Positions 1 to 64,000 of a stretch of 64,000 nucleotides of DNA are shown piece after piece. How positions within the stretch are numbered: position 1 is the first letter of the stretch; every line of letters begins with the position of its first letter. The stretch is from Saccharofermentanales bacterium (GTDB lineage Bacteria; Bacillota; Clostridia; Saccharofermentanales; DTU023). Under the pieces are notes generated by a model. That model was not told where the DNA came from. It did no database searches and worked only from the letters and a program-made list of their open reading frames with translations. Where the stretch lies: assembly GCA_050945515.1 (NCBI GenBank), contig JBMNTB010000004.1, forward strand, positions 2,113 through 66,112, read 5' to 3'. The position numbers were made by a program, and so were the translations under genes.

Positions 1-463
1 CGACTGTATCCTGATGTCAGTCGGGGTACGGGCCAATACCGAAGTGGCGGCTGAAGCCGGTTTGGATATCGGTCGCCGCATTAAAGTCAATACTGCGATG
101 GTGACCTCCTGTCCGCAAGTTTTCGCTGCCGGCGATGTCAGCGAAGTAGATGAGGATGGCTTCTGGTTCGGTCTATGGTCAATCTCCATGAATCAGGGTA
201 AAATCGCCGGTGCCAATGCCACAGGCGCTCAATTACATTTTGAGAAAGCAGTGCCGCCCTATGTCGTTAATACTCTGAATACCCGCATCGTATCACAGGG
301 TGATCTGCCTCAGGAAGAAGGCGCAGGCTACCGCTTTGAGATTACGGAAGATGCTGAAAATTACGGCTACAAAAAGCTGGTTTATAAGGATGATAAATTA
401 GTCGGCTTCATTTTGCTGGGTGATTATGCTAAAGAAATGGTCAGTCTGCAGAAAAAGCTGTAA
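1..463 (+). CDS. NAD(P)/FAD-dependent oxidoreductase, C-terminal part (5' end outside window)
   Basis: The frame is open from the window edge (DCILMSVGVRANT). It has the FAD motif VFAAGDV and a C-terminal YKKLVYKDDKLVGFILLGD segment typical of rubredoxin/nitrite-reductase-like flavoproteins. Confidence 0.85.
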   Translation, partial: DCILMSVGVRANTEVAAEAGLDIGRRIKVNTAMVTSCPQVFAAGDVSEVDEDGFWFGLWSISMNQGKIAGANATGAQLHFEKAVPPYVVNTLNTRIVSQGDLPQEEGAGYRFEITEDAENYGYKKLVYKDDKLVGFILLGDYAKEMVSLQKKL

Positions 464-501
464 GGATACTTTATTTGCAGTTTGAAACGTAAAATCGCAA
501 T

Positions 502-530
502 AATAAGGGAGCTGGCAGCTCCCTTATTTT
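502..530 (+). terminator. Rho-independent terminator
   Basis: AATAAGGGAGCT-GGC-AGCTCCCTTATT hairpin followed by a T-rich tract, between convergent genes. Confidence 0.8.
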
Positions 531-618
531 TCCTTTTTCCCGATAACTATGGAAAAAAACTTTCGTTGTTAATTATTTCCTGTTACTTACCCTCGCCGAT
601 ATAAATCAAAACAACGAA

Positions 619-2019
619 TTAATGGCTGATCTTGGGATTTCTGAACCAATCTTCTTTCCAATACAACCATAATTCCAGTGGCAACAATAAGGCATTTGAG
701 GCCAGCATAGCAATCCAAATTCCCGTCGCTCCCAGACTAGTAAAATTCTGGAAGATAAGCAAGAGTGGCAGACGCAGACCCCATAGCCTCATAATTGATA
801 ACAAGGCGGCATAGCGATGATAGCCGGCGCCGACAAAAATCCCGGAAAAGGTATGAAAATAACCCATTACAGGCAACATAGCGATTAGGTAATACACATA
901 CTCCAGTGCCAAAGACCACACCTGTTCAGCATCCGCCCCCGCTTCACCGATAAAAAGATTTAATAGAGGATATCGAATTAGCACCAACAAGACACCGCTT
1001 ATGACTGTAATTATAGTGACCGACTTAAAGGCGGTCTTGTTAAATTTCTTAACTCTTTCACCTTGTTCCGCACCGAGATTTTGTCCAACAATCGGGGTCA
1101 TAGCGCTGCCAAGTCCTTGGACAGGTTGCAGTAGCAAACCGCTGACGCGATTGACCGCTGCATAAGCGGCCAGAGTAGTCTGACCATAAGACACCACAAT
1201 ACTATTCATTAAAGTAAAACCAAGCGCTGCGCTACTTTGACCCAAAGCGGTAGGAAAACCCACAGTAACCAATTCCCGAAATTTTCTGCCGGATAGCTTG
1301 ACTTTAATTAATCGGAGTTGAATCTCATTATCTGCAGACCGTATAGCGCCAAGACCCAACACCACACGCAAAAACTGTGACAGAACCGTCGCCCAGGCTG
1401 CGCCGGCAATACCCATATTAAGTCCTTTAATGCCAATTAAAGGCACTGTATCAAAAATAAACAGAGGATCTAAAACCACATTCACAACTGAAGCAATTAG
1501 GCTGATTTGTGTCATGATCCTGGTTTTGCCCTGGGAGCCTAGGATCGCATAGAAAGACAAATAGATCATCTCAAAAAAGAAACCTACCATGATAATGGAA
1601 AAATAAGTGATTGACCTCTCCGCCAATAAGCCTGTGGCACCCATCCAGCCAATGATATTAGGTGCCAGTAAAACTGCCAGAATACTGAAAATCAAGCCCA
1701 CAACAAAGCAAAAATAAAAAACATGAGTTGCATAGGATCTGGCTTTCTCCAATTCTTCAGCCCCTATAAGCTGTGAGATGATCGAGATCCCGGCCATAGC
1801 AATACCCATGCCCAGAGAAATAAAAAGGAAATGCGGAGGCCAGATGAATGATGTGGCTGAAAAATCCACCAATGACAATTGCGCCAACCATAATCCGTCC
1901 GCTAAATTATAGAGCGAAGTGATCACATTGTTGATCATGAGCGGAATTGCAATCGCAAAAAGAACCTGATGTACAGGTCCGTTCAAAATATCTATTTTTT
2001 TATTCTCTGCTTTTTGCAT
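619..2019 (-). CDS. MATE family efflux transporter
   Basis: 466 aa with about 12 hydrophobic segments; N-terminal IAIPLMINNVITSLYNLADG and VGQNLGA motifs. Confidence 0.92.
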   Translation of the reverse strand: MQKAENKKIDILNGPVHQVLFAIAIPLMINNVITSLYNLADGLWLAQLSLVDFSATSFIWPPHFLFISLGMGIAMAGISIISQLIGAEELEKARSYATHVFYFCFVVGLIFSILAVLLAPNIIGWMGATGLLAERSITYFSIIMVGFFFEMIYLSFYAILGSQGKTRIMTQISLIASVVNVVLDPLFIFDTVPLIGIKGLNMGIAGAAWATVLSQFLRVVLGLGAIRSADNEIQLRLIKVKLSGRKFRELVTVGFPTALGQSSAALGFTLMNSIVVSYGQTTLAAYAAVNRVSGLLLQPVQGLGSAMTPIVGQNLGAEQGERVKKFNKTAFKSVTIITVISGVLLVLIRYPLLNLFIGEAGADAEQVWSLALEYVYYLIAMLPVMGYFHTFSGIFVGAGYHRYAALLSIMRLWGLRLPLLLIFQNFTSLGATGIWIAMLASNALLLPLELWLYWKEDWFRNPKISH

Positions 2020-2167
2020 CCAATATCTAAACTAAATCAAATCAATGTTTCTACTGTATCAATTGCGGTTGAGCGAATGCAAGCCCCCGGATAACTATTA
2101 TCCCAGACAGTGCTCTTAAGTAATCTTTGACACATTGTTCTCATAATCCTACTAACCATCATGTCAC

Positions 2168-3385
2168 TTAAGCTTTAGCTCTTCCGGTCAAAAATAAAAA
2201 CAACAATAGCGCCAGCACAACCGGCGCGATAGACCAGAGGAACATTTTGCTGTATCCAAAAGCCGCAGCCACATTCCCCAGCAATATGGAACCAACACCG
2301 ATACCACTATCAAAGGCCGTAAAAAAAGTAGAATTGGCAGCGCCCAGTCGGTCCCTAGGTGCCTCAGAAACTGCCATTGCCTGCAAGCTGGTCTGAGCAG
2401 CGCCAAAACCCACCCCATAAGCGGCTCCGGATACAAGAAGTAAACTTAATGTCGATGTCTGTGCCAGCACCGACATAGAAAAAATAATACTCAGCAAACC
2501 GGGAATAATAGCATAGCCATAGTTAAAGCGGTCAACTACCATACCAAAGACCGGCCTTGAGACCACTAGGGCAATCGCCATCACCGTAAAAAACATACCT
2601 CCATTGGCAATGCCACGCTCGATCGCATAGAGGGCCAGAAAACTATTTACGACGCCATAAGTAATCGTGACAAAAAAGATAATAATTGAGGGTCGGATCG
2701 CAGTCTTCTCGAACAGAGCTGCTTTTTTTATTGGCTGATCTTGTTGTTCGATCCGGCGATATTTGAGAGCAAAAGAGAACACAAGCCCTAAAAGCAGCAG
2801 TCCCGATGACAGCAAAGAAGCTGCCTGGAAACTGCATTTAGCAATAATATAAAGACCTATACTCGGAGAAATAGCCATTGCCACATTGCTGGCCAGTGTG
2901 AAATAACCCATACCCTCGCCAAAACGGCTGACCGGTATTATGTCAGTAGCTATCGTGTTGGCAGCGGTATTTAACGCTCCCCAACCAAATCCGTGAATAA
3001 ATCTAAAAAATAAAATCAGGGCAACTGTCGATAGCCAGGTATATGATGCCGTAATAGCAATAAAGACCAGCAAGCCGGACAGAAAGATGCCCTTTCTGCC
3101 CAGTCGATCCAGCCCAACACCGATGAACGGTCTAATCAGCAAGGTGGCAATTGTGAAGACACCATTGACCCAGCCGACCATATTATCCCCTGCCCCTAAA
3201 TTTTTGATATGGACAGGCAAAGTGGGCGTAATGAGCTGGAAACCAAAGAAGATCAATAGATTAATAAAGGTAATCAAGATGAACTGTCTGGTCCAGAGCC
3301 GATCCCTAGCCTGGCCGCTTGTACTTTTACTTTTAGATATTTTCTGTCCGAATTGAATCACCCTCCTGATGTGCCTACTTAACAT
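2168..3385 (-). CDS. MFS transporter
   Basis: MFS motif A (GLDRLGRK) and its repeat in the second half (GMVVDRFNY); about 12 TM segments. Confidence 0.9.
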   Translation of the reverse strand: MLSRHIRRVIQFGQKISKSKSTSGQARDRLWTRQFILITFINLLIFFGFQLITPTLPVHIKNLGAGDNMVGWVNGVFTIATLLIRPFIGVGLDRLGRKGIFLSGLLVFIAITASYTWLSTVALILFFRFIHGFGWGALNTAANTIATDIIPVSRFGEGMGYFTLASNVAMAISPSIGLYIIAKCSFQAASLLSSGLLLLGLVFSFALKYRRIEQQDQPIKKAALFEKTAIRPSIIIFFVTITYGVVNSFLALYAIERGIANGGMFFTVMAIALVVSRPVFGMVVDRFNYGYAIIPGLLSIIFSMSVLAQTSTLSLLLVSGAAYGVGFGAAQTSLQAMAVSEAPRDRLGAANSTFFTAFDSGIGVGSILLGNVAAAFGYSKMFLWSIAPVVLALLLFLFLTGRAKA

Positions 3386-3598
3386 CTCCCTTTATTGACA
3401 ATTACGATATTATCCTCTAACTCTCAACTATTTGCCAATTGCTAAAAATACACCAACGATCTTGCAACTATCTAAAAAGTGCCACGCCCGGAATATTTAG
3501 AAAGAGGACTACCGGCCGCAACCGATAATCCTCTTGATACTTGATAATAGTTTGCATTAATTAGGGAACAACAGATAGTTCCCTAATGACGAAAATTT

Positions 3599-4552
3599 TT
3601 AGTCGTAGAGGGCTACCAGACGTCCCGTCACTTTATTATCTTCCAGCATCTGGATTCCCTCAGGAATCTGATCAAAGGTGATTGTCGTGATCATCGGATT
3701 GACCTGACCTTTACTGATCATATCATTGACATCGATCACATCCTGTAAGGTGCCGCCATTGCTGCCAACCAGTGTAGTTTGCTTGGTAATCATAGGTGTA
3801 ACATCAATTGTTGTTGTCAGCACACCCATACCGACCAGTACCACTCTGCCCTGGAAAGCTACCGCTTTTAGAGCTTCGCGGGTTGTGACATCGAAGCCTG
3901 CAAAGTCAACAATAACCTCAGGCTCAAACTGAGCTAGATCTTTAACATCAGAAAATACACCTGCTGCACCGAGCTTCTTCGCTAATTCACGAGCATTGGC
4001 GCTGGTATCAGCTGCATAGACCGTGGCTCCCTTGTTGACTGCTGCTTCCAGCGCAATCATGCCCAAACCGCCGATACCGACCATACCGACTGTCATGCCC
4101 TTTTCTATGCCGCCTTTAACGAAAGCTGCATGATAAGAAGTCATTCCGGCATCAGTGCTCGCTGCTGCCTGTGCAAAGGTCACATTATCGGGTATATGGG
4201 CCAAATCAGCGGCAGGAGCCAGCACTTTGGTTCCAAAGCCACCGTCATAGGCATAGCCGGGAGCACCGGCGCCGCTCGGTCCCGTCGGACAGACAGCCAC
4301 TTTGTCACCAACCTTAAAATCTGTGACACCCTCACCAACTTCACTGATGATACCGGCGATTTCATGACCCATGATTACGGGCAGTTCGCCCATCAGAGCA
4401 AGCCAGCCCGGATCTCTCAAGACGCCGACATCTGAATGACACAGACCCGCCGCCTTCACATCGATTACGACTTTGCCGGGAACTGCCTTAGGATCAGGCT
4501 TCTCCACCAACTCCAATGGCTTATTCGTACCTACAAATTGCCAACCTTTCAT
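3599..4552 (-). CDS. Zinc-dependent alcohol dehydrogenase (MDR family), short form
   Basis: GLCHSD and GHE catalytic-Zn motifs and GIGGLG Rossmann motif. The four-Cys structural-Zn loop is absent. Confidence 0.9.
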   Translation of the reverse strand: MKGWQFVGTNKPLELVEKPDPKAVPGKVVIDVKAAGLCHSDVGVLRDPGWLALMGELPVIMGHEIAGIISEVGEGVTDFKVGDKVAVCPTGPSGAGAPGYAYDGGFGTKVLAPAADLAHIPDNVTFAQAAASTDAGMTSYHAAFVKGGIEKGMTVGMVGIGGLGMIALEAAVNKGATVYAADTSANARELAKKLGAAGVFSDVKDLAQFEPEVIVDFAGFDVTTREALKAVAFQGRVVLVGMGVLTTTIDVTPMITKQTTLVGSNGGTLQDVIDVNDMISKGQVNPMITTITFDQIPEGIQMLEDNKVTGRLVALYD

Positions 4553-4916
4553 TATAAAACCTCCAAAAATATTATTTACAGTTTTAAACCGTTATATATT
4601 ATACTATAATTTAGTTATAAAACCTAATCGCACCAATCTCTAGAAAAGCTCTAGAAAAGCCTAATTGTACCAGCCTCTTTTTAACCCACCCCACACTAAC
4701 AGTTCCCCTTATTTGCAGTCAAGGAAAAGGAAGACATAATTAAGCCGAAGTAAAATTAACTGAGGAAAGTTCTGTGCTTAAATACGAATTTGCTGTTTTT
4801 TGTAACTATTTTAAGTTAATATATTCTTACAGTAATCTAAAAGATTTTTAACAATGGTCTGATCCGGAACTATCCTCTCGTTTTTCGTTTTTGTTCTTAT
4901 TATTTAGAGGTGTTTT

Positions 4917-5309
4917 GTGAATAAACTGATTGTGACAAACAATTCACTGGTATTTGAGAAATATAGCAACCATTGTGATGTGATTTATCTTAAGGGTGCC
5001 GGCTATCTGGATGTACTCTATGCCGTAAGAGACAGGATTCATCTGTCGTATGTGCTTTTAACCCATCCCCTGGCAGGCAGTTTGAAACCAAATCAGACAC
5101 CCTATAAGAGCATTATTATCACTCGAGGAGAAGCCGGTATAGACACTGACAGTGTTGTCTTAATTGAAAATAGCATTGCGGCTGCGCAAAAATTTTTGCA
5201 AGATCGCAAGACTCCTTCTTGGAGCGAAAAAATTCTCAGCGATTTCAGGACAGTTGATTTATCATTAATGGAGAATGCAATGCAGAAAAGGTCATTCAAT
5301 TCAATATAA
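4917..5309 (+). CDS. grdX: GrdX family protein
   Basis: 130 aa with the LLTHPLAGSLKPNQTPYKSI signature, directly upstream of reductase protein B genes. GTG start. Confidence 0.9.
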   Translation: MNKLIVTNNSLVFEKYSNHCDVIYLKGAGYLDVLYAVRDRIHLSYVLLTHPLAGSLKPNQTPYKSIIITRGEAGIDTDSVVLIENSIAAAQKFLQDRKTPSWSEKILSDFRTVDLSLMENAMQKRSFNSI

Positions 5310-5350
5310 GTAATAATGGTCTTTTCTTAAATAATCTAGAGGAAAGGGAG

Positions 5351-6646
5351 GTGAAAATAGTGAAGCTGGAATTAGGGAAAATCCTGATTCAAGATGTTCA
5401 ATTCGGCGCTAAGACTGAAGTTGTAGACAGAACGCTGTTCGTGAACAAAGAGGAAATCATCGAACTTGTTTTGGAAGACGACAGGCTGATCGGCGCCGAT
5501 GTTGAACTGGCACGACCCGGTGAATCAGTCCGCATAGCTCCGGTCAAAGATGTAATCGAACCCCGGGTCAAAGTAACAGGAGGCGGTGCACTATTCCCCG
5601 GCATGATCAACAAAGTCGAACAGGTTGGCAGCGGCAGAACCCATGCTTTGGTAGGGGCAACGGTCATCACCTGCGGTCGGATTGTCGGCTTCCAAGAGGG
5701 TCTGATTGACATGTCCGGGCCGGCAGCCAAGTACTGTCCGTTTTCCGAAACAAATAATGTCGTTTTGGTAATTGAACCTGCAGATAATCTGGAGACTCAT
5801 GATTACGAAACTGCAGGCAGGCTGGCCGGGTTGAAAGTTGCTGCCTATATCGGCGAAGCAGGGAAAAATATCGAGCCGGATGAAGTTGTCGTCTATGAGA
5901 CGAAGCCCCTGCTGGAGCAGGCCTTGCAATATCCTGATCTGCCCAAGATCGGATATGTCCACATGCTTCAATCGCAGGGACTGCTGCATGACACCTATTA
6001 TTACGGTGTCGATGCCAAGCAGCTGGTTCCCACCTTTATGTACCCGACAGAGATCATGGACGGTGCTATTGTGAGCGGTAACTGCGTAGCACCTTGCGAC
6101 AAAGTTACTACTTTCCATCATCTGAACAATCCCATTATCGAAGATCTATTCGCAAGACACGGCAAAGATCTCAATTTTATGGGTGTTATCCTGACGAACG
6201 AAAATGTCTTTTTAGCAGACAAAGACAGATCCTCGGATATGACAGCTAAGCTCTGTGAATTCTTCGGTTTCGAAGGAGTTATTATTTCTGAGGAGGGCTA
6301 TGGCAATCCCGATACCGACTTAATGATGAACTGTCAGAAAGTCAGTCAAAAAGGTATCAAGGTGGTATTAATCACTGATGAATTCCCCGGCAGAGACGGC
6401 AAATCGCAATCTCTGGCCGATACCGTTGACGAAGCCGACGCACTGGTCTCTTGCGGCAACGGCAATGTAATTATTAATTTCCCGCCCATGGAAAAAGTCA
6501 TTGGCACATTGGATTTTGTTGAGACTATGATCGGTGGCTATGAAGGAAGTCTGAAGCCGGACGGCAGTATTGAAGCCGAGCTGCAGATTGTCATTGCCTC
6601 TACTATTGCCAATGGCTACAACAAGCTAGCCGCCAGAGGGCATTAA
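5351..6646 (+). CDS. grdE: Glycine/sarcosine/betaine reductase component B proprotein (GrdE/GrdG/GrdI family; substrate unresolved)
   Basis: ARPGESVRIAPVKDVIEPRVKV, GFQEG, SGNC (pyruvoyl-forming cleavage site) and EEGYGNPDTDL motifs. The symbol is family-level only. Confidence 0.9.
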   Translation: MKIVKLELGKILIQDVQFGAKTEVVDRTLFVNKEEIIELVLEDDRLIGADVELARPGESVRIAPVKDVIEPRVKVTGGGALFPGMINKVEQVGSGRTHALVGATVITCGRIVGFQEGLIDMSGPAAKYCPFSETNNVVLVIEPADNLETHDYETAGRLAGLKVAAYIGEAGKNIEPDEVVVYETKPLLEQALQYPDLPKIGYVHMLQSQGLLHDTYYYGVDAKQLVPTFMYPTEIMDGAIVSGNCVAPCDKVTTFHHLNNPIIEDLFARHGKDLNFMGVILTNENVFLADKDRSSDMTAKLCEFFGFEGVIISEEGYGNPDTDLMMNCQKVSQKGIKVVLITDEFPGRDGKSQSLADTVDEADALVSCGNGNVIINFPPMEKVIGTLDFVETMIGGYEGSLKPDGSIEAELQIVIASTIANGYNKLAARGH

Positions 6647-6656
6647 GGAGCGCAGT

Positions 6657-7967
6657 ATGAGTAAAATAAAAGCAGTTCATTATCTTAATCAATTCTTCGC
6701 TCAGATCGGCGGTGAAGAAATGGCCGATATTGAGCCAGAACTCCGGGAAGGGCTGATTGGGCCTGGCATTGCGCTTCAACAGGCCTTGGGTGCCGATTAT
6801 GAGATCGTAGCTACAGTAATCTGTGGCGATAACTACTTCGGCAGCAATCTGGAAGAGGCCCAAAGCAGAATTCTGGAACTGATTAAGCCCTACAGTCCGC
6901 AATTATTTGTAGCAGGACCCGCATTTAATGCCGGCAGATATGGTGTCGCTTGTGGTACAATCGCCACCGCCGTCGAAAAGGAATTTGGCATACCTGCCCT
7001 GACCGGCATGTATGTAGAGAATCCCGGCGTTGAAATGTTCAAAAAAGATCTTTATATCATTGAAACAGCAAATTCGGCGGCAGGTATGAGAAAGGCAATG
7101 CCGAAAATCGCCAATCTGGCCCAAAAGCTGATTAACGGTGATGAAGTAGGACCGCCCGCAGAAGATGGCTATCATGAGCGAGGAATCCGTGTCAATTATT
7201 TCCACGACAAAAGAGGATCTACCAGAGCTGTTGATATGCTGTTGCAAAAAGTCAAGGGGGAGGAATATCAGACCGAATATCCCATGCCATTCTTTGATCG
7301 TGTGCCTCCTGCCACACCGATTATAGACATGTCGAAGGCTAAAGTGGCCATTGTCTCTTCCGGCGGTATCGTACCGGTTGGCAATCCAGACCGGATTGAG
7401 TCCTCCAGTGCAACTAAATTCGGCAAATATGATGTCACCGGCATGGACCGCATGAGCAAAAACGACTTCATCTCCATCCACGGCGGTTATGATACTGCGT
7501 ATATTCTGGAGGATCCGAACCTGGCTATACCGCTCGACGTCCTCAGAGAAATGGAAAAAGAAGGTCAGATTGGAGAGTTAGCCAATTATTTCTACTCTAC
7601 TACAGGCACCGGTACTTCCGTTGGCAATGCCGAAGTCTTCGGTACTGAGATCGGCAAGCAACTGCTGGCGGATGGTGTGACCGCAGTCATTCTCACCTCT
7701 ACCTGAGGAACCTGTACACGTTGCGGTGCAACGATGGTTAAAGAGATTGAAAGATACGGCCTCCCTGTAGTTCACATGTGCACAATAGTACCCATTTCCC
7801 TAACAATCGGAGCTAATAGAATCGTACCTACTGTCGCCATCCCCTATCCTCTAGGTGATCCTCATCTCGGTGAAGAAAAGAGCAAGAATTTAAGACGCCA
7901 TCTGGTCGAAAGAGGGCTAGACGCCCTGCAGACAGAAGTCGACGGACAAACCGTTTTTGAAGAATAA
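6657..7967 (+). CDS. grdB: Selenoprotein B of glycine/sarcosine/betaine reductase (GrdB/GrdF/GrdH family), 436 aa with Sec at UGA 7704-7706
   Basis: HYLNQFFAQIGGEE N-terminus. ACC-TGA-GGA-ACC-TGT-ACA-CGT-TGC reads TSTUGTCTRCGATM (UxxCxxC motif) and runs in frame into the 7734..7967 ORF. The symbol is family-level only. Confidence 0.93.
7707..7740 (+). promoter_or_regulatory. Bacterial SECIS element
   Basis: Hairpin CGTTGC-GGT-GCAACG lies just 3' of the in-frame UGA, within the coding sequence. Confidence 0.75.
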
Positions 7968-8008
7968 GCGCCAGGGCAGATACATCCGCTCTGACAATCG
8001 TAAGCAAG

Positions 8009-8038
8009 CAGGGGCCTATCTCGAAAGAGACGCCCCTG
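8009..8038 (+). terminator. Probable terminator of the grd module
   Basis: CAGGGGC..TCTC-GAAA-GAGA..GCCCCTG stem-loop about 40 nt after the grdB stop. The U-tract is weak. Confidence 0.6.
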
Positions 8039-8100
8039 TTCACTTATTTGCAACAATAGATTATTAACCGACAAATAAATTCGAAACCGCCCCAGAATCG

Positions 8101-8155
8101 TTATTGACATATGCCATAAATGGTGTATAATGGAGTAAATGGCATATGTCAATAA
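8101..8155 (+). promoter_or_regulatory. Sigma-A promoter embedded in a perfect 17-bp inverted repeat (operator)
   Basis: TTGACA 8104-8109 and TATAAT 8126-8131. TTATTGACATATGCCAT (8101-8117) and ATGGCATATGTCAATAA (8139-8155) are exact reverse complements. Confidence 0.8.
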
Positions 8156-8174
8156 TGACAAGGAGGTGAATGAT

Positions 8175-8447
8175 ATGCCAAGAAGAGATGGAACCGGCCC
8201 TATGGGCGCTGGAAAAATGACCGGCAGAGGATTGGGACCCTGTGCCGATGGAACTGAAATGGAATATGGTGGTGGTCGAGGCAGAGGCAGAGGATTATGT
8301 CTTGGACTTAACCGCAGACGAGGTTTCGGCAGGGGTTTGGGATTTGCCCGCGGCTACTCAAGAGATCAAAAAGAGCAACTTCAAGAACAAAAAAGTTTTT
8401 TGCGTGAGCGACTGGAAGAGATCGACAGGCAATTAGAGAATCTATAA
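8175..8447 (+). CDS. DUF5320 family protein (Gly/Arg-rich with C-terminal coiled coil)
   Basis: MPRRDGTGPMGAGKMTGRGLGPC signature; AGGAGG RBS before ATG 8175. Confidence 0.85.
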   Translation: MPRRDGTGPMGAGKMTGRGLGPCADGTEMEYGGGRGRGRGLCLGLNRRRGFGRGLGFARGYSRDQKEQLQEQKSFLRERLEEIDRQLENL

Positions 8448-8507
8448 TATATCAGGAATAGCGGAGGACGCTCCGACTATTCTGATAAAATTAAGGAATG
8501 ATAGATT

Positions 8508-8861
8508 ATGGCGAGACCTATGAAGTGGAGAAAAGTCTGTTCCCTGCCTGATAGCAATCGTTTCGGGCCACTTGATTCAACTGTTGATAACCAAAATCTT
8601 ATTCAGATGACGGTTGATGAGTATGAGGCAATCAGACTGATCGATTTAGAGGGTTTTACTCAAGAAGAATGTGCTAAACAAATGAATATTGCGCGCAGCA
8701 CCGTCCAGGGCATTTATGTCGGTGCCAGAAAGAAACTGGCTGATTCTCTGGTGAACGGGAAAGTGCTATTGATCGGAGGCGGTGAATACCGCCTTTGTGA
8801 CGGCTCAGAAAATAGTTGCGGTCGCGGCTGTCGCAGACATAGACACAGACACGGCAGATAA
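8508..8861 (+). CDS. DUF134 family putative DNA-binding protein
   Basis: [10 protein letters not shown]...[34 protein letters not shown] helix-turn-helix pattern. Confidence 0.9.
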
Positions 8862-8961
8862 TCTGATTGCTCAGATCAATACCATAGCCTTGGATAAATT
8901 ACATATATGGCAGATAATTGTCTTTATGGCATATTATAAAGGCAGTTGATTTTGCTTACTC

Positions 8962-8989
8962 ACCCCGATTTGCCAGCACTGTCTACGTA
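8962..8989 (+). promoter_or_regulatory. Putative SigI-dependent (autoregulatory) promoter
   Basis: ACCCC (8962-8966), a 19-nt spacer, then CGTA (8986-8989). This matches the known SigI ACCCC-N19-CGWA consensus and lies upstream of sigI. Confidence 0.6.
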
Positions 8990-9010
8990 TACTATGCATA
9001 AGGAGTGAAA

Positions 9011-9733
9011 ATGAAAGCTGATCCGGGCAATGAAATCGTACGCCGAGTCTATGCTGCTAAAACAGATAATGCGGAAGCAGATGACTTGATCGTGGATTAT
9101 ATGGGTTTCATCAAGGCAGAAACAGCCCGTCATTTGGGCCGTTTCTGTACGGATCAAGATGATGAACTCAGCATCGCCATGCTTGCTTTTTACGATGCCA
9201 TTCAGAAATATGATCACAATAGTGGTGCTTTTATCAGCTTTGCCGGCCAAATTATCAGAAACAGGCTGATCGATTATAGTCGGCGGGAAAATAGGCATCG
9301 CAAAGTGATCTCGCTGGATCAGCCGTTAGAACAAGACGCAGAAGGTGTGCCGACAACCATGGCAGATAGGCTCCCGGAACCGAAATCAGCGGATAGTGAG
9401 CTCCAGCAACAAGCGGCAGCTTCTGAGATCTCAGAACTAAAAACACAGCTTAAAGATTATGGTATATCGCTTGCGGATGTTGTTGATCAATCTCCCCGGC
9501 AAAAGCGCAGTCTCAAGATCTGTCAAGAGGCGGTCCGCTATGCCAGGGAACATCCGCAACTGATCCAAACCCTGTTGAAAACCCGCAAACTGCCTCTGAG
9601 CGAGCTTTCCAGCGGTGCCAATGTAGCACGAAAAACACTGGAACGCCATCGTAAGTATCTGATTGCCCTGCTACTGGTCTACAGCAACGGCTATGATAAT
9701 ATCAGAGACCACCTGAAGGCTATGACCCTGTGA
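9011..9733 (+). CDS. sigI: RNA polymerase sigma factor SigI
   Basis: DDELSIAMLAFYDAIQKYD...FISFAGQIIRNRLIDY region 2 and TLERHRKYLIA C-terminal signature; AGGAG RBS. Confidence 0.9.
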   Translation: MKADPGNEIVRRVYAAKTDNAEADDLIVDYMGFIKAETARHLGRFCTDQDDELSIAMLAFYDAIQKYDHNSGAFISFAGQIIRNRLIDYSRRENRHRKVISLDQPLEQDAEGVPTTMADRLPEPKSADSELQQQAAASEISELKTQLKDYGISLADVVDQSPRQKRSLKICQEAVRYAREHPQLIQTLLKTRKLPLSELSSGANVARKTLERHRKYLIALLLVYSNGYDNIRDHLKAMTL

Positions 9734-9749
9734 TAAATACGAGGCCAAT

Positions 9750-10772
9750 ATGAAATATTTAATCTTAGAATGTACTGAAAATGACGCTATTGCCCTCGAT
9801 GATGAGGGACGCTTCCTGCGTGTCGTCAATAATGATTATCAGGTGGGTCAAAAAGTTGAGCGGGTCACCTTATCACTGGCCAATAGCCGCAGACCGTCGA
9901 GGATAGTTTACTTTGCGCGCTCACTGTCTGCTGTGGCTGCTTCACTGATACTAGCCTTCTTCATTTATTATCTGATTGCTTTGCGCCCGGTCTCAACAAT
10001 TAATCTGGCAATCAATCCTGAAGTCACGATCAAATTAAATTCTCGGCACAAAGTCATCTCCCTCCAGGCCGAAAATCAAGATGCGGAAAATATAATTGCA
10101 GATTATTCCTATCGTGGCAAGACCGGGCATCAGGTGGTTTTGGATCTGGTCAGCGAATCGATCAGACAGGATTTCCTATCTGATGGCGGGAGAGTTTTAA
10201 TCACAGGCGACCTGTCCGGCAAAATCGTGGCAGAAGAATGGGCACATCAATTACAAAGTGATATCGACCGCCTTCTCTACCGCAACAACATCCATATTGC
10301 ACTCAAAATCGGTGTCTATGACCCCTCTCTGCGTTGGCTGGTCGATTATGCCTATGGACCTTTCGAGACCGAACCTGAGCCTGAAGAACCTACTAACCCC
10401 GAATCCGATTACAACAGTTCCTATGATGACGACGATAATACAGATAAGACCGGACATCAGGCAGACCCCGATTCTGACAGCACCTCGACCAAGCCGGCCC
10501 CAACACCTGATCGGACCAAGTCGACACCCGGGCAAACCAAGCCAACACCTAAGCAGACCATACCGGCCACATCACCTGTGACGACAAAACCTGCTCCGAA
10601 AGCGACGCCAACCACGGCTCCTACCAGCAGGCAGACTGCTGCACCAACATATGATGATGACGACACTGACTACGACGACCTCGATGATGACAACAACTAC
10701 GACGATCCCAATGATGACGACAGCGAATACGATGATCAGCCGGATGACGACAGTGAATATGATGATGACTGA
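9750..10772 (+). CDS. rsgI: Anti-sigma-I factor RsgI (RsgI_N, TM, periplasmic domain, Pro/Thr linker, acidic tail)
   Basis: N-terminal LDDEGRFLRV, one TM segment, and INP motif (AINPE). It lies immediately downstream of sigI. Confidence 0.85.
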   Translation: MKYLILECTENDAIALDDEGRFLRVVNNDYQVGQKVERVTLSLANSRRPSRIVYFARSLSAVAASLILAFFIYYLIALRPVSTINLAINPEVTIKLNSRHKVISLQAENQDAENIIADYSYRGKTGHQVVLDLVSESIRQDFLSDGGRVLITGDLSGKIVAEEWAHQLQSDIDRLLYRNNIHIALKIGVYDPSLRWLVDYAYGPFETEPEPEEPTNPESDYNSSYDDDDNTDKTGHQADPDSDSTSTKPAPTPDRTKSTPGQTKPTPKQTIPATSPVTTKPAPKATPTTAPTSRQTAAPTYDDDDTDYDDLDDDNNYDDPNDDDSEYDDQPDDDSEYDDD

Positions 10773-10921
10773 TTGAAGTATATACACGAAAGAACTTAGC
10801 CACCGACACAAAAAAGAATATGTCAACTCGGATTTCACATTGTGTGTGCTTGTTTCAGTTGCAACTTTTAGTATTTCTAAAGAAATAATGTTATAATTTC
10901 TTTAGGAAGGTGGTGAGCGGG

Positions 10922-11194
10922 ATGCCGAAAATTCGTTCCAGTACAGATTTAAGAAATAACTACAATGAGATCTCCGCTTTTTGCAACGAAACAGATGAGC
11001 CTGTATTTATTACCAAGAACGGTCGAGGAGATCTCGCAGTAATGAGCATAGAACTATACGATAAGCTTATTAATAAACAAGAGCTCTATCGTTTACTTAA
11101 TGAGGCCGAAGAGGATTTCAAATCCGGTAATGAGATGAGCTTCGACGAGTCACTCCAGGAATTGCGCCAAGCTTTAGGAGATGTGACAATCTGA
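10922..11194 (+). CDS. Type II toxin-antitoxin Phd/YefM antitoxin
   Basis: IRSSTDLRNNY...PVFITKNGRGDLAVMS signature. Confidence 0.9.
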   Translation: MPKIRSSTDLRNNYNEISAFCNETDEPVFITKNGRGDLAVMSIELYDKLINKQELYRLLNEAEEDFKSGNEMSFDESLQELRQALGDVTI

Positions 11195-11280
11195 TGAAAC
11201 AGTATAAGGTTTTAGTCAGTCGCAGATACCATCAGGACCTTAAGGCTATCCTCGGGGCGCTGTCGCAGGTTTTAATTTAA
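11194..11280 (+). pseudogene. Truncated RelE/ParE-type toxin remnant (28 aa)
   Basis: TGATG overlap with the antitoxin stop. MKQYKVLVSRRYHQDLKAI resembles the RelE/ParE N-terminus, then the frame runs into the 3' end of the convergent DUF554 gene and stops. Confidence 0.65.
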
Positions 11281-11994
11281 TATTGCGGTTAAAAGGGCTG
11301 TTACGAGCAAGCCGGGCAGAAAATTTGCCACTTTGATTTTGGTCTGCCAGAGCATATTGATGCCGATACAACAGATCATCAGAGAGCCGACAAAGGAGAG
11401 ATTGAAGATCAGGATATCACTGAGACACGGCTCGATCAGACCCGCCAGCAGTGTAATGCTACCCTGATATAAACCCATGGGCAAAGCGGCAAATAGCACG
11501 CCCACACCCAGACTGGAAGCCAAAACCAGACAGATAATACCATCCAGGGCAGACTTGGCATAGAGCATGGTAGGGTCACGAAGCAGGGCATCCTGAATGG
11601 AGCCTACTATTGCCATAGCTCCAACACAAATGATAACCGTCGCGGTGACAAAGCCTTCGACAAATTTATTATTGCCATCTCCGGCTTTGACTAAAGTCTT
11701 CAAACGTTCTCCGATTGAGTTCAGACGCTCTTCAAGGCGCCACCATTCTCCCAGAAAGGCGCCTATCACCAGACTGCCAATCATCAGCAGTGTATTTTGC
11801 GTCTCCAGCATAGTGCCGTTGACTGTCAGCAGACCGCGCAGGCCACCGGTAATGCCCACAAAGAGAACGGACAATCCCAGCGCCTGCAGCAAAATCTGTT
11901 GAAATCGTTCTTTGAGGCCGTGCTTGAGCAAGAGTCCTACTCCGCCACCTACGACGACAGCGGCAATATTGACAATTGTTCCCAAGCCTGCCAA
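11272..11994 (-). CDS. DUF554 family membrane protein
   Basis: GTIVNIAAVVVGG...FVTATVIICVGAMAIVGSIQDAL...YAKSALDG signature. Confidence 0.9.
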   Translation of the reverse strand: MAGLGTIVNIAAVVVGGGVGLLLKHGLKERFQQILLQALGLSVLFVGITGGLRGLLTVNGTMLETQNTLLMIGSLVIGAFLGEWWRLEERLNSIGERLKTLVKAGDGNNKFVEGFVTATVIICVGAMAIVGSIQDALLRDPTMLYAKSALDGIICLVLASSLGVGVLFAALPMGLYQGSITLLAGLIEPCLSDILIFNLSFVGSLMICCIGINMLWQTKIKVANFLPGLLVTALLTAILN

Positions 11995-12008
11995 ATTATA
12001 ATCCTCGT

Positions 12009-15000
12009 CTACATAATAGCGGCAGCCAGGCGCCGGCGCAGCATCTCGAGAGCATAGTCGATCTGTTCCGGTTTATGAGCCGAAGTCAGGCAATAGCGCA
12101 GCCTCGCCTGCCCCATAGGCACAGCCGGGAAGATAGCCGGCGGCACGATTATGCCGTCGTCCAGCATTTCGATACTGAGTTTGAAAGCCAGATCATCCGG
12201 CCCGATCATGATCGGTATAATCGCTGTATCCTTGGCCAGACAGGTATTAAAGCCATATTCGTGTGCCCGCTTCATGAAATAAGCGATATTGTCCTGGAGT
12301 GCTTTTACGCGGCTGTTATCCCTTTCCATGATTTCCAGCACTTTGAGCACGGCACCGGTCAGGGCGGGACTAAGTCCGACCGAGAAAGTAAAGCCCGGCA
12401 GATTATAGCGCAGATAGTCAATCAACAGTTTATCCGCTGCCAGATAGCCGCCGCAAGCGCCAAGACCCTTGGACAGAGTTCCCATCTTGATGTCAATATC
12501 CGAGGGGGCAAGATCGAAGTATTCGTCCACACCTTTGCCGGTCTCACCCAATACACAGGCCGAATGCGCCTCATCAACCATCAGGAAACAGCCGTATTTC
12601 TTTTTGATCCGCACAAATTCGGGCACCGGAGCGACATCTCCATCCATGCTGTAGGCACCTTCAACTACGATCAGCACTTTCTCATATTCATCGCGGTGCT
12701 CCTTGAGGAAATTCTCCAACTCTTCATAGTCATTATGAGGGAAGAACCGGCTCCTGGCCCGCGAGAGCATAAGACCCTGAATCACAGAATTATGACTCAG
12801 CCTGTCATAGATAATCAGATCGCCGGACCCGCAGAAATTGCCCACGAAAGTAACATTGGTAGCATGTCCGCTGACCAGGACCAGAGCATCCTCCGTACCC
12901 TTCCAGCGGGCGATCGCAGCCTCGAGGTCTTTATGGATATCTTTTTCGCCGGCAAGCAGCCTGCTGCCGCTGGCCGAAGTACCGTATTTCTCTACTGCTG
13001 CAATCGCAGCAGCATTGACCTCGGGATCGCCCGACATAGCCAGATAATTATATGACCCCAGATTGATCATTTCGCGCCCGCCCATATAGGATACATCCTT
13101 AAGAGCAGATTCTTGCGAAATGAAATAGGGATTTTGCATATTGCTGCTGGCCAGCAACTGTTCAGAACGTTGGACAAATTGCTTAATTTCTCTGATTTTT
13201 TCGAAGGCGTCAACTCGCTCTTCCGGCGTCTTCGCCCGCCCGTCCGTGCTGATGCCGGCTTTCCTTCCCGGCTTATAATCTGTACCGGACAGGTGTTCAT
13301 GGATAAGTGATGTAATATCATTGAGATTCATGCAGCTATAATACTGATCATCAACGATGGCAATATTGTATTCGCGCTCCAAGAGATTGAGCAAAGTCAG
13401 GCTGGAGAGACTGTCTCCGCCCAGATCGAGCACAAAATGCCCGTTATCTGTGACTTCTTCCAGCTTAATATCCAGTGCTTCGGCAAAGAAACCGCGGATA
13501 GTTTCCTTGATTTTTTCTTTACTAATGGTGTCGGCATCGGCCTTGGCGCCGCTTTCCGTATCCGGAGCAGGTTCAGCTTTGTCGGCTGCTCCCACTGCCG
13601 CCGGCGGCGGGGCAGTCGGCACCTCCGGGATCGCAGCCTGTTGGTCAGATGATATAGTCATGCCGGCAGCCTTCGCTTCCAAATACCGGGATAGAGTGAG
13701 TACCGGCCACTGTCCGGCGTTCAATTGTTTGGACAGCAGCTGACGCTTAACTTTCCTGGTGGTGGAAAGCGGTAGCGGTGCGAGACTAACCAGCACATTG
13801 CTGATGGCAGAGGATGGCGGCAATTTAACCATGCGAGCTTTTACCGCCTGGTCCAGTTCAGCCGGGTCGGCCTCAGGAGCCACTTCGAGCAGCAGATTGG
13901 CATATTCATAGTCGCCGTCCCGCACGCCGACGACAGACATTTGTTGTACGCCGGGCAAATCCTGGAAATTCGCTTCGACGGTGTCGGGATAGATATTTTC
14001 TCCCGAGGGCCCGATAATTACCTCTTTCAGACGACCATCAATCATGATAGCGCCATCAACCAAGCGCCCGATATCACCGGTGGGAAACCAGCTATCACCC
14101 GTGTAATCTACTGCCCGGAATTGGCCGCTCTTGAGCACACCGATATGGATGCTGCGTCCGCGCAGCAGGATTTCACCTGCGGGTGAGATCATCATATTGT
14201 CAGGTTCAAAGGGACGGCCGACATTGCCATTGCAGCGCAGGTCAATATCTTCCGTATTGCAGACTGAGATAATGCTGCCTTCTGTCATCCCGTAACCGGA
14301 ACTGAGATAGTAGCCTAAGCCATTGATGACGCGCAGCGTCTGAGCGGGAATATAGCCACCGCCGCTACAGCCGAGATAAACATCATCACCTAACAGTTGA
14401 TTGCGAATGGACTTAAGTTTCGGAGCATAATAAAAAGGCACTTTTCTGCCTGCCGCTTGGGCTTTAAGGCTGGCATCGATCATCTTGTCGAAAGCAGCTA
14501 CGGTTTTCTCACCTTCTATCTGGCGGATCCGGCGATAAAGTCCCTTGACCACCGCATTCCAGAACAAAGGTATGCTGATCACCTGGGTGACCCGATGCTT
14601 GCGACAGCTCTCCAGAATTACTTCCGGGGCCAGACTGGGAATGAAAATAAAGGTATTGCCGAGCACATAGGTCAGCATAAATACCGCCATCAGGCCGAAT
14701 ATATGGTGGAAAGGCAGGAATGCCAGGCATTTCTCATTCACTCCCGGCCGCACCCAGCGGTCTGTCTGATCGGAAAGCCTGATCAGGCAGGTAGCTAGAT
14801 TTAGAATACAGCCGCTGTCATGGACAAAGATCCTCGCATCCCCGGTAGTGCCGCTAGTGCAAAGAGCGATTCTGTCGCCCCAGCTTGTTTCCTCCGGAAA
14901 GCTGTCTGCTTCAGCGATCAGATCGGCAGCGGCCAGATAGGCAAAATCCTCATACAGCTTATCCGTGATCAGGGTTTCAGTGCCGGCTTGGGCCATCATT

Positions 15001-15329
15001 TCAATGGCATCATCCGTATTCTGCATTGAATTGAGCAAGAGCAAATCAAAGCCGGCAGCTAGGATGGCCCAAAACAAAATACAAAATTCAGGACCGTTGG
15101 GCAGCTTGAGGGCGACAAATTTTTCTTCGCTCTTAACCACTTCACGAATTTTTCCGGCACAGCCCATAACTTTCCGTTCATATTCCTCGTAGGAAAGCTG
15201 GACTAATTGCTCCTGCTTATAATATTCAAAAATATTCTTGCCACGGCCATTACGCATCATCATAGCGAAAAGATCGGCAAAATCTTGTGATACTTTCAAA
15301 TCATGTATCAGTTTTTCAATTACATTCAT
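12009..15329 (-). CDS. Tri-domain fusion: long-chain acyl adenylation (AMP-binding) domain + acyl carrier protein + PLP-dependent alpha-oxoamine synthase (SPT/BioF family)
   Basis: A-domain motifs CTSGTTG, YGMTEG, TGDIG and GENIYP. ACP motif LGGDSL (Ser codon 13410-13412). AOS motifs LGSYNYL, GSRLLAG, DEAHS and GTLSK (Lys codon 12468-12470). GAGGTG RBS before ATG 15329. Confidence 0.9.
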   Translation of the reverse strand: MNVIEKLIHDLKVSQDFADLFAMMMRNGRGKNIFEYYKQEQLVQLSYEEYERKVMGCAGKIREVVKSEEKFVALKLPNGPEFCILFWAILAAGFDLLLLNSMQNTDDAIEMMAQAGTETLITDKLYEDFAYLAAADLIAEADSFPEETSWGDRIALCTSGTTGDARIFVHDSGCILNLATCLIRLSDQTDRWVRPGVNEKCLAFLPFHHIFGLMAVFMLTYVLGNTFIFIPSLAPEVILESCRKHRVTQVISIPLFWNAVVKGLYRRIRQIEGEKTVAAFDKMIDASLKAQAAGRKVPFYYAPKLKSIRNQLLGDDVYLGCSGGGYIPAQTLRVINGLGYYLSSGYGMTEGSIISVCNTEDIDLRCNGNVGRPFEPDNMMISPAGEILLRGRSIHIGVLKSGQFRAVDYTGDSWFPTGDIGRLVDGAIMIDGRLKEVIIGPSGENIYPDTVEANFQDLPGVQQMSVVGVRDGDYEYANLLLEVAPEADPAELDQAVKARMVKLPPSSAISNVLVSLAPLPLSTTRKVKRQLLSKQLNAGQWPVLTLSRYLEAKAAGMTISSDQQAAIPEVPTAPPPAAVGAADKAEPAPDTESGAKADADTISKEKIKETIRGFFAEALDIKLEEVTDNGHFVLDLGGDSLSSLTLLNLLEREYNIAIVDDQYYSCMNLNDITSLIHEHLSGTDYKPGRKAGISTDGRAKTPEERVDAFEKIREIKQFVQRSEQLLASSNMQNPYFISQESALKDVSYMGGREMINLGSYNYLAMSGDPEVNAAAIAAVEKYGTSASGSRLLAGEKDIHKDLEAAIARWKGTEDALVLVSGHATNVTFVGNFCGSGDLIIYDRLSHNSVIQGLMLSRARSRFFPHNDYEELENFLKEHRDEYEKVLIVVEGAYSMDGDVAPVPEFVRIKKKYGCFLMVDEAHSACVLGETGKGVDEYFDLAPSDIDIKMGTLSKGLGACGGYLAADKLLIDYLRYNLPGFTFSVGLSPALTGAVLKVLEIMERDNSRVKALQDNIAYFMKRAHEYGFNTCLAKDTAIIPIMIGPDDLAFKLSIEMLDDGIIVPPAIFPAVPMGQARLRYCLTSAHKPEQIDYALEMLRRRLAAAIM

Positions 15330-15407
15330 AAAACACCTCAAAGAAAGCCCTGCAGCTTACTGTACACACGGCAGACTATTTCTGCCGTCAACAGCTAAGC
15401 GTCAGGA

Positions 15408-16424
15408 CTATTTGTTTAGATACTCCAGATGAACATCAGCCCACAATCCAGGAGTTCCGCCTGTATGAATAAAAATGGCGGTATCGTCGGCAGTAGCTTC
15501 TTGTGCCAGAAAATCCAGGAAAGCTCTGGCTGCCTTACCGGTATAACAGGGATCGAGAAAAATTGCTTCCGTAATGGCAAATGTTTTCAGGGCAGAGTAT
15601 GTCTTGTCATCCGGGATATTGTAGCCGAGCCCTGTATAAGGCTCCGTTGCCGGTCCATAATCAAGTACAAAGTCCTGCTCTGATGCGATAATGTCATTGC
15701 GACCCAGCAACTCCGCCGCTTGCTGTATGAATTGCAGAATCCGTTCAGGCAGATTGATGTTCCCGGCCGGTATTACGGGAATGCCGCGGATCTGCAACTG
15801 ATCCAGCCCTACCAGCTTTGCTCCCAGTGCTATACCTGCCAGTGTGCCGCCTGAACCCGCAGCGACAAAGAGATGGGTCGGAGTAATGCCGCTCGTCTTA
15901 ATCTGCTCTGCCAGTTCCACCATCATCAGCACATAGCCCAGTGTGCCCAGAGCGTTACTGCCACCCATCGGAATCACAAATACTTTATGACCGGCTGCCT
16001 CATATTCGGCGATGATTTCTTCGACATAAGTTCTCTTATGCCTATCTGCCACAAAGCGCAGATCAGCGTCCAGGAATTGATCCAAAATCAAATTGCCGCT
16101 AAGGCGCTCCGGGGCCTCGCCATCCAAAACCAGAATAGATTTCAGGCCATAACGCGCCGCCACAGCCGCTGTCAGCCGGCCATGATTGGTCTGCGGACCG
16201 CCGAAAGTCAGTAAAGTATCTGCCCCGGCGTCCAGAGCCGCGCACAGATGAAACTCCAGTTTCCTGATCTTGTTACCGCCCAGACCGACATCGGTCAGGT
16301 CATCCCGCTTAATCCAAAGTGATGGTATACCATGCTTAGAACCCAAGCGGGAGAGTTGCTGGAAAGGTGTCGGGAAATTCCCGATACGAATCCTCTGTCC
16401 CAGCACCTCTGTATACTTAATCAT
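15408..16424 (-). CDS. D-cysteine desulfhydrase / ACC deaminase family PLP enzyme (desulfhydrase-type residues)
   Basis: WIKRDD, GGNKIRKLEF (PLP Lys), SGGTLAG. It has LDPCYTGKA and IHTGG rather than the ACC-deaminase YEGKS/HLGG. GGAGG RBS before ATG 16424. Confidence 0.88.
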   Translation of the reverse strand: MIKYTEVLGQRIRIGNFPTPFQQLSRLGSKHGIPSLWIKRDDLTDVGLGGNKIRKLEFHLCAALDAGADTLLTFGGPQTNHGRLTAAVAARYGLKSILVLDGEAPERLSGNLILDQFLDADLRFVADRHKRTYVEEIIAEYEAAGHKVFVIPMGGSNALGTLGYVLMMVELAEQIKTSGITPTHLFVAAGSGGTLAGIALGAKLVGLDQLQIRGIPVIPAGNINLPERILQFIQQAAELLGRNDIIASEQDFVLDYGPATEPYTGLGYNIPDDKTYSALKTFAITEAIFLDPCYTGKAARAFLDFLAQEATADDTAIFIHTGGTPGLWADVHLEYLNK

Positions 16425-16770
16425 AATTCCTCCTACGTCTGTTTGCTTGTCCTTGCAGATTTTACAACGGGGAACCACCCCCCCTCATCAGTGCCAAATC
16501 GCATAAGAACACAGAATCGTAAACTTTTAATGATTATAACATGTTCGAAATTGTTAATTGAAAAATTACTGTTAATATCAGATCACTATTAATGATCAGT
16601 ATGATCCGGAACTACGCGCCATAAGAAAATACCACCGTGACCGCAGCCGATTGCTCTCTCAGTTATAATAGTTGGAAATTAGCTCGTGACAGGAAAATTA
16701 TAACGGTGAACGGGACGGACAAGTATTAAACAGGCATTTTTTTTGCTTGAGAGGAATGGTTTAGAATATC

Positions 16771-17484
16771 TTGCATTGGAACGCCTTGAGAAAAGAGCAC
16801 ACAAACCGTACTGCTGCATCTGCTGCACCGGATCACAGACGGCAATGTTTAGGTTGCGCTTGCAGAACACTATTTCTGCTTGTCGCCCTGTCCGCTGTCC
16901 TCAGTCTCAGCTCTGGCTGCACCGATAGTCCTCCGCCGTCATTTACTGTTTTTAAGTCGGAAACCGATCTTACCTCGGAAACCTCAATATCGGCCGACCT
17001 GACTGACAGCGCCGGGACAGTAAACGGTGAAACCGACACTCAGAACCGGGATTTGCCCGCAAATTGGTTCAAACCTGATGAAGCAAGTTATTTCCCCGTC
17101 GTCAAAGTCGTGGACGGTGATACTGTCATGGTCGAAATCTCAGGCCAGCGCCGCAAATTGCGTTTGATTGGAATAGATGCTCCGGAATCAGTACATAGTG
17201 ATCCTCAGGAAAATACGACAGAGGGAGCGGCCGCCTCTGACTTCCTCCGTGCCCTGCTCTCTGACCGGGAAGTGCGGCTCGAATATGACGTCAGCTATCT
17301 CGATCGTTTTGGTCGTGACCTGTGCTATCTCTATTTGCCGGACGGAACTTTTGTCAATGAAATGATTGTGCGGAACGGCCATGCCAAACTATTGACCATT
17401 CCCCCCAATATCAAATATGCTGACATCCTGAGACAAGCTCAGGCAGCGGCCCAAGAAGACCGCCTGGGCATCTGGGGGGACTGA
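16771..17484 (+). CDS. Thermonuclease (SNase) family lipoprotein
   Basis: VVDGDT, LRLIGIDAPE and DRFGRDLCY motifs; hydrophobic stretch ending in SSGC (lipobox-like). The start codon is uncertain. Confidence 0.85.
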   Translation: MHWNALRKEHTNRTAASAAPDHRRQCLGCACRTLFLLVALSAVLSLSSGCTDSPPPSFTVFKSETDLTSETSISADLTDSAGTVNGETDTQNRDLPANWFKPDEASYFPVVKVVDGDTVMVEISGQRRKLRLIGIDAPESVHSDPQENTTEGAAASDFLRALLSDREVRLEYDVSYLDRFGRDLCYLYLPDGTFVNEMIVRNGHAKLLTIPPNIKYADILRQAQAAAQEDRLGIWGD

Positions 17485-18195
17485 ATGGAAAAGAGCCGTT
17501 CAAACTACAGAAGAGGATTGCTGGCCGGTATACCGATAGCACTGGGCTACTTTGCTGTCGGGCTGACTTTCGGCATTTATGCGCAAAGTACTGGTTTTAC
17601 ACCACTTCAGGCTACCCTTACCTCTCTCTCCAATCTCTCCTCTACCGGACAGCTGGCGGGGGTCAATATCATCTCCCGCCTCGGCGGTTATGTCGAGCTG
17701 GCTACAGCGATTCTCATCATCAATATGCGCTATCTGCTGATGTCTTTTTCTTTGGTGACAAAAATCGATCCCAAGCTCTCCACTGCTAAAAGAATGCTGA
17801 TCAGCTTTGCCATAACCGATGAAATATATGCAGTTTCCAGCCAGGAAAAGGGCATTCTGGATGAGCGCTTCTTCTGCGGTCTGATGACGCTACCCATCCT
17901 GGGTTGGACCTCAGGCACACTGATCGGCTCTTCTCTCGGACCCATCTTGCCGCCCTTGATTGCCAGCGCCTTCGGCATCGCTATTTACTGTATGTTCATC
18001 GCCATTATTGTGCCGCCGGCGCGCAACAATTCTAAGCTGCTATTGATAATTCTGGCCAGCATCACCTTAAATCTGCTCTTCCTCAAGCTGCCGCTGCTGA
18101 AGAATCTGGCGTCCGGCTGGCGCCTGACCATAGTAGCGGTAATCGCCGCCGGGGCGGCCGCCATAATCTGGCCCAAGGAGGCAGTAGATGAGTGA
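17485..18195 (+). CDS. azlC: AzlC family branched-chain amino acid exporter permease
   Basis: GIPIALGYF, IINMRYLLMS and ITDEIYAV motifs. Confidence 0.88.
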   Translation: MEKSRSNYRRGLLAGIPIALGYFAVGLTFGIYAQSTGFTPLQATLTSLSNLSSTGQLAGVNIISRLGGYVELATAILIINMRYLLMSFSLVTKIDPKLSTAKRMLISFAITDEIYAVSSQEKGILDERFFCGLMTLPILGWTSGTLIGSSLGPILPPLIASAFGIAIYCMFIAIIVPPARNNSKLLLIILASITLNLLFLKLPLLKNLASGWRLTIVAVIAAGAAAIIWPKEAVDE

Positions 18196-18505
18196 GGAGA
18201 GGATTTTTGTCGGAATCCTGGTGATGGCGGCTGCGACATATCTGCCGCGGGTCTTGCCTATGCTATTGTTGCGCCGGCCGATCCGGAATTTGCGCCTACT
18301 GGCCTTTTTTGAATACGTGCCGTTTGCCGTCATAGCTGCCATGACTTTCCCGGATATTCTCTCTTCGACCGCTAATTTGCCCTCAGCCCTGGTGGGAGCA
18401 GGCATCGCTCTGCTTTTAGCCTGGCTGCGCAATTCATTGTTCACTGTAGCCCTGGGCGGCATGGCCGGCGTAATGCTGACGGAACTGATCCAATCCTTAC
18501 TCTAA
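18188..18505 (+). CDS. azlD: AzlD family protein
   Basis: TYLPRVLPM...FEYVPFAVIAAM motif; overlaps the azlC stop. Confidence 0.88.
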   Translation: MSEERIFVGILVMAAATYLPRVLPMLLLRRPIRNLRLLAFFEYVPFAVIAAMTFPDILSSTANLPSALVGAGIALLLAWLRNSLFTVALGGMAGVMLTELIQSLL

Positions 18506-18599
18506 GTCCGGTTGACAAAAACTCTGCCGGTTTGTACGCTGACTGTAATCTAAAATCAACCGGACATAGGCTCACTCAATCCTACAGCTAAGGAGCAGT

Positions 18600-19820
18600 A
18601 TGAATACTTCCCGTCCTTTCCTGCCCGTCATCCTTGGCACTGATATCAATACTTACGGCATGGCTCGCTCTTTCCATGAAGCATACGGTCTGCGTTCACT
18701 TGCCTTAGGCCGGCTGCGCCAATATGCAACATCCGATTCGGCCATTCTCGACGTCAATGTCTATCCAAACTTTGATACCGACCCGACTTTCCGCAAGCAA
18801 ATGCTGCAAATAGGTCAGGAGCTCAGCCGGCGCGGTCTGCCTCTGCTGCTGGTCCCCTGCTCGGATACCTATGTTGAACTTGTAAGCAGAAACCGTGAAA
18901 TATTGGAACCATATTTTCTCTTCAACTGTGTGTCGGAAGAACTGCGCCAAAAACTTGAGAATAAGCAAGACTTCTACCGCAGCTGTGCCGAACATGGACT
19001 GCCCTGTCCGGAGACCGCAGTCGTCAACAAATACTCCTTCCGCACTGTAGAATTGCCCTTCGACTTCCCGATCGCCGTCAAGGCCGATGACAGCATCGCT
19101 TATTTCCATCTGCACTTTGCCGACAAGAAAAAAGCTTATCAAGCTGCAAATCGAACGGAGCTGATGCAAATTCTGGAAACTATTTATGAGGCAGGCTACA
19201 GCGGCGACATGATTCTGCAGGACTTTATCCCCGGAGGCATGGAGAACATGTATGTCTTGAATGCCTATGTCGACCGGACAGGCCGGGTACGCATGACCTG
19301 CACCGCCCGCTGCGCTTTGGACGAATGCCTCCCTGCCGATATCGGCAATTACAATGCTCTGATCAGCGGCGATTATCCCGCAGTTGATGCCCAATGCAAG
19401 TCTTATCTGGAGCAGATCAACTACCGTGGCTTCGCCAACTTTGACCTTAAGTACGACCATCGCGATGGCCGGTACAAAGTCTTTGAACTCAATCTAAGGC
19501 AAGGCAGATCCAGTTTCTATACAACTGCCGCCGGCACTAATTTGGCCACTTGGCTCGCCGCTGATTTGCTTGGCGAAGGCGCTATAAAATATGTTCGCTG
19601 CACAGAGGAATATTTATGGCTGAACGTAGCTAAGAGAGTATTGCTCAACTATGCACCCTCTGCATTGAAGCCCGATCTCAAGCGACTGCTAAAAATAAAA
19701 AAGGTCAGCTATACACTGGATTATGCTCAGGATCGTTCATTGCGAAGACGCTTATCGCTGCTGAGGCGTAAATTATCAACACTCCGTTATTATCCGCATT
19801 TTTGCAGCAAAGAAAAATAA
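18600..19820 (+). CDS. ATP-grasp carboxylate-amine ligase, D-aspartate ligase (Aslfm/YxbA)-like
   Basis: PVILGTDINTYGMARSFHEAYG N-terminus, ILQDFIPG, FANFDLKYD.RDG.YKVFELNLRQGRSSFY. Confidence 0.8.
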   Translation: MNTSRPFLPVILGTDINTYGMARSFHEAYGLRSLALGRLRQYATSDSAILDVNVYPNFDTDPTFRKQMLQIGQELSRRGLPLLLVPCSDTYVELVSRNREILEPYFLFNCVSEELRQKLENKQDFYRSCAEHGLPCPETAVVNKYSFRTVELPFDFPIAVKADDSIAYFHLHFADKKKAYQAANRTELMQILETIYEAGYSGDMILQDFIPGGMENMYVLNAYVDRTGRVRMTCTARCALDECLPADIGNYNALISGDYPAVDAQCKSYLEQINYRGFANFDLKYDHRDGRYKVFELNLRQGRSSFYTTAAGTNLATWLAADLLGEGAIKYVRCTEEYLWLNVAKRVLLNYAPSALKPDLKRLLKIKKVSYTLDYAQDRSLRRRLSLLRRKLSTLRYYPHFCSKEK

Positions 19821-19838
19821 TCGCCGGAAATAATAATC

Positions 19839-21092
19839 TTAAGGAGTTCCAGTGCGATCGTTGTCGTCAGCATCAGAGCCGATGACTTCAGAGGCCGGCT
19901 CGTTCCCTGCCAAATTCCGTTTCCGCCGCGGCTTTTCAGCCTCACTCATTATTCGTTCAATACCGTCAGCCGGTTTCTTACTGGTTTTGAATTCGACATC
20001 TTCCTTTACCAGATGATAAATCGTCGCTAAGATCGGAACAGCAATTAAAATGCCGAACACTCCGCCTATGCCGCCGCCGACAACAACGGCCAGAAGCACC
20101 CAATGTGCGGCCAGACCGACACGAGTTCCCACAATCTTCGGATAGATGAGATTGCCCTCGATCTGTTGCAGGATAATCAGAAAGATGGAAAAGATCAGGG
20201 CTTTGAGCGGGCTGACAGTGATAATTAAAATGATACCGACAATATTGCCGATATAGGCTCCCAGTATCGGGATTAAAGCTGTAATACCAACCACACTCGC
20301 CACGACCGGTACAAACGGCAGACGCAGAATGAGCATGCCGATCGCCGTCAGAATTCCAAGAACAAAGGCACTGAGAAACTGCCCGCCGAAATATTTGGCA
20401 AAAGTCTCATTGGCTACGATCAAAACATGTGAGATTGAAATATTAAGCCGATCGGGCAAATAAGCATATCCCAGTCTCTTAAATTGCTTGACCAGTCTTT
20501 CTTTATTGGCCAGCAGATAGATAGCAAACATAATAGATAGAACCAGATCCATGAAATGAGACAAAACTTTACCGGCAATACCGATCAGATTGCCGACCCA
20601 ATTTTGGATCAGTGTCATTCCTTTGCTGATCATACTGTTGAAATCGAAGTCAGAGAAGAGAATTTTCTCCCGCAGCGCATCCGGTAAGAAATCGCTTTCT
20701 CGAACCCATTCTATAAATCGGACATAGGCTCTGGGCAAGCCTTCGGAAACTATGCTAATCGCTTTGATCATCTGCGGAATCACCAGGCCCAGGATCAGTG
20801 CAATCACGCCCAGCACTATCAGAATGGACAAGAGGAGTGAAACACCGCGCCGGCTTCTCTTGACCAGGGGGTGGTCGCTGTTGGGGAAGTATAGTCTTTC
20901 GACTCTGACCAGAAGTAAATTGAGTGCAAAGGCCAGCAGGCTGCCAATAATAATCGGCCTCAGAATAGCCAAGAGTCTTCGCCCCAAACTGACAACATCA
21001 CCCAAATATAGCGCCAGGATCGCAAATGCGCCTAAGGCGATCAGGATATAGAGCCAACTGTTAAAAAACTCTTTGGTATTCCGCCTTCTCAT
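19839..21092 (-). CDS. AI-2E family transporter
   Basis: LQQIEGNLIYPKIVG and GGIGGVFGILIAVP motifs. Confidence 0.9.
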   Translation of the reverse strand: MRRRNTKEFFNSWLYILIALGAFAILALYLGDVVSLGRRLLAILRPIIIGSLLAFALNLLLVRVERLYFPNSDHPLVKRSRRGVSLLLSILIVLGVIALILGLVIPQMIKAISIVSEGLPRAYVRFIEWVRESDFLPDALREKILFSDFDFNSMISKGMTLIQNWVGNLIGIAGKVLSHFMDLVLSIMFAIYLLANKERLVKQFKRLGYAYLPDRLNISISHVLIVANETFAKYFGGQFLSAFVLGILTAIGMLILRLPFVPVVASVVGITALIPILGAYIGNIVGIILIITVSPLKALIFSIFLIILQQIEGNLIYPKIVGTRVGLAAHWVLLAVVVGGGIGGVFGILIAVPILATIYHLVKEDVEFKTSKKPADGIERIMSEAEKPRRKRNLAGNEPASEVIGSDADDNDRTGTP

Positions 21093-21736
21093 TAATCCCT
21101 TTTATAGCCTCTAGCCAATCCCTCATCATATTTTGCCCGGCCGCCACCGATAAATCTCGGCCGCGTACGTGCCGCAGTAAGATGAGCAAAGCCGATGCTT
21201 TTGACCTGCAATCTAACTGATACCACTACATCTTTTAAGTGCATACCGATAAAAGTATCGCCAATATCGATTCCGGCATCAGCTTGAACCTTTTCAATTG
21301 CCACAGGATGGTGCATTGTCTCATAGGCTCTGGTAGCAAATGATCCGCCACCTTTGGCCCAGGGCACGACATTGACAATTTCTTTGTCCGGAACGACCTC
21401 ACGTTCAATAATTATACAACGATTTACATGCTCACAGCATTGTGCGGCAATATGCATGCCGTTTTCTTGCAGCACGCCGTTCACGGTATCATAAATTACC
21501 TCTGCTATTTCCTTGCTCGGATAGGAACCAATATGATGACCACCGACTTCGCTGCTCGAACATCCCACCACGACAATCATTCCGGGCTGCAGATTGGCCT
21601 TTGCAATAAATTCGGTAACAGCGGATAAAGTTTCCTGCTTGATCTGTGCCAAAAAATCCTTGTCCTCATGGCGCAGAACATCAACTGTCCCCTGCTCACC
21701 GGCTATATTTTCCGCCTTGACTGCTTCATCTTTCAT
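21092..21736 (-). CDS. TIGR01440 (UPF0340/YwlG-like) protein
   Basis: VVGCSSSEV, AQCCEHVNR, GIDIGDTFIGMHLK and ARTRPRFIGGGRA motifs. Confidence 0.9.
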   Translation of the reverse strand: MKDEAVKAENIAGEQGTVDVLRHEDKDFLAQIKQETLSAVTEFIAKANLQPGMIVVVGCSSSEVGGHHIGSYPSKEIAEVIYDTVNGVLQENGMHIAAQCCEHVNRCIIIEREVVPDKEIVNVVPWAKGGGSFATRAYETMHHPVAIEKVQADAGIDIGDTFIGMHLKDVVVSVRLQVKSIGFAHLTAARTRPRFIGGGRAKYDEGLARGYKRD

Positions 21737-21790
21737 GCCACTCGCCTTCCTTTCTGATTCCTTTCTAAATTGTACAATAATCCAAACTAC

Positions 21791-22441
21791 TTATGCAGAC
21801 AAACGTGATCTGATATAGGGATGGCGCTCCAAGAGAGTAATGATGGCAAAACCGGCAACCAGGCCAAAAGCCCCCTGCCCTAAATTGCCGGGAACACCCG
21901 CCAGAGCACCGGGTCCCATGCCCAAAATGATCGCTTCATAAATAAAATAACCCAAAACCATAAATAATTCGCCGACCGTGCCACTGATAATCCTGGCCAG
22001 AATACGCCCACCACTGCCCTTGAACTTCAAAGCGGAGAATAAAGTAGCCGCGATCAGTGCCACCAGTCCTTTGATGATCAAGGTACCCGGAGCAAACATG
22101 GTATAGCCGGCAATCAGATCGGCCAGCATTGAGCCGATGCCTGCTGCGGCAGACCCATAGACCGGACCTAAAACCCAGGCCGAAACCAGAACTACCACAT
22201 CGCCCATATTGAGAAAACCGCGGGAGGGAGTTGGGATTTGCACCAACAAAGTCGCCACTGTGGTCAGAGCTGCCAACATGCCCGCTGCCACCAGTTTTTG
22301 TAGCTGATTTAGACCGCCTTGGCTCTCAGCTTGATAACGACCCTCCGATTTCAGACGCTTCAATTCCTCAACCTTGCCTGCGCCGGAACCAGGCGAGGCA
22401 GAATTATCCATTTCACTATGTTTTTGATTGTTTTTTGACAA
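21791..22441 (-). CDS. ECF transporter S component
   Basis: IPTPSRGFLNMGDVVV...GIGSMLADL...APGTLIIKG pattern. Confidence 0.88.
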   Translation of the reverse strand: MSKNNQKHSEMDNSASPGSGAGKVEELKRLKSEGRYQAESQGGLNQLQKLVAAGMLAALTTVATLLVQIPTPSRGFLNMGDVVVLVSAWVLGPVYGSAAAGIGSMLADLIAGYTMFAPGTLIIKGLVALIAATLFSALKFKGSGGRILARIISGTVGELFMVLGYFIYEAIILGMGPGALAGVPGNLGQGAFGLVAGFAIITLLERHPYIRSRLSA

Positions 22442-22490
22442 AGTTAATAATCCTTTCTTGGTTTCTTTTCATACTCTTTCTATTCTTACT

Positions 22491-24347
22491 CTATGCTTCT
22501 GTCTCGATACTTTCAAGGGGATGGCGCGGACAATTGTCCGGCAAAGAAACAGTTACCTCGTTACTGCGAATTCTGGTATCCCGCGGCAGACGGAATTCCT
22601 CCCGATAAGATTCGTACATCTTCCTAAAACCGGTACCATCCTGCTTGACCTGTGCCAGATATTCATGTGTATTCAAACCATCAGCATGAATCTCAATCAT
22701 GGAGATAGCAATATTGCTGCAGTGATCCGCCACACGCTCCATACTGGTCACCAGATCGGAGAAGATAAAGCCCAGCTCCAGTGTACAATCTCCATAAGTC
22801 AGCCTGGCAATATGCCTGGCTGTCAACTCATCATTGAGACGGTCAATGACCTCTTCCAGAGGCTCCACCTGTACAGCAATATCGATATCGTCCTCCCTTA
22901 AAGCAGTTACGGCAAGATTGATACATTTAATCAGTGCCGCCTTATATACTGCCAACTCAGTCCGGGCATTATCCGAGAAACGCATTTTCTTTTCGTGCAT
23001 TTCAGCCGCAGCATGGACGAGATGGATGGAGTGATCGGACATTCTTTCCAATTCACTGATATTATGCAGCCAGATGGCGATCGTTTTATATTCATATTCT
23101 GTCAGCTCACGCGAGGATAACTTGACCATATAGGTACCGAGCCTATCTTCATAGCGATCAACCAGACCCTCCAATGCGGTCACTTCGACAAAGCCCTCAT
23201 GGTTATAATCTTCCAGCATAGCCAGAGCAGCATATAGTCCTTGCAGAGTTTTATCGATCATATCGCTGCCCAGTTTTTTAACCTGCTCCACGGCCAGAGC
23301 GGGTGTCTCCAGGAAGCGCTCATCCAGTAGCTTGAAGCGCTCTTCGATCTGGCTGGCTATTCGATCTTCTTCAGCATCCGGAACCAATTTGTGCGTCAGC
23401 TTTTCCATTTGATCGACAAAGGGCAGGAACATAATCGTACCGAAAATATTGAAGAGCGAGTGGATGATGGCAATGCCAACCGGAGCTATCTCATCGTTTA
23501 AGAAACTAAATTTGAAAATTGCATTGAGTGCATAGAATCCAGCGAGAAAGACGCAGGTTCCAATGGTATTAAAAGACAGATGGAAGATCGCCACGCGACG
23601 GGCATTGCGATTGGCTCCTACGGAAGAAATCAAGGCCGTAACAGTGGTGCCGATATTCTGACCCAAAATGATAGGAATTGCCGCCCCATAAGAAACCAGA
23701 CCGGTGCTAGCCAAGGCCTGCAAGATACCGACCGAGGCAGAAGATGACTGAATAATCGCTGTCAGCACAGCACCGACCAGAACGCCGATAATCGGATTGG
23801 AAAAGAGTAAAAACAGATTGCGGAAGGCTTCCACTTCGGCCAGGGGTGATACTGAAGCAGACATGGAATCCATGCCGTACATTAAGATAGCAAAGCCCAA
23901 CAAAATTCTGGCGATATTATGTTTTTTCTCATTCTGGGTAAACATGATAAAAATCACGCCGACGATGGCCATGATCGGCGTAAAGGACTCAGGATTCAGC
24001 ATGCGCACTAAGAGATTACTGCTTTCAATGCCAACTAAACTGAGAATCCAAGCAGTGATGGTAGTACCGATATTGGCGCCCATGATGACCGGAATCGCAT
24101 TGCGAAGCCTGATAATACCCGCATTGACCAAGCCAACCAGCATTACGGTTGTAGCGGATGATGACTGGATGATGGCAGTAATGCCTGCTCCCAGCGCCAC
24201 CCCTTTAATGCGATTTGAGGTCAGACTTTCCAGTATCGATTGTAATTTTGAGCCCGACAATCTGGTCAGTCCGACACTCATCAGATTCATACCGTAGAGA
24301 AAGAGTGCCAGACCCCCTACCAGTGACAGAACGCTAAATAAATCCAT
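22491..24347 (-). CDS. Na+/phosphate cotransporter with C-terminal PhoU-like domains
   Basis: Repeated QSSSA motifs, GANIGTT and GQNIGTT, and ERMSDH/ERVADH PhoU repeats. Confidence 0.93.
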   Translation of the reverse strand: MDLFSVLSLVGGLALFLYGMNLMSVGLTRLSGSKLQSILESLTSNRIKGVALGAGITAIIQSSSATTVMLVGLVNAGIIRLRNAIPVIMGANIGTTITAWILSLVGIESSNLLVRMLNPESFTPIMAIVGVIFIMFTQNEKKHNIARILLGFAILMYGMDSMSASVSPLAEVEAFRNLFLLFSNPIIGVLVGAVLTAIIQSSSASVGILQALASTGLVSYGAAIPIILGQNIGTTVTALISSVGANRNARRVAIFHLSFNTIGTCVFLAGFYALNAIFKFSFLNDEIAPVGIAIIHSLFNIFGTIMFLPFVDQMEKLTHKLVPDAEEDRIASQIEERFKLLDERFLETPALAVEQVKKLGSDMIDKTLQGLYAALAMLEDYNHEGFVEVTALEGLVDRYEDRLGTYMVKLSSRELTEYEYKTIAIWLHNISELERMSDHSIHLVHAAAEMHEKKMRFSDNARTELAVYKAALIKCINLAVTALREDDIDIAVQVEPLEEVIDRLNDELTARHIARLTYGDCTLELGFIFSDLVTSMERVADHCSNIAISMIEIHADGLNTHEYLAQVKQDGTGFRKMYESYREEFRLPRDTRIRSNEVTVSLPDNCPRHPLESIETEA

Positions 24348-24462
24348 GCAACTCCCTCAACAATGCCGCTCAATAATGGTCTCCCTTATTCAGCCTGCGC
24401 ATAGCAAATAATCCCATAAAAAGACGGACGAAAATAATTTCCCCGTCTATTCCCTCTAATAG

Positions 24463-24523
24463 CTTACACAAAATTAACATTAGTCGCTAGTCAATTTTAC
24501 CTGATGCTGATAAAGAATTTACA
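24463..24523 (+). promoter_or_regulatory. Putative PhoP-box array
   Basis: CTTACA 24463, TTAACA 24474, TTTACC 24496 and TTTACA 24518 all lie in an 11-bp phase, upstream of the Na/Pi transporter. Confidence 0.45.
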
Positions 24524-24774
24524 TTTATGGTGAAATCAATCATGAACCGGCCCTGATTGCTTATTGCCTTGATCAAAACTCCTAATCAACGGAAACGCAA
24601 TTGGAATTAAAACAATTAATGAATTATTGCGGCAGCTAATTAAAGGCCGCCAGCGGCAGCTGAAGCGCTTGCGCTCTAAATAGGCTATAATTTGGGAATA
24701 TTCATATAATATAATTAGGGACGGCGGCTGATTGCTGTTCGATTTTGATCATAAACTGACAGGAGCGGGAGATA

Positions 24775-25812
24775 ATGCAAGAACTACTGGATAATATGGC
24801 ACAGAAAGCTTTAGCGGTACTCGGCGAGGTCAAAACCGAGGCTGAGCTGCAAAAAATCACTCAGCAATATCTGGGCAAAAACGGTGAGCTGACTGCAGTT
24901 TTAAAAGGATTGGGAGGGCTGGAACCCGAGGCCAGAAAAACTACCGGCCAGGCAGCCAATCAAGTCAAGCTGATGTTGCAGACAGAGATCGAAGCCAAAA
25001 AGATTGAACTTAGCAATAATGCCCCGGTTCTCGATCATCAATATGATCTGACTTTGCCCGGGATCAAACCACCGGCCGGCGGCCTGCATCCGATTACTCA
25101 GATGTGTTACGATCTCAACGATGCTTTTTTATCTCTCGGTTTTGTTCTCTTTGCCGAGGATGAGATCTCCAGCGAATTATTCGCCTTTGACCATCTCAAC
25201 TTCCCTCCCGATCATCCGGCCCGGGAATCCATGGACACTTACTGGCTGGCCGGCACAGCAGACCTGTCCGGCGGCTCCAGACTCTGCCTGCGTCCCCACT
25301 TGACCGGAGCCAGTGTCAGATATTTGAAAGCGAATGGTGCGCCGGCACGCTTTGTCTATCCCGGCCGCGTCTACAGGAATGAAGCCACTGATGCCCGTCA
25401 CGAGCGCGCCTTTTTCCAATATGAGGCTTTGATCGTTGAGAAAGATTTTCCCTTTGCTTCCGGACGCTTGCTGATCGACACGATTCTGGAAAAAGTTTTT
25501 GGTCACAAGGTCAAGACCAGAATGCGAGCCGGATTCTTCCCCTTTGTGGAGCCGGGATTTGAGATCGATATGGAATGCCAAGTCTGTGGCGGCGTCGGCT
25601 GCCGTGTCTGCAAAAATGTCGGCTGGATTGAAGTTATGCCCGGCGGCACACCGCATCCGAATGTGTTGCGAGCTGCCGGTCTGAATCCGCGGGAGTGGAG
25701 CGGCTTCTACATTAATATCGGTCTCGACCGGCTGGTAATGATGCGCTATGGCGTCGACGATGTCCGTCTGTTCCACAGCGGTGACCTGCGCTTCCTGTCG
25801 CAGTTCAGTTAA
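24775..25812 (+). CDS. pheS: Phenylalanine-tRNA ligase alpha subunit, atypical amino-acid pocket
   Basis: N-terminal coiled coil, HP, HPAR, motif 2 GRVYRNE, FPFVEP, CxxC zinc finger, motif 3 GLDRL, DLRFLSQF end. Many pocket residues are substituted. Confidence 0.85.
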   Translation: MQELLDNMAQKALAVLGEVKTEAELQKITQQYLGKNGELTAVLKGLGGLEPEARKTTGQAANQVKLMLQTEIEAKKIELSNNAPVLDHQYDLTLPGIKPPAGGLHPITQMCYDLNDAFLSLGFVLFAEDEISSELFAFDHLNFPPDHPARESMDTYWLAGTADLSGGSRLCLRPHLTGASVRYLKANGAPARFVYPGRVYRNEATDARHERAFFQYEALIVEKDFPFASGRLLIDTILEKVFGHKVKTRMRAGFFPFVEPGFEIDMECQVCGGVGCRVCKNVGWIEVMPGGTPHPNVLRAAGLNPREWSGFYINIGLDRLVMMRYGVDDVRLFHSGDLRFLSQFS

Positions 25813-25921
25813 AGTGCGGTCCGGATCATAACGCCTTCGTCAAACAATCTGAAACAGAGCCGGGCACAGCCCGTGCAGCAGCTAACAATTAAAAGGAGGA
25901 GGCTGCAGAGCCTTTACAGAT

Positions 25922-28354
25922 ATGAAAATTTCATTGCAGTGGATTGGTGATTATGTTGATTTGAGCGATCTGGCACCGGAAGAGATTGCATATGAACTGA
26001 CGATGCGGACGGTCGAGGTGGAGGACATTCATAGCCAGGAGCAGGCATACGAGAAGATTGTTGTCGGCCTGATCCGCGAGCTGAAGCCGCATCCCAATGC
26101 CGATAAGCTCCGAATTGCAGTGGTCGATGTCGGCGCTGAGGAAGAGGCCACGATTGTCTGCGGGGGCAGCAATCTCTATGAGGGGCAGCGGGTGGTAGTC
26201 GCACTGCCGGGATCATATGTGAAATGGCATGGCGAAGGCGAACCCGTTGAGATCCGCAGCACTAAGTTGAGAGGCGTTGCGAGTGCTGGAATGATCTGTG
26301 CTTCTGAAGAGCTGGAATTGGAAGAACTGTTTCCGGCCCACAGCGAAGCAGAGATTATCGATCTCAAGGATTTTGATCTGTCTGCCGGCATGCCTCTGGC
26401 TCAGGCACTGCAACTGAATGATGTGATTTTAGAGATCGACAATAAATCGCTGACCAACCGCCCTGATCTCTGGGGGCATTACGGTATCGCCCGCGAACTG
26501 GCTGCTATTTTCAAACGGGACCTAAAACCCCTGTCCGAGTTCAAATTAGACCCGGCGCTGCGGGATAATGCAGCGGCTCTGCCGATTACCATAGAGGCTC
26601 CTCAGCGCTGTTCACGCTATGCCGGCTTGATCTTCAGCGGTGTTGATTCCCGCCCGGCACCCTTCTGGATGCAGGCCCGACTGCATGCCGCCGGCATGAG
26701 TCCGCACAATTGCCTGATCGATATCACCAACTATGTCATGCTGGCAACCGGCAATCCGACACATGGCTTTGACCGCCGCTTTGTAGAAAACGAGATTATT
26801 GTCAGAGAGGCCAGATCCGGCGAAACACTGGAATTGCTGGACGAAACCTTTCTGGAGCTGACTACGGAGGATCTGGTGATCTGTGATGCCGTAGAACCGA
26901 TGGCGCTGGCCGGCATCAAAGGCGGCAAAAAAGACTCCCTGCATGATGACACCACAGAGCTGGTGCTGGAGGTGGCGACCTTTGATGCCCTGAGCATCAG
27001 ACAGACTGCCCAGCGCTTTAATGTCCGTACCGAAGCTTCGGCCCGCTTCGAAAAAGCTTTGGATACTCAGCGGGTTGACCGGGCGATCGCTCTGGCCTGC
27101 GACCTGATCTTTGAGTATTTCCCGCAAGCGAAGTTGCTGGGCTTTTCGGATGCCGTCACCGATACAACTGAAGCCGCAACCATCGAAGTCGAGATCGAGG
27201 ATTTGACCAGGAGCCTGGGGCAGGAAGTGTCCTCCCGGGAAGTAAAGGCTCTGCTGACTGACCTGGGCTTTGAGGTCAGCGGTACTTCCGTACTAACAGT
27301 CACGGCTCCGAGTTGGCGCTCCACCGGCGATATTGAAGAATTCTGCGATATCGTGGAGGAAGTGGCGCGTCTGATAGGCTACGAGAACTTTAACTTTATT
27401 CCGCCGCGGGTGACACTGGAGAAAGCAGTCAAACAGGATCACTTTGCCCTGGAGAGAAGAATCCGCGAATATTTGGCTTTCCGTTGCGGCTTCCGGGAAA
27501 TTTTTACTTATCCCTGGGTAGCAGATGATCTGTTGGCAGCCACAGGAATTGATGCTGACGAAATGCTGAGCCTGGAGCAGCCGCCTGCGCCGGACCAAGC
27601 CAGGCTAAGATCGAGCTTGGTACCGGGTCTGCTGGGCAATGCCAGGGCCAATCTGCGCTATGTCGATGATCTGCGGGTATTCGAGCTGGCTCAGGTATTT
27701 CGGTCCGGACAGACGGTCGTTTCCGATCCTGCTGAGAAACTGCCCCGCCAAGAGCTCAATTTGGCCGCTGCTATCGTTGACGGCAGCGACAGAGGTGTTG
27801 AAATTTTCCGTGAGCTCAAGGGTGTACTGGAAGAGCTGCCCCGCTATACCGGCGCTGAGCCTTTTAGTTTCAGCTCTGTCCGAAAACCAAGCTGGGCAGA
27901 TGATGCAGTCTGGTTGAATCTGACCACTGCCACCGGCAATATTATCGGCAATCTGGGACTTGTATCCAGGAAAGCTCTGAATGGCGCCAATATCAAGAGA
28001 GTACAGATGGCAGTCTGTGAATTGTATCTGAATAAATTGCTGCCTTTGCCTAGCAGAGACAATATCTACCAGCCTCTGCCCCACTACCCGCTGGTCGAGG
28101 AAGACTTTGCGCTGGTAATTGACGAGACAGTATCCTGGGAACAGATCAGTGCGATTGTGGCACCCATGGTCCGCGATCTGTACTTCGTCGAAGAATACCG
28201 CGGCGCTCAGATCCCGGCCGGAAAAAAGTCATTGCTCTTCCATGTCCTGCTGGGATCAGATCAGGCGACCCTCTCGACAGAACAGATAGCCGGCAAGCGC
28301 GCTGCCATCATCAAACAACTCAATAAGCATCTGGGAGCAGAACTGCGTCAATAA
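25922..28354 (+). CDS. pheT: Phenylalanine-tRNA ligase beta subunit
   Basis: HPNADKL, TNRPDLWGHYGIARE, B3/4 domain, SARFEK, EEVARLIGY and C-terminal FDX-ACB domain. Confidence 0.92.
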   Translation: MKISLQWIGDYVDLSDLAPEEIAYELTMRTVEVEDIHSQEQAYEKIVVGLIRELKPHPNADKLRIAVVDVGAEEEATIVCGGSNLYEGQRVVVALPGSYVKWHGEGEPVEIRSTKLRGVASAGMICASEELELEELFPAHSEAEIIDLKDFDLSAGMPLAQALQLNDVILEIDNKSLTNRPDLWGHYGIARELAAIFKRDLKPLSEFKLDPALRDNAAALPITIEAPQRCSRYAGLIFSGVDSRPAPFWMQARLHAAGMSPHNCLIDITNYVMLATGNPTHGFDRRFVENEIIVREARSGETLELLDETFLELTTEDLVICDAVEPMALAGIKGGKKDSLHDDTTELVLEVATFDALSIRQTAQRFNVRTEASARFEKALDTQRVDRAIALACDLIFEYFPQAKLLGFSDAVTDTTEAATIEVEIEDLTRSLGQEVSSREVKALLTDLGFEVSGTSVLTVTAPSWRSTGDIEEFCDIVEEVARLIGYENFNFIPPRVTLEKAVKQDHFALERRIREYLAFRCGFREIFTYPWVADDLLAATGIDADEMLSLEQPPAPDQARLRSSLVPGLLGNARANLRYVDDLRVFELAQVFRSGQTVVSDPAEKLPRQELNLAAAIVDGSDRGVEIFRELKGVLEELPRYTGAEPFSFSSVRKPSWADDAVWLNLTTATGNIIGNLGLVSRKALNGANIKRVQMAVCELYLNKLLPLPSRDNIYQPLPHYPLVEEDFALVIDETVSWEQISAIVAPMVRDLYFVEEYRGAQIPAGKKSLLFHVLLGSDQATLSTEQIAGKRAAIIKQLNKHLGAELRQ

Positions 28355-28532
28355 CCAACCCAATAATCCAGTCATACTCAAAGGCTTCATCAAACCGCAA
28401 GCCTTATCTTAACACTTGGGTTTAATAATAATAGACTCTATTCATTGAATACAAAGCAGACGATTCGGTACATTGACTTCTGCTGTAAGGTTCGAGTAAA
28501 ATAAAGTTACACTTTAGTTTCCTCGAAAGAAG

Positions 28533-29768
28533 GTGCTTGAATTGTATATTCAGCGACATTTGGAAGGACAAGTTCTTGATGCCTCTCGCCATTATCCTGT
28601 AGTCATGGTCTGCGGACAACGTCAGGTAGGTAAATCTACCATGCTGAATCATCTCAGAGAGCCGGAACGTGGTTATGTTACCTTGGACGATGGCAACGCG
28701 CGTCGCCTCGCAACAACCGACCCCGCGCTGTTCTTTGAGACCTATGGCTATCCGCTCCTCATTGACGAGTTTCAACGTGCTCCTTCGATTCTGTTGGAAA
28801 TGAAGAATATAGTCGATAAGAAAGCTCTCAGCGGCGAGGACAATAGCGGTATGTTCTGGCTCACAGGTTCACAAAAATTCAGAATGATGAATGACGTTTC
28901 CGAGTCATTGGCCGGTCGGATCGCTGTCTTTGATCTGTCCAGTCTTTCCGCTGCGGAGATTGAAGGGCGTCCGGCTGCAATTTTTCGTCCCGATTTGAAA
29001 TCCCTGCGGGAACGACTGAAATACAGCAAGAAAAAAACCGTCCGCGAAGTGTATGAAGATATTTTTCACGGCGGAATGCCTAAGCTGCGCTCTACCGAGC
29101 TTGACCGGGATCGTTTCTATATGGACTACGTAAACACTTACATCGAGAGAGATATTAGGGATTTGGCACAGGTCGGTAAACTCAGCGAGTTTTATGACTT
29201 CTTAGTCTATATGGCTGCAAGAACCGGTCAGGAGCTGAAATATGGTGATATCGCAGGTGCAATCGGCGTTTCCGCGCCGACAGCCAAGTCCTGGATATCT
29301 ATCTTAGAAAGTTCCGGCGTTATATTTATTCTGCGCCCTTACTATTCCAACCTTACCAAGCGCCTGGTCAAAACCCCCAAGGTGTTTTTCATGGATACCG
29401 GATTAGCAGCGTACCTTTGCAGATGGCCAAATGCCGCAACTTTAGAAAGCGGAGCTATGGACGGAGCCTTCTTCGAGACCTACGCAGTTTCAGAAATCGT
29501 CAAAAGCTACTACAATGCAGGCAAACCTGTCGATCTGTTCTACTACCGGGACATTGACAAAAAAGAAATAGATCTCCTTATCGTCGAAGGTGACAAAATA
29601 TATCCTATCGAAATCAAGAAAAGCAAGCAGCCTTCCAAACCAGACAAGAATTTCGGCGTCCTTCAGCAATTCGATATGGAAGTTCAGCCAGGCATTGTTC
29701 TATGTATGAGCGATGAACTTGTCCCATACAACCGTGAATCATGGTACTGTCCGATAAGCGTTCTGTAA
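28533..29768 (+). CDS. AAA_14 ATPase with DUF4143 domain
   Basis: Walker A GQRQVGKST, IDEFQR, LTGS, ESLAGR, KTPKVFFMDTGL, EIDL..EIK. Confidence 0.9.
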   Translation: MLELYIQRHLEGQVLDASRHYPVVMVCGQRQVGKSTMLNHLREPERGYVTLDDGNARRLATTDPALFFETYGYPLLIDEFQRAPSILLEMKNIVDKKALSGEDNSGMFWLTGSQKFRMMNDVSESLAGRIAVFDLSSLSAAEIEGRPAAIFRPDLKSLRERLKYSKKKTVREVYEDIFHGGMPKLRSTELDRDRFYMDYVNTYIERDIRDLAQVGKLSEFYDFLVYMAARTGQELKYGDIAGAIGVSAPTAKSWISILESSGVIFILRPYYSNLTKRLVKTPKVFFMDTGLAAYLCRWPNAATLESGAMDGAFFETYAVSEIVKSYYNAGKPVDLFYYRDIDKKEIDLLIVEGDKIYPIEIKKSKQPSKPDKNFGVLQQFDMEVQPGIVLCMSDELVPYNRESWYCPISVL

Positions 29769-29878
29769 AGCCAGTTCAAGTAAGCAACCGGCGAAATGAA
29801 TACAAGGCTTGACTTTATTATGTAGCCGCGCGGCAGTTGCGCCCTAGGACATAGAAGAAAGAGTCGGAGGGAGAGAAG

Positions 29879-30832
29879 ATGGATCAAAAGCTATTGGAAA
29901 TTAGCGATGACTGGCTGAAATACGCAATTCGTCTTAACCTGGGGCATGAGCCTAAGGACAATCTGGTTGAAATCAGAAATGCGGCGCTGGCTGACAGCCG
30001 TATAAAAAGATACCTTTCAGATATGGCTAACTTTCACAAAACCTTAGTAACAAATCATAAAAATCCCGATTTGCCGATACAAAAACTGCTATTCCTGCTT
30101 GACCTCGGATTTGATATAGAAGTCCCGGAAATCAAAGTCGCCATTGATGAAATTCTAAAGCACCGGGACGAGCACGGTATTTACCAGTCTATGACCAATG
30201 TGCCCAAGCATTTTGGCGGTACCGGTAAAAATGTATTCAGCTGGTGTCTGTGCGACGCGCCCTTGCTTTTGCTCGCTCTGCTAAAGGCTGGTATGGATTA
30301 TCATGAATGCATCAAGCCCGGTGTTGACTATCTGGTATCCTTATGCCGTGATAACGGCTTCCCTTGTGCCGTCTCACCCGAGCTGGGCAAGTTTCGCGGA
30401 CCGGGGAAAAAGGATGACTGTTGTCCATATGCGACGCTGATCATGACCGATTTATTATCGTATATCCCGGAATATAGGGATTCACAAGTTGCCACCACTT
30501 CTGTAAAAGCATTGCTGAATCTGTGGGAAAACAGCCTTAATCAGCATCCGTACATGTTCTACATGGGCACGGACTTCCGTAAGATGAAAGCACCTTCGTG
30601 CTGGTATGATATTGTCAGCGTGACCGGAGTTCTGAGTAAATATCGGTCTGTGCGAGATGACCCGCGTTTTCTTGAAATGATTAAACACATAAAGGAAAAA
30701 CAAGATAAAAATGGTCTTTTTACACCAGAATCAGCATACCAAAAATTAAAGGACTGGGATTTTGGGCAGAAAAAAGTTCCGTCTCCTTATTTAACATACC
30801 TGTGCTATTTAATTTTTGAGCGTTTGGAATAG
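29879..30832 (+). CDS. Conserved hypothetical protein (possible alpha/alpha-barrel, prenyltransferase-repeat-like)
   Basis: 317-aa ORF with GGAGG RBS and Trp/Cys-containing helical repeats (KQDKNGLF). The function is not recognised. Confidence 0.6.
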   Translation: MDQKLLEISDDWLKYAIRLNLGHEPKDNLVEIRNAALADSRIKRYLSDMANFHKTLVTNHKNPDLPIQKLLFLLDLGFDIEVPEIKVAIDEILKHRDEHGIYQSMTNVPKHFGGTGKNVFSWCLCDAPLLLLALLKAGMDYHECIKPGVDYLVSLCRDNGFPCAVSPELGKFRGPGKKDDCCPYATLIMTDLLSYIPEYRDSQVATTSVKALLNLWENSLNQHPYMFYMGTDFRKMKAPSCWYDIVSVTGVLSKYRSVRDDPRFLEMIKHIKEKQDKNGLFTPESAYQKLKDWDFGQKKVPSPYLTYLCYLIFERLE

Positions 30833-31120
30833 CTGACATGAAAAAAGCAACCTACATTTGATTTCGTAGAGTGGCCTTGTATATGGCCGGATCTCTATTT
30901 GCTTACATCCGCCGTCACAACAAACTTCTACATCCGTCAAGGGTATTTGCGAGATCTTTCGCACACGGCGATGAACGAGGACGAAGTTTGAGGACGAAGT
31001 TTTTATTAGACTTTTAAAATAGTCTTTATTGAGAAACAAATAAACCTCGGGGATTTTCCCAAACTGTCTCATTGCATAGCCCAGGTAATGTCATTATTCT
31101 TGGATCAGGAGGTAAATATT

Positions 31121-31600
31121 ATGGCTAATGAAGACAGAAAAGATTTTAATGCTATGTTGCATGATCGTAAAGATATGCCTAAATTTCAAACGATCACGGA
31201 TAAGACAAGTATTGAAAAATATGGTGGGGATCGAATGTACTTTGCTCCTCCAATTGACTATGATGCCATCATGAAAATGATACCGTACGGAAAAGTTATC
31301 ACTGTCGGAAAAATTCGCGAGCATTTTGCGACTAAATCAGGCGCCGACTTCACAGAACCAATTACAGCTGGTGTTTTTGTGTCTATTGCTGCCTGGGCAA
31401 GTCATCAAAGGACAGATGACAAAACTCCTTTCTGGAGGACTCTGAAAGCAAATGGTGAGCTGAATGAGAAATATCCGGGTGGTGCCATGGCACAAAAAGA
31501 GAAACTGGAAGCAGAGGGACATACGATAATTCAAAAAGGTAGAAAAAACATAAGATACTTTGTTAAAGATTATGAGCGCGTTCTTTTTGCACTAAAATGA
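31121..31600 (+). CDS. MGMT-family alkyltransferase-like protein (no catalytic Cys)
   Basis: IPYGKVITVG and PFWRT in place of PCHRV; AGGAGG RBS before ATG 31121. Confidence 0.75.
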   Translation: MANEDRKDFNAMLHDRKDMPKFQTITDKTSIEKYGGDRMYFAPPIDYDAIMKMIPYGKVITVGKIREHFATKSGADFTEPITAGVFVSIAAWASHQRTDDKTPFWRTLKANGELNEKYPGGAMAQKEKLEAEGHTIIQKGRKNIRYFVKDYERVLFALK

Positions 31601-31629
31601 TTTAATAGTGATTTGCGGAGGAATTAGTC

Positions 31630-32328
31630 GTGAATGAAGAATGCCTGATATGCAAAGCCCCCTTGGAATACCTGGAAACGGATATTCTCATGGAATGCGA
31701 GATATGCCACAAGCAAGAAAACAGCAAAACGAGATGCGTTCAAGGTCACTATGTATGCAATGATTGCCATACGCAGGGACTGGATACCATTATCGGACTT
31801 TGCCTGTCCGCAACCTCAAATAATCCCATAGCTATCGTCGAAAAAATGATGGGCATGCCGTTCTGTCATATGCACGGACCGGAGCATCATGTCATGGTTG
31901 GTTTGGCATTAATAACTGCATATAAAAATGCCGGCGGTGATATTGATCTGCATAGTGCATTAATCGAAATGATGAACAGAGGCAAGGGTATCCCCGGCGG
32001 CACTTGCGGTTTTTGGGGAGCTTGCGGAGCGGGCATCAATACAGGGATGTTTATTTCTATTATTTCGAAATCTACACCATTGGCGAATGAACCCTACGCT
32101 TTGTCACATCGTATGACAGCGAAATCTCTCGGGAAAATCGGAGAAATCGGTGGGCCCAGATGCTGCAAACGAAATTCTTATCTTGCCATTCTTACAGCAA
32201 TTGACTTTGTAATGGAGCATTTTGGTATAGAAATGGAAAAATCTGATCTTGTTTGCACGTTCGCACCACAAAACAATCAGTGCATAGGAAGACGGTGCCC
32301 ATTTTTCAAGGGAAACCGCGGAGATTAA
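31630..32328 (+). CDS. DUF5714 family Cys-rich protein
   Basis: CLIC/CEIC/CNDC clusters, MHGPEHH, CGFWGACG and GGPRCCKR. Confidence 0.8.
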   Translation: MNEECLICKAPLEYLETDILMECEICHKQENSKTRCVQGHYVCNDCHTQGLDTIIGLCLSATSNNPIAIVEKMMGMPFCHMHGPEHHVMVGLALITAYKNAGGDIDLHSALIEMMNRGKGIPGGTCGFWGACGAGINTGMFISIISKSTPLANEPYALSHRMTAKSLGKIGEIGGPRCCKRNSYLAILTAIDFVMEHFGIEMEKSDLVCTFAPQNNQCIGRRCPFFKGNRGD

Positions 32329-32403
32329 TTTCAACTTGTATAGATATGTTCTATATGAATATTTATTTTGAACGATAAAGCAGAATTTGCGGAGGTAATA
32401 TTT

Positions 32404-32748
32404 ATGTTTAAATCACAAGACCAGATGACAAGTGAAGTAAAAGAAAATGTAAGGGGCGGCAATAAAGCTGTTGAGTTTACCCATGTCTTTACGACGAACG
32501 AAACCTTTAACAAGGCAAGGCTTTGCGCCGTGCTGGAATTCCCGCCGGGTGCTTCTATAGGGCCCCATTCACACGGTCCCGATGCCGAAATGTATTTTGT
32601 TTTGGAAGGAGAGTTTATGGTAGTTGAAAATGGTATCTCTAAGGTCTTAATGCCTGGTGATGCTTCATTTGCCGGTGACGGAGATACACACTCGGTTGCG
32701 AATAATGGAAAGGGCAATGCCAAGTTGCTGGCTGTTATATTTGAATAG
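32404..32748 (+). CDS. Cupin domain protein
   Basis: PGASIGPHSH..EMYFVLEG and GDTHSVAN motifs; GGAGG RBS. Confidence 0.88.
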   Translation: MFKSQDQMTSEVKENVRGGNKAVEFTHVFTTNETFNKARLCAVLEFPPGASIGPHSHGPDAEMYFVLEGEFMVVENGISKVLMPGDASFAGDGDTHSVANNGKGNAKLLAVIFE

Positions 32749-32791
32749 TTTTTAGTAGTAAATTTAACAAATTACAGTTGTGGAACTATGT

Positions 32792-33637
32792 TTAATTGGT
32801 TGGATCAAAGGCGTCGCGGATGGCGTCGCCGATAAAATTAACAGACATCACGAGCAAGACGATAACAATGCCCGGCGGAATCCAGAGCCAGGGCAGATCG
32901 GTCAAGACAGCCTGAGAAGTTGCGGCGCCCAGCATATTGCCCAGGCTGGCGGTAGGTGTTTGCACGCCCATACCGAGAAAAGACAGCGCCGCCTCATCCA
33001 GAATGGAAAAAGCCATAACCGAGCTGGAATGGATCAGTACCGGTGCCATCGTGTTGGGTAAGATCTCCGAGAACAGGATATACGGTTTGGGCATGCCGGC
33101 AACAAGAGCGCCCTGGACGAAGGCTCTCTCCCGCAAGGACAGAACATTACCCCGCACGAGTCTGGCCACGCCGGGCCAGTTAACAAAACCCAGGATAATA
33201 ATAATATTCAACAGACTGGGACCAAAAATCGCAGCTGCAACCAATACCAGCAGCAGATAGGGGAAAGACATCACCATATCTGTGAAGCGCATGATGATAG
33301 CATCAATGAATTTGCCGAAGAAGCCTGAGACCAGCCCCAGCACCACTCCGATTACAGTCGAAATGACAGTAGAAAGCACACCGACCAATAGAGAGATGCG
33401 GGTAGCATAGATGAGACGGCTGAGCACATCACGGCCGACATCATCCGTGCCCAGCAAATGTCCATTGCCTGGCGGAGCACCGAAATCGCCGCTGATTCGG
33501 TCAGGATGATAGGGAGCAATCAGAGGCGCCAGCAAGGCAATGATAATGACCAGAGACAGGAAGACCAGACTGACCAGAGCCAGTCTATGTCGCTTAAAAC
33601 GCTTCCAGATTGTTCTCAGATAACTGTTTGCCGTCAT
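32792..33637 (-). CDS. Peptide/nickel ABC transporter permease (OppC/DppC-like)
   Basis: HLLGTDDVGRDVLSRL and EAALSFLGMG motifs. Confidence 0.93.
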   Translation of the reverse strand: MTANSYLRTIWKRFKRHRLALVSLVFLSLVIIIALLAPLIAPYHPDRISGDFGAPPGNGHLLGTDDVGRDVLSRLIYATRISLLVGVLSTVISTVIGVVLGLVSGFFGKFIDAIIMRFTDMVMSFPYLLLVLVAAAIFGPSLLNIIIILGFVNWPGVARLVRGNVLSLRERAFVQGALVAGMPKPYILFSEILPNTMAPVLIHSSSVMAFSILDEAALSFLGMGVQTPTASLGNMLGAATSQAVLTDLPWLWIPPGIVIVLLVMSVNFIGDAIRDAFDPTN

Positions 33638-33646
33638 TTGCCGCCT

Positions 33647-34609
33647 CTAATCATAACGGATCGTCGGATCGACGATCGCATAGAGAATATCAGTAATTAT
33701 ATTAGCCATCAGGACGGCAATCGCCGCCAAGAGACTGACGCCCATGATAACCGGGAAATCGCGATTCAAGATCGCACTCATCGTCATCAGACCCAGACCC
33801 GGCCAGGAAAAAATCTGCTCAACCACGACGGCACCACCGAGCAGCATCGGTAACTGCAGACCTATCAGGGTCACAATCGGAATCATCGCATTCCTGAAGG
33901 CATGTTTGCCTATGACTTTAAAACGTCCGATGCCCTTGCCCTCTGCTGTGCGCAGATAAGGTTGCTGCAAAATCTCTAACATACTGGAGCGGATATAACG
34001 GATATTACTACCGGTAACTGAGGCAGCCAGCACCAGAACCGGCATAATCATATGCCGCAGAGTATCCAGCATACCCCCTGCTCCGCCCAGAGTCTTCATG
34101 CCACTGGAGGGCAGCCAGCCCAACTTAGTCGAGAACAGATACACCAATACCAGCGCCAGGAAAAAACCGGGAATGCTGATAAAGAGAAAGGCCGTACCGA
34201 CTATGGCATAATCGCGCAAAGTATATTGCTTAAGTGCCGAGTAGATGCCAAGAGGAATCGAGATCAGGAAGGACAGCAGCATTGAGGTTCCCATCAGCAA
34301 CAGTGTCGGGCTCAGATTCTGTGCGATCATCTGGCTCACAGGCTGATAGGTCATGAGCGAATAGCCCATATTCCCCCGCATCAGTTCCGTCAGCCACAGC
34401 CAGTAACGCACCAGAAAAGGCTGATCCAGGCCCAGCTCGGCCATTTTGGCGGCCTTGGCCGCTTCCGTAACACGGGGACCGATCAGCATATCAATCGGAT
34501 TTCCTGCCAAATTCATCAGCAGATAATCGATCAGAGTAATGCCGATCAGCACCGGGACCGCAATCAACAATCTTTTCAGGATATAGCGCAGCAAGCCGCC
34601 CCGATTCAC
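33647..34609 (-). CDS. Peptide/nickel ABC transporter permease (OppB/DppB-like)
   Basis: GLDQPFLVRY, KHAFRNA and VVVEQIFSWPGLG motifs. Confidence 0.93.
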   Translation of the reverse strand: MNRGGLLRYILKRLLIAVPVLIGITLIDYLLMNLAGNPIDMLIGPRVTEAAKAAKMAELGLDQPFLVRYWLWLTELMRGNMGYSLMTYQPVSQMIAQNLSPTLLLMGTSMLLSFLISIPLGIYSALKQYTLRDYAIVGTAFLFISIPGFFLALVLVYLFSTKLGWLPSSGMKTLGGAGGMLDTLRHMIMPVLVLAASVTGSNIRYIRSSMLEILQQPYLRTAEGKGIGRFKVIGKHAFRNAMIPIVTLIGLQLPMLLGGAVVVEQIFSWPGLGLMTMSAILNRDFPVIMGVSLLAAIAVLMANIITDILYAIVDPTIRYD

Positions 34610-35586
34610 AAGCCACCTCCTGCCAGAGCAATCGGACAGGCGACCAGATGTGTCCGGTCGTCAGGCACAGGCATCAATTGCGGGATCTCTCGCCGGCAAG
34701 AATCCTCTGCCAGCGGGCAGCGCGGATGGAAGTGACAGCCGGACGGCGGATCGATATTGGACGGTATCTCGCCACTGAGCAAGGCTTCCGGCTCCTGCCT
34801 GCGATAGGGATCAGGCACAGGTGAAGACATGATCAGCGCTCTGGTATAGGGATGATAAGTGGAGCTGAACAATTTTTCGGCACCGGCAATCTCGACGATC
34901 CGGCCCAGATACATAACTGCAATCCGATCGGACAGATACTTGATTGAGGCCAGACCATGAGAGATGAACAGCAAAGTCAGATTGTATTCATCCTGCAGTT
35001 CATGCAGCAGATTCAAAATCTGAGCCTGAATGGAAACATCCAGAGCAGAAACAGGTTCATCGCAAACGATCAATGCCGGATTTAAGGACAGTGCCCGGGC
35101 AATGCCAATGCGCTGGCGCTGTCCGCCGGAGAATTCATGCGGATAACGCTCACTGCTTTCCGGTGACAAACCAACTTTTTCCAGCAGAGCGGCAACTTTT
35201 GCGCCGACATCCGCCTTAGTCGCATAATTATGATATAGCAGAGGTGCAGATAGGATATCGTAGATACGCTTCCGCGGATTAAGTGAAGCCCAGGGATCCT
35301 GGAACACAATTTGCATCTCGGTACGGACACGTTTCTTATCTTGACCTTTGAGTTGTGACAGATCCTGTCCCCGATAGTAAACAGTTCCGCTGTCCGGCTG
35401 ATCCAGCCCGATCAACAGCCGGCCCAGAGTGGACTTGCCGCTGCCGGATTCTCCTACCAGCCCCAAAGTCTCATTCTCATACATTGTCAGCGAGATATCC
35501 GTCACAGCCCGGACTCTTTTTCGCCTGGCAAAACCTCCCGCAGCCGGAAAGGTACGATAGAGATCTTCCGCCCGCAATAAAGTCAT
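34606..35586 (-). CDS. Peptide ABC transporter ATP-binding protein (OppF-like)
   Basis: GESGSGKST, FSGGQRQR, DEPVSALDVSIQAQ, GCHFHPRC. Confidence 0.95.
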   Translation of the reverse strand: MTLLRAEDLYRTFPAAGGFARRKRVRAVTDISLTMYENETLGLVGESGSGKSTLGRLLIGLDQPDSGTVYYRGQDLSQLKGQDKKRVRTEMQIVFQDPWASLNPRKRIYDILSAPLLYHNYATKADVGAKVAALLEKVGLSPESSERYPHEFSGGQRQRIGIARALSLNPALIVCDEPVSALDVSIQAQILNLLHELQDEYNLTLLFISHGLASIKYLSDRIAVMYLGRIVEIAGAEKLFSSTYHPYTRALIMSSPVPDPYRRQEPEALLSGEIPSNIDPPSGCHFHPRCPLAEDSCRREIPQLMPVPDDRTHLVACPIALAGGGL

Positions 35587-36674
35587 GTCCGCAACCGTTC
35601 TGACAGCTTGGCTTTAGCTTCCTGCTTTCTGCGAGCCAAAGCAATTTTGGAGGCTTCGCATTGTGTAGAATGCACGAATTCCAATTCGTGATTCTGTGCC
35701 CGCATACAGCGAACCTGCCGGCACTTATCCAGCGGCAGCATGATCTGCCTGCTTTCACGGCATTTTGGCTCGACATACGCGCAGCGACAGGCAAAGCGAC
35801 AGCCGCTGATGGCATCATAATCTTCCGGCACTACCCCGGGAATCGCCTGCAGCTCCCTGTCTTTGTCATCTTCAATACTGGGTACCGTTTCCAGCAAGGC
35901 ACGCGTATAGGGATGCCCAGGGGCTTCAAACAGTGTAAAGACATCCGTGTTTTCCACGATCTCACCGGCATACATAACAATGACCTTGTCCGCCATCTGA
36001 GCAATCAGTCCGATATCATGGGTAATCAGCAACACCGACATGTCACGCTCCAGAGACAGCTCGCGCAGCAGATGCATGATCTGGGCCTGGATCGTAACAT
36101 CCAAGGAACTGGTGGCTTCATCAGCTATAATCAGCGCCGGCTCACTGGCCAAAGCCATTGCGATCATAGCCCTTTGCCGCATGCCCCCGGAAAGCATATG
36201 GGCATATTGACCCAGAACATTGTCCGGATCAGCCATGCCGACTCGGCTCAGAAGCTTGGCAGCCTGCTGAGTCGCCTGCGCCTTCGAAATATCCTGATGT
36301 GCTCTGATCCCCTCCACTATCTGATTGCCAATCGTAAACACGGGATTGAGACTAGTCAGAGCATCCTGGAAAATCATGGCGATCCGCTTGCCTCGAATCC
36401 GGTCTAATTGACGCGGTGATAATGTGAACAGATCCTGCCCCTCGAACCAGGCCTCGCCATTAGAGACCCGTCCGCTGACCGGCAACAGTCCCATCAGAGA
36501 CAATGCTGTGATGCTTTTGCCGCTGCCTGATTCACCCACAATGCCCAGCACTTCTCCGCGCTTAACCTCAAAGCTGGCATCGCGCAGGAGAATGCGCTCA
36601 CCTTGCTCGGTCTTAAAGCTTATTGCCAAGTCCCGTACGGAGAGTACGGACTCATTGTGTCCGGTAGCCATCAT
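35583..36674 (-). CDS. Peptide ABC transporter ATP-binding protein (OppD-like)
   Basis: GESGSGKS, LSGGMRQR, LDVTIQAQ, GCRFACRC. Confidence 0.95.
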   Translation of the reverse strand: MMATGHNESVLSVRDLAISFKTEQGERILLRDASFEVKRGEVLGIVGESGSGKSITALSLMGLLPVSGRVSNGEAWFEGQDLFTLSPRQLDRIRGKRIAMIFQDALTSLNPVFTIGNQIVEGIRAHQDISKAQATQQAAKLLSRVGMADPDNVLGQYAHMLSGGMRQRAMIAMALASEPALIIADEATSSLDVTIQAQIMHLLRELSLERDMSVLLITHDIGLIAQMADKVIVMYAGEIVENTDVFTLFEAPGHPYTRALLETVPSIEDDKDRELQAIPGVVPEDYDAISGCRFACRCAYVEPKCRESRQIMLPLDKCRQVRCMRAQNHELEFVHSTQCEASKIALARRKQEAKAKLSERLRT

Positions 36675-36936
36675 TATGTTAACTTGACCTCAATTTTCTT
36701 GGTTTCCTCTTTCTTTGCTTCCTAATCATACCACAGCAATTACGATCATATATTCGTATATAAATCCCTAAACCGGGGCCGCTTATTTCCGGCCTCGACA
36801 TCCTCCTCGTAACGGCAAAGATCTCTTAAAAAACTCTTATTCTTATTCAATCCTATATCATATCTGCAAGGGGAACTGTTATCGTATATAATAATTGTTG
36901 GCACATTTTGATTTTAAGAGAGGATTTATTTTTAAT

Positions 36937-38640
36937 ATGAATGTCAAGCAACAAAAATTAGTGAGGATCATCTGCGCCATTATCGCCTTGGTTCTCGTCG
37001 CCTCATTGCTGATCAGCCTTGTCGCCTGCGGCAAAAAGAAAGATCCGGCCTCTGATGCGGACAGCAGTGCTACAAAGACTGATACCGGCGAAGAAACCCC
37101 CGCGCCCGCCGGTGACAAGATCGTCAATATCGGTGTCACCAATGTCATCGGTTCCTTGAACCCGCTGCTGCTCGATGCCACCGAGGTCAATAAATATGCC
37201 ATCAGTCTGATGTTCCTGCCCCTGGTCGATCTGGATTCCAATCTGGAATTTGTACCGCAGCTAGCGTCAGAAATTACCACTGAGGACAATCTAACCTTCA
37301 CGATCAAAGTCAATCCCGAGGTTAAATGGTCGGACGGAGAACAAGTTGACGCCGACGATGTCATCTTTACATTGTTAAAGCTGACCAGCACCGGTATCGG
37401 CAATGTCTCGATGGGTCTGTACAGTATCTTTGACGGCTGGAATGAGAGCGGTTATCTGCCTGATGACGCTACCTTGGAAAGTGTACCCGGACTTAACAAA
37501 ATCGACAATATGACTCTGACCTTGACCTCGACTACTCCGATGCCACTGACCTCTTTTCTCAATACTTATGCCCGCTATATGCATGTCATTCCCGAGCATA
37601 AGCTGAACCAGCTTTCTATAGACGAGCTGAAGACCACAGATTGGTTCAATCACCCCGAAGTCGTCTCCGGCGCCTACAAATGCTACGAAGTCAATATGGA
37701 GCATTTTGCCTCTTATGAGGCCAACCCCAATTATTATCTGGGCGCTCCTAAGATTGACAAGCTCAATATCAAGGTCGTGCAGGGCAATCAGCTGCTCCCC
37801 GGCTTGAAGACGGGTGAGATCGATTTCATTCAACCTACAATGGCTTCTATCCCCGATGCTGATCACGAAGCGATCGCCGCCCTGGACAATGTCCAGCCGG
37901 TCTATGCACCTCCGGTTACAAATCAGCTGCTCTTTATCAATACCGAAAGCGTATCTGATGTCCGCGCCCGCCGGGCCATCAACAAAGCAATCAACAGACA
38001 GCAAATTCTCGACGGTTTCCTCAACGGCAACGGCGAAATCATTGATGGTTTCATCACCTCTTACTCGCCGTATTTTGACGAAGGCGTCACCCCCTTGTCC
38101 TTTGCGCCGGACGAAGCAAAATCTCTACTGGAGGAAGCTGGGTGGACACAGGACCGGCCGCTGGAATTCAAGATCAATTCCGGCGATCCTACCTTTGTCA
38201 AAGCGGCCAATGTCGTCGTCGAGCAGCTGAGGGATGTCGGTATTGAAGCTAAGATCACTACCCTGGATATCGGCTCTCTATTGGAAGCAGCAGGCTCACA
38301 TGATTTCGATCTGCTGGCCGTCCAGTATACGATGGTTCCGGTCGACCCTTATCCGGACATCAATTGGCTGGTTACCGGCACACCTGAATTCCAGAACTGG
38401 GTGCAGTATTCCTCCGAGACGATGAACAGCTATCTGGACGCTGTCAGAGCCACAGCCGACGGTGATGCAGCCGCCCTGACCAAGGCCTACAGTGATATCG
38501 ACAAATTGGTACAAGAAGACGTGCCCGTAGTTTCGCTCTATGTCATCTCGCCTTTGGGAGCAGTCAGCAAGCGCTTGAGCAAGGCAGTACCTTCACCATA
38601 TGGTTTCCTGCTCAATGTCCACGAATGGGATATTGAGTAA
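36937..38640 (+). CDS. Peptide ABC transporter substrate-binding lipoprotein (family 5)
   Basis: Lipobox LVAC, WSDGEQVDADDVIFT and VRARRAINKAINRQ. It is divergent from the ATPase/permease genes. Confidence 0.9.
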   Translation: MNVKQQKLVRIICAIIALVLVASLLISLVACGKKKDPASDADSSATKTDTGEETPAPAGDKIVNIGVTNVIGSLNPLLLDATEVNKYAISLMFLPLVDLDSNLEFVPQLASEITTEDNLTFTIKVNPEVKWSDGEQVDADDVIFTLLKLTSTGIGNVSMGLYSIFDGWNESGYLPDDATLESVPGLNKIDNMTLTLTSTTPMPLTSFLNTYARYMHVIPEHKLNQLSIDELKTTDWFNHPEVVSGAYKCYEVNMEHFASYEANPNYYLGAPKIDKLNIKVVQGNQLLPGLKTGEIDFIQPTMASIPDADHEAIAALDNVQPVYAPPVTNQLLFINTESVSDVRARRAINKAINRQQILDGFLNGNGEIIDGFITSYSPYFDEGVTPLSFAPDEAKSLLEEAGWTQDRPLEFKINSGDPTFVKAANVVVEQLRDVGIEAKITTLDIGSLLEAAGSHDFDLLAVQYTMVPVDPYPDINWLVTGTPEFQNWVQYSSETMNSYLDAVRATADGDAAALTKAYSDIDKLVQEDVPVVSLYVISPLGAVSKRLSKAVPSPYGFLLNVHEWDIE

Positions 38641-38662
38641 AAAATAATATCAGCGGAGAATT

Positions 38663-39661
38663 ATGGTGAAAAAGATTTTGTTGCTGGCTACCGGTGGCAC
38701 TATCGCCTCAGCTCAGACCGCAGACGGCATGAATCCACAGCTTACGCCGGAGGATCTTCTGGCAGCAGTGCCTGAGATAGCAGAATTATGCACAGTTGAG
38801 ACCAAAGTGCTGATGAATCTGGACAGCACCAATGTCCAGCCCGAGGAATGGCAGTTGATCGCTGCGGAATGCTATGCTGCTTTGTCCGACTATGACGGCA
38901 TTGTGATTTCCCATGGCACTGATACACTGGCCTATACTTCTTCCGCCCTCAGTTTCATGCTCAGAGATCCCGGGAAACCTATAGTCCTAACCGGCTCTCA
39001 ATTGTCCATGACTGAGCCCGAGGGCGATGCTCCCGGCAATTTGCTGGATTCTTTCCGAGTTGCCATATCCGACTTGAAAGGCATCTTTGTTGTCTTTGAC
39101 GGCAAAGTGATGGGCGGCAATCATACCGTGAAAACCAAGACCCATTCTTTTGATGCCTTCGACAGTGTGAATCATCCCCTCATTGGCACTATCAATGAGG
39201 GCATTTTGTATCTGTCTGAATTCGGCCGGGATATGACTGCTGCGCCACAGGAAGAACCGCAACTGTCGGCAGAACTTGAGCCCAAAGTCATGCTGATCAA
39301 GCTGACACCGGGTTTTGAGCCTTTATGGCTGGAAAGTCTGGCTGATCTGGGCTTGCGCGGTATCATCATTGAAGCCTACGGCTTCGGCGGTCTGCCTTTC
39401 CGGCGCCGGGATCTGCTCTCAACAGTAGAAAAACTACTGGCACGAGGGCTGCCTATCGCTCTGGGAACACAGGTAACCTTTGAAGGAACTGATCTTACAG
39501 TATATGAGGTCGCCGTAAAAGCTCTGCGAGCAGGAGTTATTTCCACCGGACGCATGACCACGGAGGCTACTCTTACAAAAATGATGTGGGTACTGGGGCA
39601 GACTGCTGACCCGGCAGAAATCAGAGAATTGATGAGTAAAGATCTGGCTCGGGAAACCTAG
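38663..39661 (+). CDS. ansA: L-asparaginase (type I)
   Basis: ATGGTIAS, LDSTN, HGTDTLAY and TGSQ motifs. Confidence 0.92.
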   Translation: MVKKILLLATGGTIASAQTADGMNPQLTPEDLLAAVPEIAELCTVETKVLMNLDSTNVQPEEWQLIAAECYAALSDYDGIVISHGTDTLAYTSSALSFMLRDPGKPIVLTGSQLSMTEPEGDAPGNLLDSFRVAISDLKGIFVVFDGKVMGGNHTVKTKTHSFDAFDSVNHPLIGTINEGILYLSEFGRDMTAAPQEEPQLSAELEPKVMLIKLTPGFEPLWLESLADLGLRGIIIEAYGFGGLPFRRRDLLSTVEKLLARGLPIALGTQVTFEGTDLTVYEVAVKALRAGVISTGRMTTEATLTKMMWVLGQTADPAEIRELMSKDLARET

Positions 39662-39765
39662 GTCTCCCCTGCAGTTTTGTTGACAACATAGTTTCAGACG
39701 CCAGACGCGCCTGAAGCTATGCTCAGAATCTTACAGCATCAGGCTGTACTTGAAAAGGAATTATA

Positions 39766-40491
39766 ATGAGAAAAGTAATCGGCATTATTGGCGGCATGGG
39801 ACCGATGGCAACCTGTGATCTTATGCTCCAAATCATAGAAAATACCCAAGTCCAGCGCGATCAGGATCATGTACGGCTTCTGATCGATAATAATCCTACT
39901 ATCCCCGACCGGACAGAAGCCCTGCTCAGAGGCGGCCCCAGTCCGTTGCCGGAATTAATCAATTCCGCCCGCAGATTGACCGCAGCCGGGGCGGAAGCAC
40001 TGACTATCTCCTGCAATACTTCACATTTTTTCTTGTCTGAGCTAAGAGCGGCAGTACCGATACCTTTTATCTCCATGATCAGTACAACCGTACAGAGATT
40101 AAAAGAGGCAGGCTGTCACACAGCGGCACTGCTCGCCACCGAGGGCTTAACTACAGTCGGTGTCTATCAGCGTGAACTGGCGGAAGCCAGCATCACTGCG
40201 CTGGTACCGACTGCCGAACAGCAGAAATTAGTGACGGAAATTATTTACGACACCGTTAAGGCGGATCTGCCGTTGCCGCAGCCGGAACGCTTTCAGTCTC
40301 TACTGGACTTTTTTCATCAGCAAGGTGCCCAACGCATAATCCTGGGCTGCACGGAATTGCCGGTCGCCGTTAAGCAATACGGATTCAAGGGCAACTTCAT
40401 TGATCCCACGCATGAACTGGCTCTGGAAGTCATCCGCTGGTCCGGCGCCCAAGCAAAGGCGGTTGAGCAAAGGACATCTGCCGGCTCCTGA
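39766..40491 (+). CDS. Aspartate/glutamate racemase family protein
   Basis: GIIGGMGPMAT, IPDRT, CNTSH and LGCTELP (both catalytic Cys present). Confidence 0.92.
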   Translation: MRKVIGIIGGMGPMATCDLMLQIIENTQVQRDQDHVRLLIDNNPTIPDRTEALLRGGPSPLPELINSARRLTAAGAEALTISCNTSHFFLSELRAAVPIPFISMISTTVQRLKEAGCHTAALLATEGLTTVGVYQRELAEASITALVPTAEQQKLVTEIIYDTVKADLPLPQPERFQSLLDFFHQQGAQRIILGCTELPVAVKQYGFKGNFIDPTHELALEVIRWSGAQAKAVEQRTSAGS

Positions 40492-40495
40492 CCGG

Positions 40496-40540
40496 GATTG
40501 ACACCGGTGCAAACACCTGGGCAACCGGTGTAAATATCCA
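40496..40540. terminator. Probable bidirectional terminator
   Basis: ACACCGGT..GC-loop-GC..ACCGGTGT stem between the convergent racemase and patB genes. Confidence 0.5.
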
Positions 40541-40552
40541 GGTAATAGTTGA

Positions 40553-41740
40553 CTAGCAGAGACCTCTCTTGTGCATGGCTGTATGCAGTCGCTCCAGCTG
40601 AGCAGATAAAGCCGCCGTCGGCAAAGCCAGATTGATCCTTTCAAAACCCTCACCGCCGCTGCCAAAAATATGGCCATGGTTGGTAATGAATTGGGCTTCT
40701 TGCTCCAGAAAAGTATCCTGCTCAGATATTGTCATGCCCCAGCTGCTGAGATCTACCCACAGCAGATAAGTGCCCTCCAGTGGAACGATATTGACTTCAT
40801 GACAATGCCGGGCAAAGAAATCCCTCACCAGCGCTTCATTTTGTTTAATCACAATAATCAATTCATCCAGCCAGTCGGCACAATATTTATAGGCCAGTTC
40901 ACAGGCTTTGTAACTGAGAATGGTACTGCCTCTAAAGCCGGTCCGGGCCAGCTGCCGGCTGAATTTCTCTCTCAGTTCACTGTTGGCAATCACCAGATTG
41001 GAGACGGCCATGCCGGCGATATTGAAGGTTTTGGAGGGAGCTGTACAAGTGATGACACGCTGCGCCAACTCCGGAGATAAAGTCTGGAACACAATATGAT
41101 GATGCCCCGGCAGCACAAGATCATGGTGGATCTCATCGGAAACTACGATCAGCTCATTCTTAAGGGTGATCTCAGCCAATCCTGCCAGCTCCTGCCGCTC
41201 CCAGACTCTGCCGGCAGGATTGTGCGGGCTGCAGAATAAGAATAATTTGTTTTTAGTACCTGCAGTCATTTGATCCAGCAGCTCCAGATCCATACAGTAT
41301 CTGCCATCCTGCAGGAACAATGGACAGTTCTCAATCCGGCGACCGCTGTTTTCAATCGCCATAAAGAAGGGGTAGTAGACCGGAGACATCACTATTACGC
41401 CGTCACCCGGTTCCGTAAAGCTCTGTACCGCCTGGTAGAGGGCAGGAACAATACCGGAAATCGGTAAAATCTGCTCTGCACTGACTGCGAAGTCATGGCG
41501 TTCTTGCATCCAGTCTTGCACAGCTGCCAGATAAGCCGGCGAGGGTTGGCTATAACCCAGTACTGCATAGTCCAGATAGTCTTGCAGACCACGCTTGATT
41601 TCCGGCGCCAGTACGAATTCCATATCGGCAACAGACAGCGGGATCACAGCCGGATCTATCTCCGGATTCAGCTCCAACATGCGATTCCATTTTGATGAAT
41701 CGACCCTCTTTACAACGGTAGTGAAATCATATTTAGTCAT
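40553..41740 (-). CDS. MalY/PatB family cystathionine beta-lyase
   Basis: PLSVADMEF, LGYS, CSPHNPAGRVW, SDEIH and APSKTFNIAG motifs; GGAG RBS before ATG 41740. Confidence 0.93.
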   Translation of the reverse strand: MTKYDFTTVVKRVDSSKWNRMLELNPEIDPAVIPLSVADMEFVLAPEIKRGLQDYLDYAVLGYSQPSPAYLAAVQDWMQERHDFAVSAEQILPISGIVPALYQAVQSFTEPGDGVIVMSPVYYPFFMAIENSGRRIENCPLFLQDGRYCMDLELLDQMTAGTKNKLFLFCSPHNPAGRVWERQELAGLAEITLKNELIVVSDEIHHDLVLPGHHHIVFQTLSPELAQRVITCTAPSKTFNIAGMAVSNLVIANSELREKFSRQLARTGFRGSTILSYKACELAYKYCADWLDELIIVIKQNEALVRDFFARHCHEVNIVPLEGTYLLWVDLSSWGMTISEQDTFLEQEAQFITNHGHIFGSGGEGFERINLALPTAALSAQLERLHTAMHKRGLC

Positions 41741-42069
41741 AGACCTCTCCTTAATTTTACTTTTTGTCAACGGTGATCGACCCTCTGCTTCAAACTGTTC
41801 AGTGGCTGTGCTTCGATTATTTTCCTCTACCCGTCGGGTACAGACCCGGGATTGCATGGTTTACCGACTGCCCGGCAGGGGGGTGATTGGCTGACGGATT
41901 ACTAACGAACTTATATTTAAATTTTACCAGATGCCACTCAACTTGTAGATAATTCGTAAAAACATTTCTTTTCGTTAGCATGCACTTGCGCTAATGCGCC
42001 TAAAACAGTATTATTTTCGAATAGGTATTAACTACCATGAGTATCATAATTAAATAAAGGGAGGATGAA

Positions 42070-44241
42070 ATGGTAATTGCTTTGGTTTTGCTCCTGTTCG
42101 CGGCCGTACTGGGGCTAGCCTACTCAATGTTCAATTTCTACTATGTCAAGAGGTTTGATGAAGGTACGGAGCGCATGCAACGAATTGCGGCCGCTGTCAG
42201 ATTGGGCACCAATACTTTCATCGTGTATGAGTATAAGATTGTCGCTAAGATTGCGTTGGCCCTGGCTGTCCTTCTCGGTGTAGCTATTTCCTGGCAGATG
42301 GCTCTCTCCTTTCTGATCGGCGCAATTATGTCAGGTTCCGCCGGGTGGGTCGGAATGAAAATAGCGACTTATGCCAATGTCCGCGTAACCAATCGCGCCA
42401 GGGAGACCAATAGCCTGGGCGAAACTCTGAAATTGGCCTATCGCGGCGGTTCCGTCATGGGACTTTGTGTGGGCGGATTTGCTTTATTGGGTATTTTCAT
42501 TGTCTACCTGGTCTTTGGTGTTCTCTTGGGTCAATACAAGGATCTGGTAGATGCTGTCGCCACCACTAACTGGTGGGGACTGCCGATCTCGTTTACGCTT
42601 ACTTTGTCCGGCTATGCACTGGGTTGCTCAGTCATTGCCATGTTCAACCGTGTGGGCGGCGGTATTTATACTAAGGCTGCCGACATGGGAGCGGATCTGG
42701 TGGGTAAGACTGAGGTTAATATCCCCGAGGATGACCCGCGCAACCCGGCTACAATCGCTGACAATGTTGGCGATAATGTCGGTGATGTGGCAGGCCTGGG
42801 AGCTGACTTGCTTGAATCATATGTCGGCGCTATCATGTCTGCTATAATTCTGGCCAGCGAGTTGTTCCGGAGCCATCATACCGTGTTCAGCTCCAGCATG
42901 CTGGAGAATATGATGTTCTATCCGTTCATGCTTGCTGCCGGCGGCATGATCTCCTGCGTGATCGGTACTTTCGTCATGCTGGCGCGCAAAAAGCTGTCCG
43001 ATTTCCCGCATAAGGAGCTTAATCGTTCAACATATATCTCTGCCAGTCTGACCATGATTGTGGGATTTTTTATTACACTTTTACAGTTCAGCAATATGTC
43101 TGATGATCTGTCAGGTGCAGGCTTTTCTCTCGGCTTCCTCTCTCCCTGGGTGGCTTCCTGTCTGGGCGTGCTGTCCGGTATCGTGATCGGCTATCTGGCC
43201 GAGTACTACACCAGCTATGATTACAACCCGACCAGAAATATTGCCGAGTCTAGTAAGGAAGGGCCGGCTCTGACTGTTACCGAGGGCATGTCTGTCGGCT
43301 TCAAATCGACTATGGCCCCGGTTGTGGTTATCGGTGTCGCTATCCTCATTTCCTACACCGCATGCGGCATGTATGGCGTAGCTATGGCGGCTACCGGAAT
43401 GTTGGCTTTTGTCACAGCTACAGTTTCAGTTGACACTTATGGCCCGATTTCGGACAATGCCGGCGGTATTGCGGAGATGAGCGGACTTGATCACAGTGTT
43501 CGCGACATCACAGACACTCTGGACGCAGTAGGCAATACGACTGCTGCTATCGGCAAAGGCTTTGCCATTGGTTCAGCCGCTCTGGCTGCCCTGTCTATGA
43601 TGGTGTCCTATCTCTTTTCATTCACGCCGGCGGATCAGCCTCTGTCTTTGAATCTGGTAGAGCCCATGACACTGGCTGGTGGTCTGGTAGGGGCGGCACT
43701 GCCTTTCTTATTCTCCGGCATCTTGATCAACGCCGTGACCAGAACCGCCCGTGAGATGGTGGTCGAGGTCCGTCGCCAGTTCGCCGAGATCAAAGGTTTG
43801 CTGGATGGTACAGCTGATCCGGACTATAAAACCTGTATTGAGATCTCCTCACGCGGTGCGCTCAATGAGATGAAAATACCGGCCCTGATGTCTGTCGGAG
43901 TGCCGGTAATTTGCGGCTTCCTCTTCGGTGTCGAATTCGTCGGCGGCCTCCTGATCGGCTCCACTCTGTCGGCGGTAATGATGGCGCTGGCTGCAGGAAA
44001 TATGGGCGGTGCCTGGGACAATGCCAAGAAGTACATTGAAGCCGGTATGTTGGAAGGTTTCGGTCGCGGCTCCGATGCTCATGATGCTGCTGTCATCGGT
44101 GACACCATCGGTGACCCGCTTAAAGATACTGTCGGGCCGTCATTGAACATTCTGATTAAGATCATGTCCGTTGTTTCTCTGGTTATGGTAACTCTCTTCA
44201 GCAGATACAATCTGGTGGGTTGGATTAGCGGACTGTTCTAA
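42070..44241 (+). CDS. hppA: Membrane-bound cation-translocating pyrophosphatase, K+-dependent type
   Basis: [42 protein letters not shown] (Ala at the K+-dependence position) and GDPLKDT. Confidence 0.95.
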
Positions 44242-44269
44242 ATCAAATCATATAGCCCATTACTTGATA

Positions 44270-44305
44270 TAAGACCCCTGGAACCTTTCGGTTCCAGGGG
44301 CCTTA
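44270..44305. terminator. Rho-independent terminator
   Basis: CCCCTGGAAC-CTTTCG-GTTCCAGGGG perfect stem after hppA. Confidence 0.8.
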
Positions 44306-44321
44306 TTAGGTTTAGCCGTTA

Positions 44322-45627
44322 CAATTTTTGCTGTAAAACTCAAGCACCATTCTTTAACTTTTTTCTATCATAATCTCTTAGAAATCGTGCCTTCTATCGG
44401 AAATTAATCTTTCCCTAATCTTTCTCTTCTTATCTCCATACAGAGAAGCATCGACCTTCTTTAAAAAATCATCTGTTGACTCCTGCTTAATTTCGTATGT
44501 ACTATAACCGATTGAAAAATTGATCTCATAAGGTTTCTGTTCCGATTCATTGAACAATCTTGCCTGCGTTTTAATGGTGTCGATCATATCCATTATTTCT
44601 TTCTGAGAGTTTATATACATTAATATGATAAACTCATCACCGCCATACCTGCATACTTTCCCTTTACCACCTACAGCTGAATGTAATATCTTTCCGGCTG
44701 CAGAAATAGCATCATCTCCTACAAGATGTCCTAATCTATCATTGATGCCTTTCAGGTCATCAATGTCTAACATAATTCCAGCTAGTACACGGGTAGTGCT
44801 CCCTCTTTTACTACACACAAACAACACGTTATTTAAATACTGTCTGTTAAATAATCCCGACAGCGCATCCACATAAGCCGATTCATTTTGAACATTGATG
44901 AATAAGGAAATCAGTCCTACAGCCACGCCAAGCCACACGAGTGAGTATCCATAAAAGAAGAATTGCAACAGACTTCCAATCATAACAGGAATCATAAACA
45001 GAATAGCAGGCATCGACAAATATTTATTTACCTTCCTGCGATGCGAATAAATTAATACAACCCCATATGCCAGATAAAAATAAGTGACAACATATGGAAT
45101 GAGATATAAATCTGTTCTTTTATAAATATTATATTTATCAATTTCAAAAAACACAGGTGTCACTAAGTTTATTAAGCTGCCGATTATAATTAACAGAGCA
45201 GGTATAACTACAAAAGGGTATATGCGCTTGATTCTTTCTATGTCTGAAAACAATTTATAATCCGCATATACTGTCCATAAATACGAAAATATAGTAGTGT
45301 TAATAAATAAAATGGCATTCAGCACTATCAGCAATGTATGGTATCCATATACCATTTTCCCATCCATAAAAAAAACAACCGTTTCAATAATGCATTGCAG
45401 AATATTCAAAATAACCATCGCGAAGTAAATTTTTTCGTCGAAAAATCCATGACGTATTGATTTTTTTGAGCTTGATACAATAATTGATAACAACAATATT
45501 GCTGTTCCATTTGCAATACATATCGCCGGGAAATTAAACATCTTCAAAATGCTCCCTCGTTATTTATCACTATAATAACCATATCATAAAACTAACTTTT
45601 TTCACGTTAGTTTTACGCAAAAATTTG
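44322..45627. repeat. Imperfect 17-19 bp inverted repeats flanking the GGDEF gene
   Basis: CAATTTTTGCTGTAAAACT (44322-44340) versus AGTTTTACGCAAAAATTTG (45609-45627): 8+9 matching bases with one gap. Confidence 0.45.
44378..45547 (-). CDS. Membrane-anchored GGDEF diguanylate cyclase
   Basis: About 6 N-terminal TM segments, DALSGLFNR, DIDDLKGIND.LGH.GD, RYGGDEF. No RxxD I-site. The DNA is markedly AT-rich. Confidence 0.92.
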   Translation of the reverse strand: MKMFNFPAICIANGTAILLLSIIVSSSKKSIRHGFFDEKIYFAMVILNILQCIIETVVFFMDGKMVYGYHTLLIVLNAILFINTTIFSYLWTVYADYKLFSDIERIKRIYPFVVIPALLIIIGSLINLVTPVFFEIDKYNIYKRTDLYLIPYVVTYFYLAYGVVLIYSHRRKVNKYLSMPAILFMIPVMIGSLLQFFFYGYSLVWLGVAVGLISLFINVQNESAYVDALSGLFNRQYLNNVLFVCSKRGSTTRVLAGIMLDIDDLKGINDRLGHLVGDDAISAAGKILHSAVGGKGKVCRYGGDEFIILMYINSQKEIMDMIDTIKTQARLFNESEQKPYEINFSIGYSTYEIKQESTDDFLKKVDASLYGDKKRKIRERLISDRRHDF

Positions 45628-45723
45628 AGAAACATTTGCGCAAATGCCGGAGTCATTTCACCGTCTGTGGCACAAATACTCAGATACATTTTGGTTCCGG
45701 GTAAAAATATCATTATTTGAGCG

Positions 45724-45770
45724 AAAAGAAAAGCCCCCTGAAAGCAAGAAGTTTCAGGGAACTTTTAGTT
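45724..45770 (-). terminator. Probable terminator of the amino acid ABC operon
   Basis: CCCTGAAA..loop..TTTCAGGG stem with A/T tracts on both sides. Confidence 0.55.
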
Positions 45771-45873
45771 TTTGGCTTACGAGTCCTCCAGTATTGCGGC
45801 TGGAACAAGAGCCGGAACGGCGACTGCAGCGGTAATGGGAAGCCAGGTGTCTGAGGCGGCTAAGCCGTTAGCT

Positions 45874-46644
45874 CTATGTGTTGCGGAATCTGGCCAGGAA
45901 ATCGATTGTTTCCTGCCGCTTTGGATTCCCGAATATTTCCTCCGGAGTGCCGGATTCATGGATAACGCCTTCGTTCATAAAAAATACTTGACTGCTAACA
46001 TCGCGGGCAAAGGCCATTTCATGTGAGACAACCAACATAGTCATGCCCTCATTGGCCAGATTTTTCATGACCGCAAGCACCTCGCCTACCGTCTCCGGAT
46101 CAAGAGCCGAGGTCGGCTCATCGAACAGCAATAGATCCGGGTCCATCGCCAGAGCGCGGGCAATCGCCACCCGCTGCTGCTGACCACCCGAGATCTGACG
46201 AGGTTTGGCATCGATATAGGGAGCCATACCCACTTTATCCAGAAGCTCAAGAGCGTATTGTTTGGCCTGATCGCGACTGCGTTTGAGCACTCGCACCTGT
46301 CCGACCACACAGTTCTCCAACACAGTCAAATTTTTAAACAGATTGAACGACTGGAAGACCATGCCGACATGCGAGCGGTATTTGGTCGCATTGACTCCCG
46401 GTGCCAATACATTGACACCCTTGTAGATAATTTCGCCGCCTGTCGGCGTTTCCAGCAGGTTGATGCAGCGCAGCAAAGTCGATTTGCCCGAGCCGGAAGC
46501 ACCGATCACGCTGATCACATCACCCTGGTAGACATCGAAATGAATATCCTTCAGAACCTTATTATTGCCGAATGCTTTCGACAGGTGATCAATTTGCAGA
46601 ATTGGCTGGGAACGGGAATTATGCTCATTATTGTTATTTGCCAT
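45874..46644 (-). CDS. Polar amino acid ABC transporter ATP-binding protein
   Basis: [33 protein letters not shown]. Confidence 0.95.
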
Positions 46645-47473
46645 CTCGCTCTAACTCCTTGCTGCGTTCGGCTAAATGTTCGCCCTTGCCGGGATGTCTG
46701 TACGTACCGGCCACCATCACAAGCTGATCGGCGGCAGCCAGCTCGTAACTGGCATCGCCCTCCAACTTCTTTTCAATCCGGCGCAGAATGAAAGATGAGA
46801 TCAGTGTCACAGTAAGATAACCGATCATCTCAATCGTGGCCGAAGGAAAAAAGAGATAATTTGCTCCCGAGGCCGACCTGTGAGCGGCAAAAAAGTCCGG
46901 AAAGCCGATGACGAACATTACCGAAGTGTCCTTGACATTGATAATAAAGTTATTGCCAATCTGGGGCATAATATTGCGCAGCGCTTGCGGCAAAATTACG
47001 GAGGTCATGGTCTGAAAGTGATTCATACCGATAGCCTTTGCGCCCTCGGTCTGTCCCGGGTCGATCGAAATAATCCCGCCGCGGACCGATTCCGCCATAT
47101 AGGCCCCCGTATTGATTGAGACAACCAGAATGGATGCCACCCAGATACTATCGAATCTATGCTGCAGATTCGTCACATACGGCAAACCATAGAAGATAAA
47201 GACCGCCTGCAACATCATGGGCGTACCCCGAAAAACTTCAACATAGATCCTGATCACAACCCGGATCAGTTTCAGGACAAATCTTTTGGGCAGAGGGTCT
47301 TTTTTCGTGTAGGGAATTGTGTTCAGAACACCGCAGGCAAAGCCGATCAGACAACCGATCGCCGTCGCGACCAGCGCCAGAATCAGCGTAGAGCGGATAC
47401 CCCTGAGATACACATCGCCGAATTTATCCCACAGTTTTTCTATATCCTGTATTAATTGTGCCAATTTTCCCAT
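46634..47473 (-). CDS. Polar amino acid ABC transporter permease
   Basis: [30 protein letters not shown] and NVKDTS motifs. Confidence 0.95.
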
Positions 47474-47561
47474 TGTCAGGCGTCTCCTTTAGTCCGGCCC
47501 GGTCTGCGGCGGGCAGTTCACAGACTGCCCGCACGACCCGGGTCTCAGACACATTTCAGAT

Positions 47562-48560
47562 CTATTCTTCACTCAAAGGCTGAATTTTGATCGCATCTTC
47601 CATCATGGTATTGAAATCATCTTCGGTCATGGTGCCAAGCACATTGTTCAGCGCCGTCAGGAGAACGGCATTGCCTTTCATGACTGAAATACCGATATTG
47701 ACATTCTCTGCTCTGACTTCGTCCGAGAACTGGAAATCGCCGTCCGTACCCGAGAAGTCCAGAATTTTCATCTCCGGATAGGCAACCACGGCACCCTGGG
47801 CTGTCGGCAGATCAGTGCAGACAAAGTCCACAGTACCGGTCGCCAGTGCCATCAACATGGCCGGCACGTCCGAAGACTTCAGCGGGATTTCGATATCGGG
47901 GATCTGCGGCAGACACTGATCAAACCAAATCGTACCTTCTTGAGCCGTACCTCTGCCGCCCGCCAGATCGGCGATGCCCTGGGCAGCAGCAAACTTACTA
48001 TCTTCTCTGGTCAACACTACCATCGTGGCATAGAAATAAGGTCCGGCGAAATCCACCTGTTCAGAGCGCTCGGCTGTCATGGACTGGCCGGCAATAACTG
48101 CGTCAAAAGTACCTGTCATCACGCCCGGTACCAGTGAATCCCAATCGGACTGTATAATCTCCAGCTCCCAGCCATTGGCTTCACAAAGTATCTTGGCCAT
48201 CATCACATCATAGCCATTGGCAAAAGCGCCCGGTGAATTGCTGATCGGCACTGCACCATTGGAATCATCCTGCTGTACCCAATTGTAAGGCGCATAGGCA
48301 CATTCCATCGCGACAGTCAGAACACCGTCCTCAACACCTGTGGGCACGCTCTGAGCTTCCGGTGCAGTCGTCTCAACGCCTTCTGCCTCAGTGGTTTCCT
48401 CCGCCTCTGCTGCAGTGGTATCCTCCTGTTCAGCTTCTGCGCCGGCGGTGGCTTCGACTTCCGCCTCTGTAGCTGCTTCAGTCGCAGCAGAATCTGACTT
48501 CCCGCAAGCTACCAACGCCAACAACATCACTACTGCGAGAAATAAAGCAATCTTTCTCAT
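47562..48560 (-). CDS. Polar amino acid (probably lysine) ABC transporter substrate-binding lipoprotein
   Basis: Lipobox LVAC, Ala/Glu/Thr linker, ECAYAPYNW and GYDV motifs; downstream of a lysine riboswitch. Confidence 0.9.
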   Translation of the reverse strand: MRKIALFLAVVMLLALVACGKSDSAATEAATEAEVEATAGAEAEQEDTTAAEAEETTEAEGVETTAPEAQSVPTGVEDGVLTVAMECAYAPYNWVQQDDSNGAVPISNSPGAFANGYDVMMAKILCEANGWELEIIQSDWDSLVPGVMTGTFDAVIAGQSMTAERSEQVDFAGPYFYATMVVLTREDSKFAAAQGIADLAGGRGTAQEGTIWFDQCLPQIPDIEIPLKSSDVPAMLMALATGTVDFVCTDLPTAQGAVVAYPEMKILDFSGTDGDFQFSDEVRAENVNIGISVMKGNAVLLTALNNVLGTMTEDDFNTMMEDAIKIQPLSEE

Positions 48561-48633
48561 CCTTTTTCCATCCTTTCCTCACCTGTACTATTTAAGTACA
48601 GACCCGACTCTTACCCGGCCGGCCGGTTTTAAT

Positions 48634-48660
48634 AAAAAAGAACCGCTTTGTCAAGCGGTC
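48634..48660 (-). terminator. Riboswitch expression-platform terminator
   Basis: On the minus strand GACCGCTT-GAC-AAAGCGGTT followed by CTTTTTT, between the aptamer and the start codon. Confidence 0.75.
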
Positions 48661-48699
48661 CATGGAAATCGGATAATATTCGATCAGTGCCGATGCCAT

Positions 48700-48861
48700 C
48701 GATAGCGCTCCACAAAAGCTTGTGACAGTTCGTCAGATCTTATCTGCCGACCCAGCTCCGGAAAATCAGGCCCTCTTCCGAAACTTCGGCGATTTCCCCT
48801 TTTATATCGACGGTGACCTGCCTTGCCGATAGTACTCTTGAAAACCGCGCCTCTACCTAAA
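48700..48861 (-). ncRNA. Lysine riboswitch (L-box)
   Basis: The minus strand reads GTAGAGGCGCG...AAGAGTA...AAAGGGG..GCCGAAG...CTGGG...ACTGTC...GGAGCGCTA, the conserved L-box core in the correct order. Confidence 0.9.
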
Positions 48862-48879
48862 GCGATTCAATTTCGTGCA

Positions 48880-48908
48880 ATGATAACATTAAGAAAAAGC
48901 TCTGTCAA
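48880..48908 (-). promoter_or_regulatory. Sigma-A promoter of the riboswitch leader
   Basis: TTGACA (48903-48908), 17 nt, then TG-extended TATCAT (48880-48885), ending about 20 nt before the aptamer. Confidence 0.7.
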
Positions 48909-49019
48909 ATTTGCGCCGGCGGTCATTTGAGGGAATGCATAACGAATCTCACTTGCTCATATATGACGGATTTAGTCTATAATAATGTATTGATTTGAGA
49001 AAAGGAACGGAGTGAAATT

Positions 49020-51122
49020 ATGAGACGTACAGACTATTGCGGTCTGATGACCGAGGCAGATATTGGCAAAGATGCCGTCGCCTGCGGCTGGGTAGCCAAT
49101 AAAAGGGATATGGGCGGCGTCATTTTCATTGATCTGGTTGACCATACCGGCGTACTGCAGATTGTCTTTAATCCGCAAAATACGGATCAGAACTCTTTCC
49201 GCCTGGCGGAAACAGTGCGCAACCAGTCAGTAATTGCCGTTTCAGGCTGGATGCGTTTGCGCGATGAAGAGACAGTCAACCCCAAGATCAAGACGGGTAC
49301 GATTGAGCTGCAGGTGCGCCAGGCCGAACTGCTGTCCGCTGCCGGCTCACTGCCCTTCAATCCCGTCGAAGATCATAGTGTGCGGGAAGATCTGCGGCTG
49401 AAATATCGTTTCCTTGATTTGCGCAGCGAACGTCTGCAGAAAAATCTGCGTTTCCGGCATCGGATAGCTAAAGCAATCCGCGATTTCATGGATGAGGAAG
49501 GATTCATTGATGTCGAAACGCCGATGCTGACTCAGAGCACACCGGAAGGCGCCCGCGACTACCTGGTGCCCAGTCGTGTTCATCCCGGCAGTTTCTATGC
49601 TTTGCCACAGTCACCTCAGATTTTTAAACAGCTATTGATGGTGGGCGGCATTGATAAATATTATCAGATTGCCCGCTGTTTCCGTGATGAAGATCTGCGG
49701 TCGGACCGTCAGCCCGAGTTCACTCAGCTGGACCTGGAGATGGCCTTCGTTGAACAAGAAGATGTGCTCGCACTGCTGGAACGTCTGTTCAAATATGTGA
49801 TGAAAACAGGGATAGGTCTGGACATACAGGAGCCTTTCCCCCGGCTGACCTGGGAAGAAGCCATGGACACTTACGGTGTCGATAAACCGGACCTGAGATT
49901 TGAACTGCCGATCATTGATCTTACCGAGATTGCTGCCGAATCGGATTTTACCATTTTTAAGCAGGCAATCAAGGCCGGCGGTGTTGTAAGAGCCATTGTC
50001 GTACCGGGTCAAGCCGATTTCACCCGCAGTACGATCGACCATCTGACTGAATTTGCTATTGAGCAGGGAGCAGGAGGCATGGCCTGGATCGCCTGGCGTC
50101 CTGACGGCGAGATTTACTCCATCCTGACCAAATATTTCTCCGACGAAACCATGCAAAAACTGTTAGCAAAGGCCGGAGCACAGCCCGGCGACTTCATTCT
50201 CTTTTCGGCGGACAAAGTGGCCAAAGCCCGCAAAATCCTGGGTGCTATCCGACTTGAACTGGCAGATCTGCTGGAACTGAGAGATGATTCATATCGTTTC
50301 CTGATCATCACCGATTTCCTAATGTTCGAATACAGCGAAAGCGAAAAGCGTTACCTGGCCCAGCATCATCCGTTCACCATGCCGTATGCGGAGGATATTC
50401 CCTATTTGAAATCGGAACCGGAGCGGGTACATTCGCAGGCCTACGATGTCGTCCTCAATGGCACGGAGCTTGGCTCAGGTTCGATTAGAATTCATGACAG
50501 CGAGGTGCAGCGCCGGGTCTTCAAGGTACTGGGCCTGTCTGAAGCGGAGATTGAACAACGCTTCGGCTTTATGCTCAACGCCTTTGCCTACGGCACACCG
50601 CCCCATGGCGGCTTCGCCTTCGGTCTTGACCGCCTGGTTATGATCCTGCTGGGAGAAGATTCCCTACGCGAAGTAATCGCTTTCCCCAAGACAAAAGATG
50701 CTTCTTGTCTCCTGACCGGTGCGCCTGACCGCGTAGACCGCGAACAATTGGATGAACTCGGCCTCTCCCTGATTGCCGGATTATCAGAGAGCGACCAGCC
50801 GCCAGCAGCCGGCTCCGGCACCGGGAGAAAGCCGATAGAGTTCGATATCAAGCGCCTGGCCCAGATCTCCCGCCTGCGCTTTGATGAGACAGAGCTGACA
50901 CAAATCAGCGAATATCTGGCCGATACCATAGACTGGGCCAGTCAGATAGACAGCATTGATACAGCGGAGTTGGCCCCGACTGATAATGTATATGAAGCCG
51001 CCAATGTGTTCCAAACTGCCGCGATCCCGACCGGTCCGACTCGCGATGAACTGTTGGCAAATGCGCCTGTCAGCCGCGACGGCTGCTTTTTCGTACCTGA
51101 AGTGATTGCATTGGAGGAGTAG
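49020..51122 (+). CDS. aspS: Aspartate-tRNA ligase fused C-terminally to GatC
   Basis: RLKYRFLDLR, TPEGARDYLVPSR, QSPQIFKQLLM, FRDEDLR.DRQPEFTQLD and PPHGG..GLDR. After a 20-aa linker comes a GatC-like domain (IKRLAQISRL...LLANAP...FFVPEV) from about 50832. Confidence 0.9.
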   Translation: MRRTDYCGLMTEADIGKDAVACGWVANKRDMGGVIFIDLVDHTGVLQIVFNPQNTDQNSFRLAETVRNQSVIAVSGWMRLRDEETVNPKIKTGTIELQVRQAELLSAAGSLPFNPVEDHSVREDLRLKYRFLDLRSERLQKNLRFRHRIAKAIRDFMDEEGFIDVETPMLTQSTPEGARDYLVPSRVHPGSFYALPQSPQIFKQLLMVGGIDKYYQIARCFRDEDLRSDRQPEFTQLDLEMAFVEQEDVLALLERLFKYVMKTGIGLDIQEPFPRLTWEEAMDTYGVDKPDLRFELPIIDLTEIAAESDFTIFKQAIKAGGVVRAIVVPGQADFTRSTIDHLTEFAIEQGAGGMAWIAWRPDGEIYSILTKYFSDETMQKLLAKAGAQPGDFILFSADKVAKARKILGAIRLELADLLELRDDSYRFLIITDFLMFEYSESEKRYLAQHHPFTMPYAEDIPYLKSEPERVHSQAYDVVLNGTELGSGSIRIHDSEVQRRVFKVLGLSEAEIEQRFGFMLNAFAYGTPPHGGFAFGLDRLVMILLGEDSLREVIAFPKTKDASCLLTGAPDRVDREQLDELGLSLIAGLSESDQPPAAGSGTGRKPIEFDIKRLAQISRLRFDETELTQISEYLADTIDWASQIDSIDTAELAPTDNVYEAANVFQTAAIPTGPTRDELLANAPVSRDGCFFVPEVIALEE

Positions 51123-51125
51123 CAG

Positions 51126-52574
51126 ATGGATATGCAGAAGATGAATCTAACACAAATGGCGAAGGCTTTGCGAGCCGGAGAATTCTCGGCTGTCGAGTTG
51201 ACCCGCCACTATTTGGCACAGATCGAAGCCCGGGATAAATCAATCAATGCCTATATCACTGTCACTGCCGACCAGGCACTGGCCCAAGCGGCTCAAGTTG
51301 ACCGGGCTCTGATGTCGGGTCAGGACTTGCCGCCTTTGGCCGGCATCCCTCTGGCACTGAAAGATAATATCTGCACTGAGGGAATCCTGACTACGGCAGC
51401 TTCGAAAATGCTCTCTAATTTTGTGCCGCCATACAGCGCCTATGTCTGGCTGAAACTACAGGAACAGATGGGTGTGCTGTTGGGCAAGACTAATCTCGAT
51501 GAACTGTCTTTAGGTACAACTACCGAGTCTTCACTTTTCGGGCCGACGAAAAATCCGCTGGACCTCACCCGCATTCCCGGCGGTAGTTCAGGCGGCTCAG
51601 CCGCTGCCGTAGCCGCGGGAACTGCGGCCTACGCTCTCGGCACTGATACCGGCGGCTCTGTACGTCTACCGGCCGCCCATTGCGGACTGGTCGGTATGAG
51701 ACCGACTTACGGCCTCGTCTCCAAGCGTGGCATCATACCTCTGGCTCCCTCTATGGATATGGTAGGCCCCCTGACGCGCAGCCTGGCTGACAATGCCCTG
51801 GTTCTAAATGCCATTGCCGGCCATGATGCCCAGGATGCCACATCCGCAGACAGGGCGATACCGGATTTCAGCGCCGGACTGAGCAAAGGTGTCAACGGCC
51901 TGCGCATTGGCCTGACCCTTGACCATCTGGAAACCAAAGTCACAGCAGACTTCAAAGCAGCTATCCTCAAAACAGCGGCAGATCTGGAAACATCCGGAGC
52001 CAAAATCGTCGAGCTGGCCCCACGGCAACTGGAAAGCGCCTTTCCGGTCTATTATCTGCTGTCAAGTGCTGAAGTTTCCTCCGGCCTCGGCCGTTTGGAC
52101 GGCATCCATTATGGCTACCGCAGCTCTGATTATGAAGATCTGGAAGATATTTACTACAACAGTCGCAGCGAAGGCTTTGGCCCGGAGGTTAAGCGCCGCA
52201 TCATGCTGGGCAACTTTGTACTCAGCGCCGACTACTATGAAGCTTTCTATGTCAAAGCACAAAAGGTCAGAACTTTCATCAAAAACGAATTTGACAAAAT
52301 GCTGGAACAAGTCGATCTGATTTTACTGCCGACAACAACGGATGTTACGCCGAAACTGGGAGCAAAAAAGAGTAAAGAAGATACCCGCAACGTTAATTTT
52401 TTCAGCGTTCTGGCACCTCTAACCGGTCTGCCGGCGCTGTCTGTCCCTACCGGCTCGCGGGTAGAGAATCTGCCGGTCAGCGTACAGCTGATCGGGCCTG
52501 CTTTCAGTGAAGCTCTACTATATCAGGCAGGTGCTGCTATTATGGACGGTACCGGAGAGGAGACTGCACAATGA
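51126..52574 (+). CDS. gatA: Asp/Glu-tRNA amidotransferase subunit A
   Basis: Amidase signature KDNI, GGSSGGS, GTDTGGS, GPEVKRRIMLG. Confidence 0.93.
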   Translation: MDMQKMNLTQMAKALRAGEFSAVELTRHYLAQIEARDKSINAYITVTADQALAQAAQVDRALMSGQDLPPLAGIPLALKDNICTEGILTTAASKMLSNFVPPYSAYVWLKLQEQMGVLLGKTNLDELSLGTTTESSLFGPTKNPLDLTRIPGGSSGGSAAAVAAGTAAYALGTDTGGSVRLPAAHCGLVGMRPTYGLVSKRGIIPLAPSMDMVGPLTRSLADNALVLNAIAGHDAQDATSADRAIPDFSAGLSKGVNGLRIGLTLDHLETKVTADFKAAILKTAADLETSGAKIVELAPRQLESAFPVYYLLSSAEVSSGLGRLDGIHYGYRSSDYEDLEDIYYNSRSEGFGPEVKRRIMLGNFVLSADYYEAFYVKAQKVRTFIKNEFDKMLEQVDLILLPTTTDVTPKLGAKKSKEDTRNVNFFSVLAPLTGLPALSVPTGSRVENLPVSVQLIGPAFSEALLYQAGAAIMDGTGEETAQ

Positions 52575-54010
52575 CTAAATATGAAGCGGTCATCGGGCTC
52601 GAAGTGCATGTCGAGCTGATGACGGAGCGCAAGATCACCTGTTATTGCAAAAATGAATTCGGAGCTGAACCGAATGTCAATACCTGCCCGATTTGCCTCG
52701 GCATGCCCGGAGCACTGCCGATGTTAAACCGCCAAGCGCTGGAATTTGCCATCAAAGCCGGCCTGGCCTGTCATTGTGAGATTGCACCCTACTCGCAGAT
52801 GGAGCGCAAGAATTACTTTTATCCCGATCTGCCCAAAGCCTATCAGATCACCCAGGGTCAGCACCCGCTCTGTATCGGCGGCTATCTCGACATTGAGACC
52901 CGCGCCGGCAAAAAGCGCGTTCGTCTCAATCGCATTCATATCGAAGAAGATGCCGGCAAGCTCATCCATCTGGAAGGCGAAGGCACCCTGGTCGATCTCA
53001 ACCGCGCCGGTGTTCCCTTGATTGAAATCGTCACCGAGCCTGATCTGAGCTCGCCTGAAGAAGTCGATGCCTTCTTGCGCAAGATCCGCGCCATGGTACA
53101 GTACACCGGTGTCTCAGACGGCCGGATGGACCGCGGCTCCATGCGCTGTGATGTCAATCTCTCTATCCGCCCGGCAGGCACGGAGGAACTGGGCACCCGC
53201 ACAGAGATGAAGAATCTCAACTCTTTCAATTTCGTGACGAAGGCGCTTGAGCATGAATATCAGCGACAGGTCGAAATCCTCGAATCCGGCGGCGTGATCG
53301 AGCAGGAGACCAGGCGCTTCGACTCAGCTACCGGCACTTCCTCTTCTTTGCGCAGCAAGGAAGATGCCACGGACTACCGTTACTTCCCCGATCCTGATCT
53401 GGTACCGATCCTAGTCAGCCCGGAAGAAGTGGCCGCCATCCGGGCCACGATTCCCCGCCTGCCCGACGTCCGGATCGCAGAATATGTTGAACGTTGGGAA
53501 CTCCCCGAATACGATGCCAATCTCCTGACCAATGACATCAGGATTGCCGATTTCTTTGAAGAAGCAGCTGTACACACGAACTATCCCAAGATCGCAGCCA
53601 ATCTGATCATTGCCGATCTGCTGCCGGGACTGGCTGAAGAAGGCGATGTACCGCTGGCACCCGAACAGCTGTCGGTTTTATCCGATTTGCTGGGAACAGA
53701 AGAGATCAATAGCAATACCGGGCGCAAAGTCTTCAAGACCATGATCAGCTCTCAGGATCAGATTGATCCCCTCGCCTATGTCGAAGAGCATCAGCTCAAA
53801 CAGATTAATGATCCTGAAATACTGGCAGGCTATGTCACAGAAGCCCTGTCCGCCAGTGCCAAAGCAGTCAAAGACTACCGCAGGGGTAAGGAAGCCGCTC
53901 TCAGATCAATTATCGGCCAGGTGATGCGAGCCACCTCCGGCCGGGCCAATCCCATCCTGACGGAAGAGATGATCAAAGACAAGATCGCCGCCCTGCCCGA
54001 GCCTGAGTAA
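52571..54010 (+). CDS. gatB: Asp/Glu-tRNA amidotransferase subunit B
   Basis: IGLEVHVEL, RKNYFYPDLPK.YQI, HIEEDAGK, RCDVN and YRYFPDPDL. Confidence 0.96.
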   Translation: MTKYEAVIGLEVHVELMTERKITCYCKNEFGAEPNVNTCPICLGMPGALPMLNRQALEFAIKAGLACHCEIAPYSQMERKNYFYPDLPKAYQITQGQHPLCIGGYLDIETRAGKKRVRLNRIHIEEDAGKLIHLEGEGTLVDLNRAGVPLIEIVTEPDLSSPEEVDAFLRKIRAMVQYTGVSDGRMDRGSMRCDVNLSIRPAGTEELGTRTEMKNLNSFNFVTKALEHEYQRQVEILESGGVIEQETRRFDSATGTSSSLRSKEDATDYRYFPDPDLVPILVSPEEVAAIRATIPRLPDVRIAEYVERWELPEYDANLLTNDIRIADFFEEAAVHTNYPKIAANLIIADLLPGLAEEGDVPLAPEQLSVLSDLLGTEEINSNTGRKVFKTMISSQDQIDPLAYVEEHQLKQINDPEILAGYVTEALSASAKAVKDYRRGKEAALRSIIGQVMRATSGRANPILTEEMIKDKIAALPEPE

Positions 54011-54024
54011 AACCGATTTTGCAA

Positions 54025-55434
54025 TTATCCTAACAGAATATCTGCTTCGGGGTAAATAACCCGGCTGGGTTCTTCTTGTCTGCTCAGGCTGAGCGCAAAG
54101 GAGATAGGGCCGACGCGACCGATGAACATGCAAAAGACCAGTACCAGGCGCGAGGTCAGATGCAGTATCGGCGTGCCGAAGGCGGTCAGACCGACCGTGC
54201 CGAAAGCCGATCCCACCTCGAACATGATGTCGAGAAAAGAAAGCTGCTGATTGCCGATTATCTCATTCTCCAGGATAGAAATTGCTACTGTCGCTGAGAG
54301 TATGATCAGCAAGGACAGGGCAAAAATTGTACTGGCACGTCTGGCAGTTGATTTGCGGATATAGTGCTTAGACATAATAATCGATGGTTGCCGGCGAATA
54401 TCAGAGATAATACCGGAAGCTACAGCGGCCATTGTAGTGACTTTAATGCCGCCGCCGGTGCTGGCCGGAGCAGCGCCAATGAACATCAGGGCCACAGTTA
54501 GAAATTTTGAACTATCAGCCAGGCTCATCTGATCAATACTATTAAAGCCCGCTGTTCGGGTAGATACACTTTGGAAAATGGCAGCAAACGGCTGTTGATA
54601 CCAGGGCAAATTGCCCAATGCTGTGGCTGAACTCGTATTCCTGAACTCCAGCAGCCAGTACAAAACAGCTCCTGACAGGATCAAAATGGTTGTCATTTTA
54701 AGTACCAGCCTACTGTGGAACAACAGCTTGTTTCCCCGCTTGCGCGTGAAAATATTAAACCAGACCATGAAACCGAGACCACCGGACACAATCAGAACTG
54801 CCGTCACCATGAGAATAATAGGATCATGATTGAAGGCAGTAAGACTGACAAAACCGCCGTTGTCGGCATTGCCATGGAGATCGAAGCCGGCGTTGCAAAA
54901 TGCCGAAACAGCGTGAAATAATCCTTTCCAGATCGCTGCCGAACCGTAATATGGCCAAAAACGCCAGATCAGCAATATAGCACCAATACTTTCCGCGGTC
55001 AGAGTAAAACCGATGATCCAACGCAATAGCTTGGTCAATTCGACCCAACCCGGACTGGAGGTACTTTCCCGGGCCAGCTCAATTTGACGCCAGGATTGAA
55101 CTTTAGAAAAGAAAGTATAGAAAGCACCGACAATAGTCGCCAGACCCAGACCACCAACTTGAATCAGTAGCAAAATGATAGCCTGACCGGCAGTTGACCA
55201 GTAAGTGCCGGTATCTACCACCACAAGCCCTGTCACACAGGTGGCGGAAGTCGAAGTAAACAAAGTCACACCGGGGCTTGTCCACTGTCCCGCTGCGCTG
55301 GCAAAAGGAAAGACCAGCAACACTGTACCAGTGAGAATAACCGTCGCAAAGGAAATCACAATCAACCGCACCGGATTGCTCAGCAGTTTTTCCAGCCGGG
55401 ACTTCTGTTTGGATCTGATGTGCAACAAAGGCAT
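54025..55434 (-). CDS. trkH: TrkH/KtrB potassium uptake membrane subunit
   Basis: SATCVTGL, SAFCNAGF, RTAGFN and SAFGTVGL pore-loop motifs. Confidence 0.93.
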   Translation of the reverse strand: MPLLHIRSKQKSRLEKLLSNPVRLIVISFATVILTGTVLLVFPFASAAGQWTSPGVTLFTSTSATCVTGLVVVDTGTYWSTAGQAIILLLIQVGGLGLATIVGAFYTFFSKVQSWRQIELARESTSSPGWVELTKLLRWIIGFTLTAESIGAILLIWRFWPYYGSAAIWKGLFHAVSAFCNAGFDLHGNADNGGFVSLTAFNHDPIILMVTAVLIVSGGLGFMVWFNIFTRKRGNKLLFHSRLVLKMTTILILSGAVLYWLLEFRNTSSATALGNLPWYQQPFAAIFQSVSTRTAGFNSIDQMSLADSSKFLTVALMFIGAAPASTGGGIKVTTMAAVASGIISDIRRQPSIIMSKHYIRKSTARRASTIFALSLLIILSATVAISILENEIIGNQQLSFLDIMFEVGSAFGTVGLTAFGTPILHLTSRLVLVFCMFIGRVGPISFALSLSRQEEPSRVIYPEADILLG

Positions 55435-55436
55435 GA

Positions 55437-56117
55437 TTATATATCCTCTACTGCCACCATCTCAGCATAGATAGCATCGTAGTCCTCGCCTCCGGCCACT
55501 AAAAACAGCTGGTCACCGGCCTGCATAACACTACTGCCCCGGGGAACCTCAGCCTGACCGTCCTTATGAACAATATAAACAACTTTGGTCTGGCCGGGGA
55601 AATCATATTCCGCCAATACCTTCCCCACCGCCTGTGAACTGGGTGACAGCTCAATTTCCAAGATATTGATCTCTTGATTAGGAATACTGTACACGACCCG
55701 CATACCCTCCCAGGCGATATCCTGTTCGATAATATCGGCTAGAATAAGTGCCCGACTATAGACCAGGTCAACCTTAAGCAGCTGAAACAACTCCGTATTG
55801 GCGGGATTATTCACATGTGCGACTGTATTGCGCACGTCAAACACAGTTTTTGCAATATGGCATCCGACCAGATTATCCTCATCCTTGCCTGTAACGGCGA
55901 TATAATAGTCCGCCTTCAAGCAATCGGCCTCAGCCAAAACTTTAAGATCAGTGCCATCGCCGTGCAGAACCCTTACCGTTTCAAATTGGCTGGCGATCTC
56001 CGCACTCACTTCTTCAATCTGTTCGATCAGCGTGATATCGTAGCCATTATCATTTTTGATCAGAGTCTCAATCAGATAATGTGCTAATTTGCCGCCGCCT
56101 ACAATAATAATTCTCAT
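55437..56117 (-). CDS. trkA: TrkA family K+ transport regulatory subunit
   Basis: IIIVGGGKL Rossmann motif, HGDGT, and a TrkA_C domain. Confidence 0.92.
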   Translation of the reverse strand: MRIIIVGGGKLAHYLIETLIKNDNGYDITLIEQIEEVSAEIASQFETVRVLHGDGTDLKVLAEADCLKADYYIAVTGKDEDNLVGCHIAKTVFDVRNTVAHVNNPANTELFQLLKVDLVYSRALILADIIEQDIAWEGMRVVYSIPNQEINILEIELSPSSQAVGKVLAEYDFPGQTKVVYIVHKDGQAEVPRGSSVMQAGDQLFLVAGGEDYDAIYAEMVAVEDI

Positions 56118-56128
56118 CTCAGCAGCTC

Positions 56129-56737
56129 CTAATTCAGATCCGCCATGATGATCTGATCCCCGGCCTTGAGGATCAGTTCAGCGGAAAGTGGTAAAGTTCT
56201 ATTCTGACGACGAATACCAAAGATAATCTGATCTGAAGCGGACTGGACGTCCGCAATCTTCGAACCAACCAGTTCTTCCGGCACATCGACCAAAGAATAA
56301 GTGACAGTATTATTAAACAGCCGGTGCTGCATTACTGTTTCTTCATCATCCATTGAACTCAGAAAAGCAGCGACAGTAAATTTCGTCGAGGAAATTGTTT
56401 GCATGCCCAGAGCCTGAAAAACATCTTTTTTCTGGGGATTATATAGTCTGGTCAGTACTCGAGGCACAGCAAAAATCTTGGTCGCAACCCAAGTGGCCAT
56501 AATATTGATATTATCGGAATCGGCCACACAACAGACGACATCCGCTGTCTCGATTTGTGCCCTGCGGAGAACTTCCTTGTCCGTCATATCGCCGAGGATT
56601 TTGACGCAGGGGATATGCTCTGCCAGCCGCAAGGATTCCGGCTTGATATCGACGAGGATGACCTGGTCATCTCGGTCCAGAAGCGCGGTGGCCAGTTCCC
56701 TGCCCAATTTCCCGGCGCCAATAATCAATACTTGCAT
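56129..56737 (-). CDS. trkA: TrkA family K+ transport regulatory subunit (second copy)
   Basis: VLIIGAGKLG, LGD and DNIN motifs. Confidence 0.9.
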   Translation of the reverse strand: MQVLIIGAGKLGRELATALLDRDDQVILVDIKPESLRLAEHIPCVKILGDMTDKEVLRRAQIETADVVCCVADSDNINIMATWVATKIFAVPRVLTRLYNPQKKDVFQALGMQTISSTKFTVAAFLSSMDDEETVMQHRLFNNTVTYSLVDVPEELVGSKIADVQSASDQIIFGIRRQNRTLPLSAELILKAGDQIIMADLN

Positions 56738-56784
56738 ATAAAATTGCTACTCCTTAACGAATTACCTTATGACAAATTTTAGCA

Positions 56785-57627
56785 CTATTGCGCCAAAAGT
56801 AGCAGTTCCCGCAAGAGAGTGCAGCCCACAATGGTAGAAACACCGCTGCTATCGAGCTGAGGCGCAAGCTCAACCAGATCAAAGCCAACCAGGTTCACGC
56901 CCCGGAGCGACAGCAGTGCCGTCAGCAGCTCCCTGAAGCTGACACCACCGGGCTCGGGCGTTCCGGTCCCGGGCAAAATTGAAGGATCCAGCACATCCAG
57001 ATCTAAAGTCAGATAAACCGGTCTGGCGCCCAGCTGCATTTTCAATGCAGCCAGATCGGCCAGCGAGAAAGGATGAAAATCCAAATTTGCCGCCGCGAAG
57101 GCAAATTCTTCTTTCAGGCCCGATCTGACACCGAAACTATGGATCACAGTACCGGCCTCTTCATGAATCCGCCGCAAAACAGTGGCATGTGAATACTTAG
57201 AGCCAAGATATTCTTCCCTGAGATCAGCATGAGCATCGAGATGAATGATATGCAATTCAGGATACTTAGTCAGCAGTGCTCGCACAACTGCTAAGCTGAG
57301 CAGATGTTCACCGCCGATCATAACCGGCATTTTTTCCTGCTTGACTACTGACAGCACATATTCTTCAATCAGCTGCAAAGCAACACAGGGATCGCCAAAG
57401 GGAAGTTCCAGGTCCCCTGCATCATGTAAAGGCAAGGAGAGCTCTTGCTCCTGATAAGGACTGTAATACTCAATGCCATAAGCGGCTTCCCGCATAGCGG
57501 AAGGCCCAAAGCGCGAGCCGGGGCGGAAAGAAGCAGTGCCGTCATAAGGAGCACCGAAGATGATCTGCTCCGCCGCCGCCAAATCCGTCTCCAGATCAAA
57601 GAAATTGGGAACTTTCGGTTTATTCAT
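56785..57627 (-). CDS. speB: Agmatinase
   Basis: GAPYDGTASFRPGSRFGP, GGEH, DAHAD, DLDVLDP...GTGTPE. Confidence 0.95.
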   Translation of the reverse strand: MNKPKVPNFFDLETDLAAAEQIIFGAPYDGTASFRPGSRFGPSAMREAAYGIEYYSPYQEQELSLPLHDAGDLELPFGDPCVALQLIEEYVLSVVKQEKMPVMIGGEHLLSLAVVRALLTKYPELHIIHLDAHADLREEYLGSKYSHATVLRRIHEEAGTVIHSFGVRSGLKEEFAFAAANLDFHPFSLADLAALKMQLGARPVYLTLDLDVLDPSILPGTGTPEPGGVSFRELLTALLSLRGVNLVGFDLVELAPQLDSSGVSTIVGCTLLRELLLLAQ

Positions 57628-57737
57628 CTCATACCTCTAAACCACTTGTAACACTATCAAAACAGCCGGCAGCCTTCTGAAGCCAACCGCCGACACCTCA
57701 AGGATATCACTACTTGAGCAAAATCGTTCGCCACTGA

Positions 57738-58598
57738 TTACTCTACACCCGACTCCAGCAATTCCTTGACATAGGTCGGCAGCTGAAAGCAGCCGGTATG
57801 GAGATCCGTATTGTAGTAGCGCGTATACAAGCCTCTGGCATTCCAGCGCTCGGCATCAAAATCCTGCAAGGGATCCCAACGCTTGGAAGCAAAACCAAAG
57901 AGCCAGTGTCCCGAGGGATAGCATGGGATATGAGCCTGATAGACGCGGACCAGCGGGAAAGTCGCTGTCAGGCGCTGATAAATCAGCCTGGCCTCTTCTG
58001 CATCAGCCGGATAAAAAGGGCTCTCATGCTGGTTGACCAGAATACCGTCTGCGCGCAGAGCGCGGTGGCAATTACCATAAAACTCTTTGGTAAACAGACT
58101 TTCACCGGGTCCAAAGGGATCGGTGGAATCAATCACGATCAGATCGTATTTATCAGTATTATGGCGAACAAATTTTAAGCCATCGGCAAAAATCAGGTTG
58201 AGCCGGGGATCGTCATAGGCGGCAGCGACCTGCGGCAGAAAACGCCGGCATTGATTAACAACCTCGCTGTCTATTTCCACCATATCGATCTGCTCAATCT
58301 CCGGATAGCGGCAGAGTTCCCGCAAAGATCCGCCATCTCCGCCGCCGATCAAGAGGACATTTTGCACTTTAGGATGTACTGCCATCGGAACATGAATGAT
58401 CATATCGTGATAAATAAACTCATCTTTTTCCGTCAGCATGACCAGGCCGTCCAACGTCAATACCCGACCGAAAGTCGGAGTCTCAAAGATTTCGATTGCT
58501 TGAAACTCGCTTTGCATAGCGACCAATTCGCGAGTAACTCTCATACCCAACCGAGTATTTTCGTCATGATACTCGGCAAACCACAATTCCTTAGTCAT
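57738..58598 (-). CDS. speE: Spermidine synthase (polyamine aminopropyltransferase)
   Basis: FGRVLTLDG, VLLIGGGDGG, IDSTDPFGPG, IPCYPSGHW. Confidence 0.95.
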   Translation of the reverse strand: MTKELWFAEYHDENTRLGMRVTRELVAMQSEFQAIEIFETPTFGRVLTLDGLVMLTEKDEFIYHDMIIHVPMAVHPKVQNVLLIGGGDGGSLRELCRYPEIEQIDMVEIDSEVVNQCRRFLPQVAAAYDDPRLNLIFADGLKFVRHNTDKYDLIVIDSTDPFGPGESLFTKEFYGNCHRALRADGILVNQHESPFYPADAEEARLIYQRLTATFPLVRVYQAHIPCYPSGHWLFGFASKRWDPLQDFDAERWNARGLYTRYYNTDLHTGCFQLPTYVKELLESGVE

Positions 58599-58615
58599 CT
58601 TTGTTCTCCTTCCCA

Positions 58616-60187
58616 TTACAGCCTGACCACATGCAGATACTCGACTTTGTCATCCTCAGTGCCGGTCAGCAGACTGCCTTTTGCTCTGGCATATTCTATA
58701 TAATCTATAACATCTTTGGTAACTTTTTCGCCCGGCGCCAGAATCGGAATCCCCGGGGGATAACACATAATTGACTCCGCAGCAATTCTGCCCTCGGCTG
58801 CCAGAAGCGGCAACAGATCTGTCTTGGCGTAGAAAGCTTCGGCCGGCGTCATCTCGACGATCGGCTTGACATATTCATTGGCCAGCAGACCGGACGGCTC
58901 TTTGCCATAGCGCTCCAGAATCTCTACCAGAGCGGCAATCAAGCGTTCAATTACCACAGCCCGATCACCTACCGAGATGATGGCCAGGAAATTCCCCAGA
59001 TCACCGAACTCAACCTGAATATCGTACTCATCCCGCAGCAGATCGTGCACTTCAATGCCGGCCAGACCGATAGAGCGCGTATGCACTGACAGCTTGGTCA
59101 GATCAAATTCATAAAAGGCATCTCCGTCCGTCTTCTCATTGCTGAAAGCATCATAGCCGCCGATCTGATTGATCTCCGACCTGGCATAATTGGCCAGCTT
59201 GATAACCCGATCATAGATTTCCCGGCCCTTGAACGCCAACAATCTCCTGGTCAAATCCAGAGACACCATCAGCAGATAAGAAGCGCTGGTCGTCTGGGAT
59301 AGATTGACAATCTGACGAATATAGCCGGCGTCGCTCCTAACGCCTTCGCCTAATAAAAGCAACGAACTTTGCGTCAATGATCCTCCGGTCTTGTGCAAAG
59401 AGACCGCCGCCATATCCGCTCCCGCCTCCATGGCCGAAACGGGGAGGTCGGGGCTGAAATGGAAATGAGTGCCGTGCGCTTCATCGACCAGCACCCTCAT
59501 ACCGGCCTCATGTGCCAACCGGGTGATCTCTTTCAGATTGGAACAAACACCGTAATAAGTCGGATGATTGACCAGGACGGCTTTGGCCTTGGGATGCTCA
59601 CGGATTGTCTTCGCGATCTCCGCCGGAGACATGCCCAGAGGAATGCCCAATCCTGTGTGCACGCCCGGATTGACATAGACCGGTGTCCCTCGGGCCAGAA
59701 TCAGAGAATTGATCACACTGCGATGGACATTGCGCGGCAGAATCAGCTCATCTCCCGGATTCAGCGAAGACAAGATCATGCCCTGGATGGCACTGCTGGT
59801 ACCATTGACCATGAAAAAGGCATCCGCCGCCCGGAAAGCCTGGGCCGTCAGGACTTCAGCTTCTCTGATTACGGACGTGGGATGGATAAGACTATCCACC
59901 ATTTTCATGGAGTTGACATCCACGGTCAGGCAGTCTTCACCCAGATAGGCCCGCAAGTCGGGATTGCCCCGTCCCTGTTTATGTCCTGGCACATCAAAGG
60001 GCACGATGCGCTTGCTGCGGTAGAGACTCACAGCCTCGTACAAAGGCGCTTTGGCCTGGGGATTGCCTGGGTATAGTGCTTCATAATCAGGCATCTCGTT
60101 GCCCTGACCGAGCAGAGTACCGTTAAGAATCCGGCGCAATCTCTCCGGCGGCACAGGGCGAGCTTTTCCGGATTCAGTCATAGACAT
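58616..60187 (-). CDS. speA: Arginine/lysine/ornithine decarboxylase (fold-type I), probably arginine decarboxylase
   Basis: [39 protein letters not shown] and YPPGIP. It lies in an operon with speB/speE/speD. Confidence 0.85.
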
Positions 60188-61007
60188 TCACCCCGCTGTA
60201 GATCTCGATCATCTCTTTCTGGAGTGCATCGTGAATCTGCAGCCGTCGGCGGGGAGGCAGCTCATAGACATCGGTATTGAAGAGATAATCCTGCAGATTT
60301 ATCTCCTTAACCATCAACTTGGTATGAAATATATTCGACTGATAGACATTGACATCCATCGCATCGTAAGTCTGGAGCGTTTCCGGGTCGATATAGTTTT
60401 GAATCGAAGTCATCGGATGGTCAAGAAAGAGCTTCTTGCCCGTAGTATCGCGCGTAAAACCCCGAACCCGGTAATCAATGGTAATAATATCGGAATCAAA
60501 GCTGGAGATCAGATAATTCAGCGCTTTGAGCGGCGACACCGTACCACAGGTAGAGACATCGATATCCACCCGGAAAGTGGAAATATCCTTATCGGGATGC
60601 CATTCCGGGAAAGTATGCACCGTCACATGGCTTTTATCCAGATGTGCATGAACCATCTCGTGCTCGGGCAGACCCGGACGAGGCGGACAATCGCGTTTCG
60701 TCACCTCGCCCGCATTGCAAGTGATATCGATCAACTGCCTTTCCAGCGGCTGCTCGGCAATCAGTACATTGACCGAGGCACCCTGAGGCTCGTAATCTTG
60801 TTTGGAAATATTGAGGATAAAAGCTCCGATCATCTCGGTGACATGAACTAAAATTGAAGTCAGACGCTCAGAATTATACTGTTCGTCAATATACGCTATA
60901 TAGTCTTTCTGTTCTCGGGCCGTCTTGGCATAACAGATATCATAAATATTGAAACTCAAAGTCTTAGTCAGATTATTAAAACCATATAGTGTCAATTTAT
61001 CTTTCAA
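60174..61007 (-). CDS. speD: S-adenosylmethionine decarboxylase proenzyme (long, E. coli type)
   Basis: [32 protein letters not shown] (cleavage site) and DVSTCG. TTG start with AAGGAG RBS. Confidence 0.93.
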
Positions 61008-61156
61008 TTTTACTGTCTCCTTAGGTCAAAATTTCCTCCCCCTGATCGTACCGGAATCAGGAATTGAATTGTACGCCATATCAATCGACAATACAAGCGT
61101 TTTGCCTCGTAATTGTATCACAGATCAGCGCACGGAAATATATATTTTGACGAAGG

Positions 61157-62872
61157 CTACAACCGGCAGTCCGGCTTTTCCGAGTAATCGTCAGCGAATT
61201 GATACAAGCTGGCATAATCGTTCAGCAGACTGCGGCGTTCCGCTTGCGTCAGATCCAGAAAGCGCTTGAAATTATGCATGTCCATACGGGCGGCCGAAAA
61301 CAGCAGCTCCGTATACTCTTTCCGGTCAAAACCATATTCCCGTTCCCACCGGTCTATCAGCTTGAAGCCGTAATAGTAGCAGGTAAAATAGCCGAGCATA
61401 TACTCCTGAGCCCGGACTTGTCCGCGAGCCGTATTCCAGTCAAAATCCAGTTCTGAGCAGTATAGCTGCACCACATCCTTGATCGGATGGCCGAAATAGC
61501 GCAGCATTAAATCAGCCTTGATCCGAACTGCGGTATGATGCCTGCGATAGGCCACAAAGAGCGGATAGAACGGATCTTCCGGAAAGACAAAAGTGAACAG
61601 CTCTTCTGAGCGGTGCGGCACTCCCTCCAGAATCGGAGTATAGCGTGCACCGCGCTTCAATGTTTCCGGAAGCGGATCAACAATATTGCGTACAAATTGA
61701 ACATGATGTCCGGGATAAGCCTCATGCACCGTATTTATTTTGATCCAGCCGTCAGTTACAGCACGGTAATTGTAACCGTTGAGGAACATCTCCCCCTGTA
61801 AGGGTCTTTGGCGCCGACAGCCGCCGCCGTAGCCGCCCCAGGGATAGGAATCCTTGAGAGACTCGGAAATATTGACGACAACACAACTTTCCTCCGGCAA
61901 GCGGACAAAATCTTTACAGGCGGCAGCAGTGCGCTTGATATATTCATTACCCCGTTGCAGCATCTCCGCCGCCGCTGCGGCCGGTCCTGCATATTTCAGC
62001 AAAATAGCATTGACATCCGCCATTGAATTGGCCGAAGCTGCCTCGGGAATCCGCAGCTGACCGGCAATTGTCAGCACAGACTGTCTGGTCTTGGCAATTT
62101 CCTCCTCATGCCAGTCCAGTAACTCTGACAAGATAACGCCATGTTGCGACAAAAGATGAGCTGCATAAACCTCAGGATCGAGCTTGAGAATGCTATCTTC
62201 CGTTGTCTGCTCCGGCAGAGCAATTTGTTTTAGCCTCAGTTCCAGTTCTGTCTGCATGGTCTGATTTTGCATCACGAAAGTCCGGAAAGCAGACTGCAAC
62301 CTGCCATATATATTGTGCGCTAAATCAGGCAAATAAAGCTTGAGTTGACCGAGCAGTCGGCTAAAAACCTTGATATTGGCCCGGCAGGCCTCTCTGGCCT
62401 CCAGAAGATAAATCGGCTTCACGGCAGTCAGCCAGGAACATATCGCTTGGAACATATCCGCTGTCCGGCTCAGTTTACCGATCATCAGTTCCGCTTTGAC
62501 CAGATCTTCTCTGCTGTCCTTGGTCAGAAGGAATTCAAATAACTCTCTGAAACTGCCGATCTGTACTGCAGGATTTTCGTATCTGGCCTGCAGATCACTA
62601 GTCTGAGCAGCCAAATAATCCGAGAAATGCGACTTGAGTAAAACGGATACAGGATCCGGCGACTCCAGATGGTCAAGGCAAGCCTGAGCCGACGCTATCT
62701 GTGACTCCACCGCCAGCCTATACTCCTGATCGGGAATGAACAGATCCGCCTCAAAGGCTTCTTCGCCATTTAGCATATCCGCAATAGCGGCCAACTGAAA
62801 ATCGAGCTTGCGATAGTCCTGGATTAAATCTTGCTTCATATTATTCACTATACTTCTCCGGGTCAGCTTCAT
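61157..62872 (-). CDS. DUF885 family protein (putative metallopeptidase)
   Basis: HEAYPGHHVQ motif and C-terminal YFTCYYYG region typical of DUF885. The start is uncertain (62872 or 62839). Confidence 0.75.
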   Translation of the reverse strand: MKLTRRSIVNNMKQDLIQDYRKLDFQLAAIADMLNGEEAFEADLFIPDQEYRLAVESQIASAQACLDHLESPDPVSVLLKSHFSDYLAAQTSDLQARYENPAVQIGSFRELFEFLLTKDSREDLVKAELMIGKLSRTADMFQAICSWLTAVKPIYLLEAREACRANIKVFSRLLGQLKLYLPDLAHNIYGRLQSAFRTFVMQNQTMQTELELRLKQIALPEQTTEDSILKLDPEVYAAHLLSQHGVILSELLDWHEEEIAKTRQSVLTIAGQLRIPEAASANSMADVNAILLKYAGPAAAAAEMLQRGNEYIKRTAAACKDFVRLPEESCVVVNISESLKDSYPWGGYGGGCRRQRPLQGEMFLNGYNYRAVTDGWIKINTVHEAYPGHHVQFVRNIVDPLPETLKRGARYTPILEGVPHRSEELFTFVFPEDPFYPLFVAYRRHHTAVRIKADLMLRYFGHPIKDVVQLYCSELDFDWNTARGQVRAQEYMLGYFTCYYYGFKLIDRWEREYGFDRKEYTELLFSAARMDMHNFKRFLDLTQAERRSLLNDYASLYQFADDYSEKPDCRL

Positions 62873-62998
62873 TATTAGGGATTTTTCTCTCTTGAGTGCT
62901 TCATCTTCAGCATGAACAAGCGTTGCTCCCCCTCCGCACCGTAAATATAATACTTCTGCAGCTGATATTGTCAATGTCAGAGGGGATGCGGCGAATTT

Positions 62999-63151
62999 AT
63001 GACGAGTCGAACAGCTAAGAAGCTGAAGTTTACGCCCACATCCATTTCCGGGGCATCAAGACAGCTTGAAGAAATGGGATTGGTAAAAACGGAAATAAAA
63101 AGACTGGATTTCCGTGCAACGAAAGATATTGCTTTTATCACGATTTCGTGA
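62999..63151 (+). pseudogene. Winged-helix regulator fragment (50 aa)
   Basis: TAKKLKFTPTSISGASRQLEEMGLVKTE resembles a MarR/ArsR-type HTH and wing. No N-terminal part or clear RBS. Confidence 0.3.
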
Positions 63152-63189
63152 TAAGATGTTGGTGAAGAACAACGAGGAAGGTATCAATT

Positions 63190-63445
63190 ATACCTGTATT
63201 AGCAAGGTTTTATGGGATAGTTATTCGCATGGTATTTTCAGCAGGCGGAACATAATCCGCCGCATATACACGCCCTATACGGTGATGATATGGCAGCCGT
63301 TAACATTCAGACAAATGAGATTTTGGAAGGCCACTTGCCGCCCAAAGCCCTGGAGATGGTTCGGGAGAGGGTGCTTATTAATAAGAACGATCTTTTGCAT
63401 ATGTGGGAAACTCAAGAGTTTAAGAAACTTGCCCCGCTTGAATAA
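63190..63445 (+). pseudogene. DUF4160 family (HicA-like toxin) gene, inactivated
   Basis: After GAGGAAGG the start reads ATA instead of ATG (IPVLARFYGIVIRM). An extra G at 63231/63232 shifts the frame; removing it gives YFQQAEHNPPHIHALYG...WETQEFKKLAPLE*. Confidence 0.85.
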
Positions 63446-63457
63446 GGAGTTGATATT

Positions 63458-63901
63458 ATGTTTCACAAGGTAAAAACAATTACTCCTCTTCCGGATTGGC
63501 GCCTTGGTGTTCAATTTGCAGAGGGAGTTAGCAAAATTTATGATATAAAGCCTTTGTTTAACAAATGGCCACAATTCAAAGAATTAAAGGAATCACCCTT
63601 GCTCTTTTATGATGTAGAGGTCGATGTAGGCGGATACGGTATTGTATGGAACGATGAGCTCGATCTTTCCTGTGATGAGCTCTTTGAAAATGGTGAAACA
63701 GTCGAGACACCCTTTGATGGGCTCATGGCATTTACTGACGCGACCGAGCTGTGGGGGCTGAATGAAAGTACACTTCGCAAGGCGATTTCCTATGGGAAAT
63801 TAGTAAACGGAGTGGATGCTTGTAAATTTGGTAAGCAGTGGGTCATCTCTGTGGAGGCCATGAAGCGAGAATACGGCGATCCGAAAACTATTCTTGACTG
63901 A
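63458..63901 (+). CDS. DUF2442 domain protein with C-terminal HTH (antitoxin-like)
   Basis: LGVQFAEG..KIYD...VDVGGYGIVWNDELDL (DUF2442), then DATELWGLNESTLRKAI HTH. It follows the DUF4160 remnant. Confidence 0.85.
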   Translation: MFHKVKTITPLPDWRLGVQFAEGVSKIYDIKPLFNKWPQFKELKESPLLFYDVEVDVGGYGIVWNDELDLSCDELFENGETVETPFDGLMAFTDATELWGLNESTLRKAISYGKLVNGVDACKFGKQWVISVEAMKREYGDPKTILD

Positions 63902-64000
63902 GTTTTTGCATCGTGTAAAAGCTCAGTTAAATGGATCGGTCATGACTATTCCCGATCGCCAAACTGAAATCTGTTTGTTCTGATTATGAATCCACTTCTA

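Follow-up and report, generated by a model that had tools for sequence, protein, structure and literature searches.

Results

Organization of the locus

The window, i.e. the whole 64-kb stretch of DNA analyzed, derives from a Clostridia-type Bacillota, in agreement with the Firmicute host assigned in the preliminary description, and carries one long gene in which an adenylation domain, a carrier protein domain and an alpha-oxoamine synthase (AOS) are encoded as a single polypeptide (Table 1). The coordinates and the length given previously were confirmed, but the gene has to be placed on the minus strand, where a single open frame extends from the ATG at 15329, which has GAGGTG ahead of it, to a stop codon at 12011-12009, whereas the plus-strand translation across the same interval is riddled with stops. 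This open reading frame is real; a chance occurrence is excluded because 923 database proteins match it at E <= 0.001. The AF2 model consists of three folded domains with disordered linkers between them. The first linker, rich in Ala and Pro, spans residues ~557-603 (pLDDT < 50 at 567-600), and the second, spanning residues 682-702, follows the carrier domain. All of the sequence features listed previously, namely GGDSL (637-641), LGSYNYL (757-763), GHATN (821-825) and the Ala/Pro linker, were recovered. The enzyme is also intact, as had been claimed, with three Pfam domains and catalytic residues that are invariant in 27 diverse homologues.

Table 1. Positions of the tri-domain gene, its domains and its neighbours in the window
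Feature	Position	Strand	Details
Tri-domain gene	12009..15329	-	1106 aa plus stop; adenylation + carrier protein + AOS
ANL-superfamily adenylation domain	13662..15329	-	residues ~1-556; Pfam AMP-binding 42-381, E=4e-30
Carrier protein domain	13287..13520	-	residues ~604-681; Pfam PP-binding 610-675, E=6e-11
PLP-dependent AOS domain	12012..13223	-	residues ~703-1106; Pfam Aminotran_1_2 753-1096, E=5e-49; Schiff-base Lys954
PLP fold-type II gene (PALP; D-cysteine desulfhydrase/ACC deaminase family)	15408..16424	-	338 aa; Pfam PALP
DUF554 membrane protein gene	11272..11994	-	Pfam DUF554, E=7e-74

The PALP gene, which had been missed in the preliminary description, lies 78 nt upstream of the tri-domain gene on the same strand. 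The encoded protein scored 258 bits against the NCBIfam model ACC_deam_rel, 256 against XcbE and 255 against CuyA, all under the cut-offs, and the best PDB match was a D-cysteine desulfhydrase (178 bits). The PALP gene adjoins the fusion gene in all four window-clade members that were fetched, despite rearrangement of both flanks. The related genome-collection loci lack it, and three homologues of 45-48% identity occur in unrelated contexts without linkage to an AOS. No terminator was observed between the two genes in a promoter/terminator scan that performed no better than on shuffled sequence; they may be co-transcribed, and a functional link between them is uncertain. On the other side, the DUF554 gene starts with a TTG, 14 nt past the stop of the fusion gene and with a GAGGA ribosome-binding site, and is probably part of the same transcript. 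The spacing reported previously thus stands, but the suggested partnership is limited to the small clade of the window, where DUF554 is adjacent in three of five places, displaced in P0005 and outside the fetched flank for P0004; none was observed beside the other related loci. DUF554 was consequently rejected as a conserved partner.

The tri-domain gene is surrounded by housekeeping genes of ordinary base composition, with no biosynthetic cluster. A foreign island was considered and rejected: the GC content of the locus (0.50-0.52) falls inside the window-wide spread, and no tRNA genes were observed. The previous remark that no bio genes are nearby holds for the entire 64 kb, and none were observed beside any relative. 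The ketoreductase and N-acyltransferase that the preliminary description proposed to look for were not found within the 64 kb (BLASTP at E < 1e-3 for a KdsR-like SDR), nor was a PPTase, and a "self-contained line" is not supported for this genome. Similarly, no bCerS or CerR genes were observed near the tri-domain gene, no conserved sensor kinase was observed near it at the window and three further window-clade loci, and no T-box or riboswitch that could name a substrate rose above noise upstream of the operon.

Adenylation and carrier domains

The adenylation domain belongs to the ANL superfamily according to both its Pfam match and its core motifs, with A3 TSGTTG, A5 GYGxTE, A7 TGD, A8 GRxKD..GENIYP and the A10 Lys all present. 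The residues TSGTT 158-162, T349-E350, D419, R433/K435, GEN-YP 443-448 and K526 are invariant in 27 homologues. The domain diverges rapidly, with 28-36% identity within the family compared with ~60% for the AOS domain, and the best match to a solved acyl/aryl-CoA ligase reached 67 bits. Since its similarity to characterized ligases is weak and generic, it is by inference that the domain is considered to activate a fatty acid and to load the carrier domain in cis. Foldseek matches of the whole model fell mainly on the AOS domain and were not informative about the acid pocket. The carrier domain, for which helices are modelled inside residues 604-680 (AF2), has the sequence characteristics of a phosphopantetheine carrier protein, with the predicted modification site Ser640 located within GGDSL and invariant in the 27 homologues. 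The GGDSL motif is familiar from NRPS carrier proteins.

The AOS domain

The AOS domain is a fold-type I PLP enzyme of the AOS superfamily, with the expected fold, the Schiff-base Lys in G-T-(L/F)-S-K, the PLP-stacking His, the Asp/His pair of D-E-A-H and a carboxylate-binding Arg close to the C-terminus; His846, Asp919, His922, Lys954 and Arg1078 are invariant across the 27 homologues. Foldseek alignments with AOS structures gave TM scores (target) of 0.83-0.91. Among PDB sequences (phmmer), the highest score was obtained with ThAOS (257 bits), followed by SPTLC2 (237), Kbl (228), SmSPT (225), BioF (165) and SulA/CapB (156-158), while CqsA structures scored 75. The domain fell below the cut-off of every NCBIfam equivalog. 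The highest score was that of the bioF model TIGR00858 (348 bits; cut-off 426), and the values were 315 (cut-off 460) and 271 (cut-off 493) for the Kbl models, 306, 274 and 227 for the bacterial Spt models CFB, Beta and Alpha (cut-offs 640, 500 and 670), and 151 for the CqsA-type model NF005526 (cut-off 428). By these scores the enzyme stands outside the described Spt families, which has no bearing on whether its function is SPT-like.

The sequence relationships of the AOS domain point in a different direction from BioF. The identity is 29% to E. coli BioF, 36% to Bacillus BioF and 35% to E. coli Kbl, compared with 43-49% to carrier-protein-associated AOSs, and where BioF has SSNDYLG and GFAANQ, the domain has GSYNYLA and GHATNV. 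The motifs SYNYLG, GHATNV, SHNS, DEAHS, GTLSK and PGFxFSVG recur in a Pseudomonas plasmid AOS, whose gene directly follows that of a type I PKS in a cluster that also contains an SDR. In a neighbour-joining tree with four outgroup references, the domain is placed in a Clostridia-type clade (bootstrap 100/100) that is sister to carrier-protein/PKS-associated AOSs, e.g. the Pseudomonas SgaB type, and both groups are split, likewise at 100/100, from the BioFs of E. coli and Bacillus, the Kbl of E. coli and an Spt-like enzyme of Bacteroides. The grouping with BioF that the preliminary description had named as adverse to its proposal is therefore not seen, and its view that the AOS resembles the SPT/PKS-associated type more than BioF or Kbl is borne out by the motifs, tree, NCBIfam scores and PDB ranking. 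Outside Clostridia, the nearest relatives occur in PKS-type or small biosynthetic clusters. The position 30 residues past the catalytic Lys, which is Lys281 in SulA and distinguishes that enzyme (PMC9304779), is occupied by Val984 here and by Val or Ala throughout the family, as well as in SgaB-like and Spt enzymes. This finding weakens cysteate as one of the amino acids suggested previously. A cysteate/sulfonolipid reading was rejected for this reason and because the CuyA/XcbE-like PALP protein accompanies the AOS only within the window clade.

Distribution of the family and neighbours in relatives

The preliminary description had proposed a search for the domain architecture. There are more than 900 tri-domain homologues, mostly from uncultured Clostridia; Clostridium sp. 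19966 is a cultured carrier. Among the 120 best listed matches (90%-identity clusters), 118 showed at least 86% query coverage, the same three Pfam domains and 37-91% identity. The architecture is thus not rare, nor is it new, as A-CP-AOS and CP-AOS proteins, e.g. Synechococcus B1XHP8, were catalogued in 2013 (PMC3870968). In line with the term "undescribed" for a Gram-positive route, literature searches, in which subscription journals are thinly covered, turned up neither a Firmicute A-ACP-AOS nor a Firmicute sphingolipid route. The Clostridia family is large and uncharacterized, and no member has been studied so far.

The commonest neighbour among the relatives is an SDR of one orthologous group, which is found beside the AOS gene at 22 of the 53 related loci (non-Planctomycete only), in 21 of them on the same strand. 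The best NCBIfam model for this protein is NF049977, the 3-ketodihydrosphingosine reductase KdsR, with scores of 320, 237 and 194 bits for three members, higher than for any generic SDR model and under the cut-off of 400. This adjoining SDR lends support to the synthesis of sphingoid bases by the family. This neighbour was not available to the preliminary description. No adjacent SDR was observed in the window clade or in its nearest sister clade; in the latter, the region upstream of the fusion gene carries, in divergent orientation, an acyl-ACP-thioesterase-like gene, a GDPD and an MFS transporter. DegV is present at several related loci. Genes connected with lipids are therefore recurrent neighbours, which favours a lipid product. 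At the active site, the window protein carries the same motifs as the SDR-linked relatives.

Discussion

The closest parallels are found among several known systems. In Caulobacter and other Rhodobacteria, AasR, AcpR and Spt perform the same three activities in the same order, with a dedicated acyl-ACP synthetase charging its own dedicated ACP and a PLP-dependent AOS forming the sphingoid backbone from that acyl-ACP, but work in trans from three separate genes (PMC9386255), whereas one polypeptide is observed here. The present enzyme further differs in scoring 227-274 bits against the proteobacterial Spt equivalogs (cut-offs 500-670), in the GGDSL of its carrier and in lacking bCerS/CerR genes nearby. 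The sphinganine cluster of Pseudomonas fluorescens MYb115 comprises the iterative type I PKS SgaA, the AOS SgaB and the SDR SgaC, and PfSgaB has SPT activity with a near-exclusive preference for L-serine (PMC12134224). The carrier-associated AOS clade, the motifs, the carrier-delivered acyl group and, in relatives, the SDR partner are shared with this cluster, although the acyl chain comes from a PKS there and is loaded by an adenylation domain here; the SgaB-like AOS used for comparison, with 43-46% identity, was assigned by cluster organization in another Pseudomonas and not by alignment with PfSgaB. The cysteate acyl-ACP transferases SulA and CapB of Bacteroidota (PMC9304779; PDB 7u7h, 28eh) are likewise acyl-ACP-dependent AOSs that form a sphingoid-like base, but have no fused loader in the case of SulA and are distant by PDB score and at Lys281. 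With BioF, Kbl and the generalist Thermus ThAOS, the fold and PLP residues are common, and ThAOS is the best sequence match among solved structures; BioF and Kbl are separated by cut-offs, motifs and the lack of a biotin or threonine-degradation context. The A-CP-AOS assembly-line proteins show an identical order of adenylation, carrier and Aminotran_1_2 domains, but these and the CP-AOS proteins are treated as parts of NRPS/PKS secondary-metabolite systems (PMC3870968), whereas in the Clostridia family the gene stands alone, surrounded by housekeeping or lipid genes. Indirect support for an SPT-type function comes from the sister group, with its serine-specific PfSgaB, and from the KdsR-like partner of the relatives. 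The PigH/RedN-type enzymes also belong to the CP-AOS proteins.

Herein, we propose that the gene encodes a one-polypeptide, carrier-protein-dependent AOS line, a reading to which, together with the steps below, we assign a probability of roughly 0.55. The ANL domain would adenylate a free carboxylic acid, probably a long-chain fatty acid, and the acyl group would then be passed on to the carrier domain of the same protein, where the phosphopantetheine arm of Ser640 receives it, the arm being installed by a PPTase encoded elsewhere. The AOS domain, presumably homodimeric as is usual for AOS enzymes and carrying PLP on Lys954, would form an external aldimine with an amino acid, for which L-serine is the leading though still tentative candidate. 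Decarboxylative Claisen condensation with the acyl-S-carrier would give a long-chain 2-amino-3-ketone resembling 3-ketosphinganine and regenerate the holo carrier. In many relatives, reduction of the 3-keto group by the adjoining KdsR-like SDR would yield a sphinganine-like base. In the lineage of the window, with no reductase nearby, the operon partners would be the D-cysteine-desulfhydrase-family PLP enzyme and the DUF554 membrane protein. Acyl loading plus aminoketone formation is very likely, and for a sphingoid-type lipid as the end product the chances appear even.

The same chemistry might use an amino acid other than serine, which we consider unlikely: glycine or alanine would give 1-deoxy bases, and a sulfur amino acid (cysteate or cysteine) a capnine-like sulfonolipid base or thio-analogue, with the upstream PALP enzyme supplying or recycling the substrate. 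The promiscuity described for ThAOS, the closest solved AOS by sequence, towards various amino acids in condensation with acyl-CoAs is consistent with this proposal, as are the retention of PALP beside the fusion gene and its scores against the cysteate-handling CuyA and XcbE, which nearly equal that of the generic family model. However, these scores are all under cut-offs, PALP homologues are found without AOS linkage and are missing from related loci, and Val984 argues against cysteate. To our knowledge, the known members of the PALP family are beta-eliminating lyases and not synthases. Somewhat less likely again, the aminoketone might serve as a diffusible signal or secondary metabolite, for example a CqsA/LqsA-type alpha-hydroxyketone autoinducer or a spontaneously dimerized alkylpyrazine, with DUF554 as the exporter. 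The locus without reductase or N-acyltransferase, the closely spaced membrane protein gene and the biosynthetic clusters of the nearest non-Clostridia relatives would fit such a role, but the low scores against the CqsA-type model and structures, the lack of a conserved sensor kinase, the housekeeping surroundings with ordinary base composition and the KdsR-like partner in relatives do not.

A fused biotin-pathway enzyme analogous to BioW-BioF, converting pimelate and alanine to KAPA, is highly improbable and was rejected on scores, motifs, tree and gene context, despite the bioF model giving the highest NCBIfam score, the name "8-amino-7-oxononanoate synthase/acyl carrier protein" given to some homologues by JGI and the existence of a natural BioW-BioF fusion (PMC9544090). 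That score remains under its cut-off, the identity to BioF is lower than to carrier-protein-associated AOSs, the BioF motifs are substituted and no bio genes are present in the window or beside relatives. Moreover, activation relies on an ANL enzyme and a carrier protein, unlike in BioW, the fold of which differs from that of ANL enzymes.

To date, bacterial sphingolipids have been credited to Bacteroidota, Chlorobi and some Proteobacteria and, by prediction, to a few Actinobacteria (PMC12134224), and for those of gut Bacteroides, modulatory effects on the immunity and the sphingolipid metabolism of the host have been reported (PMC9278070). We tentatively hypothesize that anaerobic Bacillota build sphingoid bases de novo using the fused loader/carrier/SPT-like enzyme and a KdsR-like reductase, the candidate producers being Christensenellales, Oscillospiraceae, Saccharofermentanales and Clostridiaceae-like lineages of the rumen, gut and digesters. 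The window lineage would represent a sub-variant, coupling to a C-S-lyase-type PLP enzyme and DUF554 possibly leading to another head group or fate. The tri-domain family probably enables the formation of sphingosine-like lipid bases in anaerobic Gram-positive bacteria, a question that Clostridium sp. 19966 renders directly testable. If true, a single polypeptide that converts a free fatty acid and an amino acid to an aminoketone would be a compact biocatalyst, and sphingolipid capacity would be underestimated in metagenomic surveys based solely on canonical Spt genes. Sphingolipid-type lipid synthesis would then extend to Gram-positive anaerobes, and the abundant uncultured Clostridia of the rumen, gut and anaerobic digesters would represent an unrecognized source of sphingoid lipids.

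Results

In the present study, the gene encoding a fusion of an adenylation (ANL) domain, a carrier domain, and an alpha-oxoamine synthase (AOS) was located on the minus strand. The preliminary description had placed an open reading frame of 1106 residues in this interval, and both the interval and the length were confirmed, with the strand corrected to minus: the plus-strand translation is interrupted by numerous stops, and an open frame spans 15341 to 12009 on the reverse strand, with the ATG at 15329 as the likely start and a GAGGTG ribosome-binding site four bases before it. All of the motifs listed therein were found (GGDSL, residues 637-641; LGSYNYL, 757-763; GHATN, 821-825). In an alignment of 27 homologues (39-71% identity), the adenylation core residues (TSGTT, TE, D419, R433/K435, GEN-YP, and K526), the carrier serine S640, and the AOS residues H846, D919, H922, K954, and R1078 were invariant. 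Three folded domains were observed in the AlphaFold2 model (mean pLDDT 77), separated by disordered linkers at residues 567-600 and 682-702, and the C-terminal domain matched solved AOS structures with Foldseek target TM-scores of 0.83-0.91. The adenylation domain diverges much faster than the AOS (28-36% vs about 60% identity). By membership, the protein is an AOS, a carrier protein, and an ANL enzyme in one.

Positions of the features discussed (window numbering unless a related locus or protein residues are named)
Feature	Position	Strand	Remark
GrdB gene	6657-7970	+	glycine reductase
In-frame TGA of GrdB	7704-7706		inside TST-U-GTCTRCG
SECIS_4 element	7707-7744		Rfam, 64 bits
SigI/RsgI-like sigma/anti-sigma pair	9005-10772	+	directly past the DUF554 end of the operon
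Phd/YefM-type antitoxin gene	10910-11194	+	between RsgI and DUF554
Fusion gene	15329..12009	-	1106 aa
AMP-binding	residues 42-381		Pfam
PP-binding	residues 610-675		Pfam
Aminotran_1_2	residues 753-1096		Pfam
PALP, PLP fold-type II gene	16424..15408	-	absent from the preliminary description
ORF	18600-19820	+	406 aa
SBP_bac_3/permease/ATPase operon	47562-48560 and downstream
Lysine riboswitch	48695-48863	-	Rfam RF00168, 102 bits
Aspartyl-tRNA synthetase gene	49020-51122	+	Pfam GatC at residues 621-692 of 700
GatA and GatB genes	51126-54010
Planctomycete fusion gene	L070:10001-12148		example of loci L059-L081
ABC transporter genes	L005:13388-15974		Mageeibacillus tri-domain locus
ABC transporter genes	L044:6712-9173		Tissierellia stand-alone AOS locus
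B. cereus-group cluster	L085 (CP009368.1), 162.6-171.4 kb		megaplasmid

The fusion gene is the middle of three consecutive minus-strand genes. PALP is 78 nt upstream, with nothing resembling a terminator in between, and the gene for the membrane protein DUF554, which has its own ribosome-binding site, follows after 14 nt. The flanking genes are in the opposite orientation, with an SNase-like nuclease on one side and the Phd/YefM antitoxin, alongside which no toxin partner was called, and SigI/RsgI on the other. The GC content of the locus is ordinary, and no riboswitch or T-box was found ahead of the operon. The remainder of the 64 kb encodes housekeeping functions, including glycine reductase, PheRS, Opp transporters, asparaginase, H+-PPase, AspRS-GatCAB, Trk, and polyamine synthesis. 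Several features of these surroundings were observed in their own right. GrdB is a selenoprotein gene, with the SECIS_4 element directly after its TGA, and was cut into 349-aa and 77-aa pieces by ORF callers. The lysine riboswitch is upstream of an amino-acid ABC transporter operon, which is probably a lysine-regulated uptake system. The aspartyl-tRNA synthetase is fused at its C-terminus to a GatC domain, and its gene is followed by GatA and GatB, suggesting a hard-wired transamidosome. The 406-aa ORF gave only a sub-threshold ATP-grasp-like match, and one relative (P0005) has a 404-aa counterpart in the corresponding position.

The AOS did not reach the curated cut-off for any of the NCBIfam equivalogs, among them bioF (348 bits vs 426), Kbl (315 vs 460), three Spt models (227-306 vs 500-670), and the CqsA type (151 vs 428). 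The fusion protein is outside the BioF, Kbl, Spt, SulA, and CqsA families as now defined. Among solved structures ranked by phmmer score, Thermus ThAOS was the highest (257 bits), followed by human SPTLC2 (237), E. coli Kbl (228), Sphingobacterium SPT (225), E. coli BioF (165), SulA/CapB (about 157), and CqsA (75). The best tblastn matches in plasmid records were carrier-protein or PKS-associated AOSs (44-49% identity), and BioF, Kbl, and Bacteroidales Spt-like genes matched at 34-38%. The annotated references comprised a Pseudomonas plasmid in which a type I PKS leads directly to the AOS and an SDR is within the cluster, a comparable Paraburkholderia cluster, a B. cereus plasmid carrier-AOS protein, and a 1607-aa Streptomyces protein, with E. 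coli Kbl, E. coli and Bacillus BioF, and a B. finegoldii Spt-like gene as outgroups. In a small neighbour-joining tree, a single clade (100/100 bootstrap) united the AOS of the window with the Clostridia-type AOSs, both tri-domain and stand-alone, and its sisters were the carrier-protein-associated AOSs; the split between this joint group and BioF, Kbl, and Bacteroides Spt had 100/100 support. This separation is explained by a shared motif set (SYNYLG, GH(A/S)TNV, SHNS, EGxYSMDGD, DEAHS, GTLSK, PGFxFSVG, and YPAV, from which a few members deviate by minor substitutions) that differs from the SNDYLG or NNYLG and GFAANQ or CFDANG of BioF and Kbl. Therefore, the SPT- and PKS-like reading of the motifs in the preliminary description was correct, and the AOS does not group with BioF.

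The tri-domain order proved to be widespread. The fusion protein matched 923 database proteins at E<=0.001, and 118 of the 120 best listed matches (clusters at 90% identity) had at least 86% query coverage and the same three Pfam domains, all under generic names in the database sources. At least 598 related loci were found in a scan with one genome per species. The 80 loci kept were mostly from uncultured Clostridia (Christensenellales, Oscillospiraceae, Saccharofermentanales, and Clostridiaceae), with a few Bacteroidales, one Treponema, and a separate Planctomycete group of the same architecture; one cultured carrier, Clostridium sp. 19966 (locus L006), was found, and its locus has an adjacent SDR. 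When ORFs were called in 81 loci and clustered, the sole widely recurrent neighbour was an SDR of one orthologous group. Using a profile built from it, this SDR was observed directly beside the AOS gene in 22 loci out of the 53 that are non-Planctomycete, with both genes on one strand in 21, and was otherwise absent from the +/-10 kb flanks except at one locus, three genes away. Its best NCBIfam model is NF049977, the 3-ketodihydrosphingosine reductase KdsR; three members scored 320, 237, and 194 bits, above all generic SDR models and under the 400-bit cut-off. Stand-alone AOS and carrier-AOS genes of Clostridia and Tissierellia (56-63% identity to the window AOS domain) are in some cases adjoined by the same SDR. 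The other recurrent neighbours are lipid-related: in the clade nearest that of the window, GDPD, an MFS transporter, and a gene with a weak Pfam match to acyl-ACP thioesterase are divergently upstream, and DegV fatty-acid-binding proteins are present in several loci.

The Planctomycetota loci (Pirellulaceae and others) encode 1137-1199-aa proteins in the same domain order, with an AOS about 48% identical to that of the window and a very divergent adenylation domain whose C-terminal part matches a DIP2-like FAAL domain. In several of these loci, there is no SDR among the neighbours, which include a gene that, read by eye, we take to be ribosomal-protein-L13-like. On B. cereus-group megaplasmids there is a compact and unstudied cluster that comprises a glycosyltransferase, a carrier-AOS protein (47% identical to the window AOS), a methyltransferase, an ABC transporter, and a PPTase. 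A three-gene ABC transporter, presumably methionine-type (ATPase, permease, and lipoprotein) from our reading of the sequences, adjoins the AOS gene in two unrelated loci, L005 and L044, which may be a coincidence.

The contig is of JGI metagenome origin. The closest relatives of the window are MAGs under the labels Clostridiaceae or Bacillota, and some of these were recovered from samples of anaerobic digesters or fermentations; among them, members of the PALP cluster are on contigs as long as 1.75 Mb and 0.58 Mb. In all three relatives fetched (67-71% identity), PALP is directly upstream of the fusion gene despite different flanks. DUF554 directly follows the fusion gene in the window, in the relative P0007, and in the 80%-identical locus L036; hydantoinase genes intervene in P0005, and DUF554 was not found in the flank fetched for P0004. 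Neither gene was found at any other related locus examined. PALP belongs to the D-cysteine desulfhydrase/ACC deaminase family, scores against the CuyA and XcbE models as against the generic family model, all under the cut-offs, and has homologues at 45-48% identity in unrelated gene contexts. Since this linkage is limited to the lineage of the window, PALP and DUF554 are regarded as possible lineage-specific partners and not as defining parts. DUF554 is adjacent as previously described, but the claim for its role as exporter or tailoring partner is weak.

Discussion

Herein, we propose acid loading followed by AOS condensation as the best-supported reading of the fusion protein. The ANL domain would adenylate a free acid and transfer it in cis to Ser640 of the carrier domain, an amino acid would be taken up on PLP-Lys954 of the AOS domain, and decarboxylative Claisen condensation by the latter would release a 2-amino-3-ketone, which in many relatives the KdsR-like SDR would then convert to an amino-alcohol. 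The domains, the catalytic residues, the clade placement, and the neighbour statistics are the observed part of this case. We infer from context only that the acid is a long-chain fatty acid, and the fate of the product is also inferred. The amino acid may be L-serine, by analogy with the KdsR partner and with PfSgaB, the enzyme through which the Pseudomonas cluster type has been studied, which condenses acyl thioesters with L-serine (PMC12134224). Condensation with cysteate instead is disfavoured because the position of the SulA-specific Lys281 is Val984 in the fusion protein (PMC9304779), and the readings in terms of signalling or biotin are weaker than this variant.

The A-CP-AOS architecture was already included in a 2013 survey of assembly-line PLP domains (PMC3870968). 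In functional terms, the fusion protein corresponds to the rhodobacterial trio AasR/AcpR/Spt joined in cis (PMC9386255), and to the SgaAB route with adenylation in place of a PKS as the means of loading (PMC12134224). No description of the Clostridia family or of a Firmicute sphingoid route was found in the searchable literature, the coverage of which is incomplete, and this absence is therefore not proof.

The preliminary description had proposed a self-contained line to a sphingoid-type aminoketone with no bio genes nearby. Indeed, no bio genes were found across the 64 kb, and neither were an SDR, KdsR-like or otherwise, a PPTase, or an N-acyltransferase, which weakens the claim of self-containment. 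The sphingoid-type idea is plausible and is strengthened at the level of the family by the KdsR-like partner; for the window locus itself, it is unproven. The fusion family is real, intact, widespread, and unstudied.

Follow-up and report, generated by a model that had tools for sequence, protein, structure and literature searches.

The pheS gene of the window (the whole 64-kb stretch of DNA that was analysed) encodes, as far as sequence comparison can tell, the alpha chain of a true phenylalanyl-tRNA synthetase (PheRS) of the bacterial (alpha-beta)2 type, and together with the adjoining pheT it most likely forms the organism's housekeeping PheRS, with a remodelled phenylalanine pocket. The enzyme belongs to a large, distinct, and widespread PheRS lineage whose two subunits have diverged together. 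Literature searches found no description of a PheRS lineage with this Y-x-N pocket, and the lineage is apparently undescribed so far. The initial annotation had read the gene as a PheRS paralogue with a new task; its atypical Phe pocket was borne out, while the new task did not survive the comparative evidence. The features considered are as follows, all on the forward strand.

24348..24774, + strand, divergent intergenic region upstream of pheS, without a T-box or recognisable leader
24775..25812, + strand, pheS, PheRS alpha subunit of the Y-x-N pocket lineage, an ORF of 345 aa with Pfam, NCBIfam, and solved-structure matches
25291..25314, + strand, RPHLTGAS (aa 173–180) for canonical RT(H/Q)TSPVQ; His kept, Ser replaced by Thr and Gln by Ser
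25363..25383, + strand, motif 2 GRVYRNE (aa 197–203) with the catalytic Arg, unchanged; R201, N202, and E203 invariant in the clade
25411..25428, + strand, FFQYEA (aa 213–218) for FxQxEG; Gln and Glu for the substrate amino group kept, Gly replaced by Ala
25534..25557, + strand, FFPFVEPG (aa 254–261); ring-stacking FPF motif and Val kept, Phe codons TTC/TTT
25576..25611, + strand, CxxC...CxxC zinc-knuckle insert (Cys268, 271, 276, and 279), invariant in the clade and aligning to the insert of 4p71 and 2rhq
25630..25659, + strand, EVMPGGTPHP (aa 286–295) for E(V/I)LG(C/A)GMVHP, with Pro289 in place of Gly
25702..25722, + strand, GFYINIG (aa 310–316), motif 3 strand, with Tyr312, Ile313, and Asn314 for E. 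coli Ala294, Phe295, and Gly296
25922..28354, + strand, pheT, beta subunit of 810 aa, TIGR00472 at 600 bits (above the cutoff of 402.65), five Pfam domains
26609..27121, + strand, B3/4 editing domain of PheT, from alignment to E. coli 3pco_B

Domain Structure of the Two Subunits

In Pfam, the window PheS matches PF01409 (tRNA-synt_2d, 234.7 bits) and PF02912 (Phe_tRNA-synt_N, 61.5 bits), so that a PheRS-type class II core is joined to a full N-terminal coiled-coil domain, as in bacterial PheS. In NCBIfam, TIGR00468 is the best-scoring family by far, although its 217.9 bits lie under the cutoff of 237.45, a point that counts against the housekeeping reading; the protein falls outside the archaeal/eukaryotic-type PheRS alpha family (NF003210, 138.4 bits against a cutoff of 350), the mitochondrial PheRS family (TIGR00469, 65.8 bits against 258), and the SrmL PheS-related ligase family (NF051887, 99.6 bits against 300). 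Similarly, the best matches among solved proteins are PheRS alpha chains (2e-74, phmmer against PDB sequences). The fold is supported by an AlphaFold2 model (mean pLDDT 74), in which residues 308–316 are predicted to form a beta strand (motif 3), and the top Foldseek matches of this model are all PheRS alpha. The motif strings quoted in the initial annotation, including Pro289, Tyr312, Asn314, and GLDRL, all occur at the residues given there, and its statement that the class II/ATP motifs and FPF are intact holds as well: GRVYRNE and GLDR, with the arginines of motifs 2 and 3 and residues for ATP binding, are invariant among 50 clade members.

The window PheT comprises tRNA_bind, B3_4 editing, B5, core-like, and FDX-ACB anticodon-binding domains, and a complete pheT lies directly downstream of the variant pheS at every locus where the contig permits a view. 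Its residues Asn270, His281, Glu350, Thr370, and Ala372 correspond to Asn254, His265, Glu334, Thr354, and Ala356 of the E. coli beta subunit; the equivalents of N254, H265, E334, and T354 are conserved in all 76 partner PheT sequences, and the position of A356 holds Ala in 62 and Ser in 14 of them. The editing site of canonical PheRS clears Tyr-tRNA-Phe. Partner PheT sequences are 46–60% identical to one another and 27–30% identical to those associated with canonical PheS.

These features bear on the idea that the gene product is PheS-like but acts outside translation, in regulation or in the ligation of small molecules, for instance, in the way suggested for other aaRS paralogues. The active-site lining is indeed divergent, and the SrmL family shows that PheS-related offshoots exist; however, the low SrmL score, the full N-terminal coiled coil, the constant pairing with a complete pheT, the invariant catalytic motifs, and the translation-gene neighbourhood of the relatives' loci make such a role scarcely credible.

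Structure of the Phenylalanine Pocket

In gap-free HMMER alignments with P. aeruginosa 4p71, S. haemolyticus 2rhq, and 7n8y, Tyr312 and Asn314 align precisely with Ala and Gly in the GFAFGMG segment. The residue numbering was checked on E. coli and T. thermophilus sequences, and the published positions A294/T251 and A314/F258/H178/Q218 were reproduced. At the positions of Tyr312 and Asn314, canonical PheS carries Ala in 100% and Gly in 99% of 105 representatives, in line with the earlier observation that the pocket is atypical at near-invariant sites; of the canonical pocket elements FPF, Ala294, and Gly296, the window enzyme keeps FPF but has Tyr and Asn in place of the other two. When diagnostic positions are defined by a residue that reaches at least 90% within the clade and at most 5% among canonical PheS, 13 are obtained from 195 clade members and the 105 canonical representatives, and on these numbers the pocket differences exceed chance. 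The diagnostic substitutions include T177P, T179L, Q183S, G221A, L233G, G282P, A314Y, F315I, and G316N (T. thermophilus numbering). P174, L176, and S180 are fixed in 100% of the clade and reach at most 5% in canonical PheS, and P289 is likewise found in 100% of the clade, where canonical PheS has Gly in 95%.

Meanwhile, the clade shows no variation at His175, Gln215, and Glu217, nor at Thr177, which conservatively replaces Ser, so the set of residues that holds the amino group is retained; the corresponding His178, Ser180, Gln218, and Glu220 of T. thermophilus hold the substrate alpha-amino group in the solved structures. In E. coli, even the replacement of Ala by Ser or Gly changes specificity, and Tyr and Asn at the positions of Ala294 and Gly296 make ordinary Phe binding non-obvious. 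For E. coli PheS, it has been reported that A294G alters specificity (PMC7136838).

In this lineage, the Phe ring pocket has a different lining. On the motif 3 strand, Tyr and Asn stand in for Ala and Gly; the facing loops carry correlated changes (TSPVQ to LTGAS and GxGMV to PGGTP), and the residues at the back of the strand are smaller (Ile for Phe and Gly for Leu). The strand may have shifted back, such that Tyr and Asn form the pocket floor rather than fill the pocket, and the variant enzyme probably activates Phe and charges tRNA-Phe.

Distribution and Inheritance of the Lineage

The pocket signature is common to about 195 relatives from Clostridia, Tissierellia, Synergistaceae, RF39 Bacilli, Treponema, Sumerlaeota, Dadabacteria, and Methylococcales and, judged from the aligned sequences, the pocket differences are a clade signature rather than noise. 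PheS sequences of the clade are at least 59% identical to one another and 29–46% identical to canonical PheS; this tightness is unusual given the spread over phyla, of which at least seven are covered at 59–73% identity. NJ trees of PheS and of PheT contain the same coherent taxon groups. The survey of phylogeny and distribution that the initial annotation had called for thus yielded a real FYINIG/MPGG-type clade. The lineage may have spread by ancient horizontal replacement on a few occasions, with vertical inheritance thereafter. It is present on contigs of 1.53 Mb and 1.86 Mb and in RF39-type Bacilli, which have reduced genomes. Among 72,556 plasmids, no copy of the variant PheS at 60% identity or more was found, and the only plasmid PheS sequences were canonical, with at most 42% identity; no second pheS was found in the 64-kb window or within the 13-kb variant loci. 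One orphan sequence (P0130, with GVAINFG and RPQITQTV) was considered as a half-way form, but it is represented by a single sequence, from a contig of 2.4 kb, and its nearest relatives, at 45–48% identity, mix full-signature and canonical sequences; it does not define an evolutionary path to the signature.

Regulation and Genomic Location

At 27 of 80 variant loci, a T-box lies directly upstream, and its specifier is UUC (Phe) followed by a purine in every one of the 27; 12 of these T-boxes reach the Rfam gathering score, and the T-box of the canonical Anaerococcus pheS also reads UUC under the identical reading rule. Since all T-boxes of the relatives carry UUC specifiers, tRNA-Phe is the tRNA sensed. 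Control linked to tRNA-Phe is accordingly a property of the relatives that have a T-box, and the window's own pheS is without one: in agreement with the initial annotation, which saw no T-box there, its upstream region yielded no credible T-box or other leader, whether the Rfam gathering threshold was applied or the limit was relaxed to E ≤ 10 (24340–24800). Upstream of the Methylococcales copy, a Phe-rich leader peptide was not found, the 34-codon ORF there not being Phe-rich. The linked tRNAs that the initial annotation suggested looking for did not turn up, as the 64-kb window contains no tRNA gene and the 80 loci contain no linked tRNA-Phe or unusual tRNA, only three incidental downstream tRNAs (two Thr and one Ala). 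In the window pheS, the conserved Phe positions are encoded by TTY codons.

It is on this evidence that a second idea can be weighed, namely a PheRS-derived enzyme that activates another or non-canonical amino acid (for example, a Tyr-like or polar aromatic one recognised through Tyr312 and Asn314) and attaches it to a tRNA. The changes from Ala to Tyr and from Gly to Asn do bring polar groups to the pocket floor beneath the ring, loosely recalling the way TyrRS reads a phenolic OH, and the TIGR00468 score is under the cutoff. However, every T-box specifier reads UUC, the editing site is conserved, as is the domain for anticodon binding, there is no dedicated tRNA, and the enzyme retains FPF along with its residues for the substrate amino group; moreover, if this were the sole PheRS, all Phe codons would be recoded, yet conserved Phe positions are still TTY. 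A change of amino acid is thus very improbable.

The chromosomal position of the relatives' genes supports the housekeeping reading. In Anaerococcus (L085) and a Tissierellia MAG (L087), the canonical pheS occupies the order infC-rpmI-rplT-(trkHA)-trmH-pheS-pheT-zapA-U32-mutS2, and the variant pheS stands in that slot in Khoudiadiopia (L066), in an Ndongobacter-type locus (L094), and at three further loci (L055, L067, and L078); in Synergistaceae, the variant order is thrS-infC-rplT-trkHA-pheS*-pheT-...-cvpA-mutS2. By these gene orders, the variant operon fills the ancestral pheST slot in Tissierellia/Peptoniphilaceae, Ndongobacter, and Synergistaceae, with sister genera being canonical there, so that the canonical operon is gone from its usual place in those lineages. 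The synteny genes infC, rplT, trmH, zapA, and mutS2 were not found in the 64-kb window; the window locus lies outside the rplT/zapA synteny, and the positional argument therefore rests on relatives that are 64–72% identical. No biosynthetic cluster or mobile element adjoins the window pheST, whose neighbours are ordinary. In marine Methylococcales contigs, the variant operon is located between xseB/ispA and a Tn3 transposase and not at rplT; this, together with the tightness of the clade, would also be compatible with a gene pair that is mobile and perhaps supplementary.

Such a gene pair could be an auxiliary second PheRS beside a canonical sensitive one, retained for a rebuilt pocket that withstands a natural Phe analogue or PheRS inhibitor, as in the case of IleRS2 and mupirocin. 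The occurrence in at least seven phyla at 59–73% identity suggests horizontal transfer, the pocket changes lie exactly at the sites that set analogue specificity, and the T-boxes leave room for it, as backup aaRS copies can also be under T-box control. In addition, the region around the Methylococcales copy is variable, and cultured Methylococcales carry the canonical Ala (PMC7136838). Against this, Tissierellia, Ndongobacter, and Synergistaceae have the variant where the ancestral pheST stood; the taxon groups are coherent and the PheS and PheT trees agree; the lineage occurs in genomes of 1.5–1.9 Mb and in the reduced RF39 genomes; there is no plasmid copy; and the window pheST has no adjoining cluster or mobile element. 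An auxiliary enzyme is therefore considered unlikely, and a housekeeping PheRS remains the preferred reading, by which the window's organism presumably has a single PheRS, i.e., no second canonical pheS. The paralogue with another substrate or a non-translational role that had been proposed is contradicted by the UUC T-boxes, the pheT with its editing site, the ancestral slot, and the coherent inheritance.

Relation to Known Synthetases and Implications

Ala294 and Gly296 (E. coli) are regarded as constant parts of the PheRS pocket, be it bacterial, archaeal, eukaryotic, or mitochondrial, and they underlie pheS* counterselection markers, the incorporation of non-canonical amino acids, and the design of PheRS inhibitors. 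Kast and Hennecke in 1991 and Ibba et al. in 1994 are both said to have dealt with position 294 of PheS and the size limit for para-substituted Phe analogues. The engineered pheS* alleles used for counterselection (A294G and T251A/A294G) are altered at the same pocket position, E. coli 294, as the window lineage. In E. coli PheS, this position sets the size limit for para-substituted Phe analogues (PMC7136838). The engineered alleles gain room in the pocket from a smaller residue, whereas the window lineage has naturally fixed the much larger Tyr, together with Asn and apparently compensating changes elsewhere. If the lineage works with Tyr and Asn, this would be a second structural solution to phenylalanine recognition; the A294G/T251A recipe would not be transferable to its organisms, many of which are gut and biogas anaerobes, and analogue and inhibitor spectra may differ across a sizeable share of the anaerobic microbiota. 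Altered sensitivity to analogues or inhibitors, if true, would be a property of the housekeeping enzyme and not of a spare copy. Meanwhile, with TIGR00468 below its trusted cutoff, genomes of this kind may seem to be without pheS in marker-based completeness and phylogenomic pipelines.

Two-type synthetases spread by horizontal transfer are represented in bacteria by IleRS1/IleRS2 and MetRS1/MetRS2. The PheRS lineage resembles them in that an essential synthetase has a second form, well conserved within itself, that occurs in unrelated phyla, sometimes in the native slot and possibly sometimes as an added copy, with active-site differences; unlike them, the PheRS lineage is known from its sequence and gene order. 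By this analogy, one could tentatively propose, though with considerable doubt, a "type 2" bacterial PheRS whose Tyr/Asn pocket is refractory to a Phe mimic (meta-tyrosine, halogenated or hydroxylated Phe, or a microbial inhibitor), which would have driven its spread over at least seven phyla by in-place displacement in some lineages and as an added island copy in others (e.g., Methylococcales, with Tn3). Such a pattern would parallel IleRS2 and mupirocin, and should the pocket also protect against a natural compound, no earlier case of this kind would have been described for PheRS. As for the SrmL "mystery ligase" (NF051887), a PheS-like class II core is held in common, but the window protein adds the PheS N-terminal domain and a pheT partner and is not a member.

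Comparison with canonical (alpha-beta)2 PheRS was based on E. coli 3PCO, T. thermophilus 1B70/1B7Y, P. aeruginosa 4P71, and S. haemolyticus 2RHQ. The 13 clade-fixed substitutions, which cluster in the pocket segments and include A294Y, F295I, and G296N in E. coli numbering, set the window lineage apart from these enzymes, as do the low identities of both subunits (29–46% for PheS and 27–30% for partner PheT) and the TIGR00468 score below the trusted cutoff. Shared with them are the domains of both subunits, the class II motifs, FPF, the His, Gln, and Glu residues for the amino group, the zinc-knuckle insert, the beta editing residues, the pheS-pheT operon and, in relatives, the T-box (UUC) control and the chromosomal neighbourhood. 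The CxxC...CxxC insert (residues 268–279), which is absent from the initial annotation, is an ordinary feature that is also present in the P. aeruginosa and S. haemolyticus enzymes.

The pheS–pheT genes and the phenylalanine pocket

The operon considered here consists of two genes separated by a gap of 109 bases.

Genes of the variant PheRS operon in the window
24775..25812, +, pheS, 345 aa: ORF with Pfam tRNA-synt_2d (234.7 bits) and Phe_tRNA-synt_N
25922..28354, +, pheT, 810 aa: ORF with Pfam tRNA_bind, B3_4, B5, tRNA_synthFbeta and FDX-ACB

Judging from its sequence, the 345-aa product is most likely a genuine PheRS catalytic subunit. The 810-aa product is a pheT equivalog by NCBIfam (600 bits against a cutoff of 402.65), while the 345-aa product matches bacterial PheS in most tested respects and misses two features, namely the canonical Ala/Gly pocket and the trusted cutoff of TIGR00468 (217.9 bits against 237.45). 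Its scores in other NCBIfam families are far weaker (SrmL, 99.6 against 300; archaeal PheS, 138 against 350), and by NCBIfam score it is not SrmL, archaeal-type or mitochondrial PheRS. Like the enzymes of P. aeruginosa and S. haemolyticus, it carries a CxxC...CxxC insert, and its conserved Phe residues are encoded by TTC or TTT.

The initial annotation had described an atypical pocket, and this was confirmed: all the motif strings it quoted occur at the residues named, and gap-free alignment with solved PheRS alpha chains pairs Tyr312 with the Ala and Asn314 with the Gly of GFAFGMG. In a predicted model, residues 308-316 (motif 3) form a strand. Compared with canonical PheS, smaller residues stand on its other face and behind it (Phe to Ile313, Leu to Gly230, Phe/Leu to Ile237), and the opposing loops are also changed (Gly to Pro289, Met-Val to Thr-Pro, Thr to Leu176, Gln to Ser180). 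Tyr312 and Asn314 would point into the pocket from this strand, which may be set back, the larger side chains then forming the pocket floor rather than filling the pocket. PheS would bind ATP and Phe, make Phe-AMP and charge the tRNA-Phe that is bound by the beta subunit, whose B3/4 site would clear Tyr-tRNA-Phe; the departure from canonical PheRS would be the ring-pocket lining. The polar Tyr/Asn pair may either sharpen or relax discrimination against Tyr, m-Tyr or para-substituted Phe.

The surroundings of the window operon are ordinary (Na/Pi cotransporter, ECF S component, DUF4143 ATPase, oligopeptide ABC system). The window search found no T-box, bearing out the absence of one upstream in the initial annotation, and no tRNA gene; a linked tRNA, which that annotation had also considered, was found at none of the 80 variant loci described below.

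Clade signature and distribution

The best 120 database matches (68–99% identity to the window PheS) all carry the GFY(I/V)N(I/V)G-type, LRPHLTG(A/G)S and F(F/Y)QYEA motifs. A scan over one genome per GTDB species gave at least 584 confirmed stretches, and 80 loci were kept, from Clostridia (Christensenella, Oscillospiraceae, Saccharofermentanales, Fastidiosipila, Mageeibacillus), Tissierellia/Peptoniphilaceae (Khoudiadiopia, Murdochiella), Synergistaceae, Treponema, Sumerlaeota and RF39-like Bacilli/Mycoplasmatota. A later search added 35 clusters with the full signature at 50–66% identity, some of them from MAGs that are labelled Methylococcales and Dadabacteria. Clade members share at least 59% of PheS residues pairwise (median 70%), against 29–46% (median 36%) with canonical representatives and about 38% between the window PheS and canonical Oscillospiraceae PheS; among 1.84 billion representatives searched, the closest non-clade proteins, candidate-phyla-radiation PheS included, reach 40–43%. 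At thirteen positions the clade is fixed for a residue that canonical PheS almost never has; in T. thermophilus numbering, these include T177P, T179L, Q183S, G221A, L233G, G282P, A314Y, F315I and G316N. The numbering was checked on the PheS sequences of E. coli and T. thermophilus and reproduced published residue numbers. By these comparisons, the pocket changes are a clade signature.

Two further proteins were also seen. P0130 (NCBI, 2370-bp contig) is an orphan PheS that bears part of the signature: GVAINFG, in which Asn replaces the Gly but the Ala remains, RPQITQTV and ELFPGGPIHP; its nearest relatives, variant and canonical types mixed, reach only 45–48% identity. At the locus of P0442, a divergent lineage member (JGI 3300072015, 306 kb contig), three small ORFs, one an AbiEii-family toxin gene, lie between pheS and pheT, and an intein-carrying gyrB and then secE-nusG follow downstream.

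Partner subunit, tRNA identity and chromosomal position

A full-length pheT follows the variant pheS at every locus where the contig extends far enough. All 76 partner PheT compared keep the residues that correspond to E. coli beta Asn254, His265, Glu334 and Thr354, and have Ala or Ser at the position of Ala356. These residues reportedly (Roy et al. 2004) make up the site hydrolysing Tyr-tRNA-Phe, and their retention implies that the alpha site still mischarges tRNA-Phe with Tyr, as PheRS ordinarily does. Partner PheT share 46–60% identity across phyla but only 27–30% with PheT of canonical Tissierellia operons; therefore the whole enzyme, not the alpha pocket alone, forms a separate lineage.

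A T-box lies directly upstream of the variant pheS in 27 of the 80 loci, 12 of them reaching the Rfam gathering score. The specifier, read as the three bases before the conserved purine closing the specifier loop, is UUC in all 27, and the same rule gives UUC for the T-box that precedes canonical pheS in Anaerococcus; the variant operon is therefore switched on by uncharged tRNA-Phe. In RF39-like Bacilli (loci L070 1454-3015, L072 3631-5195, L074 5475-7041) the order is T-box(UUC), small ORF, pheS, pheT, the small ORF being conserved (95 aa, MNYKIDYLLRY...), overlapping the start of the variant pheS and unassigned in function.

Canonical pheS (RPHTSSMQ, FHQLEC, GFAFGLG) stands in Anaerococcus sp. 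NML200574 in the order infC-rpmI-rplT-trmH-[T-box]-pheS-pheT-zapA-U32 peptidase-mutS2, and a Tissierellia MAG, also canonical, has thrS...infC-rpmI-rplT-trkH-trkA-trmH-pheS-pheT-zapA-U32-mutS2. The variant (here pheS*) occupies the same slot in Khoudiadiopia massiliensis (L066) and at loci L055, L067 and L078, in the Ndongobacter-type locus L094 (hisS-thrS...infC-rplT-SpoU-yitT-pheS*-pheT-zapA-mutS2-argS) and in Synergistaceae (thrS-infC-rplT-trkH-trkA-pheS*-pheT-zapB-like-x-cvpA-mutS2). The infC-rplT...pheST...mutS2 slot is where pheST classically lies in E. coli and B. subtilis. An added extra copy would not be expected in a slot that lacks the canonical operon; the rplT/zapA synteny was not found at the window's own locus, so this positional argument rests on relatives. 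The NJ tree of PheS and that of PheT sort the taxa into matching, coherent blocks (Synergistaceae, RF39 Bacilli, Tissierellia, Treponema, Saccharofermentanales, Fastidiosipila, Christensenella). The lineage occurs in small genomes, on contigs 1.53 Mb and 1.86 Mb long, and no second pheS was found in the window or in any of the 80 loci; we infer that variant pheST is single-copy in its genomes. No plasmid copy of the variant was found. Canonical pheS occurs on four PLSDB records filed as plasmids (NZ_OY725743.1, NZ_AP023421.1, OY725857.1, NZ_CP154629.1; Monoglobus, Pusillibacter, Subdoligranulum, Acetoanaerobium; up to 2.6 Mb), which are probably chromosome pieces or chromids.

The proposal of a paralogue with a new substrate is thus not supported, given the UUC T-boxes, the pheT partner with its conserved editing residues, the ancestral slot and the coherent trees; a changed substrate or a non-translational role retains only a small probability each, and the enzyme appears to be a PheRS still doing PheRS work. 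The rebuilt pocket may nevertheless alter sensitivity to Phe analogues or inhibitors, as the initial annotation also proposed.

Probable horizontal transfer and comparison with known systems

Identity this tight in a clade that spans phyla is a sign of horizontal transfer. In marine Methylococcales (loci L088 and L089, 7535-17026) the variant pheST lies in a variable region between cytochrome c/xseB/ispA and a Tn3-family transposase, its upstream flank differing between the two, and the locus looks like an island-like insertion. Cultured Methylococcales PheS has the canonical Ala (PMC7136838), and there the variant may either have replaced the canonical operon or have been added to it, possibly as a second PheRS. 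An auxiliary, possibly analogue-resistant, PheRS is therefore kept as an explanation of the lineage, but it is unlikely, because elsewhere the variant occupies the usual pheST slot and no canonical operon is present there.

IleRS and MetRS are each split into type 1 and type 2, and this is the nearest conceptual parallel to the PheRS lineage, of which no description was found in the literature searched. To our knowledge, no resistance phenotype is known for it. Replacement of near-universal pocket residues across a large housekeeping lineage would surprise a specialist and has practical consequences for engineered pheS* counterselection markers, inhibitor spectra and marker-gene detection.

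Other features of the window

A glycine/sarcosine/betaine reductase component B pair lies at 5351-7967 (+). Its ORF 6657-7706 (GRDB, 565 bits) stops at an in-frame TGA, the frame continuing to 7967 with the read-through ...TSTUGTCTRCGATMV..., and Rfam SECIS_4 (64 bits, 7707-7744) begins directly after this TGA; the ORF therefore encodes a selenocysteine protein shortened by ORF callers. Directly downstream of the grd genes, a sigma-70 family factor is followed by an RsgI-like anti-sigma factor (9005-10772, +). At 12009-15341 (-), a 1109-aa fusion joins AMP-binding (fatty-acyl-AMP ligase-like), phosphopantetheine carrier and class I/II aminotransferase (alpha-oxoamine-synthase-like) domains; together with the adjoining PALP enzyme (15408-16478) it resembles a small module for lipid or amino-lipid biosynthesis, and no link to pheST was seen in the window. 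A lysine riboswitch (48695-48863, -; 101.6 bits) precedes the genes of an amino-acid ABC transporter, which comprises a solute-binding protein (47562-48560), a permease (46634-47473) and an ATPase (45874-46644).
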